From NCBI GenBank assembly GCA_963665815.1, contig OY762463.1:2285949-2349948 (forward strand): a DNA stretch of 64,000 nt, read 5' to 3'. The notes under the pieces were generated by a model. That model saw only the letters and a program-made list of their open reading frames with translations. It had not been told where the DNA came from and ran no database searches. Origin of the DNA: Candidatus Cloacimonadales bacterium (GTDB taxonomy: Bacteria > Cloacimonadota > Cloacimonadia > Cloacimonadales > JAIOQZ01). The number at the start of each line of letters is the position of its first letter. The first letter of the stretch is position 1. A program made the translations under genes and the position numbers. This document shows, one piece after another, positions 1 to 64,000 of this stretch.

Positions 1-146
1 TTAACTTTACCAAATCGTTTGGCTAGCATGAAAGCATAGCATGGGTAAAGGCATCCATGTGAACAACCTTGAACATGGTTGATCGTGTAGTCACCATATT
101 CCACACCAGTTTTATATAGTAGAGATTTACGTTTGATACTTTTCAT
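1..146 (-). CDS. N-terminal 48 codons of a radical-SAM-like three-Cys-motif protein (runs off the left edge)
   Basis: ATG at 146, 7 nt after the stop of the upstream gene. Translation is MKSIKRKSLLYKTGVEYGDYTINHVQGCSHGCLYPCYAFMLAKRFGKV. It has a C-x3-C-x3-C cluster in a GCxHxCxYxCYA context resembling SplB/COG1533-type radical SAM enzymes. Confidence 0.5.
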   Translation of the reverse strand, partial: MKSIKRKSLLYKTGVEYGDYTINHVQGCSHGCLYPCYAFMLAKRFGKV

Positions 147-152
147 TTTTCC

Positions 153-1208
153 TCAAAATGTAATTAAATCATTACCTTTTAAACCAGTTTTTAAACTATC
201 AATTCTTTGTACAATAATTTTACCTTCTTTTTCAAGTTTTTTCAATGAATTTCTTATTTCAGATTCAAGAAATGGTGACTCATCAATACATTCTTCTATA
301 ATTCTCTCATATGTTCTTCGAGAATTCCAATATTTATTATACAGAAAATCAGCACATTCACGTTTTTTTAGTAAATCAAAAATCGTTGTTTGATTTTTCA
401 TTTTTCCAATATATTCAATATTACCAAAATTATATTTTGCGAAACTTGATTTCATAATTGATGCACCCTTATAATGATTTGTTAGGTGAAAAAGATAATA
501 ATACGTTCTATTCTGATCTGGGAATGATATTCTATATGGATAAACAAAGCTGGCAATTTCTTTACATTTATTTCTATAAAGGCTAACAAGTTGCTCTTCT
601 CTTTCAGAACCAGATAATTCAATACACTTTCTCCACTGTTTTGTATTGAACAAAATATCCAACGTAGAATCTACTTTCCCAGAGGAAATTCCTCTGTTGA
701 TTCCATTGAACATGAAATTCAAGATAATCTCAGTCCTACTCTTGGTCATAATCTCTTTCAAAATAGAAAAATCAATGCTATATCCAAATGGGTCAATGAA
801 AAAAAGATTTGCACTTGTTGTTTTGTTGTTAATTAATGATAAGGCAACGGCATTAAAATCATTATTTATTAACTCACAGAAATCCATCAAATTGTTCTGA
901 ATTATTACTTTTTCAAGATTATGTAATATTGTCGGATCTTTTTCAATTATAATTAACTTTGTGTTTCTATTTAATTTTAAATTGTTATCCTTGATACTTT
1001 TTAAAATAATAATTGGAGAACCATCATGCTCAATATTATTCTCATCTTTGTAGATTCCATTTCCTCCATAACAGTCAAAAATAGTTAAATCATTGAATTT
1101 TCCGAGAATTTTAATCCATATATTGATGTAGTCACCAACTGTTTTATGCTTTACTTTAGTATGATCCTCAATATCCCAGTAATTAATTTCGTAATTTTTG
1201 TCTGTCAT
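153..1208 (-). CDS. Three-Cys-motif partner protein (TcmP-like), methyltransferase-like motif I
   Basis: The ORF track starts at a GTG (1214). The ATG at 1208 is preceded by AAGGAG. The N-terminus YWDIEDHTKVKHKTVGDYINIW...IFDCYGGNGIY matches my recollection of the TcmP family (H-x2-K-x5-Y, then D-x-F/Y-x-G-x-G). It is co-oriented and almost abutting the three-Cys gene. Confidence 0.55.
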   Translation of the reverse strand: MTDKNYEINYWDIEDHTKVKHKTVGDYINIWIKILGKFNDLTIFDCYGGNGIYKDENNIEHDGSPIIILKSIKDNNLKLNRNTKLIIIEKDPTILHNLEKVIIQNNLMDFCELINNDFNAVALSLINNKTTSANLFFIDPFGYSIDFSILKEIMTKSRTEIILNFMFNGINRGISSGKVDSTLDILFNTKQWRKCIELSGSEREEQLVSLYRNKCKEIASFVYPYRISFPDQNRTYYYLFHLTNHYKGASIMKSSFAKYNFGNIEYIGKMKNQTTIFDLLKKRECADFLYNKYWNSRRTYERIIEECIDESPFLESEIRNSLKKLEKEGKIIVQRIDSLKTGLKGNDLITF

Positions 1209-1292
1209 GTTCACTCCTTACATGTTTATACAATTACATATATTACTACAGAGTTTGTCAAGCCCATAATCATTTGCTATAAACTTTCAAGC

Positions 1293-1320
1293 TTGACTTT
1301 AATCTCAATACTGTAAAAAT
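1293..1320 (+). promoter_or_regulatory. Putative sigma70-type promoter for the dehydrogenase gene
   Basis: TTGACT (1293-1298), then about 16 nt, then an extended -10 TGtAAAAAT ending at 1320. It lies about 28 nt upstream of the ATG at 1348. Confidence 0.3.
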
Positions 1321-1347
1321 TTTGGAAACCCACATCAGGACCGAAAT

Positions 1348-2349
1348 ATGCAAACAAAAGTATTGTTTTACTGGGATGCTCGTGCTGAGCTGAAAGATTA
1401 TCTAAAAGCCGGATTAACTAATTCTGAGATAGAAATGTTCTTCAAGGACGAGATTAGCGAGGAAGCTCTGAACAAGATTGTCCCGGAAATGGATATTCTT
1501 GTCTGCTGGAGACCTCCAAAAGAAATGCTGGAGAAAGCTTCCAAGCTAACTGTTTTGATAAACCCCGGTGCCGGAGTTCAGCACTTAAAAGAATTCGAAC
1601 AATTTTTCAGGGAACGAAGAATAACTTTGATCAATGGGCATGGGAACGCTTATTTTACTGCACAGCATGTTGTTGCCATGCTCCTAACTGTGACAAACAT
1701 GATAATCCCTCACCATAATGCAATGAAATCCGGTATGTGGAGGCTAGGAGATGATTTTGCAGCATCTGTTCCACTGCGTAACAGACATATTGGTCTGCTT
1801 GGTTATGGTCATGTCAATAGGCTTGTACATAAGTTTCTTAGTGGTTTTGATATGGAGTTATCCATCCTTAAAAGACATCTGTCGGAATCCGAAATTATCA
1901 GCAGGAAGTACTATTCTGTGGAACAACTTCACGATTTTCTCAAGGGTATCGACACGCTTATCATTGCAGTTCCATACACAGAAAAAACACATAATATGAT
2001 TGATAAACATGAACTTGAACTGCTTGGCAAAAATGGGATTATTATCAATGCCGGACGTGGTCCTGTTGTCAATGAAGAGGCTTTTTACAACAGTCTGAAA
2101 GACAGAACAATAATGATGGCAGCAATTGATGTCTGGTATAATTACAGACCAGAGCCAGATATAAACAGAGAGCTTCATCCTGCGGAATATCCATTTCATG
2201 AACTTGATAATGTTTTGTTATCTCCCCATAGAGCAGCATCTCCTTTCAGTGATTTGAAGAGATGGGATGAGGTTATTAAAAATATTTCATTATTCTCTAC
2301 CGGAAGCAAAGATCTTGTAAACATTGTAGATATCGAAGAAGGATATTGA
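1348..2349 (+). CDS. D-isomer-specific 2-hydroxyacid dehydrogenase family, NAD-binding
   Basis: IGLLGYGHVNRLV dinucleotide-binding loop. INAGRGPVVNEEAF, AAIDVW and SPHRA motifs (catalytic R/E/H region) are typical of the family. Confidence 0.85.
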   Translation: MQTKVLFYWDARAELKDYLKAGLTNSEIEMFFKDEISEEALNKIVPEMDILVCWRPPKEMLEKASKLTVLINPGAGVQHLKEFEQFFRERRITLINGHGNAYFTAQHVVAMLLTVTNMIIPHHNAMKSGMWRLGDDFAASVPLRNRHIGLLGYGHVNRLVHKFLSGFDMELSILKRHLSESEIISRKYYSVEQLHDFLKGIDTLIIAVPYTEKTHNMIDKHELELLGKNGIIINAGRGPVVNEEAFYNSLKDRTIMMAAIDVWYNYRPEPDINRELHPAEYPFHELDNVLLSPHRAASPFSDLKRWDEVIKNISLFSTGSKDLVNIVDIEEGY

Positions 2350-2513
2350 TTTTCGAATAAGCGTTCATATAATCATTTAATTCAATTACTTATTAATCTT
2401 GAGCAGAATTCATTTTGTATTGACAAAACCCTTCCACTGTATTACTTTTTGTTAAGTTATAGTAAACAACAGTATTATGAACAGAGCAAAATAACGGAAA
2501 GAAGGAGTAAGTA

Positions 2514-3257
2514 GTGAAGTATTATATTTTAGTTTTATGCCTGCTGATTAGCTTGTCTATCTCTGCTGAGACAATTACATTAGGATATTTTGATAATGCA
2601 CCTCATGCATTCAAAGATGGAAATGGTGCTTGTGATGGAGCTTTAAAAGAATTTTTACAGAAGAAAATTGGACCCGAAATGGGGGTATCAGTTAATCTTG
2701 TGTCTCAGCCAATTGCGAGAATTCTTCAATCTATGAGTGATGGAACTATTGACGGAGCAGTATTGTTCGGTTTCACAAAAGAAAGAGCTGAAAAATACAA
2801 CTTTCCAACAAATAATTTCTTTGAACTCGTACCGGTGATAATCGTTCCAATTGATAGCAAGATCAAAAATATCAAAACAGCTGAAGACTTGAAGGATCTC
2901 AAAATTGGTTATGCTCTTAAAGCAATCGAAAGTCCTTTTGTCAGAGGGAAGGGATTGGAATTTGATAAGATTGGTGGAACAGATGCACTGGAAGTCAACT
3001 TCAGGAAACTGACCGGCAAAAGAATAGATGCTATCTATTGGCCTGATAAGCCCGTTGTTGTTCAATTAGTTAAAAAACTGGGACTGGAAGGGAAAGTAAG
3101 GATTATACAACTGCCAGAGAAAGCTATTCCACTTTATACAATTTTCTCAAAGAAATCAAGCCATAAGGATTTATCCTCGCGGTACGATAAAGCATTTGAG
3201 AAGATTAATGGTAAGAAATTATATATGGCAATGTTAACTCCGTTTCTTTCAAAATAG
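2514..3257 (+). CDS. Secreted family-3 solute-binding-protein-like protein (orphan, no permease or ATPase nearby)
   Basis: GTG start 6 nt after GAAGGAG. Signal peptide MKYYILVLCLLISLSISA. DGAVLFGFTKERAEKYNF resembles the SBP_bac_3 core motif. Confidence 0.6.
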   Translation: MKYYILVLCLLISLSISAETITLGYFDNAPHAFKDGNGACDGALKEFLQKKIGPEMGVSVNLVSQPIARILQSMSDGTIDGAVLFGFTKERAEKYNFPTNNFFELVPVIIVPIDSKIKNIKTAEDLKDLKIGYALKAIESPFVRGKGLEFDKIGGTDALEVNFRKLTGKRIDAIYWPDKPVVVQLVKKLGLEGKVRIIQLPEKAIPLYTIFSKKSSHKDLSSRYDKAFEKINGKKLYMAMLTPFLSK

Positions 3258-3280
3258 TATTCTTAGATTCACAAATTGCT

Positions 3281-3306
3281 GGACTGCAAATGCAGTCCTT
3301 TTTTTT
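3281..3306 (+). terminator. Rho-independent terminator
   Basis: Perfect hairpin GGACTGCA-AA-TGCAGTCC followed by T8. Confidence 0.7.
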
Positions 3307-3370
3307 ATAGATTAAGGTCTATAGATACATAGGTTGACTTGAATTTCATGATAAGTATTTGGAGAAAGGA

Positions 3371-4573
3371 ATGAACATAAAAAAATATATAATTATCGCT
3401 TTTTCGTGTTTAGCATTTATCGGATGCACAACTAACACAAAATCCGTAGTACCGAATAAAACTGAGCCGGTGAAACAGATTGAACCAATTGAGAAAGCTC
3501 AGATTTCAGAAGCTCCGGTAAAGGCAGAGTCTGCTCCCACAAAAATTATAGGAGCTGCAAAAATTGATTCTGTCAGAAAGATTGAACAACCTGCAGAAAC
3601 TCAGGAACCTGAACGTAATTATACTATTATCGGGACAGGCGATATAATGCCCGGAACTAACTTCCCGTCGGTGAAGTACCTTCCACCAGATAACGGCAGG
3701 AATCTCATTTCTGCTGAAGTTACAGAAATTCTTAAGTCGGCAGATGTAACTTTCGGAAATCTGGAAGGTGCTGTACTTAACGAGGGTGATTCACCTAAGA
3801 CCAAGAAATACCTGTTCCGTATCCCGGAAGACCTTACCTGGATTCTCACCCATAACGGATATGACGTAATGAGTTTGGCAAATAACCATGCGGGAGATTT
3901 TGTCGATCTTGGCAGAAAAGGCACAATGCGGACTCTTGACAGACTGGGGATAGAGTATGCCGGCTTGACCGAGTGTCCTCAGACAACATTTGTAAAAGAT
4001 GGAGTAAAATATGGTTTTGCTGCGTTTGCTCCGTTTCGCGGATGTAAAAATAATCACTTGAAGAGTGAGATGACCGGGATTATAAACAATCTGGCAAAGG
4101 AAAACGATATTGTCATAGTCTCCTACCATGTCGGAGCAGAAGGGGCTAAAGCAACCCATGTGACGAGAGAAACAGATTATTTTATGGGGGAAGACAGAGG
4201 AAACGTATATCAGATTGCCAGAGATGCAATTGATGCCGGAGCGGATATTGTTTTCATGCATGGTCCGCACGTAGTCAGAGCAGTAGATTTATATAAAGAT
4301 CGTTTTATCGCATATAGCCTGGGTAACTTCTGTACCTGGGGAAGATTCAACCTGAATGGTCCTAACGCAATTGCTCCCATTGTGAAAGTTGAAGTCAACA
4401 AAGAAGGTGAGTTCCAGTCTGGTAATATATTCTCTGCACACCAGAATTATGCTCATGGTCCCTGGCTTGATGCTCAGAACAGAGCGGTCAAAGAGATTTC
4501 CCGTCTGACTTCTGAGGATATTCCAGAAGCTGAACTGATTATCCACGAAGACGGCAGGATCGAGAGGAAATGA
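3371..4573 (+). CDS. CapA-family (poly-gamma-glutamate capsule synthesis / metallophosphatase-like) lipoprotein
   Basis: ATG at 3371 follows GGAGAAAGGA; the track start at 3359 is a TTG inside the RBS. Lipobox FSCLAFIGC. Motifs GDIMPG, FGNLEGA, SLANNHAGDF, YHVGAEG, HGPHVVR and YSLGNF are typical of CapA/PGA_cap. Confidence 0.8.
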   Translation: MNIKKYIIIAFSCLAFIGCTTNTKSVVPNKTEPVKQIEPIEKAQISEAPVKAESAPTKIIGAAKIDSVRKIEQPAETQEPERNYTIIGTGDIMPGTNFPSVKYLPPDNGRNLISAEVTEILKSADVTFGNLEGAVLNEGDSPKTKKYLFRIPEDLTWILTHNGYDVMSLANNHAGDFVDLGRKGTMRTLDRLGIEYAGLTECPQTTFVKDGVKYGFAAFAPFRGCKNNHLKSEMTGIINNLAKENDIVIVSYHVGAEGAKATHVTRETDYFMGEDRGNVYQIARDAIDAGADIVFMHGPHVVRAVDLYKDRFIAYSLGNFCTWGRFNLNGPNAIAPIVKVEVNKEGEFQSGNIFSAHQNYAHGPWLDAQNRAVKEISRLTSEDIPEAELIIHEDGRIERK

Positions 4574-4601
4574 GTAAATTAGCTGAGTTATCTTGATTTA
4601 C

Positions 4602-4629
4602 TTGACAAAATAAATATCGTTCTTATAAA
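4602..4629 (+). promoter_or_regulatory. Putative sigma70-type promoter
   Basis: TTGACA (4602-4607), 16-nt spacer, TATAAA (4624-4629), directly upstream of the nucleotidyltransferase ORF. Confidence 0.4.
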
Positions 4630-4635
4630 AAAAAT

Positions 4636-4941
4636 TTGATTTTATCAAAATTGACCATAGATGAAGCAGCAATTGCTCAGTACGCAGAACAACACCATAT
4701 TGCAGAAATGTATGTGTTTGACTCAGCTCTCAGAGATGATTTTAATGATTCAAGTGATATTGATATTCTTGTTTCATTTGATCAGAACACTGAAATTTCT
4801 TATTTTGATATACTGGAAATAAAACGGGTGCTATCTGATTTCTTCAACAGAAAAGTTGATCTCGTAGAGAAAGAAGCACTTGTAAATCCATATAGAAAAA
4901 AAGAAATATTCAGAACAGCGAGGAAGCTCTATGGAAGTTAG
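4636..4941 (+). CDS. Small nucleotidyltransferase-domain protein (MNT/MntA-like)
   Basis: VFDSALRDDFNDSSDIDILVSF fits the minimal NTase fold motif (hGS-x9-13-DhD), with D replacing the usual G. TTG start; the exact start is uncertain. No DUF86/HepT partner is adjacent. Confidence 0.65.
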   Translation: MILSKLTIDEAAIAQYAEQHHIAEMYVFDSALRDDFNDSSDIDILVSFDQNTEISYFDILEIKRVLSDFFNRKVDLVEKEALVNPYRKKEIFRTARKLYGS

Positions 4942-4956
4942 TCTCTGCGAAACCTT

Positions 4957-5586
4957 CTAATACTCATACACTTTATCAAAATTCCTGATAAACTCATTTC
5001 TGATTGCAGAAATTATCTGCTGATGTGTTAAACTATAACCTTCTTTTACAATAGAAGTCACAAACTCATCGTGAGAACGCCCTTTACGGTAATCCGGTTC
5101 TCTTTCAGGATGAGCCAGATACTGTGTGATTCTGCTGATCTCCTCTCCCAGATTAAGCACAGCATGATAGAATATGTGGTTCTCTCTTCGGTAGATAGAA
5201 CAGCCTAGAATCTTTTTGTCGTTTATGCAGATATCTGATATACCCTTGTAATACAGATTCCTGATTCCGATAGTTTCCAATGCTTTTATAATAACCGTGT
5301 TAATCTGCTCAAAGAAATCTTTCGATCTTATTCTGCTCTCGGGATTGTATGACAGAGATATAATAACCATTCTGGGTGACAAAAATACTGTTTCACCACC
5401 TGATGGGCGTTTCATGATTACAGTATTGTCCTTTTCCACAGCTTCTTTGTTTACAACATTCTCTGCTTTATTGCTCTGCCCGATAACGATATAGTCCTGA
5501 TCCGGTATCCATAACTTGAAATGGAATCCGGGTTCGGTCTTCAGGTAAAGGAACTGATCCGGTAAGTTATATTCTATAATATTCAT
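4957..5586 (-). CDS. Lipoate-protein ligase / octanoyltransferase-like (BPL_LplA_LipB catalytic domain only)
   Basis: Start placed at the internal ATG 5586 (MNIIEYNL...). Motifs IMKRPSGGETVFLSP and ICINDKKILGCSIYR (conserved Lys region) resemble LplA-family catalytic domains. Confidence 0.6.
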   Translation of the reverse strand: MNIIEYNLPDQFLYLKTEPGFHFKLWIPDQDYIVIGQSNKAENVVNKEAVEKDNTVIMKRPSGGETVFLSPRMVIISLSYNPESRIRSKDFFEQINTVIIKALETIGIRNLYYKGISDICINDKKILGCSIYRRENHIFYHAVLNLGEEISRITQYLAHPEREPDYRKGRSHDEFVTSIVKEGYSLTHQQIISAIRNEFIRNFDKVYEY

Positions 5587-5718
5587 CAATATCCCTTTAA
5601 GTGTTTTCCATGAATGTAGAAATAGATGATAAATTGTCCAGAGAAAATAAAAATTGGCAATTCTCATTTTCGATAAATCTTAATCTTTAATCGAAATATA
5701 ATAACTTGTGCTTTGCAG

Positions 5719-5857
5719 GAAAAATGCCCTCTTCATTTTCTTTGATGCCAAAGAAAAGAAGCAAAAGAAAGTCACTCTTTTTCAAAATGTATTTCCAGTA
5801 AACTGGAACCATAAATCTTCCCTAAAATCCTTCCAAGGCTTCAGGATTTCTTAACGG
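5719..5857. repeat. Intergenic structured repeat, copy 1
   Basis: Near-identical to 44290..44464 except for a 39-nt insertion in copy 2. Contains hairpins TTCTTTG-ATGC-CAAAGAA, CCAGT-AA-ACTGG and AAATCCT-N11-AGGATTT. Confidence 0.8.
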
Positions 5858-6099
5858 AAAGATTTCTTATACGGATGAAAAAGAGAAAATTCCATGAATT
5901 TATTTGTAGTACTTTATATACACATTATTCAGAACTTTTGGAGATTTTACTCAAGATAAAAACTGCCGGACAGAATCCGCCTCTTGATTCGGTCCGACAG
6001 AATATCACTCAACTTAGTCAGCTTCACATCCTCCAGACATTGCAAAGCTCAAAAGGAGTAATTATGTACGAAGGTTACTTTGATTTATGTTAAACTTTT

Positions 6100-7569
6100 T
6101 TAAGCACTCTCTGCGAATATATTTTTCTCAGGAACATTTTTTTGTTTCAAGGTGTTAACCGTTGCATCAATCATTGGTTTTGGACCGCACATATAGACTT
6201 TTCTGTCAGATACTTCCAGATCCTTGATTACATCTGTAACAAAACCTTTTTGTCCTGCCCAGTTCTCATCGCTGGCAACAACCTTTATTAACTCAAGTCT
6301 GTGACACATGCTTTCCAGCTCTTTATACTGCTCTTCATAGAGGAACTCCTCTTCCTTGTTAACGCCATAAACAAGCGTCATTTTCTTCACATTCCCTGAT
6401 TCCTGCATAATATCCTTAATCAATGGAATAAACGGAGTAATACCGATGCCACCGGCAACAAACAAAAGGTTTTCAGCTTTTTTATCAACTATCAGTTCGT
6501 GTCCAAGCGGACCTTCCAGGGTGACTTTATCACCGAGTTTAAACTGATCAAAAATGATGTGAGTTCCATAGCCTTTATTGACCTTTTTAACAGTTATGGA
6601 AAGACTTCTGCCATCCTCGTTAAATGATGAGATTGTGTATGATCTGTACATTACAGGTTCTTCCTTAATTCTCACCATAATAAACTGTCCCGCTTTGTAG
6701 TCGATCTTTTCCGGTGTAATAAAACTGAATGTGTATTCTCTTGTGTCATCTTTGAGTTGCCTCACAGATAAAATCTCTGCCTTGATAATCTGTCGCTGCT
6801 CAAATCCTGCCAGATCAGCTTCAGCAGCAATCTTCTCGGCCTTTTTCTGAGTAGCAAGAGACAATAGACTTGATCCGCAATTGTAAACACATGTAGCGCA
6901 TTTAATGCAGCGTTCATCTTCTATCTGGTTTGTTTCAGGATTGAAACTCAGATACGGATCAAGCTGCATAGGACAAACTCGGGCACATTTTCCACATGCC
7001 TGACATTTCTCAACAGCCTCAACTGTTACAAGCTTATCTGTTTTAATATTTGCTTTAGTTTTTTTGGCTGCTTTGTAACTTAACCCCTGGATTGATCCCA
7101 TAGGACAAACCTTACACCATGACCTTGGAGCAACCAGTAATGAAAAGGCTGTTCCGAGCACTGTTGTTATCAGATAATTTACTACGAATATATAACCGAA
7201 TTTATCGAAAAATGAAACTGTGCCCCAGATTCTGGATACACTATAAATTCTTTTGCCGAACATATACATGAACCAGATAAACATAAGGCTGATTACTATT
7301 TTAGACTTAAAGAATTTCGGAAATTGCTTATTAAGACTGAAAGGCATTATGAACCTGTCGAAAAGCGATCCGTGGGGACATATGTTTCCACACCAATAAC
7401 GTCCCTTGAGAAACCCGGTTACCATAAGAGCCAGCATCATGGGGATAATCAGCAATCCCAGTTTAGGGTACCATAAACCGCCAACAGCAACAAGCGGGAT
7501 GAATATCCAGGCATGCTTCCTTACCGGAGTAAAGATTCTGTTAGTTTTAATGTTATAATACTTTTCCAT
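6100..7569 (-). CDS. Fusion protein: NapH/MauN-like polytopic membrane Fe-S domain + 2x[4Fe-4S] ferredoxin + FNR-like FAD/NAD(P)-binding reductase
   Basis: Start at ATG 7569, preceded by CAGGAG. Membrane-embedded CGNICPHGS and CKVCPMGS motifs. CQACGKCARVCP and CIKCATCVYNC clusters. RSYTISS (FAD RxYS motif) and VAGGIGITPF (NAD(P) binding). Confidence 0.75.
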   Translation of the reverse strand: MEKYYNIKTNRIFTPVRKHAWIFIPLVAVGGLWYPKLGLLIIPMMLALMVTGFLKGRYWCGNICPHGSLFDRFIMPFSLNKQFPKFFKSKIVISLMFIWFMYMFGKRIYSVSRIWGTVSFFDKFGYIFVVNYLITTVLGTAFSLLVAPRSWCKVCPMGSIQGLSYKAAKKTKANIKTDKLVTVEAVEKCQACGKCARVCPMQLDPYLSFNPETNQIEDERCIKCATCVYNCGSSLLSLATQKKAEKIAAEADLAGFEQRQIIKAEILSVRQLKDDTREYTFSFITPEKIDYKAGQFIMVRIKEEPVMYRSYTISSFNEDGRSLSITVKKVNKGYGTHIIFDQFKLGDKVTLEGPLGHELIVDKKAENLLFVAGGIGITPFIPLIKDIMQESGNVKKMTLVYGVNKEEEFLYEEQYKELESMCHRLELIKVVASDENWAGQKGFVTDVIKDLEVSDRKVYMCGPKPMIDATVNTLKQKNVPEKNIFAESA

Positions 7570-7941
7570 GAATTCTCCTGTAATTTTGTTTTGATGCAAA
7601 ATTCTTGACAGTATGAAATATGTCAACATATTTTTCATACTTATCATATTTGATATATTTGTTTTATTCAGGATTGATCATTTAAGTGGATATATAATAT
7701 TTAATTGTAGAGAGTTAAAGCTATAAATGAAGTTAAAGACACTATTTGGCAAAGTCTATGATGTTATAACGTTATTGAAGGGACAAATAGCATTTGAGGG
7801 ACATTACATCAACGATGCAAAGCGGTTTTATCAACAAATCCTTAATCCAGATGGTCAAGTTCACACAAGCTATAGCAATGCATGCACTGCGTATTCAATT
7901 CACAAAAACCAGATACTCGTTTGTCTATGCGATGCGCTATC

Positions 7942-10467
7942 CTAACTCTCTGTTACAACCTCTTCTGTTTTCTTTCTGATATTAAACCAGTATCCCACAC
8001 CAAGCAGGGCAAGATTAATCAACAAAGCAAACAATGACAGATAATGGGTATGAGTGAAAACAGCCGGAGCAAATTTCAGTTCAACCTTATGGTTTCCGGC
8101 AGGAACAACAATTGACTGAATTGCATGGTTAGTCTTGTAGATTTCGGTTTCCTTGCCGTCAATAAAAGCTTTCCAGCCCGGTTTATAATGAACATCGGAG
8201 AGCACCATCAGAGATGTACTGTCATTCTTTGTATCGTAGTCAATCCTGTTAGGATCAAGATGAGTTACTTTAATGGATGCGTTTGCCGGAATGTTTATTT
8301 CTGCTTGCAGTTCCTGTTCAAGAATCGCACTGTGTAAAACATTGAACTTATCACTATTCAGCAGTTTAAACCTATCTGCTCTCGTTTCTGCAATTGTTAA
8401 ATCACCAACAAACCAGGCTCTACCGGGGGCTTCCAGATTTTCATAGAGGAATTTCTTAGCTATCCTATCCATTTTCACAAACTTAAACTTATCGAATGGA
8501 GCTTGTTGAGGTAATTGAGAATCAGCAATAACGTATTTAGCATTGAGCATATTAGGAATGTTTCTGCTGAACACAGGCACCTGCCCCATCTGACCTATTA
8601 CACCAAAATCACGCACATCCTGATAAATCCGCAGTTTAGCGGGATTGTATCCGCCAATTGACTGATAATAAAATGAATAATCATTTGAGTTCCATATGTT
8701 TCCATTCAGCGGATAGACTCTGAAAGAGCTGAAATCGAGATCTTTATCATGATGATTTATTATATATTTATCTATCTCTGTTTTCTTGAATACTGTGTTC
8801 TTCATCTCTGAATTCAAGGAGATATTTTGATATTCTCCATCAATTTTCCTGAGCAGATAACGGTGCTGAATCTGAATCATATCCACGAAAGAAACAAGGA
8901 TAAGAATTACTGCGAGAAGATACTTATTCTTGAGCATTCCTCTTACAAATGCAATCATAGAAAGTAGTCCTATTATGGAGAACACCAGATATCTTACAGT
9001 ATCAGAAGTAAGCATATCTTTCCTGATCGTTTTGAATATTTTAATATTCTGCTGATCATACTGAGATGCTTCTCTTGCAGTTGAATACTCGAATGCTCCA
9101 GATTGAATAAATGTAAATATTCCGATCAGAACAACTATTGCAGACACAATATAAACTGTTTTTGCGACCTTTTTTCTGTCTTCATGGAAAAGTAGACTCT
9201 GTAAACCGAATCCTGCAAAAAGCAGAATTGAGAAGTTTATCATTACCACAATCATGGCTGGAACCCTGAACTTATTGAATGCCGGAACATAGTTAAAGAA
9301 AAGATTATATAGTGCAGGAAAGTGTCTTCCCATTGAAAGCAGGAACGCAAAAAATGCAAATGTCAGAAAGGATATCACCAGTCTGGATCTGATGTTAAGT
9401 ATAACACCTATCAATGCCAGAATAAATACAATTGCACCCATGTATTCAGATGTCTGAGTGAAAGGCATGTGCCCCCAGTATCCGGGAACAGCTCTGTCCT
9501 TAAGCTGAGGGAGAGAAGGATTACTTACGTCATAGAATTCCTGACTGGTTCCACCGTGATAGCGTGGAATTATCATTCCCATTACTTCTGATGGGTGGAA
9601 TGACCAGCCTGTTGCATAATCAATGCTGACACCTGTTGAATTTTCTTCACCTGTACCTCCACGGATTGAGTATGGAGTATATTCGGATATCAATGCCAGC
9701 ATCTGATAAGAAACTCCAATAATCAATACTGCCGCAATCAGCAGAAAAACCATTGATTTACCACGAAGATTCTTATTTCTGATCAGCTCTGCAATCATAA
9801 CAAAGAACAACATGACTGCTGTATAAAAGATAATCTGATAGTGCTGGGTTCTTATCTGCCAGGTCTGAATCAAAGCAAACAAAGCCATGTTAAACAGATT
9901 AGGATTTCTCATCAGTTTCAAGAACAGATAAAGAATTAACGGCAGCAGCATAATAGGTTTGAATTTCATGAAATGACCAATCTCGAGAAGATTAGCCCAG
10001 TGAATAGTAAACACAAAACTAATTGCACCAAAAAGGCAGACAGCATGTGAGAATTTGAGATATCTGAATAAGAGGATAAAACCGATAGCTCCCATTATAT
10101 AGTAAAGAATAGGTGTATAAAGAATAAATCCCATATAGCTGAACAACAGTTCCAGATGCCAGACAGATTTAATACTGTAATACAATGGCATACCTGAGAA
10201 AACCGTAGGGTTCCACAAAGCTTTTTCATGTGATTGTTTCTGCCATTCCTTGACCAGATTCTGAGCCCCCTGATTTCCTATTACATCAACACCACCCGGA
10301 CGGTAGCCCTGAAAAGCAAGAGGAAAAAATACTATTCCTATCAGCAGTACGACAATTGCAATATTGATAAGAGTAGCATGCTTGAATAATACTTCCTGAA
10401 TAGGCAGCTTTGCTGCTGTCTCATTGTTGTTAACAACTTTTTCCTGTTTTACTTTCTTCTTTGCCAT
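7942..10467 (-). CDS. YfhO-family polytopic membrane protein (GT-C-like glycosyltransferase)
   Basis: 841 aa with more than 12 predicted TM helices. LWNPTVFSGMPLYYS near the N-terminus and a large C-terminal extracytoplasmic domain with a final TM. Last gene of a glycosyltransferase operon. Confidence 0.65.
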   Translation of the reverse strand: MAKKKVKQEKVVNNNETAAKLPIQEVLFKHATLINIAIVVLLIGIVFFPLAFQGYRPGGVDVIGNQGAQNLVKEWQKQSHEKALWNPTVFSGMPLYYSIKSVWHLELLFSYMGFILYTPILYYIMGAIGFILLFRYLKFSHAVCLFGAISFVFTIHWANLLEIGHFMKFKPIMLLPLILYLFLKLMRNPNLFNMALFALIQTWQIRTQHYQIIFYTAVMLFFVMIAELIRNKNLRGKSMVFLLIAAVLIIGVSYQMLALISEYTPYSIRGGTGEENSTGVSIDYATGWSFHPSEVMGMIIPRYHGGTSQEFYDVSNPSLPQLKDRAVPGYWGHMPFTQTSEYMGAIVFILALIGVILNIRSRLVISFLTFAFFAFLLSMGRHFPALYNLFFNYVPAFNKFRVPAMIVVMINFSILLFAGFGLQSLLFHEDRKKVAKTVYIVSAIVVLIGIFTFIQSGAFEYSTAREASQYDQQNIKIFKTIRKDMLTSDTVRYLVFSIIGLLSMIAFVRGMLKNKYLLAVILILVSFVDMIQIQHRYLLRKIDGEYQNISLNSEMKNTVFKKTEIDKYIINHHDKDLDFSSFRVYPLNGNIWNSNDYSFYYQSIGGYNPAKLRIYQDVRDFGVIGQMGQVPVFSRNIPNMLNAKYVIADSQLPQQAPFDKFKFVKMDRIAKKFLYENLEAPGRAWFVGDLTIAETRADRFKLLNSDKFNVLHSAILEQELQAEINIPANASIKVTHLDPNRIDYDTKNDSTSLMVLSDVHYKPGWKAFIDGKETEIYKTNHAIQSIVVPAGNHKVELKFAPAVFTHTHYLSLFALLINLALLGVGYWFNIRKKTEEVVTES

Positions 10468-10478
10468 TATATCCTCTC

Positions 10479-11762
10479 TCAGCAGAGTTTCTCGAATAAT
10501 CCTGCCAGTTTTTGTGTTTGTTTCTTTCTGGAATACTCTTCCGGAATCCTAACGGAAAGGTCAATACCTTTATTTTTTCTGTCAATCATCTCTTTAATAA
10601 AATTTGTTACACCCGAAACATCATTGTAATCAAACATATCTCCTGCTTCTGTATTCTGCAGAATTTCAGAAGCTTCACCATTTACAGGTCCAATTCCCAG
10701 AGTTCTTACTCCTGAACCAAGGTAATCAAAAATTTTACCGGTAATAATACCCTTGTTATCCGGAACATTGTTAATTACAAGCAGTAAAAGATCGGACTCA
10801 CACAGGCTCTTCAGCACTTCATTGTGAGGTACATAAGGCAGTTCTCTGAACATATCCTCCACAGATGCTTCCTCTGTCAGTTTTCTCAGCATTGGACTTA
10901 CATTACCAATGATTCTAACCTGCAAATTGTATCCTTCATCTTTCAGTATTCTTACGGATTTAATAAGCACATGTGGTACTCTGTCTTCGGTCATTGCTCC
11001 GGTGTATGTAATTGTAAAGATATCCCTTTTAGTCTTAGACATTGCAGAAAAATCATCCTCATCAAATCCATTGGGGATAACTGCTGTATCCTTCAGGCGA
11101 GTTTTATCTTTGAAATATTCGATATTAACATCACTGATTGTTGTAACCATATTTGAGTTACGCAATACAGATTTTTCCAGACCTTTATCAATCTTCACTG
11201 TCAGAGGAAACCTTTTAATACTCTGATAATGCACAAACTCAGACCAGGGATCTCGAAAATCCGTCACAATAGGAATTCCACTCAGTTCCGACAGTATTTT
11301 CGCGCCAATCTGTAAAGAATGAGGAGGAGATGTACAGAAAATAACATCCGGTTTTTCCTGCTTAATGATTTTCATCCCATTGTAAATCAAGAACGGAATC
11401 CAACCAACTCTGGCATCAGGAATAAACATGTTGAATCTGACCCAACGAGCCAGTTTCTTTTTAATAGACTCGTTTTCTCTGGCTATCAGTACATTTGTGG
11501 ATATTTTACTGTCTTCCTTCTGTCCGGTAAATTTTTTATATAAATTGAACGGCTCAAGTGTGCGTGTTTTGTATATTTTGCAGTTTTCCGGAATTTCATT
11601 AATCAGAGAATTGTCAACAGCAGAATAATCTCCATCTTTGACTGTAAGTACAATCGGTTTCCATCCGAACTCAGGCAGGTATTTCACAAATTTCAATACT
11701 CTCTGAACTCCGGGACCTCCGGCCGGCGGCCAGTAATATGTTATGAAAAGTGCTTTTCTCAT
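10479..11762 (-). CDS. GT-B fold glycosyltransferase (family 4/1-like)
   Basis: The N-terminus ALFITYYWPPAGGPGVQRVLKFVKYLPEFGWKPIVLT is typical of this subfamily. ATGA start/stop overlap with the upstream GT2 gene. Confidence 0.8.
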   Translation of the reverse strand: MRKALFITYYWPPAGGPGVQRVLKFVKYLPEFGWKPIVLTVKDGDYSAVDNSLINEIPENCKIYKTRTLEPFNLYKKFTGQKEDSKISTNVLIARENESIKKKLARWVRFNMFIPDARVGWIPFLIYNGMKIIKQEKPDVIFCTSPPHSLQIGAKILSELSGIPIVTDFRDPWSEFVHYQSIKRFPLTVKIDKGLEKSVLRNSNMVTTISDVNIEYFKDKTRLKDTAVIPNGFDEDDFSAMSKTKRDIFTITYTGAMTEDRVPHVLIKSVRILKDEGYNLQVRIIGNVSPMLRKLTEEASVEDMFRELPYVPHNEVLKSLCESDLLLLVINNVPDNKGIITGKIFDYLGSGVRTLGIGPVNGEASEILQNTEAGDMFDYNDVSGVTNFIKEMIDRKNKGIDLSVRIPEEYSRKKQTQKLAGLFEKLC

Positions 11763-12757
11763 TTGTAAAAGTTTTTCTTGAAAGCAGAGAATGTAGCTTC
11801 CCCACTTGTTTTATTCTTCCAAAGGGCATCCAGAAATCCGGTTCCATAGCCCCAAAGTTGAGTGAATGATGCAACAATAGATAACCCGGCAACAAGAATG
11901 CTCTTGTTTTTCCTAAATGAGTCTGAAAAAATGATGATCTTGAATAATATCAGTGGAAGAGCAAATTTCTTCTTGAAAAAAGATAGAAAAATAAGAAGAA
12001 AAGATCCAAGTGTAAACACTGAAGGCAGCAAATGTACTATCTTGAGTGAACCTGGATGTTTTACAGAAAGGCTGATTCGCGCCATACCGGAATTGTATAC
12101 CTGCTTGTAGAACTGCCAGAAGTTTGTACGTCGTTTATGGAAAACAAATGCTGCAGCTATCAATTTTGTTTTGAATCCTGATTTGATAATTCTGGTGCTG
12201 AAGTCTACATCTTCTCCGAATCGCATCCTGGCGAATCCACCGGTTTCTTCAAAAACTATTCGGGAAATCCCCATATTGAATGAACGGGGGTAAAATCTGT
12301 CCATTTTCTTCTTTCCACCACGAATTCCTCCTGTTGTGAGGAATGATGTCATGGAATAGTTGATAGCTTTCTGCACAGGTGTAAATGAAGGATGTGCTTT
12401 GTCCGGTCCCCCAAATGCATCTACAGGGTTTTCCATCAGTTCATCTGTGACAATCTGAGTATAATCTTCAGGTATGACACAATCAGAATCGAAAAAGATG
12501 AAGTAATCACCTTTTGCACGTTCTGCACCGTAATTTCTGGACAAACCCGGACCAGAGTTTGATTTAAAGAAGTATTTTATTTTAAGATACGGATTGTATT
12601 TATCAAGCAGGTGATCGCATTTTTGAGAAGATCCATCTTCCACAATCACTACCTCAAAGTTTTTTACTGTCTGAGAAACAAGACTTTCCAGAAGCTCATC
12701 AACTTCTTCAGGCCTGTTGTATACCGGGATTATGTATGATAACTCAGGCGTTTTCAT
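11759..12757 (-). CDS. Family 2 glycosyltransferase with C-terminal TM helices (GtrB/CsbB-like architecture)
   Basis: LSYIIPVYNRPEEV, VVIVEDGS and FFDSDC (DxD) motifs. Two or three hydrophobic helices at the C-terminus. The ATG at 12757 is preferred over the TTG at 12832, which lies inside the upstream gene. Confidence 0.8.
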   Translation of the reverse strand: MKTPELSYIIPVYNRPEEVDELLESLVSQTVKNFEVVIVEDGSSQKCDHLLDKYNPYLKIKYFFKSNSGPGLSRNYGAERAKGDYFIFFDSDCVIPEDYTQIVTDELMENPVDAFGGPDKAHPSFTPVQKAINYSMTSFLTTGGIRGGKKKMDRFYPRSFNMGISRIVFEETGGFARMRFGEDVDFSTRIIKSGFKTKLIAAAFVFHKRRTNFWQFYKQVYNSGMARISLSVKHPGSLKIVHLLPSVFTLGSFLLIFLSFFKKKFALPLILFKIIIFSDSFRKNKSILVAGLSIVASFTQLWGYGTGFLDALWKNKTSGEATFSAFKKNFYK

Positions 12758-13298
12758 TATTTTGTTCAGTTTCCTGCTTTGGCTGTATTTTGTTAACAAC
12801 AATAATATTCTTGAGAATTTCTCCGAATTCAATATTCAGATTTGTCTCCGCAATACTATTCAGTATTTCCAGCATATTCGGGAAAGAAGCTGTGAAGGTC
12901 AGAGATTTTTCTCCACTATCGGTTTTATAGTTTATTGTAATGGATCTGGACTTACCTTTACCAAATTTTAGTTTGATAATATCTTTATAGTTTATTGCAA
13001 CATTAGATTTTGCGATGTAGCAGAAAATCAGTTTATCTGATTCAAACCGGATATTATTAAGAGAATACATATTTTTCAAAAGAGAGTTCAATGCGAAAAA
13101 GATAATGAAGAATGGAGCAAATCTCGAAAATTTTGAAGCGTCCGGTCCTATCATATACATGATGATATACATTCCATATACAATTGCTGCAATAGAAAGC
13201 AGCATAACAAACCATCTTACAAATTGATTAAAACTGTATGTCCTGGGAAATCCCTTCTTCTTATTTATATCAATTAAATCCTTTGTTCCGCTATTCAT
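12744..13298 (-). CDS. Hypothetical membrane protein (2 TM + small soluble domain)
   Basis: ORF translationally coupled to both neighbours (8-nt and 14-nt overlaps). Two hydrophobic helices at aa 28-80. Confidence 0.5.
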   Translation of the reverse strand: MNSGTKDLIDINKKKGFPRTYSFNQFVRWFVMLLSIAAIVYGMYIIMYMIGPDASKFSRFAPFFIIFFALNSLLKNMYSLNNIRFESDKLIFCYIAKSNVAINYKDIIKLKFGKGKSRSITINYKTDSGEKSLTFTASFPNMLEILNSIAETNLNIEFGEILKNIIVVNKIQPKQETEQNNENA

Positions 13299-14121
13299 TG
13301 TTTATTTTCTCCTTAAGCTCATATAGCATCTCAACGCACTCAAATGGTGCTGAAAAACTTCCCAGATTAACTATATCATTAGGTAATCCATGGAAATCTG
13401 TTCCTCCGGTATAAATCAGATTGTATTTCTCTGTAATGCTTTTGTAAAACTTAATACTATAAGGCAAATGCTTTATGTAATAAACCTCTATCCCCATTAT
13501 ACCCATATCTATCAAATCAAGCACTATAAAATCATCATTCAGTAAAATCGGATGAGCCAGAACAGGTATCCCTTTTGATTTTTTAATCATTGCAATTACT
13601 TCTTTAGGTGAAGGAGTCTGCTTGGGAACAAAACCTTTGCATTTATCTCCGATATATTCATCAAAAGCCTGCTGATAATGTGAAACATATTTTTTTTCCA
13701 GTAAGGCTCTGGCAATATGAGGTCGACCAATAATATTTCTATCCCCGGCAATTCTCATAAGCTGATCCATATCAATAGAGAATTTCCAGAGATCATATAG
13801 TTTTTTAATAATTTTCTCAGCTCTGTAAATCCTCTCGTCTTTGATCAGATTGAGCATAGAGATCAATTCTTCGTTCTGCTCGAAATTATAGCCGAGAATA
13901 TGAACATCTCTGCCATTATAAGTCGCACTAATTTCCACTCCCGGAATAATATGCGGATCATCAGGTTCAAGATTGTCATAAAGATCATTATATGCATCAA
14001 TGTTATCATGATCAGTAATGGACAGGTACTTATAGCCTTTTTTCTTGTACATATTCAGAATTGACCTGACATCAAGTGTTCCATCCGAGTTATCCGAGTG
14101 TATATGTAAATCTACTTTCAT
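13291..14121 (-). CDS. PHP-domain metal-dependent phosphoesterase (TrpH/YciV-like)
   Basis: KVDLHIHSDNSDGTL, SITDHDN, LAHP and GGTDFHG motifs. Confidence 0.85.
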   Translation of the reverse strand: MKVDLHIHSDNSDGTLDVRSILNMYKKKGYKYLSITDHDNIDAYNDLYDNLEPDDPHIIPGVEISATYNGRDVHILGYNFEQNEELISMLNLIKDERIYRAEKIIKKLYDLWKFSIDMDQLMRIAGDRNIIGRPHIARALLEKKYVSHYQQAFDEYIGDKCKGFVPKQTPSPKEVIAMIKKSKGIPVLAHPILLNDDFIVLDLIDMGIMGIEVYYIKHLPYSIKFYKSITEKYNLIYTGGTDFHGLPNDIVNLGSFSAPFECVEMLYELKEKINNE

Positions 14122-14221
14122 GTTTATCCTATGTTAAAAATTAATATATCAGTAAACAAAAAAGTTGAAATAAGGTCAAGAATTTTGTTGATACCGTATA
14201 TACAAAGCTATCTAAAAGTTA

Positions 14222-14737
14222 CTATTTTTTGATTTTTTCGATACTGTTAATTGACTTCTCTATTATTGGAGCAAACTCTTTCATGTAAGAGCTTTTCATA
14301 TAGAAATCTATTCTATAAACAGCATCCAGTTTAAGATATACGTGTATCATCGGCTTGGGGTGAGATCCTATTATATACTGCTTTATGGGGATATCATTTA
14401 TTTCTCTTGCCCTGTAGAGAAGTTTCAATCCTTTGAATTCTCCTTTCTGCTTAAGCTGATAGATTTTTTCAATATTCTCCCATTTCACTTTGTTGATTTT
14501 TGTCAGCATTACAGTAAAATCAGAATCATCTTTTCTTGTATATACAGAAATTAGCTGAGTTCTGTTGAGACTATCCTGAACAGCAACATAAATACCCATC
14601 TGCTGTAGATTTTTACCAAGTATTCTCACCATGGAATCCGGAACTGTATATGAAAATGTTCCTTCAATATCTATTTTTTCTGCACATGCGATTGCAGAGA
14701 TAACCATTATTATCAATATCAACATTAATCTTTTCAT
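14222..14737 (-). CDS. Hypothetical secreted protein
   Basis: GGAGAAAAAAA-ATG start context. Signal peptide MKRLMLILIIMVISAIACA. No recognisable domain. Confidence 0.5.
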   Translation of the reverse strand: MKRLMLILIIMVISAIACAEKIDIEGTFSYTVPDSMVRILGKNLQQMGIYVAVQDSLNRTQLISVYTRKDDSDFTVMLTKINKVKWENIEKIYQLKQKGEFKGLKLLYRAREINDIPIKQYIIGSHPKPMIHVYLKLDAVYRIDFYMKSSYMKEFAPIIEKSINSIEKIKK

Positions 14738-14900
14738 TTTTTTTCTCCATTACTGAACTATGTGGCGAAGTTGGGTTTATATGTCAAGGATAAGGTTCAC
14801 GATTGTTTCATCCAATCAAATATCCTTATCATTACACTATTTTATTGACATTTTTCCTTATTATAGCAATTATCCGGATATAAAAATATAGAGGGGTGAT

Positions 14901-15845
14901 ATGAGACTCAAATTTTTACTAATTATTCTTATCGGTATTTTGTTTTGGGGATGTAACAACAGTAATAATGTTACCGTTCTTAATCCGGTTGACTCCCTTG
15001 GCTGGCAGGAAAGTGAAGAATTCTATTTTACGCTTGTTAATTCAATATGTTCCAGTGGAGACTTACTCATTGTTAATGATGCTATGGATAGATCTATTAA
15101 TGTATTTGATAAAAACACACTGGAGTTCAAATATAAATTTGGTGAAGAAGGCAATGGCCCTGGTGAGTTCTATACGATTTTTTATATTGCTGCTGACAAT
15201 GAACATATTTATACTGCGGATTTACCAATGTCCCGATTAAGTATGTTCTCGTTGACAGGAGACTATATTAACTCCTTCAAAGCAGATAATATCTATCACA
15301 TGGCTGCATCAAACAATTATGTCTATGGAACAGCAACACCATTTCTCGATAATGCAGAAGTATATAGAATTCAGGCAGATTCCGTTATGAATATTTTTGA
15401 CGTACATAAATGGGCTGCAAAGAAATATGGAGTAACTTATGAAGAAAAAAATAAGTTGAACAAATGGTACAACATTGAAACTTTAGGAGATAACCTTCTC
15501 ATCTCATTGAGATTACTACCCCATAAGGTTTTGATAGATAACAACGGAAAGATCCTCTATGATGAATACGAGAAACCTGTTATCACAGAAAACGTCGACA
15601 TGATCTGGTATGGACAGATTAAGGAATACAAACAAGGATTTATTCAACCTGCTTCGTTAATAGAGAATAATAAGATATTCAAAGTCAATCTGTATTATTA
15701 CAAAGATAACAAGATTGTAAAAGCATGGGAAATGAACACCGGCAGCAAACAATTTATCCATGAGTATAATTGGCTTCTTGATGAAGATAATATCTGGATG
15801 TTTGATATTAATAAACCCGTTCTTTACAAGTATTCATTGAAATAA
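14901..15845 (+). CDS. Lipoprotein, probable 6-bladed beta-propeller family (paralog 1)
   Basis: Lipobox ILFWGC. GNGPGEF motif as in Bacteroides-type 6-bladed beta-propeller lipoproteins. 314 aa, collinear with the next gene. Confidence 0.55.
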   Translation: MRLKFLLIILIGILFWGCNNSNNVTVLNPVDSLGWQESEEFYFTLVNSICSSGDLLIVNDAMDRSINVFDKNTLEFKYKFGEEGNGPGEFYTIFYIAADNEHIYTADLPMSRLSMFSLTGDYINSFKADNIYHMAASNNYVYGTATPFLDNAEVYRIQADSVMNIFDVHKWAAKKYGVTYEEKNKLNKWYNIETLGDNLLISLRLLPHKVLIDNNGKILYDEYEKPVITENVDMIWYGQIKEYKQGFIQPASLIENNKIFKVNLYYYKDNKIVKAWEMNTGSKQFIHEYNWLLDEDNIWMFDINKPVLYKYSLK

Positions 15846-15882
15846 CTCAGAGATCGAAAAGAATTAAAAAGGATGAAGCATT

Positions 15883-16827
15883 TTGAAACACATTTATTCA
15901 CTAATTATTCTTACAGGTATTTTGCTTTGGGGATGTAACAACAGCGGTAAAACCAAAGTTCTCAATCCTGTTGATTCTCTCGGCTGGCAGGAAAGTGAAG
16001 AATATTACTTCCAACAGGCTAACGTAATAAAAAGCTATAACAACACATTATACATTGGAAACAATGCCTCCGGAGAGATATTTGCATTTGATTCTGCCAG
16101 TAAACTATTTAAATTCAAGTTTGGTAAAAACGGCAAAGGTCCGGGTGAATTCACAAACATAACTGATATAGAAGTGTTTAAAGATAAGATTTTTACAGCA
16201 GATTTCAGAGGTTCCAGAATTTCCGTATTCTCACTCGAAGGTGATTTTGTGAGACAATTCAAATCTGACCTTGCTTTCTTCCTCGAAAGTACAGATAAAA
16301 CCATATTTGGTTCCAGATTTCCCGTTGCACCCGATTCAAAGCTGTTTAGTATTGATGGAGATTCCCTGAAGCACATATTTGATGCACATGAATGGGCAGC
16401 TGAAAACTACGGATTGAAATACGAAGACAAAAACGTACTGAACAGATGGTATAATTTCAATACAATTGATGATAATCTTCTTATTGCCATGAGATTTGCT
16501 CCTTATATGGTACTTGTTAATGAATCAGGAAATATTCTTGATCAGAATTATGAAGATCCACCTGTTAAGCATGATGCCGATATGATGGTCTATGGAAAAC
16601 CGCAACAGTATGAAGAAGGCTTCATTCTACCTGTCAGTTATTTCTGGAATAAAGATGACGAAAAAAGCTATTTGTACTACTATAAGAACAACAAAATAGT
16701 ACGAGAATGGTATCTTGATCTAAATAGTCAAAGAGCTATGCTTTTCTATAACTGGGATCTTACCGATAACGTTGCCTGGATTCCTATGCTGGAAGGAGAC
16801 AGGCTTTATAAGTTCGTGATTGAGTAG
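15883..16827 (+). CDS. Lipoprotein, probable 6-bladed beta-propeller family (paralog 2)
   Basis: TTG start. Lipobox ILLWGC. Shared VLNPVDSLGWQESEE and GKGPGEF motifs. Same 314-aa length as paralog 1. Confidence 0.55.
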   Translation: MKHIYSLIILTGILLWGCNNSGKTKVLNPVDSLGWQESEEYYFQQANVIKSYNNTLYIGNNASGEIFAFDSASKLFKFKFGKNGKGPGEFTNITDIEVFKDKIFTADFRGSRISVFSLEGDFVRQFKSDLAFFLESTDKTIFGSRFPVAPDSKLFSIDGDSLKHIFDAHEWAAENYGLKYEDKNVLNRWYNFNTIDDNLLIAMRFAPYMVLVNESGNILDQNYEDPPVKHDADMMVYGKPQQYEEGFILPVSYFWNKDDEKSYLYYYKNNKIVREWYLDLNSQRAMLFYNWDLTDNVAWIPMLEGDRLYKFVIE

Positions 16828-16853
16828 TAAAATGGCAAAAATAATTGCTATAT

Positions 16854-16887
16854 AAAAAAAGCACCTGCTGATGCAGATGCTTTGTAT
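16854..16887. terminator. Possible bidirectional terminator
   Basis: A7, then hairpin GCACCTGC-TGAT-GCAGATGC (one mismatch), then a T-rich tail. Lies between the convergent lipoprotein gene and the tRNA pair. Confidence 0.45.
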
Positions 16888-16894
16888 ATTAAAG

Positions 16895-16969
16895 TGGCAA
16901 TCCCTAGGGGAGTCGAACCCCTGTTGCAGGAATGAAAATCCTGAGTCCTAACCACTAGACGAAGGGATC
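16895..16969 (-). tRNA. tRNA-Glu (anticodon UUC), CCA encoded
   Basis: The reverse complement GATCCCTTCGTCTAGTGGTTAGGACTCAGGATTTTCATTCCTGCAACAGGGGTTCGACTCCCCTAGGGATTGCCA folds as a cloverleaf. Anticodon loop is TTTTCAT. Confidence 0.9.
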
Positions 16970-16990
16970 GTCAAATTTTAAAGATCAAAA

Positions 16991-17065
16991 TGGTGAGCCT
17001 GGATGGATTCGAACCATCGACTCTCTGCTTAAAAGGCAGATACTCTACCACTGAGTTACAAGCCC
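16991..17065 (-). tRNA. tRNA-Lys (anticodon UUU), CCA encoded
   Basis: The reverse complement GGGCTTGTAACTCAGTGGTAGAGTATCTGCCTTTTAAGCAGAGAGTCGATGGTTCGAATCCATCCAGGCTCACCA folds as a cloverleaf. Anticodon loop is CTTTTAA. Confidence 0.9.
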
Positions 17066-17084
17066 ATATCGATTTACGTGTGTC

Positions 17085-17113
17085 AACTTATGAAAGGCGT
17101 TTTTTGCTGTCAA
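17085..17113 (-). promoter_or_regulatory. Putative promoter of the tRNA-Lys/tRNA-Glu unit
   Basis: On the minus strand: TTGACA (17113-17108), 17-nt spacer, TAAGTT (17090-17085). It ends about 20 nt before the tRNA-Lys 5' end. Confidence 0.4.
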
Positions 17114-17143
17114 GAATAAATTTTGAAAAAAATAAAATTCACC

Positions 17144-17785
17144 CTAAATCTGCGATAAAGCCCCTACAAATGGGTTCTGAATCTTCTCATCACCAATTGT
17201 AGTTTCATCTCCATGACCAGGTAAAACCTTTGTGTCATCATCCAGTTGCCACAACTTTTCTTTGATTGATTCAATGATCTTTTCCATGGAACCGTCCGGA
17301 AAATCCGTTCGACCAATACTGTTTTCAAATATAGTATCACCTGAAAACAGCAGATTGTCAACTAAAAAACATACAGATCCGGAAGTATGTCCCGGAGTAT
17401 GTATTACCATTATATTACTACCACCAATATTGATGATATCTCCATCATTCAGTATTCTGTCTGCAGGATCAAATTTTATCTCATTATCCATAAAACTGCT
17501 TAAGTTTTTTTCAGGATTTATCAGCTTCTCCGCATCATGCTTATGAATGGCAACACTGGCATTGGTCTTTTCTTTGAAAAAATCCAATCCACCAATATGA
17601 TCCCCATGACCATGAGTCAGAAGAATATGACTGATTTCAATTTCTTCCTTTTTGAGGAAATTTACAACTTTATCCGATGCATCTGCCGGATCAACCAGCA
17701 CACCGCAACTGCAGTCCTTATCATAAATAACATAAGTATTTGTGCCAAAAGACGGCAGAAGATTAAAAACTTTATACTTTACCAT
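17144..17785 (-). CDS. MBL-fold metallo-hydrolase (glyoxalase II-like)
   Basis: LLTHGHGDHIGG, HTPGHTSGS and LPGHG motifs. Confidence 0.85.
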   Translation of the reverse strand: MVKYKVFNLLPSFGTNTYVIYDKDCSCGVLVDPADASDKVVNFLKKEEIEISHILLTHGHGDHIGGLDFFKEKTNASVAIHKHDAEKLINPEKNLSSFMDNEIKFDPADRILNDGDIINIGGSNIMVIHTPGHTSGSVCFLVDNLLFSGDTIFENSIGRTDFPDGSMEKIIESIKEKLWQLDDDTKVLPGHGDETTIGDEKIQNPFVGALSQI

Positions 17786-17793
17786 TGCTTCCC

Positions 17794-18777
17794 CTATAGC
17801 TTGTATTCATTTACAAAATCTTCATTAACATTCTCAACTATGATGGCATTGTTAAGAGCATAGTTCTGACCGTATCGTACTTCAGCAGATTTAACATCTT
17901 TATTCGTGTAATAAAGCACTAATCTCGCTGCAAGTTCGATTTCAGGTTTTGATACTACTCCGAGATGAAAGATCACTCCGATTGGTCCACGCATATTCGG
18001 CACCTTAAGAACAGGTTCTGTAGTAACTTTATCAGCCATAATCTTGATGTCACGAGATGTTTTGCCGATAACCACTTTCATGTTCTCATTGATCCTGAAG
18101 TGTCTTCCCAGACGCAGAAACGATGCATTGACCGGATCAAGCATATTGTTCTCACGCAGATCAACCAGCTTTGATTTCAGCCCTGTTTCCGTGAGAAGAC
18201 AACCACCACCCGGATTAGAATACTCTTCTATGCCAAGCTCATCTGCAAGTTCCATCTGACGTTTTCTGCTGCGTCCCTGAATATCCAGCATTTCTTCTTT
18301 ATTCACCCAGCCTTCTCTGACAGGCAATGTATCTGCTATAAGCCTTTGGCATAAAGGCCTTACAATCAAATCTGCCACACCGCTGATTTTCTTTACTGCA
18401 TTCATGGCATCAGCTCTCTGAGACATTGGTCTTTGTCCCAAAACTTCTCCGGATATAAGAAACTGAGCATCATATTCCTTCAGCAGTTCACCTGCTTTAC
18501 GGAACATGATTCCATGACAGTCGATGCATGGATTAAGACTTTTGCCAAATCCATATCTGGGATTTTTCATCATTTCGAGATGTTCGTCGGTAAGGTCTAT
18601 TACTTCAACTCTGATTCCGGCATGCTGCGCAGCTTCTTTCGCCTTTTTTGGTCCGAAAAAAGGTGTTTTAAAAAATATGGGTATAACTCTATATCCGAGT
18701 TTCTGCATATATTTAACGCTCAAAACACTGTCCAGTCCACCGGAAAATAATGCCAGAGCAGAATATTCTCTTTTCAT
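17794..18777 (-). CDS. PP-loop ATP pyrophosphatase family protein (MnmA/ThiI-like, probable tRNA thiolation enzyme)
   Basis: The N-terminal ALALFSGGLDSVLS PP-loop, NPCIDCH cysteine pair and GGGCLLT motif support the family. The exact subfamily is not recognised. Confidence 0.55.
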   Translation of the reverse strand: MKREYSALALFSGGLDSVLSVKYMQKLGYRVIPIFFKTPFFGPKKAKEAAQHAGIRVEVIDLTDEHLEMMKNPRYGFGKSLNPCIDCHGIMFRKAGELLKEYDAQFLISGEVLGQRPMSQRADAMNAVKKISGVADLIVRPLCQRLIADTLPVREGWVNKEEMLDIQGRSRKRQMELADELGIEEYSNPGGGCLLTETGLKSKLVDLRENNMLDPVNASFLRLGRHFRINENMKVVIGKTSRDIKIMADKVTTEPVLKVPNMRGPIGVIFHLGVVSKPEIELAARLVLYYTNKDVKSAEVRYGQNYALNNAIIVENVNEDFVNEYKL

Positions 18778-19098
18778 ACTCTTCCTTTCACTATCAATTA
18801 GAGATCTTTGTTTCTCTCAATTTTACAGAGTAATTAAACTTGTAAATGTTAATAATGTCAAGTATGAATAATGCTCATATTTTGAGTCGTATCGACACTG
18901 ACAGCATTTTCTTAAATATGTTAATTCCAGATAAAATGTTCTACAATTGTTTATTAATGACAGATATGTCTACATTTAATAATCCTTAATAAATAATGGT
19001 CATCCTGATTTATTCGGATTATTACAATGATGAACTGTACCTTTTTGTATTTACATTATTATCTTGCTATATTGATATTATTTTATTTTTTTTGCATT

Positions 19099-19665
19099 AT
19101 GACTGAAATGATTGAAATAATTCTTATCGCAATTGGGCTGGCTATGGACGCTTTTGCAGTGTCAATAAGCTGTGGAGCCGGATTCAAATGTTTTGACCTG
19201 AAATATGCTCTGAAGATAGCATTTCTTTTTGGTTTATTCCAGGCTGTTATGCCTTTAGCCGGCTGGCTTCTGGGATCTACCTTTATAGGCTGGTTTATCG
19301 GCTACACACACTGGGTTGCATTCGGACTGCTGTTCCTTATCGGGATGAAAATGCTGATAGATGCAGTTAAGGAACTCAGGAGTAAAGAGGAAAAACCCGA
19401 GTTCTGCTATCCTAAAAAACTGTCTGTGCTGCTTGGGCTGGCATTAGCCACAAGTATAGATGCTTTTGCTGTCGGACTCAGCTTTTCCATGCTTAAAATG
19501 ACAATTATGTCTGCTGTCATTATCATTGGAGTAATAACTTTTATTTTGTCTTTCGCAGGTAAATATATAGGATATAAGATAGGACATATCTTTGAAGATA
19601 AGGTCGAAATAGTGGGAGCTTTGATTCTCATTGGAATAAGTATAAAAATAATAATTATGAGGTAA
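19099..19665 (+). CDS. mntP: Manganese efflux pump MntP (DUF204)
   Basis: Duplicated GLAMDAFAVS / ATSIDAFAVG motifs in a 6-TM protein. The ATG at 19099 is preferred to the upstream ATG at 19027, which only adds an unalignable hydrophobic extension. Confidence 0.8.
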   Translation: MTEMIEIILIAIGLAMDAFAVSISCGAGFKCFDLKYALKIAFLFGLFQAVMPLAGWLLGSTFIGWFIGYTHWVAFGLLFLIGMKMLIDAVKELRSKEEKPEFCYPKKLSVLLGLALATSIDAFAVGLSFSMLKMTIMSAVIIIGVITFILSFAGKYIGYKIGHIFEDKVEIVGALILIGISIKIIIMR

Positions 19666-19668
19666 TTC

Positions 19669-20475
19669 ATGGATAAATACAATGTTCTTTTTGCATTTGG
19701 ACTGACACTTTTTGCCGGACTTGCTACCGGTATTGGGAGTGCACTGGCATTTTTTGCAAAAAAAACTAATACAAAATTTCTTTCCACTGCTCTTGGTTTT
19801 TCTGCCGGAGTTATGATTTATGTATCATTTATTGAGATTTTCGTCAAAGCAAAAGATGCGCTCTCTGCATCACTGGGAGCAACAAAAGGATACTGGTATA
19901 CAACACTGGCGTTCTTTGGAGGTATGCTTTTTATTGCATTGATAGATAAATTAGTACCTGATTTTGAAAACCCTCACGAAATCCATGGTGTGGAAGAAAT
20001 GGATAAGAAACGTGATAAAAAAGGCAGCCTGCTTAGAATGGGTATGTTTTCTGCATTAGCAATTGCTATTCATAACTTTCCGGAAGGTCTGGCAACTTTT
20101 TCTGCTGCCCTCAAAGAACCTTCACTTGGTATTGGTATTGCCGTTGCGATTGCTATTCACAATATACCGGAAGGTATAGCTGTTTCAATTCCTATTTATT
20201 ATTCAACCGGAAGCAGAAAGAAGGCTTTTGTCTATTCATTCCTTTCGGGGCTTTCCGAACCTGTTGGAGCTCTGGTCGGATTCATACTGTTAAAAGCATT
20301 CTTCAACGATATAGTATTTGGTTTATTGTTCGCCGGAGTAGCAGGGATTATGGTATTTATATCTCTTGATGAGCTTCTGCCTACAGCTCATAAATACGGA
20401 GAACACCATCTGGCAATCTACGGACTTGTGGGAGGAATGGCAGTCATGGCTTTAAGCCTGCTGATGTTTGCATAG
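19669..20475 (+). CDS. zupT: ZIP-family zinc transporter ZupT
   Basis: HNFPEGLA and HNIPEGIAV motifs in a 268-aa polytopic protein. Starts 4 nt after the mntP stop. Confidence 0.85.
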
Positions 20476-20817
20476 GTTAGTACAGGAAAAGCAGTTGATA
20501 TAGTTTACTGGAGTTTATACCGTAGCTTTTCCCGGTTCTTTGGAACTCAGGGAACTTATATATCTAACATTTTTCAGTAGGTTAAGCCGGTTGAGTCCCG
20601 ATGAAGTCGGGAAAGAAAAATGTTTCAACACAGCAGATAAACACCCATAGTTCCTGTCAAATCGAGAAGGAATACTGTAGACAGCTAAACTGCAACAATA
20701 CCAGTATTACATCTTTATAAGAAAAATAAAATGCTTTACTTTTTTGAAAGCACAAAAGAGATAAGGTCAAGAACTGACAGATATGAGATGCAGATAAGAA
20801 GATATTAGGGAGGACAT

Positions 20818-22743
20818 TTGAAAAACTACGTTTATGCCGGATTCTGGAGAAGGATACTGGCGTTTAAAATTGATGCAATCATAGCATTAATAATCTCATT
20901 AGTAATTATCAGATTGGTATATCTAAAAACCTATTATGCGTTGTTAGCTCAATACCCCAATTATTATTTCTTTCTGATCATTCCTTTTTTTGTAGTGCCA
21001 TGGTCGTACTTTATCTTTTTTCAAAGGTTTGCCGGAGCAACCCCAGGAGGACTCATAACAAAGTTAAGAGTTTTAAACTCAGAAACTGGAATGAAGCAAA
21101 GTATAGCTATGCTGTTTCTCAGACAGCTTATATTCTGGTTCATATATCCTTGTTCAATTTCAGTATTCTATGACTCAAGAAAACAGGGACTTCATGATAA
21201 ACTATCTAAAACAATTGTAGTGATGAAGTCTAATAAACCAAATGTTTACTATCTTTCATTTCCTACTCATCAAGAAGCAAAAGACAATAGATTATCTTAC
21301 TTGACGAACATAATAGCAATAGTAATGGTTATAGTCAATTTACTTTATTTCTACTGGATTAACCATGATGACAGACTGTTGCCTGGAGCTCAATTCTGGT
21401 TAGCAAAAGAGGAATCTACCTTAATGCCAGCCGAAGACAATTTATTATACTATTTGGTTGGATTCGGGAAGACAAATGATGATAATTCATTTGAAACAGG
21501 AAAAAAAATCGTAAGAAATAATTTAATTTTGAGTGAATTAAAAATACAGCATACACGAAAAATGGTAAGAGAAATGAATAGTTATGGTTTCCCTCCTACT
21601 ACTCCCGACAGTCTTAGGAACCTGGAATCCATATTAAAGGGAGATGCATTCCTCGACAAAATAAATGGGTTTGATGAAAAAAGTATAGAGTTTGTTAAAC
21701 GAAACAAGGGCTTCTTCAATCAAAAACTTCTATGGTTCTCAGAGCTTAAACATCAAACAGAAATTATCATATCCAAAAATATTTATTATGATGATATTCT
21801 GCAATATGATGCTCTAAGTTTCCAACCTTATCATGATTTTCATATTTATATAAGACTTCGGCTTATAAGCTATCTTACAGACGAAGGTATACAAACAAGT
21901 GAGATTTTATCATTCCTTGAGGATTTACAAAGAATCTACACATTAATTATTGTGAATACAAGAGATCTTTATACTACTAGATATACAACTTTTGCATATC
22001 AAAATGTCATCAGATTTTACGGTTTACTTCTGGATTCTGATTCAGTTAGTAAAAAGCAATTGAATGATTCTATATTTAATCTAAGAACACCAACATTAGA
22101 TTATGAGAATTATGAAACAAAAATCAGACACGAATTCAGAAATAAAATATTTGAATTGCTTTCTTATATGTGTGGAAGTGATGCAATATTTAAGCGTGAA
22201 AGATTATATGTAACTGAAAAAGAACTCAACTCATTGAATTGGTCAAAGTTCAAACCAAATAAAACAATAAATGTATATTATAGAAACTTCTCGAATATAC
22301 TCAAAGGCAAAATTAATGATGATTCTGATATTGTTAAGTTACCATTTACATTCTTAAGCCGATTAAACAATATAGTTGGAATAGCCGGTACCAATTCTTC
22401 ATATTATAATGTACATGATTTGAGAAATACAGAGAATACCTTGTTAAATCTGCAAAGCATGAGCAACCTCCTTAAGCTGAAAGCCATGATATACAGAGAC
22501 CATGTAAAAGAGGAAAACATTCAGGAATTCCTGAACACTCATGCTGATTCATTATATGATGTGCTTACAAGAGAGCCAATGAAATGGAATTCTGATGAAC
22601 AGGAAATCTACTTTGGTGAGAAAACAGAAACACCAGAGGAGTATGAAGCTTACCTTAAAATGGAACGTGATGAAAAGAAAAACAGACGTTTTAGAACATC
22701 GCGACATGAAAACCCGGATGCTTTGAAACTATATTTTAATTAG
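20818..22743 (+). CDS. RDD-domain membrane protein fused to a large uncharacterised domain (paralog 1 of 4)
   Basis: TTG start 6 nt after GGGAGG; the paralogs have ATG at the same position. KNYVYAGFWRRILA...GGLITKLRV...DSRKQGLHDKLSKTIVV is an RDD domain. It is followed by one more TM and about 450 aa with no domain I recognise. Confidence 0.8.
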   Translation: MKNYVYAGFWRRILAFKIDAIIALIISLVIIRLVYLKTYYALLAQYPNYYFFLIIPFFVVPWSYFIFFQRFAGATPGGLITKLRVLNSETGMKQSIAMLFLRQLIFWFIYPCSISVFYDSRKQGLHDKLSKTIVVMKSNKPNVYYLSFPTHQEAKDNRLSYLTNIIAIVMVIVNLLYFYWINHDDRLLPGAQFWLAKEESTLMPAEDNLLYYLVGFGKTNDDNSFETGKKIVRNNLILSELKIQHTRKMVREMNSYGFPPTTPDSLRNLESILKGDAFLDKINGFDEKSIEFVKRNKGFFNQKLLWFSELKHQTEIIISKNIYYDDILQYDALSFQPYHDFHIYIRLRLISYLTDEGIQTSEILSFLEDLQRIYTLIIVNTRDLYTTRYTTFAYQNVIRFYGLLLDSDSVSKKQLNDSIFNLRTPTLDYENYETKIRHEFRNKIFELLSYMCGSDAIFKRERLYVTEKELNSLNWSKFKPNKTINVYYRNFSNILKGKINDDSDIVKLPFTFLSRLNNIVGIAGTNSSYYNVHDLRNTENTLLNLQSMSNLLKLKAMIYRDHVKEENIQEFLNTHADSLYDVLTREPMKWNSDEQEIYFGEKTETPEEYEAYLKMERDEKKNRRFRTSRHENPDALKLYFN

Positions 22744-22783
22744 GAAGGATATAATGAAAAACTACGTTTATGCCGGATTCTGG
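22465..22783. repeat. Direct repeat (copy 1): 3' end of RDD gene 1 + spacer + 5' end of gene 2
   Basis: 319 bp matches 24407..24725 at an offset of 1942 bp. The last 191 bp (22593..22783) are identical. Confidence 0.9.
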
Positions 22784-24685
22784 AGAAGGACATTAGCTGT
22801 TTTAATCAATATGGTTATTGCAATGATTTTTCATGCCGTTTTTTTGAATTTCGATACATATATTTCTATTGCTGGACAAAGACCAATTCTGGTGGATGTT
22901 TTAAATATTGCCCTAATGTTCTTTTCATGTATTGTGTCTGTTCTGATGCTGCGTTTTCTGGGAGCAGATATTGGCGGATTGATTCTCAAGATGAGAGTTG
23001 TGAATGCTGAAACAGGCAATCACCAATCTGTAAAGAACCTGATTATCAGGTTTTTCATGCAGTACTTCAATTTCCTCAGTTTTGTTTCCATATTTTACGA
23101 TTCCAGAAAGCAAGGTTGGCATGACAAGGTTTCTTCATCTCTGGTTGTAGTGAAGTCCGGCAATGAACAGGAATACAGAATTGAGTTCCCTACATTTTCA
23201 ACGGATAAGGATAGAAAATTCAACTTCTTGATTTATATTTTTACAATACTATTTGCTCTCGTCAATACTGCATTTTTAACAATCAGCCTGCATGAAGATT
23301 CTTTATTACCGGAAGCTGCTGCATGGATAGGTGAACACATGGAGAAAGAAGAAAATCCTGAGGATAATGGATTCTACTATCTAATTGGCTTTGGAATGAC
23401 TACTGATGTAAACCAGTTTGAGAAAGGGTATCAAATAGTTCAGGAAATAAATAAAAAATCACTGGAAACTAGAGAAAAAGTAAGAAATAGACTTATGGGA
23501 AAGGGACCTAATCCATTTTCCGTATTTCCGAAAAGACAAAAGGAAGAGACATTTTTCCTCGAAGAAGATGAACTTGTGAAACACTTATGCAAGGTAAAAT
23601 ATGATACTACTATGTTAGATTCTACTAGAAAATACAAGAAAGATTTAAGTCGTATACTGAACAAATTCGAGTCTTTAGATTCTCAGATAACTAGAATTAC
23701 GGATCAGAAAACCTTTATTAATACTGAATGGCCTAACTGGGAATATACTACTCACAAGAGCTTGATATTACTTTCGAATTATCTTGAGTTGAAGATTATG
23801 TTAAGATTAAGTGAGTTTGATAAAGATAATACGTCCCTTTTTGAAACCCTGGATATAGTTGATGAAACCGGGAGATACATTCTGAAAAACTCAAGCAATG
23901 AGTATCATTGTTTGGTATCCGGTATAATTGTAAGGTATAAATCACTTGTTCTTGAATTATTGTTAGATTCATACAGAAATTCTTCGGCTATAATCAATCA
24001 AATTCTGGAAATGGAAAACCTTACTGATGATCATGTAAATTTGCAAAATATTGCCAAAAGGATATTTTTAGAAAAAGTTAGTTCAGCTTTCCTACCTGTA
24101 AACGGTAAAAATGAGATATTCCTTCGTGATGAATTTTTCATGAGACAAAACGAAGTCTCCACATTTTACTGTAGATTTTTTAAGCCAAACAAATACATTA
24201 ACAGTGAATATAAATATTATAGCTTATTATGCAATTTACATTTAAAAAATGGAGAAGAAATTGAGAACTTTAATGCTGATAGTATACTGATTAAAAAGAG
24301 TGACTTCAACCTTCTGAATAATCCTGTAAGTGTTGCTTATCATGAAAATAAAAGGACACTTAATGTTACAGTATTAAATATATTGAAAAAGGAAATGAAT
24401 CGGATTAACCTCCTGAAACTGAAAGCCATGATATACAGAGACCATGTAAAAGAAGAAAACATTCAGGAATTCCTGAACGCTCATGCTGATTCATTGTATG
24501 ATGTGCTAACAAGAGAACCAATGAAATGGAATTATGATGAACAGGAAATCTACTTTGGTGAGAAAACAGAAACACCAGAGGAGTATGAAGCTTACCTTAA
24601 AATGGAACGTGATGAAAAGAAAAACAGACGTTTTAGAACATCGCGACATGAAAACCCGGATGCTTTGAAACTATATTTTAATTAG
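22754..24685 (+). CDS. RDD-domain membrane protein fused to a large uncharacterised domain (paralog 2 of 4)
   Basis: Same architecture as paralog 1. The C-terminal 90 aa are almost identical to paralog 1. Confidence 0.8.
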   Translation: MKNYVYAGFWRRTLAVLINMVIAMIFHAVFLNFDTYISIAGQRPILVDVLNIALMFFSCIVSVLMLRFLGADIGGLILKMRVVNAETGNHQSVKNLIIRFFMQYFNFLSFVSIFYDSRKQGWHDKVSSSLVVVKSGNEQEYRIEFPTFSTDKDRKFNFLIYIFTILFALVNTAFLTISLHEDSLLPEAAAWIGEHMEKEENPEDNGFYYLIGFGMTTDVNQFEKGYQIVQEINKKSLETREKVRNRLMGKGPNPFSVFPKRQKEETFFLEEDELVKHLCKVKYDTTMLDSTRKYKKDLSRILNKFESLDSQITRITDQKTFINTEWPNWEYTTHKSLILLSNYLELKIMLRLSEFDKDNTSLFETLDIVDETGRYILKNSSNEYHCLVSGIIVRYKSLVLELLLDSYRNSSAIINQILEMENLTDDHVNLQNIAKRIFLEKVSSAFLPVNGKNEIFLRDEFFMRQNEVSTFYCRFFKPNKYINSEYKYYSLLCNLHLKNGEEIENFNADSILIKKSDFNLLNNPVSVAYHENKRTLNVTVLNILKKEMNRINLLKLKAMIYRDHVKEENIQEFLNAHADSLYDVLTREPMKWNYDEQEIYFGEKTETPEEYEAYLKMERDEKKNRRFRTSRHENPDALKLYFN

Positions 24686-24725
24686 GAAGGATATAATGAA
24701 AAACTACGTTTATGCCGGATTCTGG
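24407..24725. repeat. Direct repeat (copy 2): 3' end of RDD gene 2 + spacer + 5' end of gene 3
   Basis: See copy 1. 24535..24725 is identical to 22593..22783. Confidence 0.9.
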
Positions 24726-26585
24726 GACAGATTTATAATGTATTTGTTCGATGTAATGATTATTGCAGGGATTAACTATCTGTTTTCTATCGTGTTCAAG
24801 GTAAATAACGGTTTTATGTATCAACCCGGTACTATTGCTGCTTTTTATGCAAAATTTTATGTTATATTCCCCGTAATCTATTTCCCTGTTATGTGGATTC
24901 TATTCGGTGGTTCTATTGCATATCTTTTCAGACAGATTAAAATAGTTGATGCCAGAACCGGGGAGAAACCACCTTTCTGGAAAATGATTATCAGATATAT
25001 CACATTCCCAATATCAATACCGCTTTTAGGTCTTGGAGTGCTCTGGATGCTCTGGGATTCCCACAACCAAACCTGGCATGATAAGTTTTCCGGAACAATT
25101 GTGGTTAAGAGAAAAACTTTTAAACGAAAAGATCTTACTGTAGAGAACATAGAAAATCTGGTCGATGAGCAGAAAACAACTTTTCCACTTCCTCCTGCTC
25201 CAAGAGATAAAACTTTATGGAAGGTTGGAATTGTTTTTGCAGTAATATCACTCTTTGCCTGTGCAGGTATATCCTACATATTAAACTATGACGAAGAATT
25301 ATCTTCCAGTGCCGGTGAATGGCTGTATGAGGAGCCTTTTGTAGAAACTGATCCTCAGGATAACGCTTATTATTATTTAGTTGGATTTGAAGCTTCAAAA
25401 GACCAGAGTGCTTTTAATGCCGGATTTGATTTTGTGAATAATGAAAATGATATTGTATCTGGGAGAGCTAAAAGATCTCAATTCCCTGATGAAAATTCGA
25501 TTATAAAAATCTCCCCTATTGATGAAGGTAATTTTGGTCAGGATGCTTATGATGCTCTGAAAAATCCTGAAATATTCCAAAAGTTTATGAGCAAAAACAG
25601 AGATAAACTTAACTCCTATTTCAGTGATAATACTGTCCTCATAAATAGACTTAATCGAATTTCAGCCAAGTTGGAAAAAGGTTATTATAAAGAAACCATC
25701 ATCGACGAGGCTTCTGTTAAAATACCGGTACTCGTTACATACATAACCACGATAAGATTTTTACTCACCATTTATGCGGATGATTATGTACATTCTGACA
25801 AAAAAGAAGCGTTAGAAAAGATCGCAGCTTTTAAGGATGACGGATTAACTCTTGTCCGTGAATCTCAATCCATCCTGACATATCTGATTTACAGGACAAC
25901 TGTGCTGCTTACTCTGGACACCTACAATCTCCTTCTTGAACTTGATCCGCAAAATAGCCGGTTACATCAGGAAATTAGTAATATATCACCTATCTCTCAG
26001 GAAGAGATGCCTATGCAGAAAATTGCAAAGCATGATTTCAGATATTATTCATCATATTATCTCAATATGTTTAATCCAAATAAAACAATCTACTCAAAAG
26101 ATAAATTTCACATCTCGGAAGATGATGTGGTTCATAGTAAATCAATAATCTTCAAACCTGGAATGACATTGAATCAGGAATACAAGTATTCCAGGAATAT
26201 GGAGGAGCTATCTTCAGTTCAGGGGAAAGACTTCTATAAGAATTTTGCTAGATTAAGTGCAATACACGAAAACACAGTATTTGACTATATCAGAAACCCT
26301 TTCGGCTCTGCAATTGTGAATATCGCCAGACCCAGTAACGGAGATTACTACATAACCAAACATGACATCAATGGAAGAATTACCTTATTGAAACTGAAAT
26401 CCGAAATATACAGTAAAAAAATTGCTGAATCTGATGTAGCTGATTTCATAGAAGCAAATAATACTGAATATTACAATCCATTTACATTAGTTCCAATAAA
26501 ATTCAATGAACAATCAAATGAAATATACTATCTTGGACCGGATGAGAATTTCAATCCAAGTCGAAAACTATCGTTATCATTTTAA
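24696..26585 (+). CDS. RDD-domain membrane protein fused to a large uncharacterised domain (paralog 3 of 4)
   Basis: Same architecture; N-terminus MKNYVYAGFWDRFIM, with WDSHNQTWHDKFSGTIVV. Confidence 0.8.
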   Translation: MKNYVYAGFWDRFIMYLFDVMIIAGINYLFSIVFKVNNGFMYQPGTIAAFYAKFYVIFPVIYFPVMWILFGGSIAYLFRQIKIVDARTGEKPPFWKMIIRYITFPISIPLLGLGVLWMLWDSHNQTWHDKFSGTIVVKRKTFKRKDLTVENIENLVDEQKTTFPLPPAPRDKTLWKVGIVFAVISLFACAGISYILNYDEELSSSAGEWLYEEPFVETDPQDNAYYYLVGFEASKDQSAFNAGFDFVNNENDIVSGRAKRSQFPDENSIIKISPIDEGNFGQDAYDALKNPEIFQKFMSKNRDKLNSYFSDNTVLINRLNRISAKLEKGYYKETIIDEASVKIPVLVTYITTIRFLLTIYADDYVHSDKKEALEKIAAFKDDGLTLVRESQSILTYLIYRTTVLLTLDTYNLLLELDPQNSRLHQEISNISPISQEEMPMQKIAKHDFRYYSSYYLNMFNPNKTIYSKDKFHISEDDVVHSKSIIFKPGMTLNQEYKYSRNMEELSSVQGKDFYKNFARLSAIHENTVFDYIRNPFGSAIVNIARPSNGDYYITKHDINGRITLLKLKSEIYSKKIAESDVADFIEANNTEYYNPFTLVPIKFNEQSNEIYYLGPDENFNPSRKLSLSF

Positions 26586-26599
26586 ATAGGGATTTGTTA

Positions 26600-28498
26600 A
26601 TGAAAAACTACGTTTATGCCGGATTCTGGGACAGATTTATAATGGGACTGCTTGATCTTATTATAGTTCTCGGACTGATTTATGTTATTAAAACTCCGTT
26701 ACATGTTAATTTCTTTTCCATATACTCGAAAGAACTGTCTCAGTTTTACACAGTCTGGTTTATCAGAGCAATACCGTTTCTGTATTATATTGGAAGCTGG
26801 AAGCTACTGGGTGGAACTCCTGCCAATATTGTAAGACAGGTCCGGATTCTGGATTGCGCCACAGGTGAAAAGCCTTCCCTTGTAAAGCTGTTAATCCGAT
26901 TCCCGGGAATGTTTGTATCAGCACCTCTTCTTTTTCTCGGGTACTTCCAAATGTTGTGGGATTCCCGTAAACAGACCTGGCATGATAAGCTTGCCGGCTC
27001 GGTTGTAGTAAGGAACAAGACTCACAAGAAAGCTGAAATCAGTATTGATGACATTGATAGTATTGCTGCTGAAACAGGATTGCAATTCCCAATAGAACCG
27101 TCCGAAAGAGATGTTTCACTCTGGAAGTTTGGAAGATTCGTTACTGCGATCTCAGCCGTGCTGTTTGTAATGTTCTGTATCTACTGGTTCAGGGATGAAC
27201 CGCTGTCTCCGGGAGCTAAGCAATGGCTGTCTGAGATAGATTATGAGATTGATGACCCTTACAACAATGTGTATTACCATCTGGACGGCTTTCAAGCTCC
27301 TGAAGGAATGTTGCCCTATATATATTCTAGAGAGAATGCCGAAATAAACAATAGAAATGTATTAAAATATCAACAAAATTTAGGTGTATCAAAAGCTGAT
27401 GAGATTCCGTTTGAGGAAGAACTAAATAATGAGTACTTTCCAGTGAATGATTTTAAGAAGCTTGCATTAAATCTCAAAGATCCTGATTCACTTTTTTTAT
27501 ACTGCACTCAAAGAAAATCAGATATACTAGCCCTTAAGCAGAAGTATTCATTTCTTGATGAGCGTTACAAGAAAATTGAAGAGCTTGCCACATCTGGTAC
27601 ATTCAGAAACCCGTTTATACCATCACCTATTACGAAATTGCCTATTTTCATGCATTATGTTTCTTATCTACGTATGCAAAACCATTTTAATTCTCTTGAT
27701 TATATTGAGGGATCAAGAAAAGACGCTGTGAAAAATCTACTTAGGAACTTATCTACAAATATTACATTAACAGAACAAGCACCGGACTTAATATCAAAGC
27801 TGGCTTTGTCTATAGCGGTCAGAGATCATATAATAACTCTCTGCCACTTATTGGACTACAATTCCAGTGATTCATGTATACATACTGAAATCGACAAAAT
27901 GAACTATTTAAGCAGTGACTTCACTGATATGACCAAAGTGTTTAAGTCTCAATTTTATGAGCAAATTGCTACTTTACTTACTACATACACATCTGTAAGA
28001 AAGCTCTACTCAAGAATACCATTTGAAATTACAGAGGAAGACATTAATTATGGCTATCTTCTCTCTCATCGACCTGGAGAAACTATAAATCAAGAATACA
28101 AGATGCTTGCAAGCTTAGCTGAGTTTTCCAAACTACCCGGTGATGAGTTTGTTCATAAGATTAACAGAGATTTCATTCCTCAAAGGAAAACTATCGATGC
28201 TCTTAGAAACTTGCCTCTGTATATTATTACAATTGCCGTTCCAGACTGGAATGAATACACAGTGAAACTGCATGATATCAATGGCACAATTACTCTGACA
28301 AAACTCAAATCTCTTATCTATCAAAACAACATTAAGAAAAGCAGTTTAGATGTTTTCCTTGAGGAAAATAAAGAAAAGCTGCATAATCCATTCAGTGATG
28401 AAGCGATTCAATTCAATGCAGAAACGAATGAGATTTACTATACCGGACCTTATCAGGAAGACCATAAAGATTACAGGAGTGTTAAACTCACATTTTAG
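26600..28498 (+). CDS. RDD-domain membrane protein fused to a large uncharacterised domain (paralog 4 of 4)
   Basis: ATG at 26600 is chosen by alignment with the paralogs; the track start at 26594 is a TTG two codons upstream. WDSRKQTWHDKLAGSVVV. Confidence 0.8.
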   Translation: MKNYVYAGFWDRFIMGLLDLIIVLGLIYVIKTPLHVNFFSIYSKELSQFYTVWFIRAIPFLYYIGSWKLLGGTPANIVRQVRILDCATGEKPSLVKLLIRFPGMFVSAPLLFLGYFQMLWDSRKQTWHDKLAGSVVVRNKTHKKAEISIDDIDSIAAETGLQFPIEPSERDVSLWKFGRFVTAISAVLFVMFCIYWFRDEPLSPGAKQWLSEIDYEIDDPYNNVYYHLDGFQAPEGMLPYIYSRENAEINNRNVLKYQQNLGVSKADEIPFEEELNNEYFPVNDFKKLALNLKDPDSLFLYCTQRKSDILALKQKYSFLDERYKKIEELATSGTFRNPFIPSPITKLPIFMHYVSYLRMQNHFNSLDYIEGSRKDAVKNLLRNLSTNITLTEQAPDLISKLALSIAVRDHIITLCHLLDYNSSDSCIHTEIDKMNYLSSDFTDMTKVFKSQFYEQIATLLTTYTSVRKLYSRIPFEITEEDINYGYLLSHRPGETINQEYKMLASLAEFSKLPGDEFVHKINRDFIPQRKTIDALRNLPLYIITIAVPDWNEYTVKLHDINGTITLTKLKSLIYQNNIKKSSLDVFLEENKEKLHNPFSDEAIQFNAETNEIYYTGPYQEDHKDYRSVKLTF

Positions 28499-28848
28499 TT
28501 GCATACAGATGATTAGAATCAACTATCAGTTTGACAGGCTCTTGTAGAGGCACAACATCTTGTGTCTCAGAATAAGTGGTACGCATGCATCTGTCTTCGT
28601 TGTAAATACACCAGACAAATCCTTGTCTGCAAATACAGCTTCAACAAAAAAATGCTCGAACGGCGTTGTAAGATAATTATATTAAAATTGATAGAGTTAG
28701 ATAATGCGAGCAGGGATGCTTCACATCGTTCACATTGAGACAACCGGTCGTATTTCTCTATGCGCTAAGGTCTACCTGCATTAATTTGTTTGGCAATCAT
28801 CAATATTTATCATATTTTATTATATATAATAATCTTATGGAGACGTAA

Positions 28849-29508
28849 ATGAACAATCATAAATTAGAATTCAGATATAATGATAAGATTAAAGCAATTA
28901 TTAAGGATGAAGAAGGTATAAATGATGCAGACAAGATAACTAAGATTATCCTGAAATATAATCTGCTTAAGGATTTTCAGCAAAGTATTGAATCCGAGAC
29001 AAGAAAACTTTCTCGAAAAATAAAAGACCTTTCCAGACAAGCATTTACTGACCCCAACATTAACATGCACAATAAAAATTTTCTGGATCATAAACTTGAT
29101 GTGCTTATTAATGATCTAGATAACGACGGACCTTTATTTAGTATCGTAATCTTTGATGTTTCTGAAGTTTACAACAACCTTGATTCAGATGATTTTAAGT
29201 TTATGAACAAGAATATCTCAACAAATCTTTCCATGCAGACAAGAGACATAGATATCATAAGTACAATGGACGAAACTCATTTTGCTTTAATCACATTTAC
29301 AATAGAAGAAAACTCGCTTACAGGCTATGCAGACAGGTGCAAGAATGTTATAGCAACTACTATTACAGATTTTACGGACACTGAAGGTGGTGTTAAGGAA
29401 AATATCTTTTACGGTTATTCCATCTCCAGATACTCAGATACTACCACCTCACTTCTGGACAGAGTAATTAACGAAACCCGGAAGGAAAAAGTAAAGGCAA
29501 AAGTTTAA
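28849..29508 (+). CDS. Degenerate GGDEF-domain protein with N-terminal coiled-coil
   Basis: DPNINMHNKNFLDHKL (compare DPLTGLPNRRxF), FSIVIFDVSEV (compare DIDHFK) and RDIDIISTMDETHFALI (compare RxxDxxxRxGGDEFxxx). The GGDEF signature is replaced by MDETH. Confidence 0.5.
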   Translation: MNNHKLEFRYNDKIKAIIKDEEGINDADKITKIILKYNLLKDFQQSIESETRKLSRKIKDLSRQAFTDPNINMHNKNFLDHKLDVLINDLDNDGPLFSIVIFDVSEVYNNLDSDDFKFMNKNISTNLSMQTRDIDIISTMDETHFALITFTIEENSLTGYADRCKNVIATTITDFTDTEGGVKENIFYGYSISRYSDTTTSLLDRVINETRKEKVKAKV

Positions 29509-29951
29509 CTCTCTGAAGTTTAGACCTTGGATTCACTGTAGTTACACATTTATTCCATATTGCATTAACTGGTTATTTTATTGTTGAACTTTATCTTATC
29601 ATGCCTCTTTGATTAACTCTTAAATTTCTGAACAATTTTCGTCAAATTTCACTGGACATAATTCTCATATAGATTAAGAGCTTTGCATAATAGCAAAATC
29701 GAAAAGCTTCGGTGAAAGAAATTCGATGAGATTTAAGAATTCATCAAAAAAACATTCAGAGGAGTTCGTTTTGAGCTGGAATCTGATGAATACTGAAATC
29801 GAGTCAACTACTCCTGTTAAGTAAAGCTCTCAGATTACTTTTCTGCTATATTAGTTTTATGTAATTACTGAAAAATCGGATAAGTTTTATTGAAGTAAAA
29901 GCAGAGTTACTACAGACTGAAAGATTCATATAATCGTAAGGTGTTATTTTT

Positions 29952-31109
29952 ATGAAAAAGAAAATTATCTATATTGTGTTGGTTATTGTTACTGCTTTTT
30001 TTGCATATCGTGTCTACAATCTTGTAAAAGACAAATATTTTGCATCTACTGGTAACAACAGAAGAAATCAGGCTACAGCAGTCTATGCAGAAAATATCCC
30101 ATTAGGCAGTATATCTGACATTATTGAGCTCAATGGAGACCTTAAAGCGTTATATTCATACAAGCTGAAAGCTGAAGTATCAGGTACCCTGAATAAAATC
30201 AACTGTGAACTCGGTGATCAGATTGATGAAGCGAAAACAGCTGCTTTTATTGATGACCACGAGTATATACTCAGGAGCAGAGAAGCAGAAGCTCAACTGA
30301 ATGTTAAACAGGCAAAATATAATCAGCAGAACAGTAAAAAGAAAAATGCCGAAGCTGATTTTCAAAGAGCCCAGTCCCTGCATTCCCAAAGTTTCATATC
30401 CGACTCGGAATTCGAAGAAGCAGAATATGACTACAACACTTTTATTGCAGACTATCATACAGCCGGAGCTGAATTAGCTGCCGCTCAGGCACAGTTCGAT
30501 CTGGCTCAGACAGATTTGCACAAAACCAAACTCAGAGTTAATAAAAAGGGTATCGTTGCAGAAAAGTTCTATGATATTGGCAGCTACATCAGTGCCGGAA
30601 GTTCTGTATTCACAATTGTAAACATCGACACTATTATTGTCAGGACATCCATCTCAGAAAAAGATTATCCGAAAGTGAACCGGGGTCAGTCTGTGGAAAT
30701 CCATATTGATGCTATGCCGCAGAGAAAATTTACCGGCTATATCTCAGCTATTGCACCGGTACTTAACACCGAAACCAGAATGGCAAATCTGGAAATTAAA
30801 ATAGAAAACAAAGACAAATCCCTGAAACCGGGTATGTACTGTACAATCAGAATTTATGCTGAAGAAAAATCAAATGTTCCACTAATACCTAATAATGTAA
30901 TTGTGAAAGTTAATGATGTATCCGGAGTATATTCTGTTGATGAAAAGGAGATGAAAGCAATATTCGTACCTGTAAAACTTGGTATTATCTCAGAAAAATA
31001 CTCAGAATTGCTCTCACCTGTTATAAATAACAAAATCATTACATTCGGACAGTTCCAGATCAAGAAAGGTTCATCTGTTAAGATCACAAATGAGAATGGT
31101 GGTAAATAA
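29952..31109 (+). CDS. Efflux RND transporter periplasmic adaptor (HlyD/MFP family)
   Basis: N-terminal anchor, lipoyl-like and coiled-coil segment (AELAAAQAQFDLAQTDLHKTKL), beta-barrel region. Immediately upstream of the RND permease. Confidence 0.8.
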   Translation: MKKKIIYIVLVIVTAFFAYRVYNLVKDKYFASTGNNRRNQATAVYAENIPLGSISDIIELNGDLKALYSYKLKAEVSGTLNKINCELGDQIDEAKTAAFIDDHEYILRSREAEAQLNVKQAKYNQQNSKKKNAEADFQRAQSLHSQSFISDSEFEEAEYDYNTFIADYHTAGAELAAAQAQFDLAQTDLHKTKLRVNKKGIVAEKFYDIGSYISAGSSVFTIVNIDTIIVRTSISEKDYPKVNRGQSVEIHIDAMPQRKFTGYISAIAPVLNTETRMANLEIKIENKDKSLKPGMYCTIRIYAEEKSNVPLIPNNVIVKVNDVSGVYSVDEKEMKAIFVPVKLGIISEKYSELLSPVINNKIITFGQFQIKKGSSVKITNENGGK

Positions 31110-31111
31110 GA

Positions 31112-34100
31112 ATGAGTATTGCAAGAGGTCCCGTTGAACGCCCGGTGCTGACATTTATCATATTTCTGATAATTGTTATACTCGGTATAATATCATTCTT
31201 TCGTTTACCTATAGATCTTATGCCGGAGATTACATATCCGACAATCTCAGTGGCAACAAGCTATCCGAATGTTGGTCCTCAGGAAATTGAGGAACAGATA
31301 ACGCGAATAGTCGAAGAAGCAATTGCTGCTGTTCAAGGGGTTAAAGAAATTACTTCTACATCCACAGAAGGAAGCAGTTCCGTGAGAATATCTTTCGAGT
31401 GGGGTACAAATCTGGATATTGCAGCGAATGATGTAAGAGACCGCATTGACAGAATTCTCTCCAGACTACCCGATGATGTAGACCGTCCTTCTATCCGCAA
31501 GTTCGACCTCTCTGCATTCCCTGTTCTGATTCTCGGAGTTTCCGCAGAAATGGATCCACTTGTTCTGAAGCAGACAATAGAAGATCAGATTAAGTACAGA
31601 CTGGAAAGAATAAACGGAGTAGCGTCTATTGATATCAGAGGTGGGTGGAACAGAGAAATCAGTGTGCGGCTTTCATCTGAAAAAATGCAGGCATACGGGA
31701 TATCAATTACAGAGATTCAGAATGCGATTGCCAGGGATAATGAAAATACTCCTGTCGGACTGGTTACCAATGGTGGAAGAGATTTACTGGTCAGGACAAT
31801 GGGACAGTTTACTTCATTAAATGAATTGAAAAACGTTGTCGTCAGGAATGTTGATCAGCAATCCGTAAAGCTCTCAGATATTTGTGAAATTGAGGATACT
31901 CACGAGGAAATAACACAGATACACAGAATCGACAATAAACCTGGTTTAAGAATATCCATAAGTAAGCAGTCCGGAGCTAACACTGTAGATGTTGTGAAAA
32001 CAATCAAACATGAGCTGAAAAAAATAGCTCAGGATTATCCTCAGATACAGCTTGTACCGATAATCGATTCATCAAAATATATCAAGCAATCTATCAACAA
32101 TGTCGGTGTATCCGTATTTGTGGGAGGTCTGCTTGCCATAGTCATTCTTTTCCTTTTTCTCGGGAACATCTCCAGCACGGGGATTATTGCAACTGCGATT
32201 CCGGTCTCTGTTTTAGCTACATTCGGACTTCTCTACTTCTCTGGTCTCACTCTCAACATCATGACATTTGGAGGTCTTGCTCTTGGAATAGGGATGCTTG
32301 TAGACAGCTCTATTGTTGTTCTGGAGAACATTTCCCGGCACAAGGAGAAAGGAAGTTCGGTAATTAAAAGTACCTTGCAGGGAACCTCTGAGGTCTGGTC
32401 TGCCATTCTTGCCAGTGTTCTGACAACTATCGTAGTATTCCTGCCTGTTATATTCATAAAAGGTATGTCCGGTGTCATGTTCCAGCAGATGGCTATAGTG
32501 GTGAGTTTCTCGCTTCTGTGTTCACTTGTTGTCTCATTGACTCTTATTCCGATGCTCAGTTCAAGGTTCATGTCTGAAAAAAGTGCAGATGCTAATAAAG
32601 CAGGTACTCTTCCTGCAGTAAAATTCGTTTCATCCCTGTTGAAAAAAGCAGAAGACTACTATCTGAAAATCCTGAGATTCTCACTTCTTAACCGTAAATA
32701 TATTCTGATAATTTGCGGACTGTTGTTTGCTGTTTCTCTGTTTATGATTACACTGATTGGTGTGGAGCTCATGCCGGAAACAGATGAAGGTGAGGTTCGG
32801 GTTGACCTCGAAATGGCTATTGGGACAGAACTGGAAGATATTGACGCCATGACAACCAGAGCAGAAAAAATCGTCAGTGATAACGTACCTGAGCTTGTTT
32901 CGATGATAACCAGAATAGGAAGTGGAGGGTGGAGAGCTCGTGGAGGACACACTTCTCAGATCAGGATATCTTTACCTGAGAGAAACAATAGGAAACGCAG
33001 CAGCAAGGAAATAGCTAATGACTTAAGAAAGAAGCTCAGCAGTCTTGTTGGAGTTAAAATCCGAACCAGAGCAGCCGGTGGTTTATTCATTATGCGCATG
33101 GGAACATCTTCTGATGATAATCTCAGCGTTGAAGTACGTGGCTATAACCTTAAAATTGCTAATGATCTTGCCAAAAAAATAGATGAAGCTGTCCAACAGG
33201 TTACGGGAATTACAGATACAAGAATCAGCCGGGAAGAAGGGAATCCTGAACTGGTTTTGCATATAGACAGAGAAAAAGCTGCTGACTCCGGTCTCAGTAT
33301 AAGTGATGTGACTGATGCTCTGCAAACTCTAATAAGCGGATCAAACGTTTCATACTACCGTGAATCAGGAAAGCAATTCCCTATATTTGTTCGTCTGAAA
33401 GAAGAAGACAGAACATCTATGAAAGACATCCTGAATTTGTCACTGCAGAACAGGAATGGAGACTATGTTATTCTGAGTAATATAATATCTACAGAAACTT
33501 CAGAAGGTCCGATCAGGATCGAGAGGAAAAACCAGGAGAGAATCATAAATATCACAGCCAACTTTATTGGTCGCGATATGGGATCAGTTATAAAAGACGT
33601 GCGCAAGGCTATTAAGGACATACCTGTGCACAAAGATTTCTCTATTCTTTTTGGTGGAGATTACGAAGAACAACAGAAGTCTTTCAGGGAGTTGATGTTT
33701 GCCTTTGCGTTGGCGATTGTGCTCGTATTTCTCGTTATGGCAGGTCAATTCGAGTCGTTCCTCGATCCCTTTGTAATCCTGTTTTCAGTACCAATGGCGC
33801 TGATCGGGGTTGTGATAACTATGATCTTCACGAATACAGTATTCAGTATGCAGGCATTGATAGGCTGCATTATGCTGGCAGGAATTGTGGTAAATAATGC
33901 TATTTTACTCGTGGACTATACGAACAGACTGCGCAGAGAAAGTGGTCTATCCCTGCAAAGCGCTATTGAAACAGCAGGACTGGGAAGGCTGAGACCTATC
34001 CTGATGACAACTCTGACGACAATCCTCGGGCTGCTGCCAATGTCTTTTGGTATTGGAGATGGCGGCGAAGCTCAGGCTCCTATGGGAAGAGTTGTTATTG

Positions 34101-34195
34101 GTGGACTTATCAGTTCAACACTTATTACTCTGGTTCTGGTTCCGGTAATCTACAGTATATTTGAACAAAGACTAAAGAAGGAAAATTCTACGTAA
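31112..34195 (+). CDS. RND efflux permease (AcrB/CzcA superfamily)
   Basis: 1027 aa with 12 TM helices and two large periplasmic loops. N-terminus RPVLTFIIFLIIVILGIISFFRLPIDLMPEITYPTISV and C-terminal GRLRPILMTTLTTILGLLPM are typical. Confidence 0.9.
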   Translation: MSIARGPVERPVLTFIIFLIIVILGIISFFRLPIDLMPEITYPTISVATSYPNVGPQEIEEQITRIVEEAIAAVQGVKEITSTSTEGSSSVRISFEWGTNLDIAANDVRDRIDRILSRLPDDVDRPSIRKFDLSAFPVLILGVSAEMDPLVLKQTIEDQIKYRLERINGVASIDIRGGWNREISVRLSSEKMQAYGISITEIQNAIARDNENTPVGLVTNGGRDLLVRTMGQFTSLNELKNVVVRNVDQQSVKLSDICEIEDTHEEITQIHRIDNKPGLRISISKQSGANTVDVVKTIKHELKKIAQDYPQIQLVPIIDSSKYIKQSINNVGVSVFVGGLLAIVILFLFLGNISSTGIIATAIPVSVLATFGLLYFSGLTLNIMTFGGLALGIGMLVDSSIVVLENISRHKEKGSSVIKSTLQGTSEVWSAILASVLTTIVVFLPVIFIKGMSGVMFQQMAIVVSFSLLCSLVVSLTLIPMLSSRFMSEKSADANKAGTLPAVKFVSSLLKKAEDYYLKILRFSLLNRKYILIICGLLFAVSLFMITLIGVELMPETDEGEVRVDLEMAIGTELEDIDAMTTRAEKIVSDNVPELVSMITRIGSGGWRARGGHTSQIRISLPERNNRKRSSKEIANDLRKKLSSLVGVKIRTRAAGGLFIMRMGTSSDDNLSVEVRGYNLKIANDLAKKIDEAVQQVTGITDTRISREEGNPELVLHIDREKAADSGLSISDVTDALQTLISGSNVSYYRESGKQFPIFVRLKEEDRTSMKDILNLSLQNRNGDYVILSNIISTETSEGPIRIERKNQERIINITANFIGRDMGSVIKDVRKAIKDIPVHKDFSILFGGDYEEQQKSFRELMFAFALAIVLVFLVMAGQFESFLDPFVILFSVPMALIGVVITMIFTNTVFSMQALIGCIMLAGIVVNNAILLVDYTNRLRRESGLSLQSAIETAGLGRLRPILMTTLTTILGLLPMSFGIGDGGEAQAPMGRVVIGGLISSTLITLVLVPVIYSIFEQRLKKENST

Positions 34196-34943
34196 GCACT
34201 ACATCTATCCCGATAAGAATAATGACGGCAAATACTATCAGGAAAAGGCATAAAGTATATGTCAGCAGGATTTTCAGTATCCTCAGGATGATATTTCCCG
34301 AATTGAAAAACTGAGCATAAGCAAAAAGCGAATACAGCAGTGAAAGCAACATAGGTAAAAACTGTAGCCAGATGTTTTCAGGCTCTTCGGCTGCATATAT
34401 TATAGTGAACAATACGAAAATAAAGATCTGCTGTGCTATAGCGTATATATTGAATACCAGATGTTCAAAGTAGTTATAACCTGATTTGAAAAAGACCATT
34501 CTGGATGATAAAGCCAATATTGGGCTTACCAGTAATGCAGAATAAGCAAAGTTTTTCCCGAACCAGCTCAAAATCCTGAAACTGCTGCTAAGAGCATTAC
34601 CGTCATGCTGCAATCCGCCGATTATTCCGCTTAATGCATCCCCGAAAATCGTTCTTCGCCCGATTATAAGTGATAGAATGACATAAATTGCTGATGCCAG
34701 AAACAGGTATGTGACAGGTTTAGTATATTTAATCCTCTTTCCCATGAGGTAGTTTCTTACGGCAGCACCGGGACGATAACACATTTCCCTGAATGTAAAC
34801 GGGAATCCTCGATTAATCTGCAAAGCTGTTGATGAGAAATCCGACAGAAAATGCCTGAAACTGATTCTGCTGATTTTTTTTGACTGACCGCAATTATTAC
34901 AGAAATTACCTTCGAACTCGTTGTTACAATTCTTACAAACCAT
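34188..34943 (-). CDS. DUF3667-like membrane protein with N-terminal zinc ribbon
   Basis: Start at ATG 34943 (MVCKNCNNEFEGNFCNNCGQ), followed by a polytopic hydrophobic region. 8-nt convergent overlap with the RND gene. Confidence 0.6.
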   Translation of the reverse strand: MVCKNCNNEFEGNFCNNCGQSKKISRISFRHFLSDFSSTALQINRGFPFTFREMCYRPGAAVRNYLMGKRIKYTKPVTYLFLASAIYVILSLIIGRRTIFGDALSGIIGGLQHDGNALSSSFRILSWFGKNFAYSALLVSPILALSSRMVFFKSGYNYFEHLVFNIYAIAQQIFIFVLFTIIYAAEEPENIWLQFLPMLLSLLYSLFAYAQFFNSGNIILRILKILLTYTLCLFLIVFAVIILIGIDVVLT

Positions 34944-35307
34944 GTTATCCTTACCTGTATTTAATACCAGTCTTGATATATGAAACAGCTCAAAGATTGT
35001 CAACAAGATTTAGTTTGGTATCTACCTCCTTCATTTACTGTGTGTGAAAACGCAAGTTATCTTAAAGTTAATGGTAATTTTTGTCGTTTCTTTGTTCAAA
35101 GCATATCCCCTTCGACTCCGCTCAGGGAGCTTTTAAGTCATAGCATATCTATCAGTTAAGTTGGTTGGGCGGAGTCGAAGGGATTAGTTTAAAATGATTA
35201 AAATGACAAAATTATGTTTTTACAAGCAATGTGAGCTTGGGCGATTGGAATAAAGAAAAGCCTGTCAGATTCCTCCGGCAGGCTCAGATATCGGTTGCAT
35301 TTTTTGT

Positions 35308-36030
35308 TTAGTAAGGATATTGTGTGTATCCCGATTTTTCATAAAGCTTTTTCAGTTCACCACTCTTTATTAATTCTGCCATTCTTGTGTCCCAGATTTT
35401 AAGCAGTTCCTTACCGCGATCTGTTCCAACGAAAGCAACAAAAAGTTTCAGTTTAAGCAGTTCCTTAATTTCCACTTCACCCTTTAGTTCAGGGTTCTTA
35501 TTAAGAGCATCTCCAATCTCAACAGAGGCATCAATAAGAACATCAAATCGGTTATTCTTGAGCATTTTCAAACCGCTGACACGATTATCAATCTCTTGAA
35601 ATTCAGGTTTGAAATCGAAGTATTCATCATAGCCGTAGCCTCTCATCCAGGCGAGTCTCTTATCTTTAAGAGAGCTGATACCCTTCCAACCCGGGCATTT
35701 TCCCTTGATGAAGCAGGCGGAAACTTTATCTGTATCAAAATGATGTTCCGGGAACACAGCAAATTCTTCTTCATCTGCATAAGCTCCAACCCAGGCATCT
35801 TTCGATCCTGCTTCAACTTCATGGACTCCTCTTGCATAAGGAGCACTGCTGATATTGACTTTGACTCCAGCCGGTTCAAATACAAGCTTAACCAGATCCC
35901 AGTAAAGACCTGTTCCGTCGGCGTTGGTTGCACCTTCCCATTCTTCACTTGTGATATTGATTTCAGTAACTTGAGCAAATAAGCTAACAACAGCAATAAC
36001 TGCCAATAGCATGAAAACTGACTTTTTCAT
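35308..36030 (-). CDS. Secreted family-3 solute-binding-protein-like protein (orphan)
   Basis: GAAGGAAG RBS. Signal peptide MKKSVFMLLAVIAVVSLFA. Size and layout resemble the 2514..3257 product. Confidence 0.5.
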   Translation of the reverse strand: MKKSVFMLLAVIAVVSLFAQVTEINITSEEWEGATNADGTGLYWDLVKLVFEPAGVKVNISSAPYARGVHEVEAGSKDAWVGAYADEEEFAVFPEHHFDTDKVSACFIKGKCPGWKGISSLKDKRLAWMRGYGYDEYFDFKPEFQEIDNRVSGLKMLKNNRFDVLIDASVEIGDALNKNPELKGEVEIKELLKLKLFVAFVGTDRGKELLKIWDTRMAELIKSGELKKLYEKSGYTQYPY

Positions 36031-36181
36031 AATACTTCCTTCTATGTAGTATGTTAAACTATAATGCTACATGTTAATATATTAGCAAGCAATTTCTGGC
36101 AGAACTTGAATTGAGTTACGCATTCCCGACATTAAAATGGCTAAAAATAAGGGACAAAAACTTGTACCCTGACTAAAATAC

Positions 36182-36210
36182 AAAAAGCCTGTCAGATTTC
36201 CCTGACAGGC
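36182..36210 (-). terminator. Rho-independent terminator after the T9SS cargo island
   Basis: On the minus strand: GCCTGTCAG-GGAAAT-CTGACAGGC followed by TTTTTG. Confidence 0.7.
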
Positions 36211-36266
36211 TTCTTAACAATTTATGAATTAATGTCAGATTGTTTCTACATTAATTGACATTCTGG
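36208..36266. repeat. 59-bp perfect direct repeat, left copy (orphan duplicate of the atpC 3' end)
   Basis: Identical to 44782..44840. Contains the last 9 codons (RMSINVETI), the stop and 27 nt of 3' UTR of atpC, detached from any atpC body. Confidence 0.95.
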
Positions 36267-36284
36267 GGAGGCAAATATAAGGTA

Positions 36285-38639
36285 TTATTTCAACATTATC
36301 ATTTTGTTTATCAGCGATGACTTTTCTGTTTTGACTTTATAGAAATATACTCCGGATGCTACGCTCTTGTTGTTTTGGTCTGTTCCGTTCCATTTTATTG
36401 TATGATATCCGCTTTCTTGATTTTTATTTATCAACTGCTTAACCTTCTGCCCCTTAATATTATACACTTCAATACAAACATTGCCTTCTTCAGGAAGACT
36501 GTATGATATGGTTGTGGTTGGGTTGAAGGGGTTAGGGTAGTTGTTAGCTGTAACTTTTGTGTCTCTAAAATCTGAATACTTATTGAAATTGCCCACAGGC
36601 TGCCACTCATAACAGCCCATATCTACAGTACTGCCGTATGTTCTGGTGTTTCCTGCCAGATCAAGCAGTGGGAAATTACTGCCTGCTACTGCTCCGGCAT
36701 CCACGCAGGGACTTGTTTCCTGCAATTTGTAATAGTCTGTGCTTGTGCTGTCTCCTCCGACAAACTCAGGCAAAACATCAATATTGGTGTCTTCGTAAGT
36801 AAGTAGATGCTCGTTTTCTTTGGGTATTACCATAACTGATTGCTCTCCACCTAAAATCAGATTATTACTAATCGTGGAGGAGTTCTGGTGATCTACAGTA
36901 CATATTGCTATTTCTCTGGAATCGTACATAGAATATGGATTGTAGAAAATATTATTATATACGTAAGAATTATTACCCACAATTTCAAACTTAACAAGCT
37001 GATCCTGAAAACTGATATAATTATTAGCAAATGTATTATTCCTGACATATGTGTCACCATAAATAGAACCAATATACCCCACAGCCTGTGCGTTGTATGA
37101 TATATTGTTTACTACAAGGTTGTTATCAAATACAACAAGACTGTCTCCAAACAGAACAAAAGCATTTTCATTGAGAGGAGCATAGCTTGTATTTCCATTG
37201 AATATACTGTTGGACACATAAACAGAGTCTGCTGTTACCCTTACTGCATTATCACAACATTCTATATGATACTCTGTTACCTGATTACCGGTGAACTCGC
37301 AATTGTCTATTACTGCTTTGCCAATCCCAGACATAAATAAACCGGAATTACTATCCGTTGATCTACAATTAAGTATTTTAACGTTTCTCAATTCAGCAGA
37401 CTCGCATCCTTCAATCATTAATCCTGCAAAATTTCGAGCATAGCAGTTTTTTATGACAACATCATCTAGTTGTATCTTCCTACCATTATGCCCTCGGAAA
37501 GTCAGTCCTTCACCTACGGGATTTTCTATAGTTAACCCTGATATTTCAATATCTTTGTATTCATACATTGCATAAACAACACGTCTATCTGAAATATACC
37601 CACCAAGATAAGTGACATCTGAGCCTGCTCCGGCTAATCTGCAATGACTCTTCAATACAGGAGTATTAAATCTATCCAGAAACTGGAGCGAATAATCTCC
37701 GGCTGCAATATGAACAGTTTTGGGATTAAGACTGTCTGCCGCCAAAAGCTTGCAGGCATCTACAATTGAATACTTTGGATCATCGGGTGAAAGTCCGGAG
37801 TTAGCATCATCTCCATCCATTGATACATACAAATCTGCATTTACCGGTGTTATGTGTCCTCTGAGAATGTCAAACTGCATGGGATTTCCTGTATATGATG
37901 AAAATAATCTACTGTAGTTTGCATAATATCGGGATGCAACAGCTTCACTGAACTTATCAAGATAAATCATTATTACTTTATCATAATTTCGGGGAATATA
38001 TCGAATTTCAATATCCATACCTCCATATGCCATATTATTGTATATACTGCATCTGTTCACAGAAGAAAAGATCATTTCTGAAGTTAATTCTGGTTTATAA
38101 CAAACTCCCCCCCCTGACCATGAGAAATTATCATGTATATCAAGCCCGGCTAATTCAATATCTACTTCACCGGAAATATAAATTCCTCCTCCAAGATGAG
38201 TAACTTTATTTTCATAAATATCACAATTTGTAATCTTCATATTGCCATCTGCATTAATACTGATGCCACCACCAACGGGACTAACTCCTCCGTAACCATT
38301 GGTAATTGTAAAACCTCTTATTTCTGCATTGTTTACCTGCTGTCCCCAGATTTCTATTACCTTGCCGACACCACAACCATTTAGTATGGTTTCTGCAATA
38401 TAATGATTTTCTCCGGTTAGTGCTTCCATTGAATAAAGTTTTATGCATCTACCGTTAAAATTAAGATTTACTGCATAAAATCCAGGATATACAAGTACAA
38501 TATCACCATCGGATGAGCTGTCTATCGCCTGCTGTATATCGGTAAAATCTCCGCTGCCATCAAGGTTTACTGTATGTGTTAAACTTAACAGTATCAATGG
38601 TACTAGTGTAAGTATAAGTATTGCAAGCTGCTTTTTCAT
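36285..38639 (-). CDS. T9SS-sorted secreted protein with right-handed parallel beta-helix repeats (island paralog A)
   Basis: Signal peptide MKKQLAILILTLVPLILLS. Repeated N-x-h-x-x-N beta-helix-like segments (NNTFANNY, NNLVVNNISY, SNSIFNGNTS). C-terminal NYPNPFNPTTTISYSLPEE...GVYFYKVKTEKSSLINKMIMLK is a T9SS C-terminal domain. Confidence 0.8.
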   Translation of the reverse strand: MKKQLAILILTLVPLILLSLTHTVNLDGSGDFTDIQQAIDSSSDGDIVLVYPGFYAVNLNFNGRCIKLYSMEALTGENHYIAETILNGCGVGKVIEIWGQQVNNAEIRGFTITNGYGGVSPVGGGISINADGNMKITNCDIYENKVTHLGGGIYISGEVDIELAGLDIHDNFSWSGGGVCYKPELTSEMIFSSVNRCSIYNNMAYGGMDIEIRYIPRNYDKVIMIYLDKFSEAVASRYYANYSRLFSSYTGNPMQFDILRGHITPVNADLYVSMDGDDANSGLSPDDPKYSIVDACKLLAADSLNPKTVHIAAGDYSLQFLDRFNTPVLKSHCRLAGAGSDVTYLGGYISDRRVVYAMYEYKDIEISGLTIENPVGEGLTFRGHNGRKIQLDDVVIKNCYARNFAGLMIEGCESAELRNVKILNCRSTDSNSGLFMSGIGKAVIDNCEFTGNQVTEYHIECCDNAVRVTADSVYVSNSIFNGNTSYAPLNENAFVLFGDSLVVFDNNLVVNNISYNAQAVGYIGSIYGDTYVRNNTFANNYISFQDQLVKFEIVGNNSYVYNNIFYNPYSMYDSREIAICTVDHQNSSTISNNLILGGEQSVMVIPKENEHLLTYEDTNIDVLPEFVGGDSTSTDYYKLQETSPCVDAGAVAGSNFPLLDLAGNTRTYGSTVDMGCYEWQPVGNFNKYSDFRDTKVTANNYPNPFNPTTTISYSLPEEGNVCIEVYNIKGQKVKQLINKNQESGYHTIKWNGTDQNNKSVASGVYFYKVKTEKSSLINKMIMLK

Positions 38640-38829
38640 AGGTTTCCTTCTTTTGAAATTCTCCTCTATAAAGAGGAGTACTCCGCTTTGCGGAGGGAGG
38701 TGTGTCTCACACCTTCCGAATGGACTTTGTCCTTCCGAATGGTGTGAGATATATTTATTTATTATTGTTAAACCTCAGCCTGTCCTGACTAAATCAGGAC
38801 AGACAGCTCCCTGTATAGGGAGCACTCTT

Positions 38830-41184
38830 TTATTTCAACATTATCATTTTGTTTATTAACGATGATTTTTCTGTTTTGACTTTATAGAAATATACTCCGG
38901 AACCTACGCTCTTATCGTTTTCGTCTGTTCCGTTCCATTTTATTGTATGATGTCCGCTTTCCTTGTGTTCATTTATGAGCTGTTTAACCTTTTGGCCTTT
39001 AATGTTGTAAATTTCAATACAAACATTGCTTTCTTCAGGAAGACTGTATGATATGGTTGTGGTTGGGTTAAAGGGGTTTGGGTAGTTATAAGCAATTAAC
39101 TTTGTGTCTCTAAAAGCTAAATCCTGATTGAAATTACCCACAGGCTGCCATTCATAACAACCTATATCTACAGTACTGCCATATATTCTCTGGTTTCCTG
39201 CCAGATCAAGCAGTGGGAAATTACTGCCTGTTACAGCTCCGGCATCTACACAGGGACTTGTTTCCTGCAATTTGTAATAGTCTGTGCTTGTGCTGTCTCC
39301 TCCGACAAACTCAGGCAAAACATCAATATTGGTGTCTTCGTAAGTAAGTAGATGCTCGTTTTCTTTGGGTATTACCATAACTGATTGCTCTCCACCTAAA
39401 ATCAGATTATTACTAATCGTGGAGGAGTTCTGGTGATCTACAGTACATATTGCTATTTCTCTGGAATCGTACATAGAATATGGATTGTAGAAAATATTAT
39501 TATATACGTAAGAATTATTACCCACAATTTCAAACTTAACAAGCTGATCCTGAAAACTGATATAATTGTTGGCAAATGTATTATTCCTGACATATGTGTC
39601 ACCATAAATAGAACCAATATACCCCACAGCCTGTGCGTTGTATGATATATTGTTTACTACAAGGTTGTTATCAAATACAACAAGACTGTCTCCAAACAGA
39701 ACAAAAGCATTTTCATTGAGAGGAGCATAGCTTGTATTTCCATTGAATATACTGTTGGACACATAAACAGAGTCTGCTGTTACCCTTACTGCATTATCAC
39801 AACATTCTATATGATACTCTGTTACCTGATTACCGGTGAATTCGCAGCTATCTATGATTGCTTTACCAATACCATACATGTATAGTCCTGATTTGCTGTC
39901 TGTTGCCCTGCAATTCAGAATTTTCACATTCCTTAGCTCAACATAATCGCAATCTTCAATCATTAAGCCAGTAATACTCCTGTCATAACAATTTTTTATG
40001 ACAACATCCTTTAGTCTCACAGACTTACCATTATCCCCCCGAAAAGTCAATCCTTCCCCGACAGGATTTTCTATTGTCAATCCGGATATTTCAATATCCT
40101 TGTATTCATACATTGCATACATAATACGTCTTTCCAATAAATAACCGCCAAGATAAGTGACATCTGAGCCTGCTCCGGCTAATCTGCAATGACTCTTTAA
40201 TACAGGAGTATTAAATCTGTTTAGAAACTGAAATGAGTAATCTCCAGCTGCAATATGTATAGTTTTGGGATTAAGACTGTCTGCTGCTATAAGCCTGCAG
40301 GCATCTACTATTGAATACTTTGGATCATCGGGTGAAAGTCCTGAGTTTGCATCATCTCCATCCATGGATATATACAAATCAGAATTTACAGGAGTTATGT
40401 GTCCTCTGAGAATATCAAACTGCATGGGATTTGCTGTATATGATGAATATAAACTACTGTAGTTTGCATAATATCGGGATGGTATAGCTTCGCTGAATTT
40501 ATCAAGATAAATCATTGTCACCTTGTCATAATCGCGGGGAATGTATCTAATTGATAAATCCATTCCTATGTACGCCATATTATTATATATACTGCATCTG
40601 TTAACTGAGGAGAAAATTAGTTCCGTAGTTAACTCGGGTTCACAGTATATCCCCCCCCCCCCCCAGGAGAAATTATCATGTATACTTATCCCGGAGAGTT
40701 CAATAATTAAATCTCCAGCAATAAAAATGCCTCCTCCAACACGCTCAACTCGGTTATCATATATTTCGCAATTAGCAATCTTCATATCACCATCGGCATT
40801 AATGCTGATACCTCCCCCCACAACGTGATCTTCTCCATATCCATTAGTAATTGTGAAACCTCTTATTTCTGCATTATTAACCTGCTGATCCCAGATTTCT
40901 ATTACTTTGCCAACCCCACACCCATTTAGTATGGTTTCTGCAATATAATGATCTTCTCCGGTTAGTGCTTCCATAGAGTAAAGCTTTATGGATCTACCGT
41001 TAAAATTGAGGTTTACTGCATAAAATCCAGGATACACAAGTACTATATCACCATCGGAAGAACTGTCTATTGCTTGTTGTATATCAGTAAAATCTCCGCT
41101 GCCATCAAGGTTTACTGTATGTGTTAAACTTAACAGTATCAATGGTACTAGTGTAAGTATAAGTATTGCAAGCTGCTTTTTCAT
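38830..41184 (-). CDS. T9SS-sorted secreted protein with right-handed parallel beta-helix repeats (island paralog B)
   Basis: Start at ATG 41184 (MKKQLAILIL, same as paralog A). The 16-codon extension in the ORF track lies in the structured leader. 784 aa, collinear with A. Confidence 0.8.
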   Translation of the reverse strand: MKKQLAILILTLVPLILLSLTHTVNLDGSGDFTDIQQAIDSSSDGDIVLVYPGFYAVNLNFNGRSIKLYSMEALTGEDHYIAETILNGCGVGKVIEIWDQQVNNAEIRGFTITNGYGEDHVVGGGISINADGDMKIANCEIYDNRVERVGGGIFIAGDLIIELSGISIHDNFSWGGGGIYCEPELTTELIFSSVNRCSIYNNMAYIGMDLSIRYIPRDYDKVTMIYLDKFSEAIPSRYYANYSSLYSSYTANPMQFDILRGHITPVNSDLYISMDGDDANSGLSPDDPKYSIVDACRLIAADSLNPKTIHIAAGDYSFQFLNRFNTPVLKSHCRLAGAGSDVTYLGGYLLERRIMYAMYEYKDIEISGLTIENPVGEGLTFRGDNGKSVRLKDVVIKNCYDRSITGLMIEDCDYVELRNVKILNCRATDSKSGLYMYGIGKAIIDSCEFTGNQVTEYHIECCDNAVRVTADSVYVSNSIFNGNTSYAPLNENAFVLFGDSLVVFDNNLVVNNISYNAQAVGYIGSIYGDTYVRNNTFANNYISFQDQLVKFEIVGNNSYVYNNIFYNPYSMYDSREIAICTVDHQNSSTISNNLILGGEQSVMVIPKENEHLLTYEDTNIDVLPEFVGGDSTSTDYYKLQETSPCVDAGAVTGSNFPLLDLAGNQRIYGSTVDIGCYEWQPVGNFNQDLAFRDTKLIAYNYPNPFNPTTTISYSLPEESNVCIEIYNIKGQKVKQLINEHKESGHHTIKWNGTDENDKSVGSGVYFYKVKTEKSSLINKMIMLK
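40651..40664. repeat. Homopolymeric tract: C14 on plus strand = G14 in the coding strand of paralog B
   Basis: Read directly from the sequence. Encodes W-G-G-G-G in ...DNFSWGGGGIYCEPE. Paralog A has G8 at the homologous site (38107..38114). Confidence 0.95.
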
Positions 41185-41294
41185 AGGTTTCCTTCTTTGA
41201 AATTCTCCTCTATGAAGAGGAGTACTCCGCAATGCGGAGAGAGGTGTGAGAAAATTATGTTTTATGTAGCCACACCATTCGGAAGGGGAAAATA

Positions 41295-43817
41295 CTATTT
41301 CAACATTATCATTTTGTTTATTAACGATGATTTTTCTGTTTTGACTTTATAGAAATATACTCCGGAACCTACACTTTTGTTGTTTTCGTCTGTCCCGTTC
41401 CATTTAATTGCATGATGTCCACTTTCCTTGTGCTCATTCACCAGTTGTTTTACCTTTTGGCCTTTAATGTTGTAAATTTCAATACAGACATTGCTTTCTT
41501 CAGGAAGACTGTATGATATGGTTGTGGTTGGGTTAAACGGATTAGGGTAGTTCTTACCGGTAAAGGAATAAGCTTCCGGAGCTTCTTCTTCCTTGTAATC
41601 ATGCTCAACATAAGATATTCTGACTCTCTGATGCTCAGGACTCAGTCTGATATCCTTCTCCATATACTTTTTCTGTTCCGCATCATAAACTTGCAGATTC
41701 TCTGAGAAAACCTCTTCACGTTCTCCATACCATTTTACAATATCAATATTGGCATCATAAAGGTCATCTGTAACATATGCGAATACTGCAGCATCCTGAC
41801 CATGAACAACAGAAGCACCAATACATTCACCATTGGCATATACAGCAATTTCCTGAGGAATATCATCCGGAGCGAACTCAAATACAAATGTATTATAATC
41901 AGCTTGTTCAGTATAGTCAAAATAATTCAGATCCGTATCTGCCTCAATATTATTGAAAACAGTAGTAACAACATTTCCACCACCTGTGGATACAAAGCCT
42001 TCATCCCAGATGAATGACGCAGGGTTTTCAGTTTCAACCACTATCATATCACCGTATTGTACGCCATCATAATAACTCTGGTTTGCCACACCTTCCCAGG
42101 TGATAATCATCTGAGAAAACAGACTGTCTCCTATAATTTCTACGTGTTTTTCGTAAGACCAATATTGACCATGAATTCTCTTAAGCTGGTTACCTAAAGT
42201 ACCACCAAAAGCTGATACTGGAGAAGTTGATGATTCCGAACCATAATAGCACACCCAAGTTTCTACTTCACCAAATGGTATGCTTACCGGCTCATCATTT
42301 CTGATACATACTCCATGATAATTATTGATCGCTGCTCCATTATCAATCTGAACCTTATAACCTTTGTACTGCTTGATAATTTCAGATTCATCATCCCAAT
42401 ATCCACCTTCATTTTCTGATGTTGTTACAATCATTGCTTCATTATCATAGTCTGGAGTCTGGTAACTGAATTGATGAACAGTAAATGGGTCGTCATCATC
42501 CATAAACTCAGCAAAGAAACCATCCAACTGGTCATGATTACCAATTGGATCAATAACGGGGAAACCAACCCAGAACCAGTTCTCGGTTTTAGGATCATCA
42601 GTATCAAACTGGTAGTTAAGGCGTTTGTCGTCAAACTGGTATGCTCCAACGTCAACTGTAGTTCCATCAGTTGCAAATACATTACCTATACAATCTGATT
42701 TCCCATCGTTATCCCAGTTTAAAGTATAATCACCGTTATCAGGGTCAGTGAAATAAGGATCAGTAATTTGAGTTAATCCTGCCGGATATGTCACACTTTC
42801 ATCTCCGCTCAAATAAACGGAATTAGTGTATGTTCCTGTTGATGGTGGATATTCAATAATGCTGTTTTCGCAGGTATTTACTCCGCAAATAATTGGTCTC
42901 CAGGCGCTATCATGTAAAAGTGTACTATTTTCAATATTGATTCCATTGGTTAGGAACTGGCAGGGAGTTCCAACATAAGTTTGGATACGATTATCATAAG
43001 TAACTACTTTTTCAAACGTTGTTGTACAACCAGTTCGGCAATTACTCACAATAGAACAAGATGTATTATCAGGAATTACACCTCCAGTGTACAAAGGTCT
43101 GCTGAAACAATCATGAATGTGAACATTCTCAAGAGTGATATCTGCATTACCTACCCCAAAAACAGCTGCACCTGTTGGAGCAGTTCCATTCTCAATACTG
43201 AGATTTATTAGATGAACTTCAGCGTTCTGAACTCCCACAACAGATTTGTAAGCATTTCCTCTTAATATAGTCAGTCCCGGTCCTTCTCCAATTATTGTCA
43301 GATCTTTATTCGTTATTCCGCAATATCCGGTATATGTTCCTGATGGAAGTGTAATTGTATCACCGCTCGAAGCATTGCTTATCAAGGTTTGCAAAGGACT
43401 TACCATGTCGGCCGGAAACTGACTGATATTATCAGTTATTGAACCTACAACATATTCCACATTGAACTCATCTGTTTCATACAAGACAATACTATAATAA
43501 CTGGTTCTTACACTTCCGGTATTATTGGAACCGTTAATGTCGAAATCAAACGTAACACCCCAAAAGTTAAAAGATACACCATCAATTGTTAACCAGTTTG
43601 AGTCTGTTGTAACTTCGAATCTTTGACAGTTGTCCGGGATTCCATTTAAAAAATCATAATCGATTTCAAAAGATGTTGATGTTCCTGTTGTCCAGAATGG
43701 ACCTGTAAAGTAATTTAGTCCTGGAAATTGGTCATAGCGATATGGACTGCTGAATGAAATACTGAATAGTCCAATTGCTAATCCAGTCAAAATAAGTACG
43801 AGATAAATTTTTTTCAT
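41295..43817 (-). CDS. T9SS-sorted large secreted protein (island paralog C; divergent N-terminal two thirds, same C-terminal sorting domain)
   Basis: Start at ATG 43817 (MKKIYLVLILTGLAIGLFS), preceded by GAAGGAGAAAATA. The C-terminal 85 aa are about 90% identical at nucleotide level to paralog B. Confidence 0.8.
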   Translation of the reverse strand: MKKIYLVLILTGLAIGLFSISFSSPYRYDQFPGLNYFTGPFWTTGTSTSFEIDYDFLNGIPDNCQRFEVTTDSNWLTIDGVSFNFWGVTFDFDINGSNNTGSVRTSYYSIVLYETDEFNVEYVVGSITDNISQFPADMVSPLQTLISNASSGDTITLPSGTYTGYCGITNKDLTIIGEGPGLTILRGNAYKSVVGVQNAEVHLINLSIENGTAPTGAAVFGVGNADITLENVHIHDCFSRPLYTGGVIPDNTSCSIVSNCRTGCTTTFEKVVTYDNRIQTYVGTPCQFLTNGINIENSTLLHDSAWRPIICGVNTCENSIIEYPPSTGTYTNSVYLSGDESVTYPAGLTQITDPYFTDPDNGDYTLNWDNDGKSDCIGNVFATDGTTVDVGAYQFDDKRLNYQFDTDDPKTENWFWVGFPVIDPIGNHDQLDGFFAEFMDDDDPFTVHQFSYQTPDYDNEAMIVTTSENEGGYWDDESEIIKQYKGYKVQIDNGAAINNYHGVCIRNDEPVSIPFGEVETWVCYYGSESSTSPVSAFGGTLGNQLKRIHGQYWSYEKHVEIIGDSLFSQMIITWEGVANQSYYDGVQYGDMIVVETENPASFIWDEGFVSTGGGNVVTTVFNNIEADTDLNYFDYTEQADYNTFVFEFAPDDIPQEIAVYANGECIGASVVHGQDAAVFAYVTDDLYDANIDIVKWYGEREEVFSENLQVYDAEQKKYMEKDIRLSPEHQRVRISYVEHDYKEEEAPEAYSFTGKNYPNPFNPTTTISYSLPEESNVCIEIYNIKGQKVKQLVNEHKESGHHAIKWNGTDENNKSVGSGVYFYKVKTEKSSLINKMIMLK

Positions 43818-44289
43818 TATTTTCTCCTTCTGTGGAGACGAGAAAAAACTTGCACACAAATCATAATCCTGCAATGATGTATTCAGGAAATGGGTTTGTT
43901 GCGGTCTTCTTGCCGGAAGCTATTGTTTGCATTCTCATTTCCGTTTATTGATACTATAATATTGTCATTTTGAAATGGAGTATTTAAGAAACCAGATTAC
44001 TACATTAAGAGAACCTTACTCAGGGAAAAATACATACTTATAAAGAAACACAACTACATATCTGCAAGAATTCAAAATATTGTCTAAGAGCTTTTATCTG
44101 TTGAAACTGTAGATGAATTTCATCGAAGCTCTTTTAATTCTACACCGATATAAAACTTTCCATTTGATCAATTGAGAACAAATCTGGGGGAGGCATGTCA
44201 AGGTATTTTTGCGTATTTTGGAATCCCCCCGTTTTTTCTTGAAAATCTGACTTCAAGATAACTGGAAGGATTTTATCAGACATTTCTTA

Positions 44290-44464
44290 GAAAAATGCAC
44301 TATTCATTTTCTTTGATGCCAAAGAAAACGAAACAAAAGAAAATTGAGAAGTTGATGAAATTGTAAATTTCATCAAAAAGCACTCTTTTTAAAATGTATT
44401 TCCAGTAAACTGGAACCATGAATTTTCCCTAAAATCCTTCCAAGGCTTCAGGATTTCTTAACGG
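44290..44464. repeat. Intergenic structured repeat, copy 2
   Basis: Matches 5719..5857. Carries an extra 39-nt insert containing the hairpin TTGATGAAATT-GTA-AATTTCATCAA. Confidence 0.8.
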
Positions 44465-44753
44465 TTAAATTTATTATACAGTAAAAAAGAGAAAATGCTA
44501 TCATCAATGCAAAACAATCATACTTAGTTCAAAGCTATTACATTGATTCATATTTTCCACTGATTTAATGTTTCAAAACTTTTATTTATAATAAGTTATA
44601 CATACATTGTATTTGGTTTTCGGGGGGATACCTAATTTTTGCGTATTTTCATTTAATTTTTCAGCGGTATGCAAATCAATCTGTTATTGCTCATAACCGA
44701 AATATCAATACGATTTCAATGAAAGTATGTAATCCCTCATTTTAATTATAAGC

Positions 44754-44783
44754 AAAAAACCCCATCGAATTTCTCCGATGGGG
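44754..44783 (-). terminator. Rho-independent terminator of the atp operon
   Basis: On the minus strand: CCCCATCG-GAGAAATT-CGATGGGG followed by T6. Confidence 0.8.
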
Positions 44784-44808
44784 CTTCTTAACAATTTATG
44801 AATTAATG

Positions 44809-46624
<1,816 letters not shown>

Positions 46625-46638
46625 TTATCATTAATTTT

Positions 46639-47487
46639 CTATTGTAAAGCTTCTGCACCGGACGAAATCTCAATAATTTCTGTTGTAATTCCAGCTTGTC
46701 GTACTCTGTTATATTTAAGTGTAAGCGCTTCAATTAACTCTGCTGCGTTATCTGTTGCAGAATCCATAGCAGTCATACGAGCGCCTTGTTCTGCCGCAGA
46801 TGATTCCAGCATGATTCTCCAGATTTCCACATCACCGAACTTATGAGCAAGCTCTTCGATAATAGTCTTTTCATCCGGTTCATACAGATAATCAAGTGTG
46901 CTTATTTCATCAGTTTTAAGTGGAACAATCGGGAATAACTGTTTAACAATCACGTTCTGTTGAATAGCTGATTTGAACTCATTATACAGAACATTCACTT
47001 TTGCATATCCTTTTTCCAGGAATAAGTTAAGCAGGAATGTTCCAATTTCTTTGGAATGAGTAAAATCCATTTCATTGAACAGATACAGATATTTTTCAAT
47101 CACGTTATCAGTTCTTTTCTTGATATGATCAAACCCTTTTTTTCCAAGACAGATAATGTCGGCATCAGGGTTCTTTATTATGTATTCATCAGCTCTTCTT
47201 ATAATGTTTGAGTTAAACGATCCACACAATCCACGGTCAGATGTAACAACTAACAAAGCTTCTTTCCCATCTTTCACTTCGTCGAGTAAAGGATGACCAG
47301 AAAAAGAGTTTTTGTACTTTATACTTGCAAGCATATCATTAAGCATGTTGGCATAAGGTCTTGCTTTCACAATCCTTTCCTGAGCTTTTCTGAGTCTTGC
47401 AGCAGCAACCATTTTCATTGCATTGGTTATTTGCTTAGTACTTTTAACACTATCTATTCTGGTTTTAATCTCTCGTATATTAGCCAT
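46639..47487 (-). CDS. atpG: F1 ATP synthase gamma subunit
   Basis: Characteristic N-terminus IREIKTRIDSVKSTKQITNAMKMVAAARLRKAQ and C-terminal helix ITTEIIEISSGAEAL. Confidence 0.9.
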   Translation of the reverse strand: MANIREIKTRIDSVKSTKQITNAMKMVAAARLRKAQERIVKARPYANMLNDMLASIKYKNSFSGHPLLDEVKDGKEALLVVTSDRGLCGSFNSNIIRRADEYIIKNPDADIICLGKKGFDHIKKRTDNVIEKYLYLFNEMDFTHSKEIGTFLLNLFLEKGYAKVNVLYNEFKSAIQQNVIVKQLFPIVPLKTDEISTLDYLYEPDEKTIIEELAHKFGDVEIWRIMLESSAAEQGARMTAMDSATDNAAELIEALTLKYNRVRQAGITTEIIEISSGAEALQ

Positions 47488-47507
47488 GGATATTCCTTAT
47501 TGTCTGA

Positions 47508-49007
47508 TTAAAACTTTTCCAGTACTTTTTCGCAGATTTCTTTCATTTTAGCACGAACTTCATCGGTAATTTTACCTTTAACAAGCTCGTTCATGAAGTC
47601 TTTATGTTGCAGGTCAAGTGTATTGAACAGTTCTTCTTCAACTACCTTGACATTATCTTTTTCAATTTTATCCAGCATTCCGGCATTGGCCATGAAGATA
47701 ATAAAGATCTGTTTAGCTACTGGAAGCGGAGAATATTGTCCCTGTTTGAGAATCTCAATAAGTCTCTCCCCTCTTCTGAGCTGAGCTTGTGTAGCTTTGT
47801 CAAGGTCTGAACCGAACTTGGCAAATGCTTCCAGATCCGCATATTGTGCAAGGTCAAGACGAAGCTGACCAGTTACACCCTTCATTGCTTTAATCTGAGC
47901 GCTACCACCCACACGGGATACAGAGAGACCCGCATTAATAGCAGGACGTACACCGGAGTGGAAAAGTTTGGAACTCAGATAAATCTGACCATCTGTAATA
48001 GAGATCACATTTGTCGGGATATACGCTGTGATGTCATCTGCCTGTGTTTCAATGATAGGCAATGCTGTAAGCGATCCGCCACCACAATCTGCACTGAGTT
48101 TGGAAGCTCTCTCAAGAAGTCTTGAGTGAAGGTAGAAAACGTCTCCCGGATATGCTTCACGTCCCGGAGGTCTTCTGAGAAGGAGTGATAACTCACGATA
48201 AGCAACAGCGTGTTTGGAAAGATCATCATAGATAATCAGAGCATGCTGTCCTTTATCACGGAAGTACTCACCCATAGAGCAACCTGCGTAAGGTGCAAGA
48301 TAGTTAAGTGATGCAGTATCTGAAGCTGATGCGGCAACAATAATTGTATAATCCATTGCACCGTGTTTTTCCAGAGTTTTCACGATTTTAGCAATAGAAG
48401 ATTGTTTCTGACCTACACCAACATACACACAGATAACATCTGTATCTTTCTGGTTTATAATTGTATCGATTGCGATAGCTGTTTTACCGGTTTGACGGTC
48501 ACCGATAATAAGCTCACGCTGTCCTCTTCCGATAGGAATCATGGAGTCGATAGATTTCAGACCTGTTTGAAGAGGTTCCTTCACAGGTTGTCTCTGAATA
48601 ACTCCAAGAGCTTTTCTTTCTACAGGAAGAGTATCTGTTGTTTTAATCTCACCTTTACCGTCAATTGGCTCACCAAGCGGATTAACAACGCGTCCAAGCA
48701 TTGCATCACCAACAGGAACCTGCAGAATTTTTTTGGTTCTTCTTACGATATCCCCTTCTTTAACCTTACGTGTATCACCAAAGATAATACAACCAACATT
48801 ATCTTCTTCAAGGTTAAGAGCCATACCAACAACACCACCAGGAAACTCAATCATTTCTCCAGCCATAACATTGTTCATACCATATACACGGGCAATACCA
48901 TCACCAACCTGCAGAACCTTACCGGTTTCAGCAATGTCAATTTCAAATTTATACTGATTTATTTTCTCTTTCAGAATTGAACTGACTTCATCTGGTTGTA
49001 TTTTCAT
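47508..49007 (-). CDS. atpA: F1 ATP synthase alpha subunit
   Basis: Walker A GDRQTGKT. 499 aa, in the conserved operon position. Confidence 0.95.
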
Positions 49008-49029
49008 ACTGACCTCAATTTTCTTTTTG

Positions 49030-49563
49030 TTATTTTCTTAATTTCTGGAAACGCATGAGACTGTTAAGAATTGACCCGTCAATGGTCATTGAGTCTGTTT
49101 CGGCAACAAAGCCACCGATCAGCTCCTCATGTATTTCTTTTTTCAGGATTACAGTTCTATGCAGCACAGATTTCAAATACTCGGCAACTTTCGATTCGGA
49201 TTCAGGTGTTAAATCTCTTGCAATTTTGAGATTAACAACAACTTCGTCTCTTCTTTCATGCACCATGTTCTCAATTTCATCAAATATATCAGAAATCAGA
49301 ATAAATCTGTGTTTCTTTATCAGCAGTTGGAACATTGAGTTCCATTTTTCCGTATTAACTGTTCCGACTAATACATCTTTTACCAATTCGAGCCTTTTCT
49401 GCAAAGGTAATAATTGCGTGTGAAGACTCTGCTCAACTTCAGGATATTGCTTTAAAACAGCTTTCAGAGTTTCAATGTCAGTGAGTAAAGATTCCAATTG
49501 AGCAGTCTCAAAGTTTTCAACTATTGCTTTTGCATAACGTTGAGCAATTAATCTTTGTCTCAC
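49030..49563 (-). CDS. atpH: ATP synthase delta (OSCP) subunit
   Basis: 177 aa. N-terminus [10 protein letters not shown] is typical of OSCP. Lies between atpF and atpA. Confidence 0.8.
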
Positions 49564-50042
49564 TTATCGCCTCTTTCTGTTATAAGCTGATTGATGACAC
49601 TATCATCAATTTTTGTGTTAATTTCCTTACCTATCACTTTTGAAGATAACGCTGAAACCATTGCAGCAAGATCTCCCTCAAGACTTCGCATAGCTTTTAC
49701 CTTTTCAGTTTTAAGCTGAGCTTCTGTATCTTGAAGTATCTTTTTCTCCTGGTTTTTAGCCATTTTGATGATATCATTAGCCTGCTCATCAGCATCTCTC
49801 TGAGCTTTCTGCTTCAGTTTTCTGATCTCTTCAGATGAACCTTTCAGTTCTTCTTCTCTTTTATGAACCAGAACTTCAGCTTCTGCTTTTGCTTCTTTGG
49901 CTTCTTTAATATCTTCAGCTATTCGCGTTTGTCTCTCAGCAAGGAAATTCTTTATCGGTTTGTACAATAACTTGTTCAATACAAATAAGATAAGAACAAA
50001 GTTAAGTACTACGATAATAAGTGAATAATCTATACTGATCAT
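49560..50042 (-). CDS. atpF: F0 ATP synthase b subunit
   Basis: Single N-terminal TM (IIVVLNFVLILFVLNKLLYKPI), then a long charged helix. 4-nt overlap with atpH. Confidence 0.85.
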   Translation of the reverse strand: MISIDYSLIIVVLNFVLILFVLNKLLYKPIKNFLAERQTRIAEDIKEAKEAKAEAEVLVHKREEELKGSSEEIRKLKQKAQRDADEQANDIIKMAKNQEKKILQDTEAQLKTEKVKAMRSLEGDLAAMVSALSSKVIGKEINTKIDDSVINQLITERGDK

Positions 50043-50093
50043 ATTTTCTCCAGTGTTAAATTGCGTTAATTAGTTCTTCTAAATGTTTCGATC

Positions 50094-50348
50094 TTATTTT
50101 GCAAATATCAGAAGAAGTGCAATCACGAGAGAATAGATACCAGTAGACTCGGAAACTGCCTGACCAACAAGCATTGTACGAGTAATAAGACTTGCATTTT
50201 CAGGGGTTCTTGCGATACCTTCACAAGCTTTACCTGCAACAAATCCCTCACCAACTCCTGGTCCTAATGCACCAATTCCCATGCATATTCCCGCACCTAA
50301 AAGTGCAGCTGCCTTTTCAATTCCTTGAGCTAATGTAGCTGAATCCAT
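50094..50348 (-). CDS. atpE: F0 ATP synthase c subunit (single hairpin, 84 aa)
   Basis: ATG at 50348 sits 5 nt after GGAGG; the track start at 50360 is a TTG overlapping that [16 protein letters not shown]...[23 protein letters not shown] is closely similar to Na+-type c subunits. Confidence 0.9.
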
Positions 50349-50388
50349 GAATTCCTCCAAGTTTTTTATTATTGTTTATGTTTTTGAT

Positions 50389-51144
50389 TTATTTTCCAGT
50401 AAAAATTAATAAGAATGATATTACTAGTGAATAAATAGCCGTTGATTCTGAAACTGCTGCTCCGAGAAACATTGTTCTCATGATTGTTGAACGCTCTTCG
50501 GGAAATCTGCCAAGCATATCGCAGGCTCTTCCCGCAACGTATCCAATACCGGATCCGGGACCTAGTGTTCCGAGTCCGATGGATAATCCTGCACCGACAA
50601 AAGCAATAGATGTTGAGATAATCTTAGCTAACTCAATACCTGCAGGTTGATTTGGTGTTGAATACACTAAAAGAAGTGATACAACAAGTGCAAATATTGA
50701 TGAAGTCTGAGCAAGTGCCTGTCCAACAAGCATATTGGTCATAATTGCGTTTCCGTGTTTTGGCATTCTACCAATTGATTTACATGCCTGTCCACCGACG
50801 TATCCGGCTCCCATTGCAGGTCCTACTGCTCCAATTCCCACTGCGAGACCGGCAGCCAGTAATGCTGCAGCTTTGAACCATCCGCCTTCCGGTGTATCAA
50901 AACCACCGAAAAGGAGAAGCAATGCAATTACAAGAGAGAAGATACCTCCGGTACCGGTAGCAGCCTGTCCAATCAGCATTGATCTGAATATTGAGTCCTG
51001 TGCCTTAGGCTGTTTCATTAATGCATAAGCAGCTTCATCTGCAATCACACCTGAACCTATACCGGTTGTAACAGATGCAATACCAACAGATAAACCGGCT
51101 CCCAAAAAACCAGCCATTCTAATTATTGAAGTTGTAATTTCCAT
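50389..51144 (-). CDS. Triplicated F0 c-subunit (three fused hairpins, six TM helices, 251 aa)
   Basis: Three internal repeats, each alignable to the adjacent atpE product. The carboxylate position reads G64, Q146 and E233. GGAGA RBS. Lies between atpB and atpE. Confidence 0.85.
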   Translation of the reverse strand: MEITTSIIRMAGFLGAGLSVGIASVTTGIGSGVIADEAAYALMKQPKAQDSIFRSMLIGQAATGTGGIFSLVIALLLLFGGFDTPEGGWFKAAALLAAGLAVGIGAVGPAMGAGYVGGQACKSIGRMPKHGNAIMTNMLVGQALAQTSSIFALVVSLLLVYSTPNQPAGIELAKIISTSIAFVGAGLSIGLGTLGPGSGIGYVAGRACDMLGRFPEERSTIMRTMFLGAAVSESTAIYSLVISFLLIFTGK

Positions 51145-51159
51145 ATATTCTCCGACAAA

Positions 51160-52095
51160 TTATTCTTCGTTAATTTCAACACCGATATAAGTCAGTGCCA
51201 GCATTGTGAAAACAAATGCCTGTACGGTTCCCACGAATACACCAAAAAACAGTCCAAGTCCAACAGGCAATATAATGAATTTTACAAGTGATGAAACCAC
51301 AAGTATAATGATTGCTCCACCAAGGATGTTACCGAAAAGACGGAAAGCGATTGAAACTGCTTTAGCAAGCTCTCCAACAAGATTTAATGGGAATAAAAAC
51401 CACAATGGTTCTGCATATCCTTTCAAGTAAGCCCCAAAACCTTTTACCTTGATTGCCATGAAATGAACGACTCCAACCGCAAGAATACCCATTCCAAGAG
51501 GAACGTTCAGGTTTCTTGTAGGTTCCATAAATCCAGGAATAGGAACAAGACCAATCATGTTACAGCTCCAGATGAAGATGAAAATCGTCACCACATAAGG
51601 TGTGAAATGAAGTCTGTCTTTTCCAAGGGTCTCACCTACAAAGTCTTCGAAGAAAGTATAAATCATTTCGAACAGTATCTGTGGTTTAGACGGTCTGTCA
51701 AAAAGACTTTTCTTCACAAGCACTGCTATTAATAATAGTATAATATCAAGAATAAGCAGCATTTTCAGAAGCTTGTAAGTACCTATCGGAGTTTTGGTAA
51801 ATTTCGCAAAGAAATCATAAAGATGTTCGCTGCCGAGTATGACCTTTTCGTGACCGTGCTCAATAACGTATTCATCTGTCTGAAAATCCTCCGAAATTCT
51901 CTGTTGAAGGTCGAATTCTGTTTGTTGATGTGTGATAACAAACTTGCCTTTTTCGCCGAACTTGCCTTCTTTATCTACACCAATAACCAGTTCCTTGGTA
52001 AAGTTACCGGAAAACCATACCAGTGCAAACTCAATGACAAGAAAAATCAGCATCAGAGTCAGCAAGCTGTTCTTTTTCTTTGATTTGTTAGCCAT
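51160..52095 (-). CDS. atpB: F0 ATP synthase a subunit
   Basis: AFRLFGNILGG contains the essential Arg. 311 aa. Overlaps the atpI stop. Confidence 0.9.
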   Translation of the reverse strand: MANKSKKKNSLLTLMLIFLVIEFALVWFSGNFTKELVIGVDKEGKFGEKGKFVITHQQTEFDLQQRISEDFQTDEYVIEHGHEKVILGSEHLYDFFAKFTKTPIGTYKLLKMLLILDIILLLIAVLVKKSLFDRPSKPQILFEMIYTFFEDFVGETLGKDRLHFTPYVVTIFIFIWSCNMIGLVPIPGFMEPTRNLNVPLGMGILAVGVVHFMAIKVKGFGAYLKGYAEPLWFLFPLNLVGELAKAVSIAFRLFGNILGGAIIILVVSSLVKFIILPVGLGLFFGVFVGTVQAFVFTMLALTYIGVEINEE

Positions 52096-52483
52096 TTGAT
52101 CCTCTATAGTATTTATTATTTTTAAACTGACGGTAAAACTCGTAGATGTATATAATTATCTGTGAAGATAAAAGCCCGGCTCCAAAAACCATAATATTGG
52201 GTTTCATAAATTTAACGATTATTGCCGAGTACACTGCAAGAAACAGAAAGCGAAGAAAATACCCTTTTGATGATCTTTTCTTCGTACCTGTAATTCCAAG
52301 CTGCAGGCTTCTATATACATCGAAAGCTAACCAAAGGAAAAAAATCAGGCTACCCAGACTACCAGTAATCCAGGCTAACGACATTTTAATATCGAATGGT
52401 ATTGCTATTGTCGCAACTATGATTGTCAAGAAATTAATTCCCGCAATTGTAATAATGTATTTTTTGTTTCGCGTTGAAAGCAT
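52088..52483 (-). CDS. atpI: ATP synthase protein I-like small membrane protein
   Basis: 131-aa protein with 4 hydrophobic helices as the first gene of the operon. The call is by position and topology only. Confidence 0.55.
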   Translation of the reverse strand: MLSTRNKKYIITIAGINFLTIIVATIAIPFDIKMSLAWITGSLGSLIFFLWLAFDVYRSLQLGITGTKKRSSKGYFLRFLFLAVYSAIIVKFMKPNIMVFGAGLLSSQIIIYIYEFYRQFKNNKYYRGSNG

Positions 52484-52553
52484 TGTTTATCTATCCTGTA
52501 TATTCGTGTTATCTCATTCTATGTTCTTTCTAAATCCATAATATATAATGAAG

Positions 52554-53126
52554 TTATCTATTTTGTTTGTCAAACTTTATTAATATTGCAGGATCAATTT
52601 TTTCACCTGACTCTATTATCTCAAAGTGAAGATGAGGATCTGTACTCTTTCCAGTATTGCCTACAAGCGCAATTACGTCATCAATATACACATACTCTTT
52701 TAACTTTACAAACACTTTTGACGCATGTGCATATTTTGTTTTATATCCGTTCAAGTGATCAATTACAAGATAATTTCCATAAATTTCATCATAACCTTTA
52801 TCAACAACAACCCCCACTGCAGATGGAACTATCTTTGTTCCTGTAACCGCAGCTAAATCAATTCCTTTATGTATATCGGAGAATCGCTGACTGACGACAT
52901 ACTTCCCGTAAACAGGAACCTGACGGGGAATACTGTCACTATAGTCATTATAACGTTTCTTACCTGATCCGGATTTATTCGATACTGTACTTACCTTAAA
53001 ATTTTCCAACTCTCCTGTAAGTTGAACAATCTCTGCTTTCTGTTTGCCGACAAGGCTGAACTGAAAATAGACTGCCCCAATCAGTAATACAATAATTAAG
53101 AGAAGTCCTGCCAGTATAACTTTCAT
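52554..53126 (-). CDS. M23-family metallopeptidase (membrane-anchored)
   Basis: HKGIDLAA and GNTGKSTDPHLHFEI motifs. N-terminal TM. Confidence 0.85.
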   Translation of the reverse strand: MKVILAGLLLIIVLLIGAVYFQFSLVGKQKAEIVQLTGELENFKVSTVSNKSGSGKKRYNDYSDSIPRQVPVYGKYVVSQRFSDIHKGIDLAAVTGTKIVPSAVGVVVDKGYDEIYGNYLVIDHLNGYKTKYAHASKVFVKLKEYVYIDDVIALVGNTGKSTDPHLHFEIIESGEKIDPAILIKFDKQNR

Positions 53127-53127
53127 A

Positions 53128-53976
53128 TCACTTCAAAAGTTTTTTCAGAAGCTGTATTCTCTCGTCTTCATTCTTATAGAAGAATGATATTTTGCCTTTG
53201 CTGTTCTTGTCAGCAATTTTTACTTTGAATCCAAAGTTCTTCTTAAGTTGAAGTTCCATCTCACCTAGAACAACTTTTTTCCCTTCAGGTACTTTAGGAA
53301 GCTCAGTTTTGTCAGGAGATGCCAGAAATTCTTTTGCTGCTTTCTCGGTTTTCCTTACAGACAGCTCATTCTTGATAATAAAATCTGAAAATTCAACCTG
53401 ATTCTCTTCCGGTAACGTAAGTATTGCTCTGGCATGACCTGATGATAGTTTCTGCCCTCTGACAAGCTCCCTGACCTCAGGATGTAGCTTTAAAAGCCTG
53501 AGAGAATTAGTTACAGTCGCTCTGTCTTTACCAATGATTTCCGATATCTGGGCATGAGTTAAAGAGAATTCCTCATGAAGCTGCATATATGCCTCTGCCT
53601 CATCCATAGAGTTCAAATTCTCTCGCTGTATGTTCTCAATAATTGCAAATTGCAAAAGTTGTTTCTTAGATACACTTCTTATTATCACAGGAATCTCACT
53701 GAAGCCTGCCAGCTTGGAAGCTTCCAGTCTTCGTTCTCCCGCAATCAGTTCATATTGTGAATTCTCACACTTAGAAACGATTATCGGCTGAATAAGCCCG
53801 TTTTCTTTTAATGACTGTGCCAGTTCCTGAAGTTTTACCTGATCGAAAACTTTTCTCGGCTGATATCTGTTGGGTCTTATTTTACTTACATCAATTGTTG
53901 TAATCCCGGTTGTTCTGTCCGTGGATTCCGGCCCCGATTTTATCAGAGCATCAAGTCCTCTTCCTAATCTACTCAT
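53128..53976 (-). CDS. parB: Chromosome partitioning protein ParB/Spo0J
   Basis: IQPIIV and LIAGERRLEASKLAG (ParB box), followed by an HTH region. ATGA overlap with parA. Confidence 0.9.
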   Translation of the reverse strand: MSRLGRGLDALIKSGPESTDRTTGITTIDVSKIRPNRYQPRKVFDQVKLQELAQSLKENGLIQPIIVSKCENSQYELIAGERRLEASKLAGFSEIPVIIRSVSKKQLLQFAIIENIQRENLNSMDEAEAYMQLHEEFSLTHAQISEIIGKDRATVTNSLRLLKLHPEVRELVRGQKLSSGHARAILTLPEENQVEFSDFIIKNELSVRKTEKAAKEFLASPDKTELPKVPEGKKVVLGEMELQLKKNFGFKVKIADKNSKGKISFFYKNEDERIQLLKKLLK

Positions 53977-54731
53977 CTTTTTATCACTTCCGCCGCAAAT
54001 TGCAAATAATTGCGCGCGCCTTTGGATGTTATATCATAATGAAAAATTGATTTACCAAAACTCGGTGCTTCACTGAGCTTTACATTTCTATGTATAATTG
54101 TGTTAAATACTTTTTCCCTGAAATAGCGTCTTACTTCTTTTGCTACCTGATTTGAGAGATTTAGTCTTTTATCATACATTGTAAGCAGAACTCCCAGAAT
54201 ATTCAGGTCAGGATTAAGATTTTTCTGAATAAGATTTACAGTATTTAAGAGCTGACTTACTCCCTCAAGAGCAAAGTACTCACACTGAATAGGTATAAGT
54301 ACATCTGTACACGCAGTAAGAGCATTAACCGTAAGTAACCCGAGAGAAGGAGGACAATCAATGATAACATAATCATATTTGTCATTAATGCTCTCTAATG
54401 CTTTTTTTAGCTTATGTTCCCTTGAGAATTCTTTTACAAGTTCTATTTCTGCACCTGTAAGGTCTATATTGCTTGGCGCTAAGTCAAGATGTTCTATATA
54501 TGAAGGAACAATAACGTCCTCAATGTTAACTTTTTTAACCAGTGCATCATAAATATGTATCTTCAGGTTAGAAGTATCTACACCCAACCCGCTAGATGCA
54601 TTACCCTGAGGATCAAAATCAATCAACAGGGTTCGTTTTTCATGAATTCCCAGAGCTGCTGCAAGATTGACTGAGGTAGTAGTTTTACCAACTCCCCCCT
54701 TTTGATTCACAACAGTTATGATTTTTTTCAT
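53973..54731 (-). CDS. parA: Chromosome partitioning ATPase ParA/Soj
   Basis: Deviant Walker A NQKGGVGKTTTSVNLA. IIDCPPSLG. Confidence 0.9.
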   Translation of the reverse strand: MKKIITVVNQKGGVGKTTTSVNLAAALGIHEKRTLLIDFDPQGNASSGLGVDTSNLKIHIYDALVKKVNIEDVIVPSYIEHLDLAPSNIDLTGAEIELVKEFSREHKLKKALESINDKYDYVIIDCPPSLGLLTVNALTACTDVLIPIQCEYFALEGVSQLLNTVNLIQKNLNPDLNILGVLLTMYDKRLNLSNQVAKEVRRYFREKVFNTIIHRNVKLSEAPSFGKSIFHYDITSKGARNYLQFAAEVIKR

Positions 54732-54732
54732 T

Positions 54733-55344
54733 CTATTTAAATACCTTTATAAGTTTTCTGGTTCCGATAGCCGGATGGCTGACATCAATAATCTTTTTCT
54801 TCTTGAAAATGTCAGTATCATCATGATTCTCTGATTTATATAAAATCATGCAACCATTGTTTTTAAGTATCCTCATAAGTACTTTTTTGAACTGTGGAAG
54901 GATTCTTACGGATCGACATACAATAACATCAAAAAGACCTTCCCATTCATCAACAGGACACTCTTCTAATCTGTACGAAACAGGAAAACATGAATCTAAG
55001 TCAAGATTTTTGACAATTTTTTTCAGGCATTCTATCTTCTTCTTTCTGGAATCAAGCAATACAACTTCAGAGTCGGGATACATAATACTCAATGGTATAC
55101 CCGGAAGCCCACCGCCAGTACCGAAATCAAGAATAGTTTTTCCTGCAAAATTATAATGATCTACAGAGAGCAGAGAATCCATTATATGAATTGTCCATAT
55201 TTTATCAGGATTTGTTTTACGTGAAACAAGGTTAACCTTCTGATTTTCCTCAAGCAGTAATTCATGATATCTCTCTATGAGAGAATATTTTCGTTCGTCA
55301 GAAAATCTTTCTGAATAGAATTCAGTAAATACTTTTTTAGACAT
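54733..55344 (-). CDS. rsmG: 16S rRNA (guanine527-N7)-methyltransferase RsmG (GidB)
   Basis: ILDFGTGGGLPGIPL SAM-binding motif. Classic rsmG-parA-parB order. Confidence 0.85.
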   Translation of the reverse strand: MSKKVFTEFYSERFSDERKYSLIERYHELLLEENQKVNLVSRKTNPDKIWTIHIMDSLLSVDHYNFAGKTILDFGTGGGLPGIPLSIMYPDSEVVLLDSRKKKIECLKKIVKNLDLDSCFPVSYRLEECPVDEWEGLFDVIVCRSVRILPQFKKVLMRILKNNGCMILYKSENHDDTDIFKKKKIIDVSHPAIGTRKLIKVFK

Positions 55345-55671
55345 TTTTACTCCTGAAAATATTTCAGAAAACTACAGTTGAAATGTCAATCAGAAAATAT
55401 ACCAGAAATTTTAATATCTTCTACTATGCTTTACAAGTCAACAATCCAAAAAGGATATTTTATATTTCCCTTACATGTTAATTAATTCATTTTTTTTGAT
55501 TAGATAATTGAAATTATACCCTATACTCTGTTAGCCTTATTCGGCAATTTTCAACATCAGTAAATATAAGTGAAATCTGGGGCACTGAATAATACACTGT
55601 CAGTTCAAATATTTTCCATGAAATATTTGACTTAAAAATAAATATACTATCTTATTGGTAAAGAGGTGACT

Positions 55672-58600
55672 ATGAGATACATTAATATTTTTCTAATTTT
55701 TATTTTCTGTTTTCAGCTGCATGCAGTTGTACAGGAATCCGCATCATTAAAAGACTTTCTATATGGTGAAACCGATCAAACCGCTTATGACAACTTTCAA
55801 AGTCATATTATTGAAGGAGTTGATCATAACATTAACGACCACGCTCCTTACGATCCGCATACCGATGGATTCGGAACATTCACTGTCCCAACGGATACCG
55901 ATACTCTGAACTGGGCACAACTTATTCAGTTTTTTCTGGATGAAAACCTGCAATCTGCCGATTCATTGATTCAGGAATTAAATCTACCTTATGAAATTGT
56001 TGAATTCAATGATACCGATGTAAACAGAAACTACATTATGTTAAGAGAGCTTGTTGATACAACATATGTTGATACTAACAGCACAGATGGTTATATTGAA
56101 CGTGGCAGCTTTAACAAAGGCTGGGGACTATACATATATAACCCAAACAGTTTTTATGATAACATAATTACTACTCCTCACCCAAGCGATGACTTTATCA
56201 CAATACCGGTTTCCTGCTATGCATTCCAGGAACTCAATGCAAAATACTGGCTCATAAGCAATGTCAGCCGTGAAGCCGCTCACAGTGGAACAAACTTTAC
56301 AAATGGTACATCACTATCTGATCCAACCAGAAATTCCTGCCACCCATACAATACTACTTACAAAGCAATTGCCAATAAAGTAAGACAAGAGACAGGCGAA
56401 AGAGAATTCTGTGTACAAATTCACTCGTATGACTGGGATAATACCGGTCCCCATAGACCTATAGAACTGTCAATGGGACCTTTTAATGATAAAACATCCC
56501 TTCCAACCAGAGACTTCAGCAGTCAGCATCGAGATCTGGTTAATTTTACAGATGAGATAGTTGTTCCTGCAAATTCGGTGGGAATTCATGACCAGATCAG
56601 AGTTGAAGACTACTATTGCATAAATAATGGAACAGAACCAATCTATTTCTATGGAGAAAATCAGGACTATGCAATAGATAACCAGATATGGCTTGAAGGG
56701 TATCATTATAATGTTCAGATGAGATATACTAATGACAATTATAATGATTATGAAGTATTCGACCCGTTTTTCCATATTGAAATGCACGAACTTCCTTATG
56801 TATATGCGACTAATGATTCGACCTACAGATGGTTTTATGAACAGACCGGTCCGTCATTTAAATCTAGATTCGATAAAATGTTCGTTTTTTATGCCCCGTG
56901 GGTGGATGCCTTAGATGAAGCTATGAGATACTATAACAGGAGAAATGACTATCAGACACCTGATGCTCCCCAACTGACCCAGCTGTCAACTCTGCCTGAA
57001 ATCTCCTGGACACGTGCTGATTGTTATGATTTTGCAACATATCGTATCTTCTACTCAGACAGCACAATAACAGATCCGCCGGACAGTACGGTAAGCTATA
57101 TTGACAGGAACAGCATGGAAACTTTAGCCCAGCCTACATTCAACAGTTATACTGATGAAGTAGTTTCCCTTATAGGTAAATATGTCAGAGTTCAAACTGT
57201 AGACCAGAACGGGCATGAATCTGACCTGTCCAATGAAATCATTGTAGTATCAAGCAATGTAAATATCAGTCAATTCAGTATTACTCCCGGAGACAATGGT
57301 GTAACAGTATCATGGACAACAACAAGCCAGACAAACAACTCAGGATTTCTGTTGAAACGAACAGAATATCCATTTGATCAGACTCAGACTCTTTTCAGCT
57401 ATGTTTCTGATCTGGCAATGCTGGGATACAATCAGGCAGGAACACGAAATTATTCAGTAACTGACAATTCTGTTGTAGATGGCGGAATTTATAAGTATTC
57501 ATTGTACTCTCACAATAGTCAGTTGAATGCTGATGTTCCCCTGTATCTGAATCAAGAGCTAAATATTGTACCTTATTATAATCTGGTATTAGATCGAAAC
57601 GGAGTAACGGAAGAAAGTACATTCGGAATGAATTTCTTTGCTTCGGATGGTTACTCAGATGATTTTGATGAGACTACATCCCTGTACAACAGGTCTCAAT
57701 ATGTAGTCTTTACAAGTCCTCCTATGCCAAGATCTTATGAAACAATGATTCATGAAGCATTCGATCCAAATGAAGTATGGAAAGAGTGGCCTGTTAAAAT
57801 AAAGAATCAGTCAGGAGAAAACGGTGAAGTATACATGGATCCTTTACCTGCATCAATGCATCAGGGAGGAAGGTTATTCATGACAGACGGTACAAACTGT
57901 ATCAATCTTCTAACTGATACTTTAGCAGTGCCTAACGGCATCAGTGGGGACTATTACACAATGTACTGGGGTAATATTCAGCCAAATATCAGTCAGAACA
58001 TGGATATTACTAAATACTACCATGCTGGCGATACACTCACATTGAACTGGAGTTCTGACAGAGAATATATGATTAAAAAACATTATCTGACAGTTATGGA
58101 CCATTCCGGCACACAAACGCTGGTAGATTCAATCTATTCTACTACTAACAGTTATGAGATTATTCCGGATGGAACATACTCCGACTCTGTTTTCTTCACT
58201 CTTCATACAATACTGTACGACGATGATGAAATTTCAATTGATTTCCCAGTTATTCATGTTTATAATAATACACAGAGCTACGCTCTTGAAGAAGGTATTC
58301 AGCTACTGAATGTACACAACCTGAACTCAAATATTAATATAAATACAATGCTGAGCGATCTTGTTCATTTTTACAGTTATGATGACAGTTCTTTCACCCA
58401 GCATATTACAATGACCTCTGGGACCTATGCAGTAGAATCTGATCAGACCTATCAATTTTCTGAGCAAACTCCTGCATACCCGAATTCCACAAACTCTGTT
58501 TTGCTTTCACAAGGATGGAACCTGATAGGATCTCCATTCCCTCATGATTATCCATTATCTGCAGTCAAAATCATTCAGAATAATCAGGAGACAACTTATA

Positions 58601-59493
58601 ATCAGGCTGTATTAGATGGAATCATTGAGGGTTATGGGCTTGACAATTCCGGATTTATAACTGAAGAAAGAGTTATTGAAAATGGTAAAAGCCTGTGGAT
58701 TTACAGCTTTGAAGATTCTCTTGAAATGGAATTTACGACTTATCCTGTCAGAGATTCACTGGAGTTTCAATATCCGGAATACCAGTTTGTTAATGTTGTA
58801 GTTTCTGATATGACTGAAGAGAATCAGGATTTATTCACTACAGGTCACTACGAATATGGTTTTGAAGAGTTTGATATAGGCTTGGACAGAATGTGTCCTC
58901 CAGATAACTTCAAGCAGATAAAAGCTTACACATATGACGATGATTATTGTTATTTCAGGAATCTGAAGCCTTACATCATCGACATAAACCTTGATACAGA
59001 ATACAATTTGAGAATACATTCTCCAGCCGGAGACTCAGTTAAACTGTTCATTGATGATGCTAATTACAGAGTTGAGTATTCATTCTATGTTTTCGTAAAC
59101 GGACAACAGAGAAGATTGAGATACGGGCAGGATCTGGTTCTCTATAATGAAACAGGTACGCTGGATCTGATTTTCAAAATACAGGATTATGTAACATCCA
59201 ACGATGTGAACACTTATGAATTTGTTCCACTCGCAAACTATCCGAATCCTTTCAATCCAGAGACAACTCTTAATTTCTCAATCCATAAACCTGAACATGT
59301 TGAACTTAAAGTTTATAACTTAAAAGGTCAGCTTGTAAAAACCCTCGTTGATGAAAAAATGGAAGCAGGTATTCATAAAGTAGTATGGAAAGGCAGAAAC
59401 AACAAAGACAGACAAGTCGCATCCGGAGTTTACTTCGTTAAACTGAAAGCCAGCACAAATAATGATATCAGGAAAATGATATTATTGAAGTAG
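55672..59493 (+). CDS. Very large T9SS-sorted secreted protein (1273 aa)
   Basis: ATG at 55672 sits 6 nt after AAAGAGG. Signal peptide MRYINIFLIFIFCFQLHA. C-terminal NYPNPFNPETTLNFSI...GVYFVKLKAS...MILLK is a T9SS C-terminal domain. The N-terminal region has weak zinc-amidohydrolase-like motifs (TPHP, DPTRN, VQIHSYD). Confidence 0.8.
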   Translation: MRYINIFLIFIFCFQLHAVVQESASLKDFLYGETDQTAYDNFQSHIIEGVDHNINDHAPYDPHTDGFGTFTVPTDTDTLNWAQLIQFFLDENLQSADSLIQELNLPYEIVEFNDTDVNRNYIMLRELVDTTYVDTNSTDGYIERGSFNKGWGLYIYNPNSFYDNIITTPHPSDDFITIPVSCYAFQELNAKYWLISNVSREAAHSGTNFTNGTSLSDPTRNSCHPYNTTYKAIANKVRQETGEREFCVQIHSYDWDNTGPHRPIELSMGPFNDKTSLPTRDFSSQHRDLVNFTDEIVVPANSVGIHDQIRVEDYYCINNGTEPIYFYGENQDYAIDNQIWLEGYHYNVQMRYTNDNYNDYEVFDPFFHIEMHELPYVYATNDSTYRWFYEQTGPSFKSRFDKMFVFYAPWVDALDEAMRYYNRRNDYQTPDAPQLTQLSTLPEISWTRADCYDFATYRIFYSDSTITDPPDSTVSYIDRNSMETLAQPTFNSYTDEVVSLIGKYVRVQTVDQNGHESDLSNEIIVVSSNVNISQFSITPGDNGVTVSWTTTSQTNNSGFLLKRTEYPFDQTQTLFSYVSDLAMLGYNQAGTRNYSVTDNSVVDGGIYKYSLYSHNSQLNADVPLYLNQELNIVPYYNLVLDRNGVTEESTFGMNFFASDGYSDDFDETTSLYNRSQYVVFTSPPMPRSYETMIHEAFDPNEVWKEWPVKIKNQSGENGEVYMDPLPASMHQGGRLFMTDGTNCINLLTDTLAVPNGISGDYYTMYWGNIQPNISQNMDITKYYHAGDTLTLNWSSDREYMIKKHYLTVMDHSGTQTLVDSIYSTTNSYEIIPDGTYSDSVFFTLHTILYDDDEISIDFPVIHVYNNTQSYALEEGIQLLNVHNLNSNININTMLSDLVHFYSYDDSSFTQHITMTSGTYAVESDQTYQFSEQTPAYPNSTNSVLLSQGWNLIGSPFPHDYPLSAVKIIQNNQETTYNQAVLDGIIEGYGLDNSGFITEERVIENGKSLWIYSFEDSLEMEFTTYPVRDSLEFQYPEYQFVNVVVSDMTEENQDLFTTGHYEYGFEEFDIGLDRMCPPDNFKQIKAYTYDDDYCYFRNLKPYIIDINLDTEYNLRIHSPAGDSVKLFIDDANYRVEYSFYVFVNGQQRRLRYGQDLVLYNETGTLDLIFKIQDYVTSNDVNTYEFVPLANYPNPFNPETTLNFSIHKPEHVELKVYNLKGQLVKTLVDEKMEAGIHKVVWKGRNNKDRQVASGVYFVKLKASTNNDIRKMILLK

Positions 59494-59518
59494 TTGATAA
59501 ATTAATATAGTTATAGAA

Positions 59519-59546
59519 AAGCAGGCTTTAAGCCTGCTTTTTTTGT
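59519..59546 (+). terminator. Rho-independent terminator
   Basis: AGCAGGCTT-TA-AGCCTGCT followed by T7. Confidence 0.8.
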
Positions 59547-59821
59547 CTATACTATAAATTGAGAATCACAAGCTTGCCATAGTTTTTACAGAAAAATTGA
59601 CGTATTTCATTGTGCAAAGATAAAATGCAGGAGAGAAGGGATTCAAATATGTTAAAGGAATTATTAATAAGAATAATGGGTACTCCCTGAGAATCTGGTA
59701 GAAGCACAATGCTCAAATGCGAACACTTAATGACACAAAGCTTGAGATGATCGTGGACACAACTTTTCACAAAACGAGAGCATAGCAGAATAGCAATTAC
59801 AGCATAACATTACGAAATGAG

Positions 59822-59853
59822 TAAAACAAAAACCTGCCGTAGTTACAGCAGGT
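59822..59853 (-). terminator. Rho-independent terminator of the lipoprotein gene
   Basis: On the minus strand: AACCTGC-N10-GCAGGTT followed by TTTTGTTTT. Confidence 0.6.
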
Positions 59854-59886
59854 TAGTATAGTTAATTTAGTGTTGTGAACCAAAAA

Positions 59887-60540
59887 TTAATAATTTGAAA
59901 CAAGTGCACCTACTCTTCGAGCAATATATCTTGAATAAGATGTCCTGAATTCAGAAATAAATTCATCAGTAATATCTTCATCATATTGCATGAAGTAAAA
60001 TCCACCAAGAAATGGAAGAACACCATATTCAAACCATCCAAGTTCAATCCATGTCCTGTCAAACTCAGAATGAGTACACTTATATTTTGTAGGTATTGTC
60101 TTAGTAAATTTTGTTTTTTTTGTCTCAAAATCAATCAGTTTTATGTCAGTTACTATTTCAAGAGAATAGTTATATCCATGCCAGGCAGGGGTCCAGATAA
60201 TATACCCCGGAAAACTGATAAGGAAATTAGTCCAGCTTCCTGCGGGTTTCTTTGTAATTCCTATTTCCATAATATAATCTACAGGATTATTGTCGTCAGG
60301 AGCATAGGGATATTCCACTTCAATTTTACCAAGAAGAGACATTTCCAACACAATATTATCCATTAATCTGTCGTCGATTGTACCATCGTCAATAATACCG
60401 ATTTTCAGATTATTTTGCAGATAAGGCATTGAAGCCGTGTAAGCACCATGATTCTTAACTCTTAACTGATGAGAGCAACCCGTTGCCAGTAAAACAAAAA
60501 ACAATAACAATGCAATTTTTGAAGCCATTTTGAAGTTCAT
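59887..60540 (-). CDS. Hypothetical lipoprotein
   Basis: AGGAGAAAGA-ATG start context. Lipobox LLATGC. No domain recognised. Confidence 0.55.
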   Translation of the reverse strand: MNFKMASKIALLLFFVLLATGCSHQLRVKNHGAYTASMPYLQNNLKIGIIDDGTIDDRLMDNIVLEMSLLGKIEVEYPYAPDDNNPVDYIMEIGITKKPAGSWTNFLISFPGYIIWTPAWHGYNYSLEIVTDIKLIDFETKKTKFTKTIPTKYKCTHSEFDRTWIELGWFEYGVLPFLGGFYFMQYDEDITDEFISEFRTSYSRYIARRVGALVSNY

Positions 60541-61092
60541 TCTTTCTCCTAAAAAGTAAAATTAGTATTCACATAAACCTACCGAATATTCATATACAAT
60601 ACTTTAGTTAAGTATTTTGATATTCAATATCTGTATTAAACAAATGTATTTAGTGTGTTTTAAATATGTCAAGTATAAATCATAATTATTAGTATCCTGT
60701 TTTTTGTTGAAAGTCGGCCTTGAAGATACCCGGAAGGATTTTTCAGGAGATATTCCATAGAAAATTGCTCTCCTTAAAGACTTATGAAACTCATGAATAA
60801 TGTTCCATTCTGTACGGAATTCTGGTGTTATTCTGTAAACAGGAACACTATGGGACGAGATTTGATCTTTATCAAATCGGATGTGTTAATTACTAAATTT
60901 TGCATAATATCTATTCATTTTCTTTGAGCCCGAATGAAATGATAATTTTTGCCAAACAACAATAGTATTGCAAATTTTGTGAGAAATATGAAATATTTGA
61001 ATCGATATTATATTGCACGGAAATAAAATTATTGACAATTATAAATGAAATAATCTATTTCTTGTTATTCTTAACAGGCTGGAGAGTAAATA

Positions 61093-62976
61093 ATGGAATG
61101 GCTTTCAAACGATAAAGGAAATCTCGTATCTGCAATTGTATTGTGTGTGATTGCCTTGTTTTCAAGTTTTACTTTAGCAGTCTTAGTTATGGGTGATAAA
61201 ACCAATGCAAATTCTTCATTTGTTCTGATGCAGGAAACTCATCTGCTTCGATCAGGAATAGACAGAGGTCAGAATTTTCTCCGTCTGAACGACAGTTTTA
61301 CCGATGTATCTTCATATGATCTGGGAGTCAGGTTGTTTGAAATTGTGAGTGGAAGATCTCTTGTTACATTTGGTGTTAAAACAAAAGTTTTCTCCGGTGT
61401 ATCAGAACAGACAAATGAGATTATTGCTGCAAAGCGTGGAGTTAAAGCTCTGGTAAAAGCATTCAAGAAAAGAAAGCGATATGTTGCATTTTCAAGTCAT
61501 GACGATAACACTGTTCTCAAATTTCGAAAATATGGTGAAAGGAATGTTAGAAAACAGACTTTTGCCGGATTTATGTATTTTACAAATACTGATACTTCTG
61601 TTAACGATGGTCCGGTGTATTTTGGCGGTCGGGATGAATTATGGGGACGCATACACAGTAATACAGATATTTTGATACTTCGTGGAAGTTATCCGGTTTT
61701 CCATGACTTTGTTACTTCCTCAGGAGGAATTCTGACCCAGAATGGACAGTCAGCACCTTTAAGTAATAGATCAGTGTTTAAAAAAGGAGCAGAAGAATAT
61801 GTACCGGAAATTGAATATTTCCCTTTCGCAACAACTATCAGACAGTATGGAAACCATATTACCGGACAGGATTTACTATATGCACGAGTTGAAGGCGTTA
61901 ACCATCAAATATATTCTGCAACAATAAATGACTTACCTGCTGATACTCTGATTGTATACGATTCTTACCCTCCTTACGGACTTGTTGGTGATTCACTTTT
62001 CAGTAATATCATAGTGTTCCGTGATACCTCATGGTCTAATCCAATTTCAGGAACTTTGAATGATGGTGCAATATTTGCTCATTCTGATTTATGGATAAAA
62101 GGCTGTTTCGGAGGCAAACAAACCTGGGGCTGCGAAGGAGATATGTATCTGCTTGGTGATATAACTCTGGCTAACACTCCTGTTGGTGAAGCTCCAGATG
62201 GATATAACGAAACTCTGGATGATTATTCCGGTCCCATAAACAGAACAGATATTGTTGGTCTTGTTTCTGAAAGACGAATTTTTATGAAATATGCTTACAA
62301 TAGCCCTGAGACAGGAGGCATATATTGGGAAAACTGCGGTAATAGCAGCAATGGAGATGATGGAATATTTATATATGCAGCAATGGCAGCAATGGGACAG
62401 GGAGATGGCTGGTTAGACGGACATTTTTCCTATGAGTATCAATATCCTCATCCGTCAACTCCTCATGCGTATGACTGGCGGAACACAGATGAAGATTTCA
62501 TGTATCCTGATTTGCACCTGGGGAAGTATCCTCCGGTCAACAGTCTTCATTACTGGCCCTGGCCGGCAAATACAAATACAGGATTTACTTATCCGCAATC
62601 ATGGCAGGGAATGTCATGGCGTAGTGCTGGAGCTCCCGATTATCCGTGGTATAATCCCGTTTTTCCATCAACAGTGATGTACTTTGAGCGTGGCAATGTT
62701 AATATTTTTGGATCTATAGCACAATCAAGAAGAGGTTATATTCACAGGTCCGGTATGGATTTTAATGACTCCGGCTACTGGGACCTTGATGATCCAGCTC
62801 ATCCAATGATGGGACCGGGAGTTCTCTCCAACGGATATTGGAAAAACTACCACTTTGACAGAAGATTCAATACTGTACCTCCACCATATTATCCGGAGGT
62901 TAACACAAGGGGAGGCAGCAGCAGCCTTAATGGATTGATACTTTTCAAAGAACCTCCCACAAATGATATTTTCTGA
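61093..62976 (+). CDS. Hypothetical membrane-anchored / secreted protein, PilX-N-like hydrophobic N-terminus (paralog 1)
   Basis: GGAGAG RBS. N-terminus KGNLVSAIVLCVIALFSSFTLAVLVMGD, then 590 aa rich in W/Y/P/G. Collinear with the next gene. Confidence 0.6.
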   Translation: MEWLSNDKGNLVSAIVLCVIALFSSFTLAVLVMGDKTNANSSFVLMQETHLLRSGIDRGQNFLRLNDSFTDVSSYDLGVRLFEIVSGRSLVTFGVKTKVFSGVSEQTNEIIAAKRGVKALVKAFKKRKRYVAFSSHDDNTVLKFRKYGERNVRKQTFAGFMYFTNTDTSVNDGPVYFGGRDELWGRIHSNTDILILRGSYPVFHDFVTSSGGILTQNGQSAPLSNRSVFKKGAEEYVPEIEYFPFATTIRQYGNHITGQDLLYARVEGVNHQIYSATINDLPADTLIVYDSYPPYGLVGDSLFSNIIVFRDTSWSNPISGTLNDGAIFAHSDLWIKGCFGGKQTWGCEGDMYLLGDITLANTPVGEAPDGYNETLDDYSGPINRTDIVGLVSERRIFMKYAYNSPETGGIYWENCGNSSNGDDGIFIYAAMAAMGQGDGWLDGHFSYEYQYPHPSTPHAYDWRNTDEDFMYPDLHLGKYPPVNSLHYWPWPANTNTGFTYPQSWQGMSWRSAGAPDYPWYNPVFPSTVMYFERGNVNIFGSIAQSRRGYIHRSGMDFNDSGYWDLDDPAHPMMGPGVLSNGYWKNYHFDRRFNTVPPPYYPEVNTRGGSSSLNGLILFKEPPTNDIF

Positions 62977-63258
62977 AATAAACTATTTTACTATTTTTTC
63001 AGTTTTGAAAAATGTTAAAATATAATATAACTTACTAATTTACAACGAACTAAACCCAATTCATTACAAATGTGCTTTTCATATATTATCATAATTGTAA
63101 AATACAATATTACGAGAAAAATTTCATATTTGTAACAGCTTGTTAACACACTCCTTAGACATTTACTCCTGTTTGGCATACACATTGTTATATAATCAGC
63201 GAATGTAACTGATGTGGAAATAATGTAGTTTCAAAAATTGATTAAAGAGGAGAGTCCT

Positions 63259-64000
63259 ATGAAAATTAAACTCAATGAGAATGGGAATTTGGCATCAGCT
63301 ATTGTGCTGAGTATCATTGCTGTTTTATCAGGTCTGGTTCTTACTGTACTGGTAATGGGAGATGCCACTCATGCTGAAGCTTCTTTTATCAAAATGCAGG
63401 AAACTCATTTTTTGCGAACCGGTATTGATCGTGGTCAGAATTTTATGGCAAATGGAGATAACGTGATGGATTTATCCACCGCTGATCTTGGAGTTAGACT
63501 TTATGAAATTGAAAGTGGTAATTCAGTGATTACATATGGTGCCAGAACCAAAATATCAACAGGTTTACCTGAACAGGAAAATCAGTTAATCATTGCTAAA
63601 AGAGGTGTAAAGGCATTAGTAAAAGCATTCAAAAGAAGAAAACGTTATGTTGTATTTTCCAGTCAGGACTACAATTATACATCACGCTTCAAAAAATATG
63701 GAGAACGTAACATAAGAAAGCAGACATTCGCCGGTTTTATGTACTTCACAGACACAGATATCTCTGTAAATGATGATCAGGTGAGGTTCTGGGGACGTGA
63801 TGAGATCTGGGGACGAGTTCACAGTAATACAGATATAATACTTTCGACAATAAGTCAGCCCTTGTTTCACGATTTTGTTTCTTCTTCCGGTGAAATTGTC
63901 ATGCAGAACGGTCAACCCGCAAATCTCGAAGACACATCAATTTTCGAAGATGGTGCTGAAGAACATGTTCCCTATATAGAGTACAATCCTGTTGCCATAT
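63259..64000 (+). CDS. Paralog 2 of the preceding gene, 5' part (runs off the right edge; not in the ORF track because no stop is reached)
   Basis: ATG at 63259 follows AAAGAGGAGAG. My translation MKIKLNENGNLASAIVLSIIAVLSGLVLTVLVMGDATHAEASFIKMQETHFLRTGIDRGQNF...RKQTFAGFMYFTDTDISVND...WGRVHSNTDI is open to position 64000. It aligns with 61093..62976 throughout. Confidence 0.75.
   Translation, partial: MKIKLNENGNLASAIVLSIIAVLSGLVLTVLVMGDATHAEASFIKMQETHFLRTGIDRGQNFMANGDNVMDLSTADLGVRLYEIESGNSVITYGARTKISTGLPEQENQLIIAKRGVKALVKAFKRRKRYVVFSSQDYNYTSRFKKYGERNIRKQTFAGFMYFTDTDISVNDDQVRFWGRDEIWGRVHSNTDIILSTISQPLFHDFVSSSGEIVMQNGQPANLEDTSIFEDGAEEHVPYIEYNPVAI

Follow-up and report, generated by a model that had tools for sequence, protein, structure and literature searches.

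A tandem array of four genes in a Candidatus Cloacimonadales genome codes for membrane proteins that each join an RDD module to a large helical domain, and this domain belongs to a widespread, uncurated family that is not peculiar to the locus. Recombination has reshuffled both the central part of the domain and the gene number among close relatives, as seen by comparing the window (the whole 64,000-nucleotide stretch that was analyzed) with one relative, the syntenic Cloacimonadales genome L001. By analogy, such a pattern would be typical of recognition or conflict proteins, and we tentatively favor the view, plausible if somewhat short of probable, that these are recombination-diversified, periplasm-facing binding proteins acting at a recognition or conflict interface.

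The genes are co-directional on the forward strand and, in the open reading frame list of the window, code for proteins of 641, 643, 629, and 632 aa. Gene 1 (W1; 20818 to 22743) has a TTG start with a ribosome-binding site (GGGAGG, at 20808 to 20813) 5 nt 5' of it, and codes for the RDD module, a fourth transmembrane helix (TM4), and the predicted periplasmic helical domain. It is followed by gene 2 (W2; 22754 to 24685), gene 3 (W3; 24696 to 26585), which is the copy modeled by AlphaFold, and gene 4 (W4; 26600 to 28498), whose product is 632 aa long from its ATG and 634 aa from an alternative TTG at 26594. The initial annotation had described four paralogous RDD fusions in this arrangement, and both the reading frames and RDD matches in all four bear it out, as does a four-way alignment in which all of its quoted motifs are found. 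Its spacers of 8 to 14 nt are indeed short, measuring 10, 10, and 14 nt, and the four genes probably form one operon. Non-coding regions of about 350 bp do lie on both sides, 342 bp upstream (20476 to 20817, forward strand; the presumed promoter region) and 350 bp downstream (28499 to 28848). A sigma-70 consensus scan of the upstream region yielded no convincing promoter, and the flanks match nothing in Rfam even at E-values up to 1, on which ground a riboswitch or another RNA element was rejected.

The four paralogues share 22 to 39% identity and fall into two old lineages, A (W1 and W2) and B (W3 and W4); there are thus four paralogues as proposed, but not the product of a single recent four-fold expansion. 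An assembly artifact, raised earlier as a possible explanation of the copies, is excluded because they are this deeply diverged and because two of them have orthologues in L001.

The RDD module (PF06271) scores above the Pfam cut-off in all four proteins, spanning residues 6 to ∼133 and covering model positions 1 to 136/137 (E-values 4.5e-11 to 2.5e-20; 43.6 to 73.6 bits against a cut-off of 24.1). In W1, W3, and W4, GFW(R/D)R followed by (I/F/L)D corresponds to the signature Arg and Asp of the first transmembrane helix of RDD, while in W2 the first D of the signature is replaced by N (LINMV); a DSRKQxWHDK...VV segment is also conserved in the module. The module had been described with three transmembrane helices, and here the RDD assignment holds but the helix count does not, since AlphaFold and the charge distribution indicate two transmembrane helices plus a re-entrant hairpin. 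Residues 94 to 120 are bounded by K/R-rich segments, so this stretch is predicted to enter and leave the membrane on the cytoplasmic side. Hydropathy, charge bias, and AlphaFold secondary structure all agree on a predicted topology with the polar site in the cytoplasm, an orientation that matches the conserved intramembrane site facing the cytoplasm described for RDD (PMC12419801).

Hydropathy also places a fourth hydrophobic helix after the RDD module, at about aa 156 to 198, where one had been annotated. This anchor helix occupies 25209 to 25289 (forward strand; aa 172 to 198) in gene 3, with equivalents at aa 158 to 183 in W1, 156 to 180 in W2, and 176 to 198 in W4. The net charge is about +0.5 before the helix and about −3 after it, and the pre-helix side is the more positive one in 128 of 134 family members. 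A conserved Cys pair is present in ∼55% of the family, and stand-alone members have a median of two Cys in the domain. The initial annotation had asked on which side of the membrane the C-terminal domain lies; from the charge bias and the Cys pair we strongly infer that it is extracytoplasmic, probably facing the periplasm.

In each of the four proteins this domain is all-helical and 430 to 460 aa long. An AlphaFold model of W3 built from a 134-sequence alignment is confident (pLDDT 90.6, pTM 0.87), whereas with only the four paralogues as input pLDDT was 45 and the model useless. The domain had been called unassignable to any characterized family, and so it proved: there are zero matches in Pfam, NCBIfam, PADLOC, and PDB sequence profiles, and Foldseek with the confident model against PDB and BFVD gives no fold assignment (best E-value 0.13; query-normalized TM-score ≤0.17). 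The sole weak structural neighbors are HEAT or TPR scaffolds, and the fold is solenoid-like. Membership in TPR, HEAT, or other helical-repeat families was nevertheless rejected, as there are no repeat units and no significant fold match; Pfam repeats have zero matches in 91 family members, and comparing segments of the domain with hhalign yields internal-repeat probabilities of ≤0.5%. A known anti-phage defense system was also considered and rejected, as PADLOC yielded just one weak match (E 0.0045), in which the RDD part of a single copy, W3, aligns with the C-terminal end of PD-T4-6, and the ectodomain is unmatched.

An exhaustive HMMER search recovers 741 representatives of the domain family. 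The majority lack RDD and stand alone behind one N-terminal anchor helix (the single helix alone is present in 90 of 134 aligned homologues), and further members have Yip1, WG-repeat, or other membrane modules. The earlier remark that RDD proteins are usually small and stand-alone is too strong, as RDD is often fused, for example to VanZ (PMC12419801) or TPR (P0162). Word-index homologue searches returned only the window's own proteins and one RDD-TPR protein, and a metagenome scan found no relatives. No members were found in phages, plasmids, or viral contigs, and a mobile-element origin was rejected on that ground. A split-gene ("Rosetta stone") arrangement was likewise discarded, the small gene 5' of the stand-alone homologue P0037 coding for a secreted protein and not an RDD partner. 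There are two copies in L001 and single copies elsewhere, where homologues lie among housekeeping genes and share no conserved gene neighborhood in six further contexts. One stand-alone type, from Gammaproteobacteria, is encoded between ruvB and ybgC-tolQ. This setting looks more like envelope housekeeping than a defense island.

Across the wider family, N223, R318, and N493 are 95 to 99% conserved, and the residue types conserved family-wide are N, R, N, E, Y, and W. A catalytic site or a conserved site for a ligand could lie at these three positions, which counts against our preferred explanation. However, R318 is replaced by Q in W1, W2, and L001 gene a, N223 by E in L001 gene b, and E437, E447, and K396 vary among the window and L001 copies; substitution of near-invariant family residues in the window copies counts against an enzyme, and we do not think that these proteins are enzymes or ion transporters.

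The conserved residues also resemble carbohydrate-binding sites, consistent with proteins that handle a strain-variable envelope glycan or lipid-carrier-linked precursor in the manner of serotype-specific polysaccharide factors. RDD would then be the part that binds the lipid carrier, at the inner leaflet, with the glycan bound or processed in the periplasm by a domain whose variable body tracks glycan structure. RDD is commonly fused to VanZ and discussed together with lipid-carrier-bound exopolysaccharide precursors (PMC12419801), it is reported to occur in Mce-associated lipid-transport operons (PMC1810536), and one homologue is encoded near genes for BacA, a polysaccharide deacetylase, a polyprenyl synthase, and CpsB. 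Serotype genes, moreover, typically show saturated divergence between conserved flanks. Yet no glycosyltransferase, flippase, or polymerase gene adjoins the array in the window or in L001, the remaining homologue contexts have no envelope-polysaccharide link, Foldseek finds no lyase, hydrolase, or Wzz-like fold, and the conserved polar residues are not retained in the window copies. We regard a glycan-handling role as unlikely, if worth keeping in view.

The comparison with L001 shows how the gene number changes. All four genes begin with an identical 30-nt head, TTGAAAAACTACGTTTATGCCGGATTCTGG, at 20818 to 20847, 22754 to 22783, 24696 to 24725, and 26600 to 26629 (all forward strand); a search of the window allowing up to one mismatch returns these four matches, with 0 expected by chance. 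There are four array genes in the window and two in L001, where gene a is the orthologue of W2 (68% aa identity overall) and gene b that of W4 (56%), and W1 and W3 have no orthologue. Two one-gene indels, both precise and with their crossovers inside the gene head, separate the two arrays: L001 gene a combines the W1 upstream region with the W2 body, and gene b combines the W2/W3 junction with the W4 body. The ∼195 nt of the upstream region nearest the start are 80% conserved in L001. The window also holds the conversion tract that had been reported, a homogenized 300-nt segment at 22465 to 22764 (forward strand; gene 1 3' tail, spacer, and gene 2 head) that is 97% identical to 24407 to 24706 (gene 2 3' tail, spacer, and gene 3 head). 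The W1 and W2 tails have a dS of 0.19, with the remainder of the genes saturated.

Within the orthologue pairs, the arms and centers behave very differently. The arms, comprising the RDD part and the last 50 to 85 residues, are 74 to 95% identical between the window and L001 with dS of 0.08 to 0.36, whereas the centers (320 to 370 residues) are only 32 to 42% identical with saturated dS and sharp breakpoints. The central cassette of gene 2 (23474 to 24424, forward strand; aa 241 to 557) is 42% identical to L001 gene a over aa 241 to 540, with dN 0.50 and saturated dS, and third-position identity falls from 90 to 100% in the arms to 20 to 63% in the center across sharp boundaries. That of gene 4 (27230 to 28336, forward strand; aa 211 to 579) is 32% identical to gene b over aa 211 to 570, with dN 0.70 and a dS not computable because of saturation; third-position identity is 15 to 55% at aa 221 to 579 and 85 to 100% in most arm blocks. 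Flanking genes have dS of 0.27 to 0.72 between the two genomes, against saturation and dN of 0.5 to 0.7 in the centers, and the arms have a clearly higher dN/dS (0.17 to 0.43) than the flanking genes do (0.03 to 0.11). The divergence runs over 950 to 1100 nt at all codon positions, and saturated centers with sharp breakpoints between similar arms imply that old alleles have been swapped in. No recombinase, significant inverted repeats, or silent partial cassettes were found in the window, nor a second copy of either center; a diversity-generating retroelement (DGR), shufflon, or invertible promoter was therefore rejected for want of a template copy or meaningful inverted repeats. Hypervariable centers and a copy number of four versus two lend support to the earlier reading of the array as an accessory system, but it is not an island, as it lies in conserved synteny among housekeeping genes, with mntP-zupT among the genes that flank it.

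The proteins might be low-constraint periplasmic scaffolds or chaperones whose central divergence and copy-number change arise neutrally as paralogues recombine, with no diversifying selection; the solenoid-like fold with its HEAT or TPR scaffold neighbors, the single-copy housekeeping context elsewhere, and the lack of evident partner genes are compatible with this. However, relaxed constraint cannot saturate center dS while arm dS stays at 0.08 to 0.36, the L001 centers do not derive from other window paralogues (only 7 to 33% identical), and both orthologue pairs have independently undergone center replacement with sharp breakpoints. We consider neutral scaffolds decidedly unlikely.

Immediately downstream of the array is a degenerate GGDEF-like gene (28849 to 29508, forward strand; 219 aa) that is more diverged from its L001 counterpart than are the other flanking genes (73% aa identity, dS 1.45). 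Its retention and unusual divergence, together with an RDD polar site facing the cytoplasm and the RDD-histidine kinase fusions mentioned in PMC12419801, could fit transmembrane sensors in which the variable periplasmic domain senses and RDD relays to a cytoplasmic partner, possibly the GGDEF-like protein. We think this very improbable: most family members have no cytoplasmic part beyond a few residues before the anchor helix, the GGDEF match is below the Pfam threshold, and the gene, 350 bp from the array, is a conserved neighbor in L001 only and absent beside other homologues. Any functional link between it and the array is putative.

The only two experimentally studied RDD proteins suggest other roles, as B. 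subtilis SppI binds and inhibits the protease SppA through its C-terminal part (PMC7568657) and a Halobacillus RDD protein confers Na+(Li+,K+)/H+ antiport (PMC5996927). The array products would by extension be protease regulators, or cation/proton antiporters with a regulatory ectodomain, and to this we give little credence. No sppA or other protease gene adjoins the array, its L001 counterpart, or the homologues in six contexts, the ectodomain works without RDD in most family members, and hypervariability is not expected of a transporter or housekeeping regulator; the SppI study also describes sppI as having no phenotype related to salt or pH (PMC7568657).

For the favored binding-protein reading, we propose that each protein would insert with its N-terminus in the cytoplasm, the two transmembrane helices and re-entrant hairpin of RDD presenting conserved polar residues (R of GFWxR, D of IDxxI, and DS(R/H)(K/N)QxWHDK) on the cytoplasmic side, and the fourth helix would export the all-helical 430- to 460-aa domain into the periplasm. 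This ectodomain would act as a binding module, with a conserved base (its first 40 to 70 and last 50 to 85 residues) and an exposed, hypervariable body of 320 to 370 residues under diversifying, frequency-dependent selection. Homologous recombination acts at two levels: whole genes are gained and lost via crossovers within the identical 30-nt heads, and central bodies are replaced by anciently diverged alleles through the conserved arms. Several specificities could thus be carried side by side. The proteins may thereby act in recognition or conflict at the envelope, for example by blocking, or being the target of, phage or toxin components on their way through the periplasm. The periplasm lacks direct contact with the surroundings of the cell, which counts against such a source of diversifying selection, and no phage or toxin gene, and no ligand or partner gene, is linked to the locus. 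A bolder version, which we consider improbable though conceivable, is that RDD-ectodomain proteins form an unrecognized class of polymorphic inner-membrane gatekeepers, in which the periplasmic body contacts the phage or toxin, RDD couples that contact to the inner leaflet, and the head-repeat array stocks specificities.

The literature still calls the role of RDD, a very widespread membrane domain, unknown, and the locus ties this domain to an uncurated periplasmic domain family with at least 741 representative clusters, a confident predicted structure, and no known fold neighbor. With its conserved arms, swapped centers, and whole-gene gain or loss at a 30-nt repeat, the array is a clean natural experiment that points to the part of the protein under pressure to vary. 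Cloacimonadota are a poorly studied phylum, abundant in anaerobic digesters. If the variable body is a conflict or recognition surface, it would represent a new kind of envelope polymorphism in this phylum and provide testable hypotheses for the stand-alone homologues in Proteobacteria, and the gatekeeper version, if true, would for the first time place the enigmatic RDD domain in a mechanistic context.

Among known systems, the N-terminal ∼135 residues match the RDD family (PF06271; e.g., B. subtilis SppI/YteJ, YckC, and the Halobacillus andaensis RDD protein) end to end, but characterized RDD proteins lack the additional transmembrane helix and the predicted periplasmic helical domain of 430 to 460 aa, and the genes here form a recombining multi-gene array. 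In contrast to SppI there is no SppA partner, and in contrast to the Halobacillus protein there is no sign of ion transport. VanZ-RDD (PMC12419801), RDD-TPR (P0162), and the PD-T4-6 model, with its weakly RDD-like C-terminal part, similarly use RDD as a membrane module joined to a second domain. Nothing resembling VanZ, TPR repeats, or kinases is detectable in the partner domain here. The central domain of flagellin, the target-recognition domains of HsdS, and polymorphic toxin/immunity arrays all have conserved arms around a hypervariable center exchanged by recombination. Their proteins have no sequence or fold relation to those of the array, and its product is a predicted periplasm-facing inner-membrane protein rather than a surface filament, DNA-recognition subunit, or toxin. 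What the array shares with these loci is sharp breakpoints, saturated centers flanked by arms that were shared until recently, divergent genes in tandem, and a copy number that changes between close relatives.

Four co-directional genes, W1 to W4, lie in tandem at window positions 20818-22743, 22754-24685, 24696-26585, and 26600-28498, and code for paralogous proteins of 641, 643, 629, and 632 aa. The genes are separated by 10, 10, and 14 nt, each has a purine-rich ribosome-binding site upstream, and non-coding flanks of 342 and 350 bp enclose the array. All four proteins open with MKNYVYAGFW, match the Pfam RDD membrane module (PF06271) from residue 6 to about residue 133 with scores above the gathering score, and have an extra hydrophobic helix (TM4) at about aa 156-198; they belong to the RDD family, which is known but functionally enigmatic. 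For the remaining 430-460 residues, Pfam, NCBIfam, and PADLOC give no match, nor does the PDB by sequence profile. The initial annotation had described this organization (closely spaced paralogues, flanks of about 350 bp, and RDD plus a fourth TM plus a long unassignable domain), and it stands, as do the conserved motifs it quoted, which are found in the four-way alignment. That the copies are an assembly artefact was tested and rejected; a diversity-generating retroelement (DGR) or shufflon as the basis of array diversity and a riboswitch at the array were likewise rejected.

The C-terminal domain represents a genuine family that is widespread and uncurated. An exhaustive HMMER search of 1.84 billion representatives with a profile of the four W C-terminal parts recovered 741 proteins at E <= 1e-3 and 276 at E <= 1e-10, with two main architectures: about 600 aa with the match from about residue 150, and about 450 aa with the match from the first ~25 residues. 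Pfam detects RDD in 31 of the 91 members scanned, and Yip1 or WG repeats instead in single members, and in none of the 91 does the domain itself have a Pfam or NCBIfam assignment. The only source-given name is 'RDD family protein', carried by members from Cloacimonadota, Candidatus Electryonea, Candidatus Zophobacter, and Desulfomonilia. Outside this locus, family members occur as single copies among housekeeping genes, no neighbourhood was conserved across the contexts examined, and none of its members were found on phages, plasmids, or viral contigs. We note that a stand-alone homologue (P0037) has a secreted ~157-aa protein without a Pfam match directly upstream in two independent contigs (L024 9380-9853 and L025 144-626), which may be a partner of this form.

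In an AlphaFold2 model of W3 on a 134-sequence alignment (mean pLDDT 90.6, pTM 0.87), two long helices, a short-helix pair (aa 94-119), and a small sheet of three strands make up the N-terminal module. A long anchor helix (aa 169-197) leads from it into about 18 helices, and the chain ends in a small beta-sheet. The domain is no more assignable by structure: Foldseek found no significant neighbour in the PDB (best E 0.13, query-normalised TM-score <= 0.17) or in BFVD, the weak PDB matches are generic HEAT or TPR solenoids, and hhalign found no internal repeats in the C-terminal domain.

Net charge is more positive before the anchor helix than after it in 128 of 134 family members (means of ~+0.5 and, in a strongly acidic stretch, ~-3), a conserved cysteine pair occurs in about 55% of members, and the domain of stand-alone proteins contains a median of only two cysteines. 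These features point to a location of the domain outside the cytoplasm, and very probably in the periplasm, as the organism is diderm, judging by a type IX secretion cargo array nearby. This second array (36285-43874, minus strand) consists of three paralogous genes (784, 800, and 859 aa) that all code for a C-terminal type IX sorting domain (Por_Secre_tail/CHU_C), and their last 300 nt are 79-87% identical. In the RDD fusions three segments are rich in K/R (the N-terminus, the loop that follows TM2, and the linker leading to TM4), suggesting that residues 94-120 form a re-entrant hairpin, in and out on the cytoplasmic side; the conserved DSRKQxWHDK segment would then lie at the cytoplasmic face. 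Such a topology agrees with PMC12419801, which states that a conserved binding site of RDD within the membrane is oriented towards the cytoplasm.

A genome-collection scan recovered one syntenic locus, L001, in a Candidatus Cloacimonadales MAG, and this one relative provides all the population evidence; searches of metagenomes and by word index brought up no other close relatives. The loci share upstream genes (MBL-fold, ThiI-like, MntP, and ZIP) and a downstream 219-aa gene, but L001 has two RDD-fusion genes where the window has four: L1a, the orthologue of W2 (68% aa identity), and L1b, that of W4 (56%). W1/W2 are 38% and W3/W4 33% identical, with ~22-25% between the pairs, and a rough neighbour-joining tree groups (W1,(W2,L1a)) and (W3,(W4,L1b)) as separate old lineages. 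Alignment of gene starts shows that in L1a the W2 body is joined to the upstream region of W1 with its ribosome-binding site and TTG start, and that in L1b the W4 body comes after the W2-tail/spacer junction preceding W3. The loci therefore differ by two indels, each of precisely one gene, and both crossovers lie within a 30-nt gene head, ATGAAAAACTACGTTTATGCCGGATTCTGG (20818-20847, 22754-22783, 24696-24725, and 26600-26629), identical in all four genes except for the TTG start of W1, where chance predicts zero such cases. Genes are thus gained and lost at the gene heads in a cassette-like manner. The conversion tract reported initially is also present, a 300-nt segment (gene tail, spacer, and next head) homogenised at 97% identity between W1/W2 and W2/W3. 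We note that every synonymous site in the first 10 codons is identical in W1-W4, which are otherwise 22-39% identical, and that the L1b head has a one-base difference (TGG to CGG, W to R); the identity may be kept by either recurrent recombination or constraint on translation initiation.

Further features lie around the array. An RND efflux pair (29952-34195; a 385-aa HlyD-type membrane-fusion protein and a 1027-aa AcrB-type pump), between the 219-aa gene and a DUF3667 gene, is absent at the matching place in L001, in which position 14880 joins window 34200, and constitutes a ~4.7-kb presence/absence polymorphism adjoining the RDD array. At the place of the type IX cargo array L001 has just one such gene, a 528-aa ORF with a 3' end that matches the tail common to the three window genes. 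Two adjacent tRNA genes (16898-17065, minus strand) lie 3.7 kb upstream of the RDD array in a region 98% identical in L001. The MntP ORF (19027-19665) has an N-terminal extension of ~25 aa as listed; its Pfam match begins at aa 57, and the true start is more likely an internal Met (MTEMIEI...).

The centres have undergone allele replacement in both orthologue pairs, W2-L1a and W4-L1b. Excluding the 219-aa gene, flanking genes are 92-99% identical between the loci (dS 0.27-0.72, dN 0.007-0.062). W2 and L1a are 94% identical over aa 2-240 (dS 0.08, dN 0.030) and 95% over aa 568-643 (dS 0.10, dN 0.022), but 42% over aa 241-540 (dS 5.2, saturated; dN 0.50). Similarly, W4 and L1b are 92% identical over aa 2-210 (dS 0.21, dN 0.036) and 74% over aa 571-632 (dS 0.36, dN 0.156), but 32% over aa 211-570 (dS saturated and not computable, dN 0.70). 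Third-codon-position identity is 85-100% in nearly every block of these arms, drops abruptly to 15-63% in the centre, and returns as abruptly, and blastn finds no nucleotide similarity between window and L001 centres. Because dS is saturated between arms younger than the genome background, the centres are anciently diverged alleles brought in by recombination, and rapid point mutation or relaxed constraint is rejected as their source. Nor are the L001 centres copies of other window paralogues, to which they are just 7-33% identical. The arms have dN/dS values of 0.17-0.43, well above those of neighbouring housekeeping genes (0.03-0.11). That the proteins are a neutral scaffold is distinctly unlikely: this reading is contradicted by the saturated dS, which in W2-L1a and W4-L1b alike does not extend beyond sharp breakpoints.

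Our best, though tentative, reading is that W1-W4 are periplasm-facing binding modules with an exposed body under diversifying selection. Binding rather than an enzymatic role is suggested because the domain functions without an RDD module in most of the family, its centre tolerates wholesale replacement, and R318, N223, E437, E447, and K396, nearly invariant across the family, are substituted in the array copies. On this reading the array would serve as a recognition or conflict interface, with four specificities carried side by side; no partner, phage, or toxin gene linked to the locus was found. Handling of a glycan or lipid carrier would fit the published links of RDD to VanZ and Mce, as well as the polar and aromatic residues conserved family-wide, but polysaccharide genes are absent at the locus, and we regard this as possible though unlikely. 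The 219-aa protein (28849-29508) is degenerate GGDEF-like (Pfam E 0.1; NCBIfam PleD partial match, E 7.5e-6), and its gene stands out among the flanking genes for its marked divergence from L001 (73% aa identity, dS 1.45), perhaps because it is linked to the polymorphic array or functionally tied to it. It is very improbable that W1-W4 are sensors signalling to this protein, given that a cytoplasmic part is missing from most family members and that the GGDEF-like neighbour is limited to this lineage. Roles as SppI-like protease regulators or RDD cation antiporters are scarcely credible, since hypervariability is unexpected under either and sppA is absent.

The family is clearly delimited but uncharacterised, and its evolutionary signature at this locus is striking, although the mechanism is hypothetical. 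In the literature and libraries searched, the ectodomain family, its lack of any similar fold, and the way the locus recombines appear to be undescribed. A 388-aa protein from a JGI metagenome (P0162), with RDD at aa 10-148 and canonical TPR repeats at aa 219-365, likewise joins RDD to a helical domain, but its TPR part is unrelated in sequence to the domain of W1-W4.

Follow-up and report, generated by a model that had tools for sequence, protein, structure and literature searches.

[quoted passage not shown] Pfam matches give the gene order I-a-3xc-c-b-delta-alpha-gamma-beta-epsilon (Table 1), in agreement with the canonical operon reported in a preliminary description of this DNA. Between atpB and the ordinary 84-aa c gene lies an ORF of 251 aa, hereafter triple c. 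Its extent and length had been given correctly, without a strand; reading of the sequence confirms the ORF and places it on the minus strand (51144..50389). A six-frame scan of the window finds four c hairpins in all: three in triple c and one in the normal c subunit.

Table 1. Features of the ATP synthase operon, in window coordinates and in order of transcription
Feature	Coordinates	Strand	Length or residues	Evidence and remarks
Promoter-like site	52545..52573	minus		TTGACA-17-CATTAT upstream of atpI; weak candidate
atpI	52088..52483	minus	131 aa	Pfam ATP-synt_I, E = 2.5e-5, 25.0 bits (slightly below the cut-off of 25.1 bits)
atpB, Fo subunit a	51160..52095	minus	311 aa	Pfam ATP-synt_A over residues 112-304
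Triple-hairpin c gene	50389..51144	minus	251 aa + stop	
Hairpin 1 of triple c	50908..51132	minus	aa 5-79	S31 at Gln32 position; G64 (codon 50955..50953) at Glu65 position; dead
Hairpin 2 of triple c	50662..50892	minus	aa 85-161	A113; Q146 (codon 50709..50707), then T147-S148-x-x-F151; dead
Hairpin 3 of triple c	50398..50631	minus	aa 172-249	I200 at Gln32 position; E233 carboxylate (codon 50448..50446)
Normal single-hairpin c	50094..50348	minus	84 aa	Pfam
atpF, subunit b	49560..50042	minus	160 aa	Pfam ATP-synt_B
atpH, subunit delta	49030..49563	minus	177 aa	Pfam OSCP
atpA, subunit alpha	47508..49007	minus	499 aa	Pfam
atpG, subunit gamma	46639..47487	minus	282 aa	Pfam
atpD, subunit beta	45212..46609	minus	465 aa	Pfam
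atpC, subunit epsilon	44809..45219	minus	136 aa	Pfam
Intrinsic-terminator-like hairpin	44753..44790	minus		17 pairs + T run; operon end

The position of atpI is also kept in a related locus (L002). AtpB is matched by NCBIfam F0F1 subunit A models as well; its N terminus is extended by about 110 aa, and its sequence shows the arginine motif RLFGN to be conserved. The normal c subunit is 84 aa long if translation begins at ATG 50348, 6 nt downstream of a GGAGG Shine-Dalgarno sequence; the ORF listing puts the start further out, at TTG 50360. The junction between triple c and normal c was scanned and contains no terminator, no convincing promoter and no regulatory signal. Promoter-like sites in the region are no commoner than in shuffled sequence. 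Differential transcription of these genes is rejected on these grounds.

Triple c consists of three F-type c hairpins in one polypeptide. It has three ATP-synt_C (PF00137) stretches with a total of 140 bits (E = 2e-41), and its AlphaFold2 model (pLDDT 94.4, pTM 0.88) has six long helices, which form three hairpins in a curved, well-packed unit. An earlier reading of the ORF had given three hairpins whose carboxylate positions hold G64, Q146 and E233; the profile alignment and the model bear out the hairpins, exactly these residues occupy the carboxylate column, and the peptide strings quoted at the time are all found in the translation. The conserved c-subunit carboxylate is present only in hairpin 3; hairpins 1 and 2 have no acidic residue at the equivalent position. 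In hairpin 1, G64 is followed by T65-G66-x-x-F69. Each hairpin aligns to the normal c subunit, as had been claimed: hairpins 1, 2 and 3 are 40, 47 and 55% identical to it in a MAFFT alignment, or 43, 50 and 59% over HMM match columns.

The best NCBIfam models for triple c are those of F0F1 subunit C (NF009999, 157 bits, cut-off 124). All V-type K models remain below their cut-offs (NF004913, 63 bits, cut-off 211). [quoted passage not shown]

There is a negligible probability that triple c is an artefact or misannotation, whether because three tandem c genes were collapsed or joined chimerically in assembly, because the gene is a pseudogene with a frameshift, or because an archaeal A-type triplicated K subunit was acquired horizontally. 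Tandem c genes do exist elsewhere (atpE1-3 of A. woodii), as do triplicated K subunits in methanogens (PMC2359735). However, the three hairpins share only 35-37% identity with each other; full-length homologs (240-257 aa) number more than 100 and come from independent assemblies; and a second MAG (locus L001) has a copy which is 98% identical in protein, yet differs at 31 synonymous positions. The linkers contain neither stops nor internal start signals (Met and Shine-Dalgarno sequences were looked for), and the GC content of the gene is that of the operon. Assembly collapse, chimerism and a pseudogene are rejected on the divergence of the hairpins, the homologs, the mostly synonymous divergence from L001 and the open linkers. 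The linkers also reject single-hairpin products by internal initiation. An acquired V/A-type K subunit is rejected by the NCBIfam scores, in which F-type c models far outscore V-type K models, and by the F-type operon context.

The triple c gene is functional and under purifying selection, dead hairpins included. Only four differences from L001 are non-synonymous (omega 0.04); in dead hairpin 2, all ten differences from that copy are synonymous. Against L002 and L003, omega is about 0.1.

Triple c is typical of Cloacimonadota and not a one-off. The order a-3xc-c-b is kept in loci L001-L003 and L005, so the atpB-(3x c)-atpE arrangement recurs in other genomes; an exact-peptide-pattern scan of genome contigs yielded three loci. 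The number of carboxylates varies from zero to three among 113 triple c members, with the site patterns E-Q-E, Q-Q-E, E-Q-Q, G-Q-E, G-Q-Q and Q-Q-Q. The hairpin 2 position (Q146 in the window) is Gln in 112/113 members, and mapping of character changes shows this Gln fixed at the family root. The E233 position is Glu in 93 members and Gln in 20, with at least eight independent E-to-Q changes; the key position of hairpin 1 has undergone at least seven changes. Hairpin 1 is dead in 52/113 members, while in E-Q-E relatives it has the same E/E pair as the two-carboxylate motif. Nine of the 113 (Q-Q-Q or G-Q-Q) have no carboxylate at all; in one of these, at L002, the neighbouring normal c is nearly unchanged, and this subunit is also nearly identical in L003. 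The repeated switching-off of the hairpin 1 and hairpin 3 carboxylates looks like lineage-specific tuning of a gear ratio.

The invariant parts of the family are the glycine packing motif, the linkers and the S-T-x-x-Y face. In hairpin 3, S234-T235-x-x-Y238 is invariant or nearly so, and this includes the 52 members with a dead hairpin 1.

F-type relatives with four and five hairpins occur in other lineages, namely Thermodesulfobacteriota and other anaerobes (L004 is a five-hairpin locus); runs of two to four ion-blind hairpins are found among the relatives. When the hairpins are compared one by one for identity, only triple-hairpin proteins (P0141, P0144) show clear positional orthology. With A. 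woodii c1 the signal is weak (47 vs 36%; 43 vs 39%), and none is detected by this measure with the four- and five-hairpin proteins. Since hairpin 3 is 59% identical to normal c, triple c may plausibly have arisen when a c1-like gene was fused to a normal c gene.

In c-rings, Glu32 and Glu65 of a site come from one subunit while Val63 O and Ser66 come from its neighbour (PMC3692424; PMC2359735). According to a rule in the supplement of PMC11738941, the preceding hairpin contributes S/T-S/T/Q-x-x-Y to the site. The handedness of this neighbour rule is taken from the published rule and from residue-pattern statistics, and the rule agrees with the distribution of Tyr70. Among representatives with five hairpins or fewer, Tyr70 is retained in 116 of 144 last hairpins, as against 13 of 327 internal ones; among hairpins that precede a dead site, it is retained in 2 of 169.

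The E233 site does not match the canonical Na+ pattern, in which the preceding hairpin adds Ser66, Thr67 and Tyr70 to the Gln/Glu32 of the site's own hairpin. This is explained by I200 in place of Gln32 and by F151 in place of Tyr. Ile occupies the former position in 108/113 members; hairpin 2 does present T147 and S148 to the site, but has Phe for Tyr in 113/113. Judged by these residues, the site would at best be low-affinity or H+-type. It may bind Na+ after all, since subunits with several hairpins are known to reshuffle their ligands (PMC2359735). The earlier claim that triple c has one site is thus correct for carboxylates, of which E233 is the only one, but does not hold for a canonical Na+ site, and even the carboxylate is replaced by Gln in 20/113 relatives.

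A mixed-ion rotor would make use of E233 as a working H+-type site among Na+ sites in a heteromeric ring, so that both Na+ and H+ pass in each turn. The retention of E233 in 93/113 members and the more hydrophobic surroundings of the site (I200, F151) are consistent with this. The Q32I mutant of Propionigenium modestum c, which Kaim et al. reportedly described in 1997, is said to have lost Na+ coupling and kept H+ coupling; this also counts in its favour. The ProAD rule scores a carboxylate site lacking any Na+ ligand as H+-specific, and two-hairpin c subunits with one H+ site and one Na+ site have been shown (PMC11738941). In contrast, the eight or more E-to-Q replacements suggest that the carboxylate is non-essential, and the Ser/Thr ligands and backbone carbonyl are still there and could bind Na+ weakly. 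A mixed-ion rotor is unlikely.

The normal c subunit has the full two-carboxylate Na+ motif, with equivalents of E32, E65, S66, T67 and Y70 when aligned to 3ZK1 and to Ilyobacter tartaricus 1YCE. Hairpin 3 of triple c is predicted from its residues to complete the Na+ site of the next subunit through S234-T235-x-x-Y238, although conservation of this motif could be due purely to structure.

The preferred reading, with a probability of roughly 0.6, is that triple c is a rotor subunit of a Na+-coupled F1Fo ATP synthase, in which it forms a largely ion-blind block of a heteromeric ring and lowers the number of ions per ATP. Triple c and the adjacent single-hairpin c would assemble into one ring, just as c1, with its two hairpins, shares a ring with c2/c3 in A. 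woodii. Each Na+ site would lie between two hairpins; one would supply residue 32 (Gln/Glu) and Glu65, and the preceding one would donate the Val63 carbonyl, Ser66, Thr67 and Tyr70. Without a carboxylate, hairpins 1 and 2 would be ion-blind, and hairpin 3 would hold E233 in a degraded site, with I200 for Gln/Glu32 and F151 for Tyr70. The intact S-T-x-x-Y of hairpin 3 would leave the following normal c with a complete two-carboxylate Na+ site. The block would therefore add three hairpins of circumference and no or one translocating site, and damage no neighbouring site.

Three added hairpins with at most one added site mean fewer ions per turn, and hence fewer per three ATP. As an illustration, a ring of 11 hairpins (a size assumed from other Na+ rings) with one block would translocate 8-9 ions per turn and approximately 2.7-3.0 per ATP, in place of 11 and 3.7. 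We infer co-assembly, stoichiometry and the ion specificity of E233, and likewise, with the preliminary description, the lowered ion/ATP ratio. We know of no experimentally validated F-type precedent for two consecutive dead hairpins, or for the three or four seen in relatives. In modelling of the A. woodii rotor, ATP synthesis reportedly becomes harder as ion-blind positions are added.

A heteromeric ring is favoured by the nine orthologs with no carboxylate, which are intact and constrained beside a conserved normal c; a ring made of such subunits alone could not transport ions. This weighs against an alternative rotor, in which triple c would form a homo-oligomeric ring (e.g. four copies with 12 hairpins and four carboxylates) that is swapped for the normal c-ring in some conditions, giving a V-ATPase-like low-ratio enzyme for ATP-driven ion pumping. 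Such a ring would suit a single operon with two c genes and the curved, well-packed AlphaFold2 unit, and V-type rings built of multi-hairpin, reduced-site subunits are the nearest folds after A. woodii c1. However, the S-T-x-x-Y of hairpin 3 is kept even in members with a dead hairpin 1, next to which it would lie in a homomeric ring; this implies a following subunit with a live canonical site, i.e. normal c. The sole carboxylate site would also lack Na+ ligands, whereas normal c is a complete Na+ binder, and no intervening terminator or regulatory signal separates the two genes. The alternative rotor is quite improbable.

The same losses bear on an accessory, non-translocating role, in which triple c would be an assembly scaffold, a ring-size template, or a brake at the a-subunit interface which limits wasteful ATP hydrolysis. 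This would account for carboxylates in hairpins 1 and 3 that are dispensable, repeatedly lost and wholly absent from nine members. It would also fit invariance confined to the packing motif, linkers and S-T-x-x-Y face, and two to four ion-blind hairpins in a row among relatives. Such a role is nonetheless rather unlikely. The conserved ion ligands that face the neighbour's site would be needless in a scaffold, and the brake has no direct support; moreover, c1 of A. woodii, the nearest homolog that has been characterised, is present stoichiometrically in the rotor of an ATP-synthesising enzyme (PMC9171764).

Cloacimonadota are Rnf-dependent anaerobes with a predicted Na+ F-type ATP synthase (PMC8542988; PMC12590816), and organisms of this kind have been linked to hybrid rotors and to more than one copy of atpE (PMC13343851; PMC7911925). 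A Na+ hybrid rotor in Cloacimonadota fits this physiology. A broader proposal, tentative and put at slightly under even odds, is that heteromeric rotors occur throughout Cloacimonadota, with a three-hairpin block of zero to two working sites, two to four blind hairpins crossing the a-subunit interface, and fine-step tuning of the ion/ATP ratio by repeated Glu-to-Gln/Gly switching in separate lineages. Na+ and H+-type sites might be mixed in one such ring.

How small a quantum of energy a cell can conserve is determined by its ion/ATP ratio. This ratio is central for fermenters and syntrophs which, like Cloacimonadota, live near the thermodynamic limit. To our knowledge, A. woodii has the only characterised hybrid F-type rotor, with one blank position in eleven. 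If the proposal is true, these organisms test in nature how many blank positions can be tolerated by an Fo motor that still makes ATP; site-depleted F-type rotors would be a widespread and evolvable strategy, with a ratio tunable stepwise at constant ring diameter. Fo motors would then pass several ion-blind hairpins in a row, which is poorly predicted by current torque-generation models and by the argument that V-type c subunits preclude synthesis. Genome-based bioenergetic models would be wrong for these organisms if they assign one ion to each c hairpin, or if they take every protein annotated 'ATP synthase F0 subunit C' for a standard c.

The preliminary description was aware of no six-helix, one-site c subunit described in F-type enzymes. 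A search of the full-text literature, which did not cover Brandt & Muller 2015 and Matthies et al. 2014, likewise found no description of a bacterial F-type c with six helices or three hairpins. The triplicated K/c subunit found in archaeal A1Ao enzymes, for example in Methanocaldococcus jannaschii, shares with triple c three linked hairpins, six TM helices and loss of the carboxylate in some repeats (PMC2359735; PMC9171764); K of Methanopyrus kandleri has 13 hairpins. In contrast to triple c, which sits in an F-type operon beside a normal c, archaeal K has an A/V-type sequence, lies in an A1Ao operon and forms homomeric rings. Triple c therefore resembles the triplicated K in hairpin number, and belongs neither to the K sequence family nor to an A1Ao/V-type operon.

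The c subunit of Fusobacterium nucleatum (3ZK1) has the two-carboxylate Na+ motif in common with the normal c of the window. Its ring is a homomeric c11 of single hairpins, unlike the pair of triple c and c found here. V-type proteolipids (Enterococcus hirae NtpK; eukaryotic Vo c/c'') have duplicated hairpins with one carboxylate per two. They are structural neighbours of triple c, with a TM-score of about 0.8 over two hairpins, but are only 17-26% identical to it, belong to another operon type and form rings of multi-hairpin subunits alone.

The analogy to A. woodii c1 drawn in the preliminary description is supported by the best PDB match and by the operon neighbours. The F/V-hybrid c-ring of A. 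woodii (4BEM) contains nine c2/3 and one c1; Clostridium aceticum has the same arrangement. A. woodii c1 has two hairpins (four TM helices, approximately 18 kDa), the first live and the second dead; triple c departs from this plan with three hairpins, and the equivalent of the live c1 hairpin is its dead hairpin 1 (G64). There is one dead hairpin in c1, two in triple c and three in some relatives. The extra third hairpin of triple c holds its carboxylate in a non-canonical site (I200, F151), and normal c has Glu32, as part of its two-carboxylate motif, where A. woodii has Gln32. Both systems have a multi-hairpin F-type c, encoded directly after atpB and before a single-hairpin c with a complete Na+ motif, in an F-type operon that contains atpI. 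Both have a dead hairpin with Gln for Glu, Phe for Tyr70 before the dead site, and T/S-T-x-x-Y in the last hairpin, and in both cases the host is an Rnf-dependent anaerobe.

The triple c, a 251-aa c subunit with three fused hairpins, is present as an open reading frame on the minus strand, and the preliminary description was right to place it in a full F-type operon: atpI, a, triple c, normal c, b, delta, alpha, gamma, beta and epsilon are all found. The normal c, an ordinary 84-aa subunit, is coded just downstream of the triple c; no separating signal was found between the two genes, and a strong terminator-like hairpin follows epsilon. The order atpI-a-3xc-c-b-delta-alpha is kept in three loci from related genomes (L002, L003 and L005). 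The three hairpins claimed for the product correspond to three ATP-synt_C (PF00137) stretches (140 bits, E = 2e-41). An AlphaFold2 model, based on a family alignment of 57 sequences, consists of six long helices arranged as three hairpins (pLDDT 94.4, pTM 0.88). A six-frame scan of the window found no c hairpins beyond those of the triple c and normal c.

Features of the window and of comparison loci
Locus	Coordinates	Strand	Feature
Window	38830..41232	-	Very large secreted protein
Window	41295..43874	-	Very large secreted protein
Window	44790..44753	-	Terminator-like hairpin
Window	50348..50094	-	Normal c
Window	50389..51144	-	Triple c
Window	51160..52095	-	a subunit, 311 aa
Window	52554..55344	-	M23 peptidase, parB, parA, rsmG (gidB)
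Window	55666..59493	+	Very large secreted protein
L002	7087..7998		a subunit, 303 aa
L002	8001..8753		Triple c, Q-Q-Q
L005	5927..6940		a subunit, 337 aa
L005	12418..14175		Big_2-domain protein, 585 aa
L004	8001..9218		Five-hairpin c, P0115, 405 aa
L006	7001..7969		Four-hairpin c, P0320, 322 aa

The window a subunit is unusually long, as are its relatives in L002 and L005. Its Pfam ATP-synt_A match does not begin before residue 112; the preceding N-terminal part, ~110 aa long, comprises a hydrophobic segment followed by a charged region. In L005, the gene for the Big_2-domain protein separates gamma from beta. The window operon is flanked by the three secreted proteins. A domain scan of two of them, 41295..43874 and 55666..59493, identified C-terminal sorting domains of the FlgD_ig / Por_Secre_tail kind (type IX secretion); the last ~80 residues of the third are near-identical to the end of the 41295..43874 protein. 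The peptidase-to-rsmG gene set, often found near the chromosomal origin, lies directly upstream of atpI. L002 has a bactofilin-like ORF and a 79-aa AtpZ-like ORF between peptidase and atpI; the window has neither.

An apparent triple gene could also stem from assembly collapse or chimerism, from a pseudogene or from internal initiation; these readings are excluded by four results. Firstly, the repeats are anciently diverged, with pairwise identities of only 35-37% in an alignment of the thirds. Secondly, independent metagenomes and MAGs supply over 100 homologs with lengths of 240-257 aa. Thirdly, the gene in L001, a second Cloacimonadales MAG whose protein is 98% identical, differs from the window gene mostly at synonymous positions (31 synonymous, only 4 non-synonymous; omega 0.04); hairpin 2 accounts for 10 synonymous and 0 non-synonymous differences. 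Finally, no start codon with a Shine-Dalgarno sequence was found at the linkers, and the GC content agrees with that of the operon.

All named homologs belong to Candidatus Cloacimonadota/Cloacimonetes, and their annotation reads just 'ATP synthase F0 subunit C'. NCBIfam F0F1 subunit C models score 157 bits on the hairpins; V-type K identity was rejected, since V-type K models reach 63 bits where their cut-off is 211. Among solved structures, c1 matches best in sequence as well as in fold; this two-hairpin c subunit belongs to the hybrid ring of Acetobacterium woodii (4BEM chain J; E = 2e-27, target TM-score 0.81, rmsd 1.5 A). A c or K subunit with six helices is absent from the PDB. The triple c may have arisen by fusion of a c1-like gene with a normal c, but the hairpin phylogeny is weakly resolved, and pairing hairpins 1-2 with their counterparts in c1 gives alignments just a little better than crosswise pairing. 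Identity to normal c is 40% for hairpin 1, 47% for hairpin 2 and 55% for hairpin 3 in the alignment of the thirds; on HMM match columns, hairpin 3 reaches 59%.

In Na+ c-rings, the ion sits between two hairpins: one gives Gln/Glu32 and Glu65, while its neighbour gives the Val63 carbonyl and Ser66, supported by Thr67 and Tyr70 (PMC3692424; PMC2359735). According to the ProAD authors, S/T-S/T/Q-x-x-Y comes from the previous hairpin in multi-hairpin subunits (PMC11738941 supplement); the handedness used here is taken from this rule and residue statistics, not from coordinates. A. woodii c1 obeys the rule, with Phe in hairpin 1 (before the dead site, where the carboxylate is replaced) and Tyr in hairpin 2 (before a live site). 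The best 150 representatives of an exhaustive homolog search were cut into hairpins; in proteins with up to five hairpins, Tyr is retained in 116/144 last hairpins, 13/327 internal hairpins and only 2/169 hairpins preceding a dead site.

The two-carboxylate motif of the F. nucleatum type (E32/E65/S66/T67/Y70) is complete in normal c. When the triple c is aligned with normal c in thirds, the residues opposite the carboxylate Glu of the latter are G64, Q146 and E233, as described previously; no acidic residue occupies this position in hairpins 1 and 2. Hairpin 1 (S31, G64) and hairpin 2 (A113, Q146) are predicted to be ion-blind. The E233 hairpin has I200 at position 32 (Ile in 108/113 family members), and hairpin 2 contributes T147, S148 and F151 to its site (the last position is Phe in 113/113), so two elements of the Na+ motif are missing. 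The earlier 'one site' claim consequently holds by carboxylate, E233 being the only one, and fails for a canonical site. The E233 site could be H+-type, weakly Na+-binding or inert. In the c subunit of P. modestum, the Q32I exchange reportedly abolished Na+ coupling and left H+ coupling in place.

Site number varies across the alignment of the window triple c with 112 homologs (n=113). The carboxylate position is E in 61, Q in 41 and G in 11 for hairpin 1; Q in 112 and E in 1 for hairpin 2; and E in 93 and Q in 20 for hairpin 3. Combinations are E-Q-E (49), Q-Q-E (37), E-Q-Q (11), G-Q-E (6, window included) and E-E-E (1); nine lack any carboxylate (G-Q-Q 5, Q-Q-Q 4). In a neighbour-joining tree, hairpin 2 Gln is ancestral; at least 7 changes map to the hairpin 1 residue, and at least 8 independent Glu-to-Gln events to hairpin 3. 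Carboxylates in hairpins 1 and 3 have been turned on and off again and again, which looks as if the ion/ATP ratio were being tuned; relaxed constraint on an essentially blank block would equally yield this pattern.

The best reading is that triple c and normal c share one heteromeric ring, whose co-assembly, stoichiometry and size we infer. This is favoured because orthologs free of carboxylates have been retained under constraint, next to a normal c that is itself conserved. In L002, a Cloacimonadota MAG, the carboxylate-free triple c is full-length, intact and constrained (omega about 0.13 against the window), and the normal c that follows is almost identical to the window's; a ring built solely of such subunits could not work. 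Hairpin 3 keeps its S-T-x-x-Y face (S234 in 113, T235 in 111 and Y238 in 112 of 113) even where hairpin 1 is dead (52/113 members). A homomeric triple c ring is less likely, as it would place that hairpin 1 next to the kept face; the usual follower should therefore be a live canonical-site subunit, i.e. normal c. The heteromeric ring is also favoured because A. woodii c1, the nearest relative to have been characterised, is built into its ring in fixed stoichiometry: that ring has nine c2/3 and one c1, and the enzyme makes ATP (PMC9171764). The c1/c2 pair also occurs in Clostridium aceticum (PMC7911925).

Such a heteromeric ring would be economical: every normal c, whether after another c or after hairpin 3, would receive a complete site; the block would enlarge the circumference and leave neighbouring sites undamaged. 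With n normal c and m blocks, the hairpins would number n + 3m, the canonical Na+ sites n and any extra sites no more than m. Known Na+ rings typically have 11 hairpins. Purely as an illustration, 11 hairpins with m = 1 would give 8-9 ions per turn, or about 2.7-3.0 per ATP (c11 = 3.7). Cloacimonadota are Rnf-dependent anaerobic fermenters and syntrophs with a predicted Na+ F-type ATP synthase (PMC8542988; PMC12590816). Such physiology has featured in discussions of hybrid rotors and of multiple atpE genes (PMC13343851).

The exhaustive HMMER search gave 1573 matches at E <= 0.001, with c-like proteins of about 160, 245, 320, 405-435, 524, 631, 968 and 1139 aa. Among the best 150 representatives, many 2-5-hairpin proteins share a plan with hairpin 1 live, Gln in the inner ones and Tyr in the last (e.g. 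E-Q-Q-Q, E-Q-Q-Q-Q). P0115 (AtpZ-atpI-a-5xc-c-b-b') and P0320 (AtpZ-atpI-4xc-a-c-b-b', from Thermodesulfobacteriota MAG GCA_034189905.1) carry Gln at most of their carboxylate positions; their operons are Fo-only and also encode an adjacent normal c of 82 aa. In L006, the gene with several hairpins comes before atpB, not after it. The a subunits encoded beside P0115 and P0320 are of ordinary length (223-224 aa). F-type c models give the highest scores for these two proteins and for the 12-hairpin all-Glu P0165; proteins with 8 and 13 hairpins belong to V-type K. The triple c thus falls into a broad set of F-type c subunits that have several hairpins, are depleted in sites and are paired with normal c. 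No description of this set was found in the literature.

A large, diverse four-hairpin c-like family (P0185-P0279, about 315-321 aa) shows E-Q-E-D/E as a recurring pattern, is about 30% identical to the triple c and spans dozens of 50%-identity clusters; its best scores, which are weak, are to F-type c models. All-Glu single polypeptides also occur: P0165 (968 aa, 12 hairpins), P0134 (434 aa, 5) and P0179 (524 aa, 7). F-type c models outscore V-type K models for P0165 and P0134. By analogy with the Methanopyrus K subunit, P0165 might make up an entire F-type ring as a single chain.

Published work already covers the hybrid rotor with its two-hairpin c1, and c subunits of archaea that have 1, 2, 3 or 13 hairpins (PMC9171764; PMC2359735). 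The ProAD paper mentions multi-hairpin c/K subunits only generically and gives logos for one- and two-hairpin forms only (PMC11738941). Within the searchable literature, Cloacimonadota genome papers, including PMC8542988 and PMC12590816, hold no mention of a three-hairpin c. Allowing for a possible earlier mention outside that literature, the triple c appears to be a new, three-hairpin version of the known hybrid-rotor c subunit.
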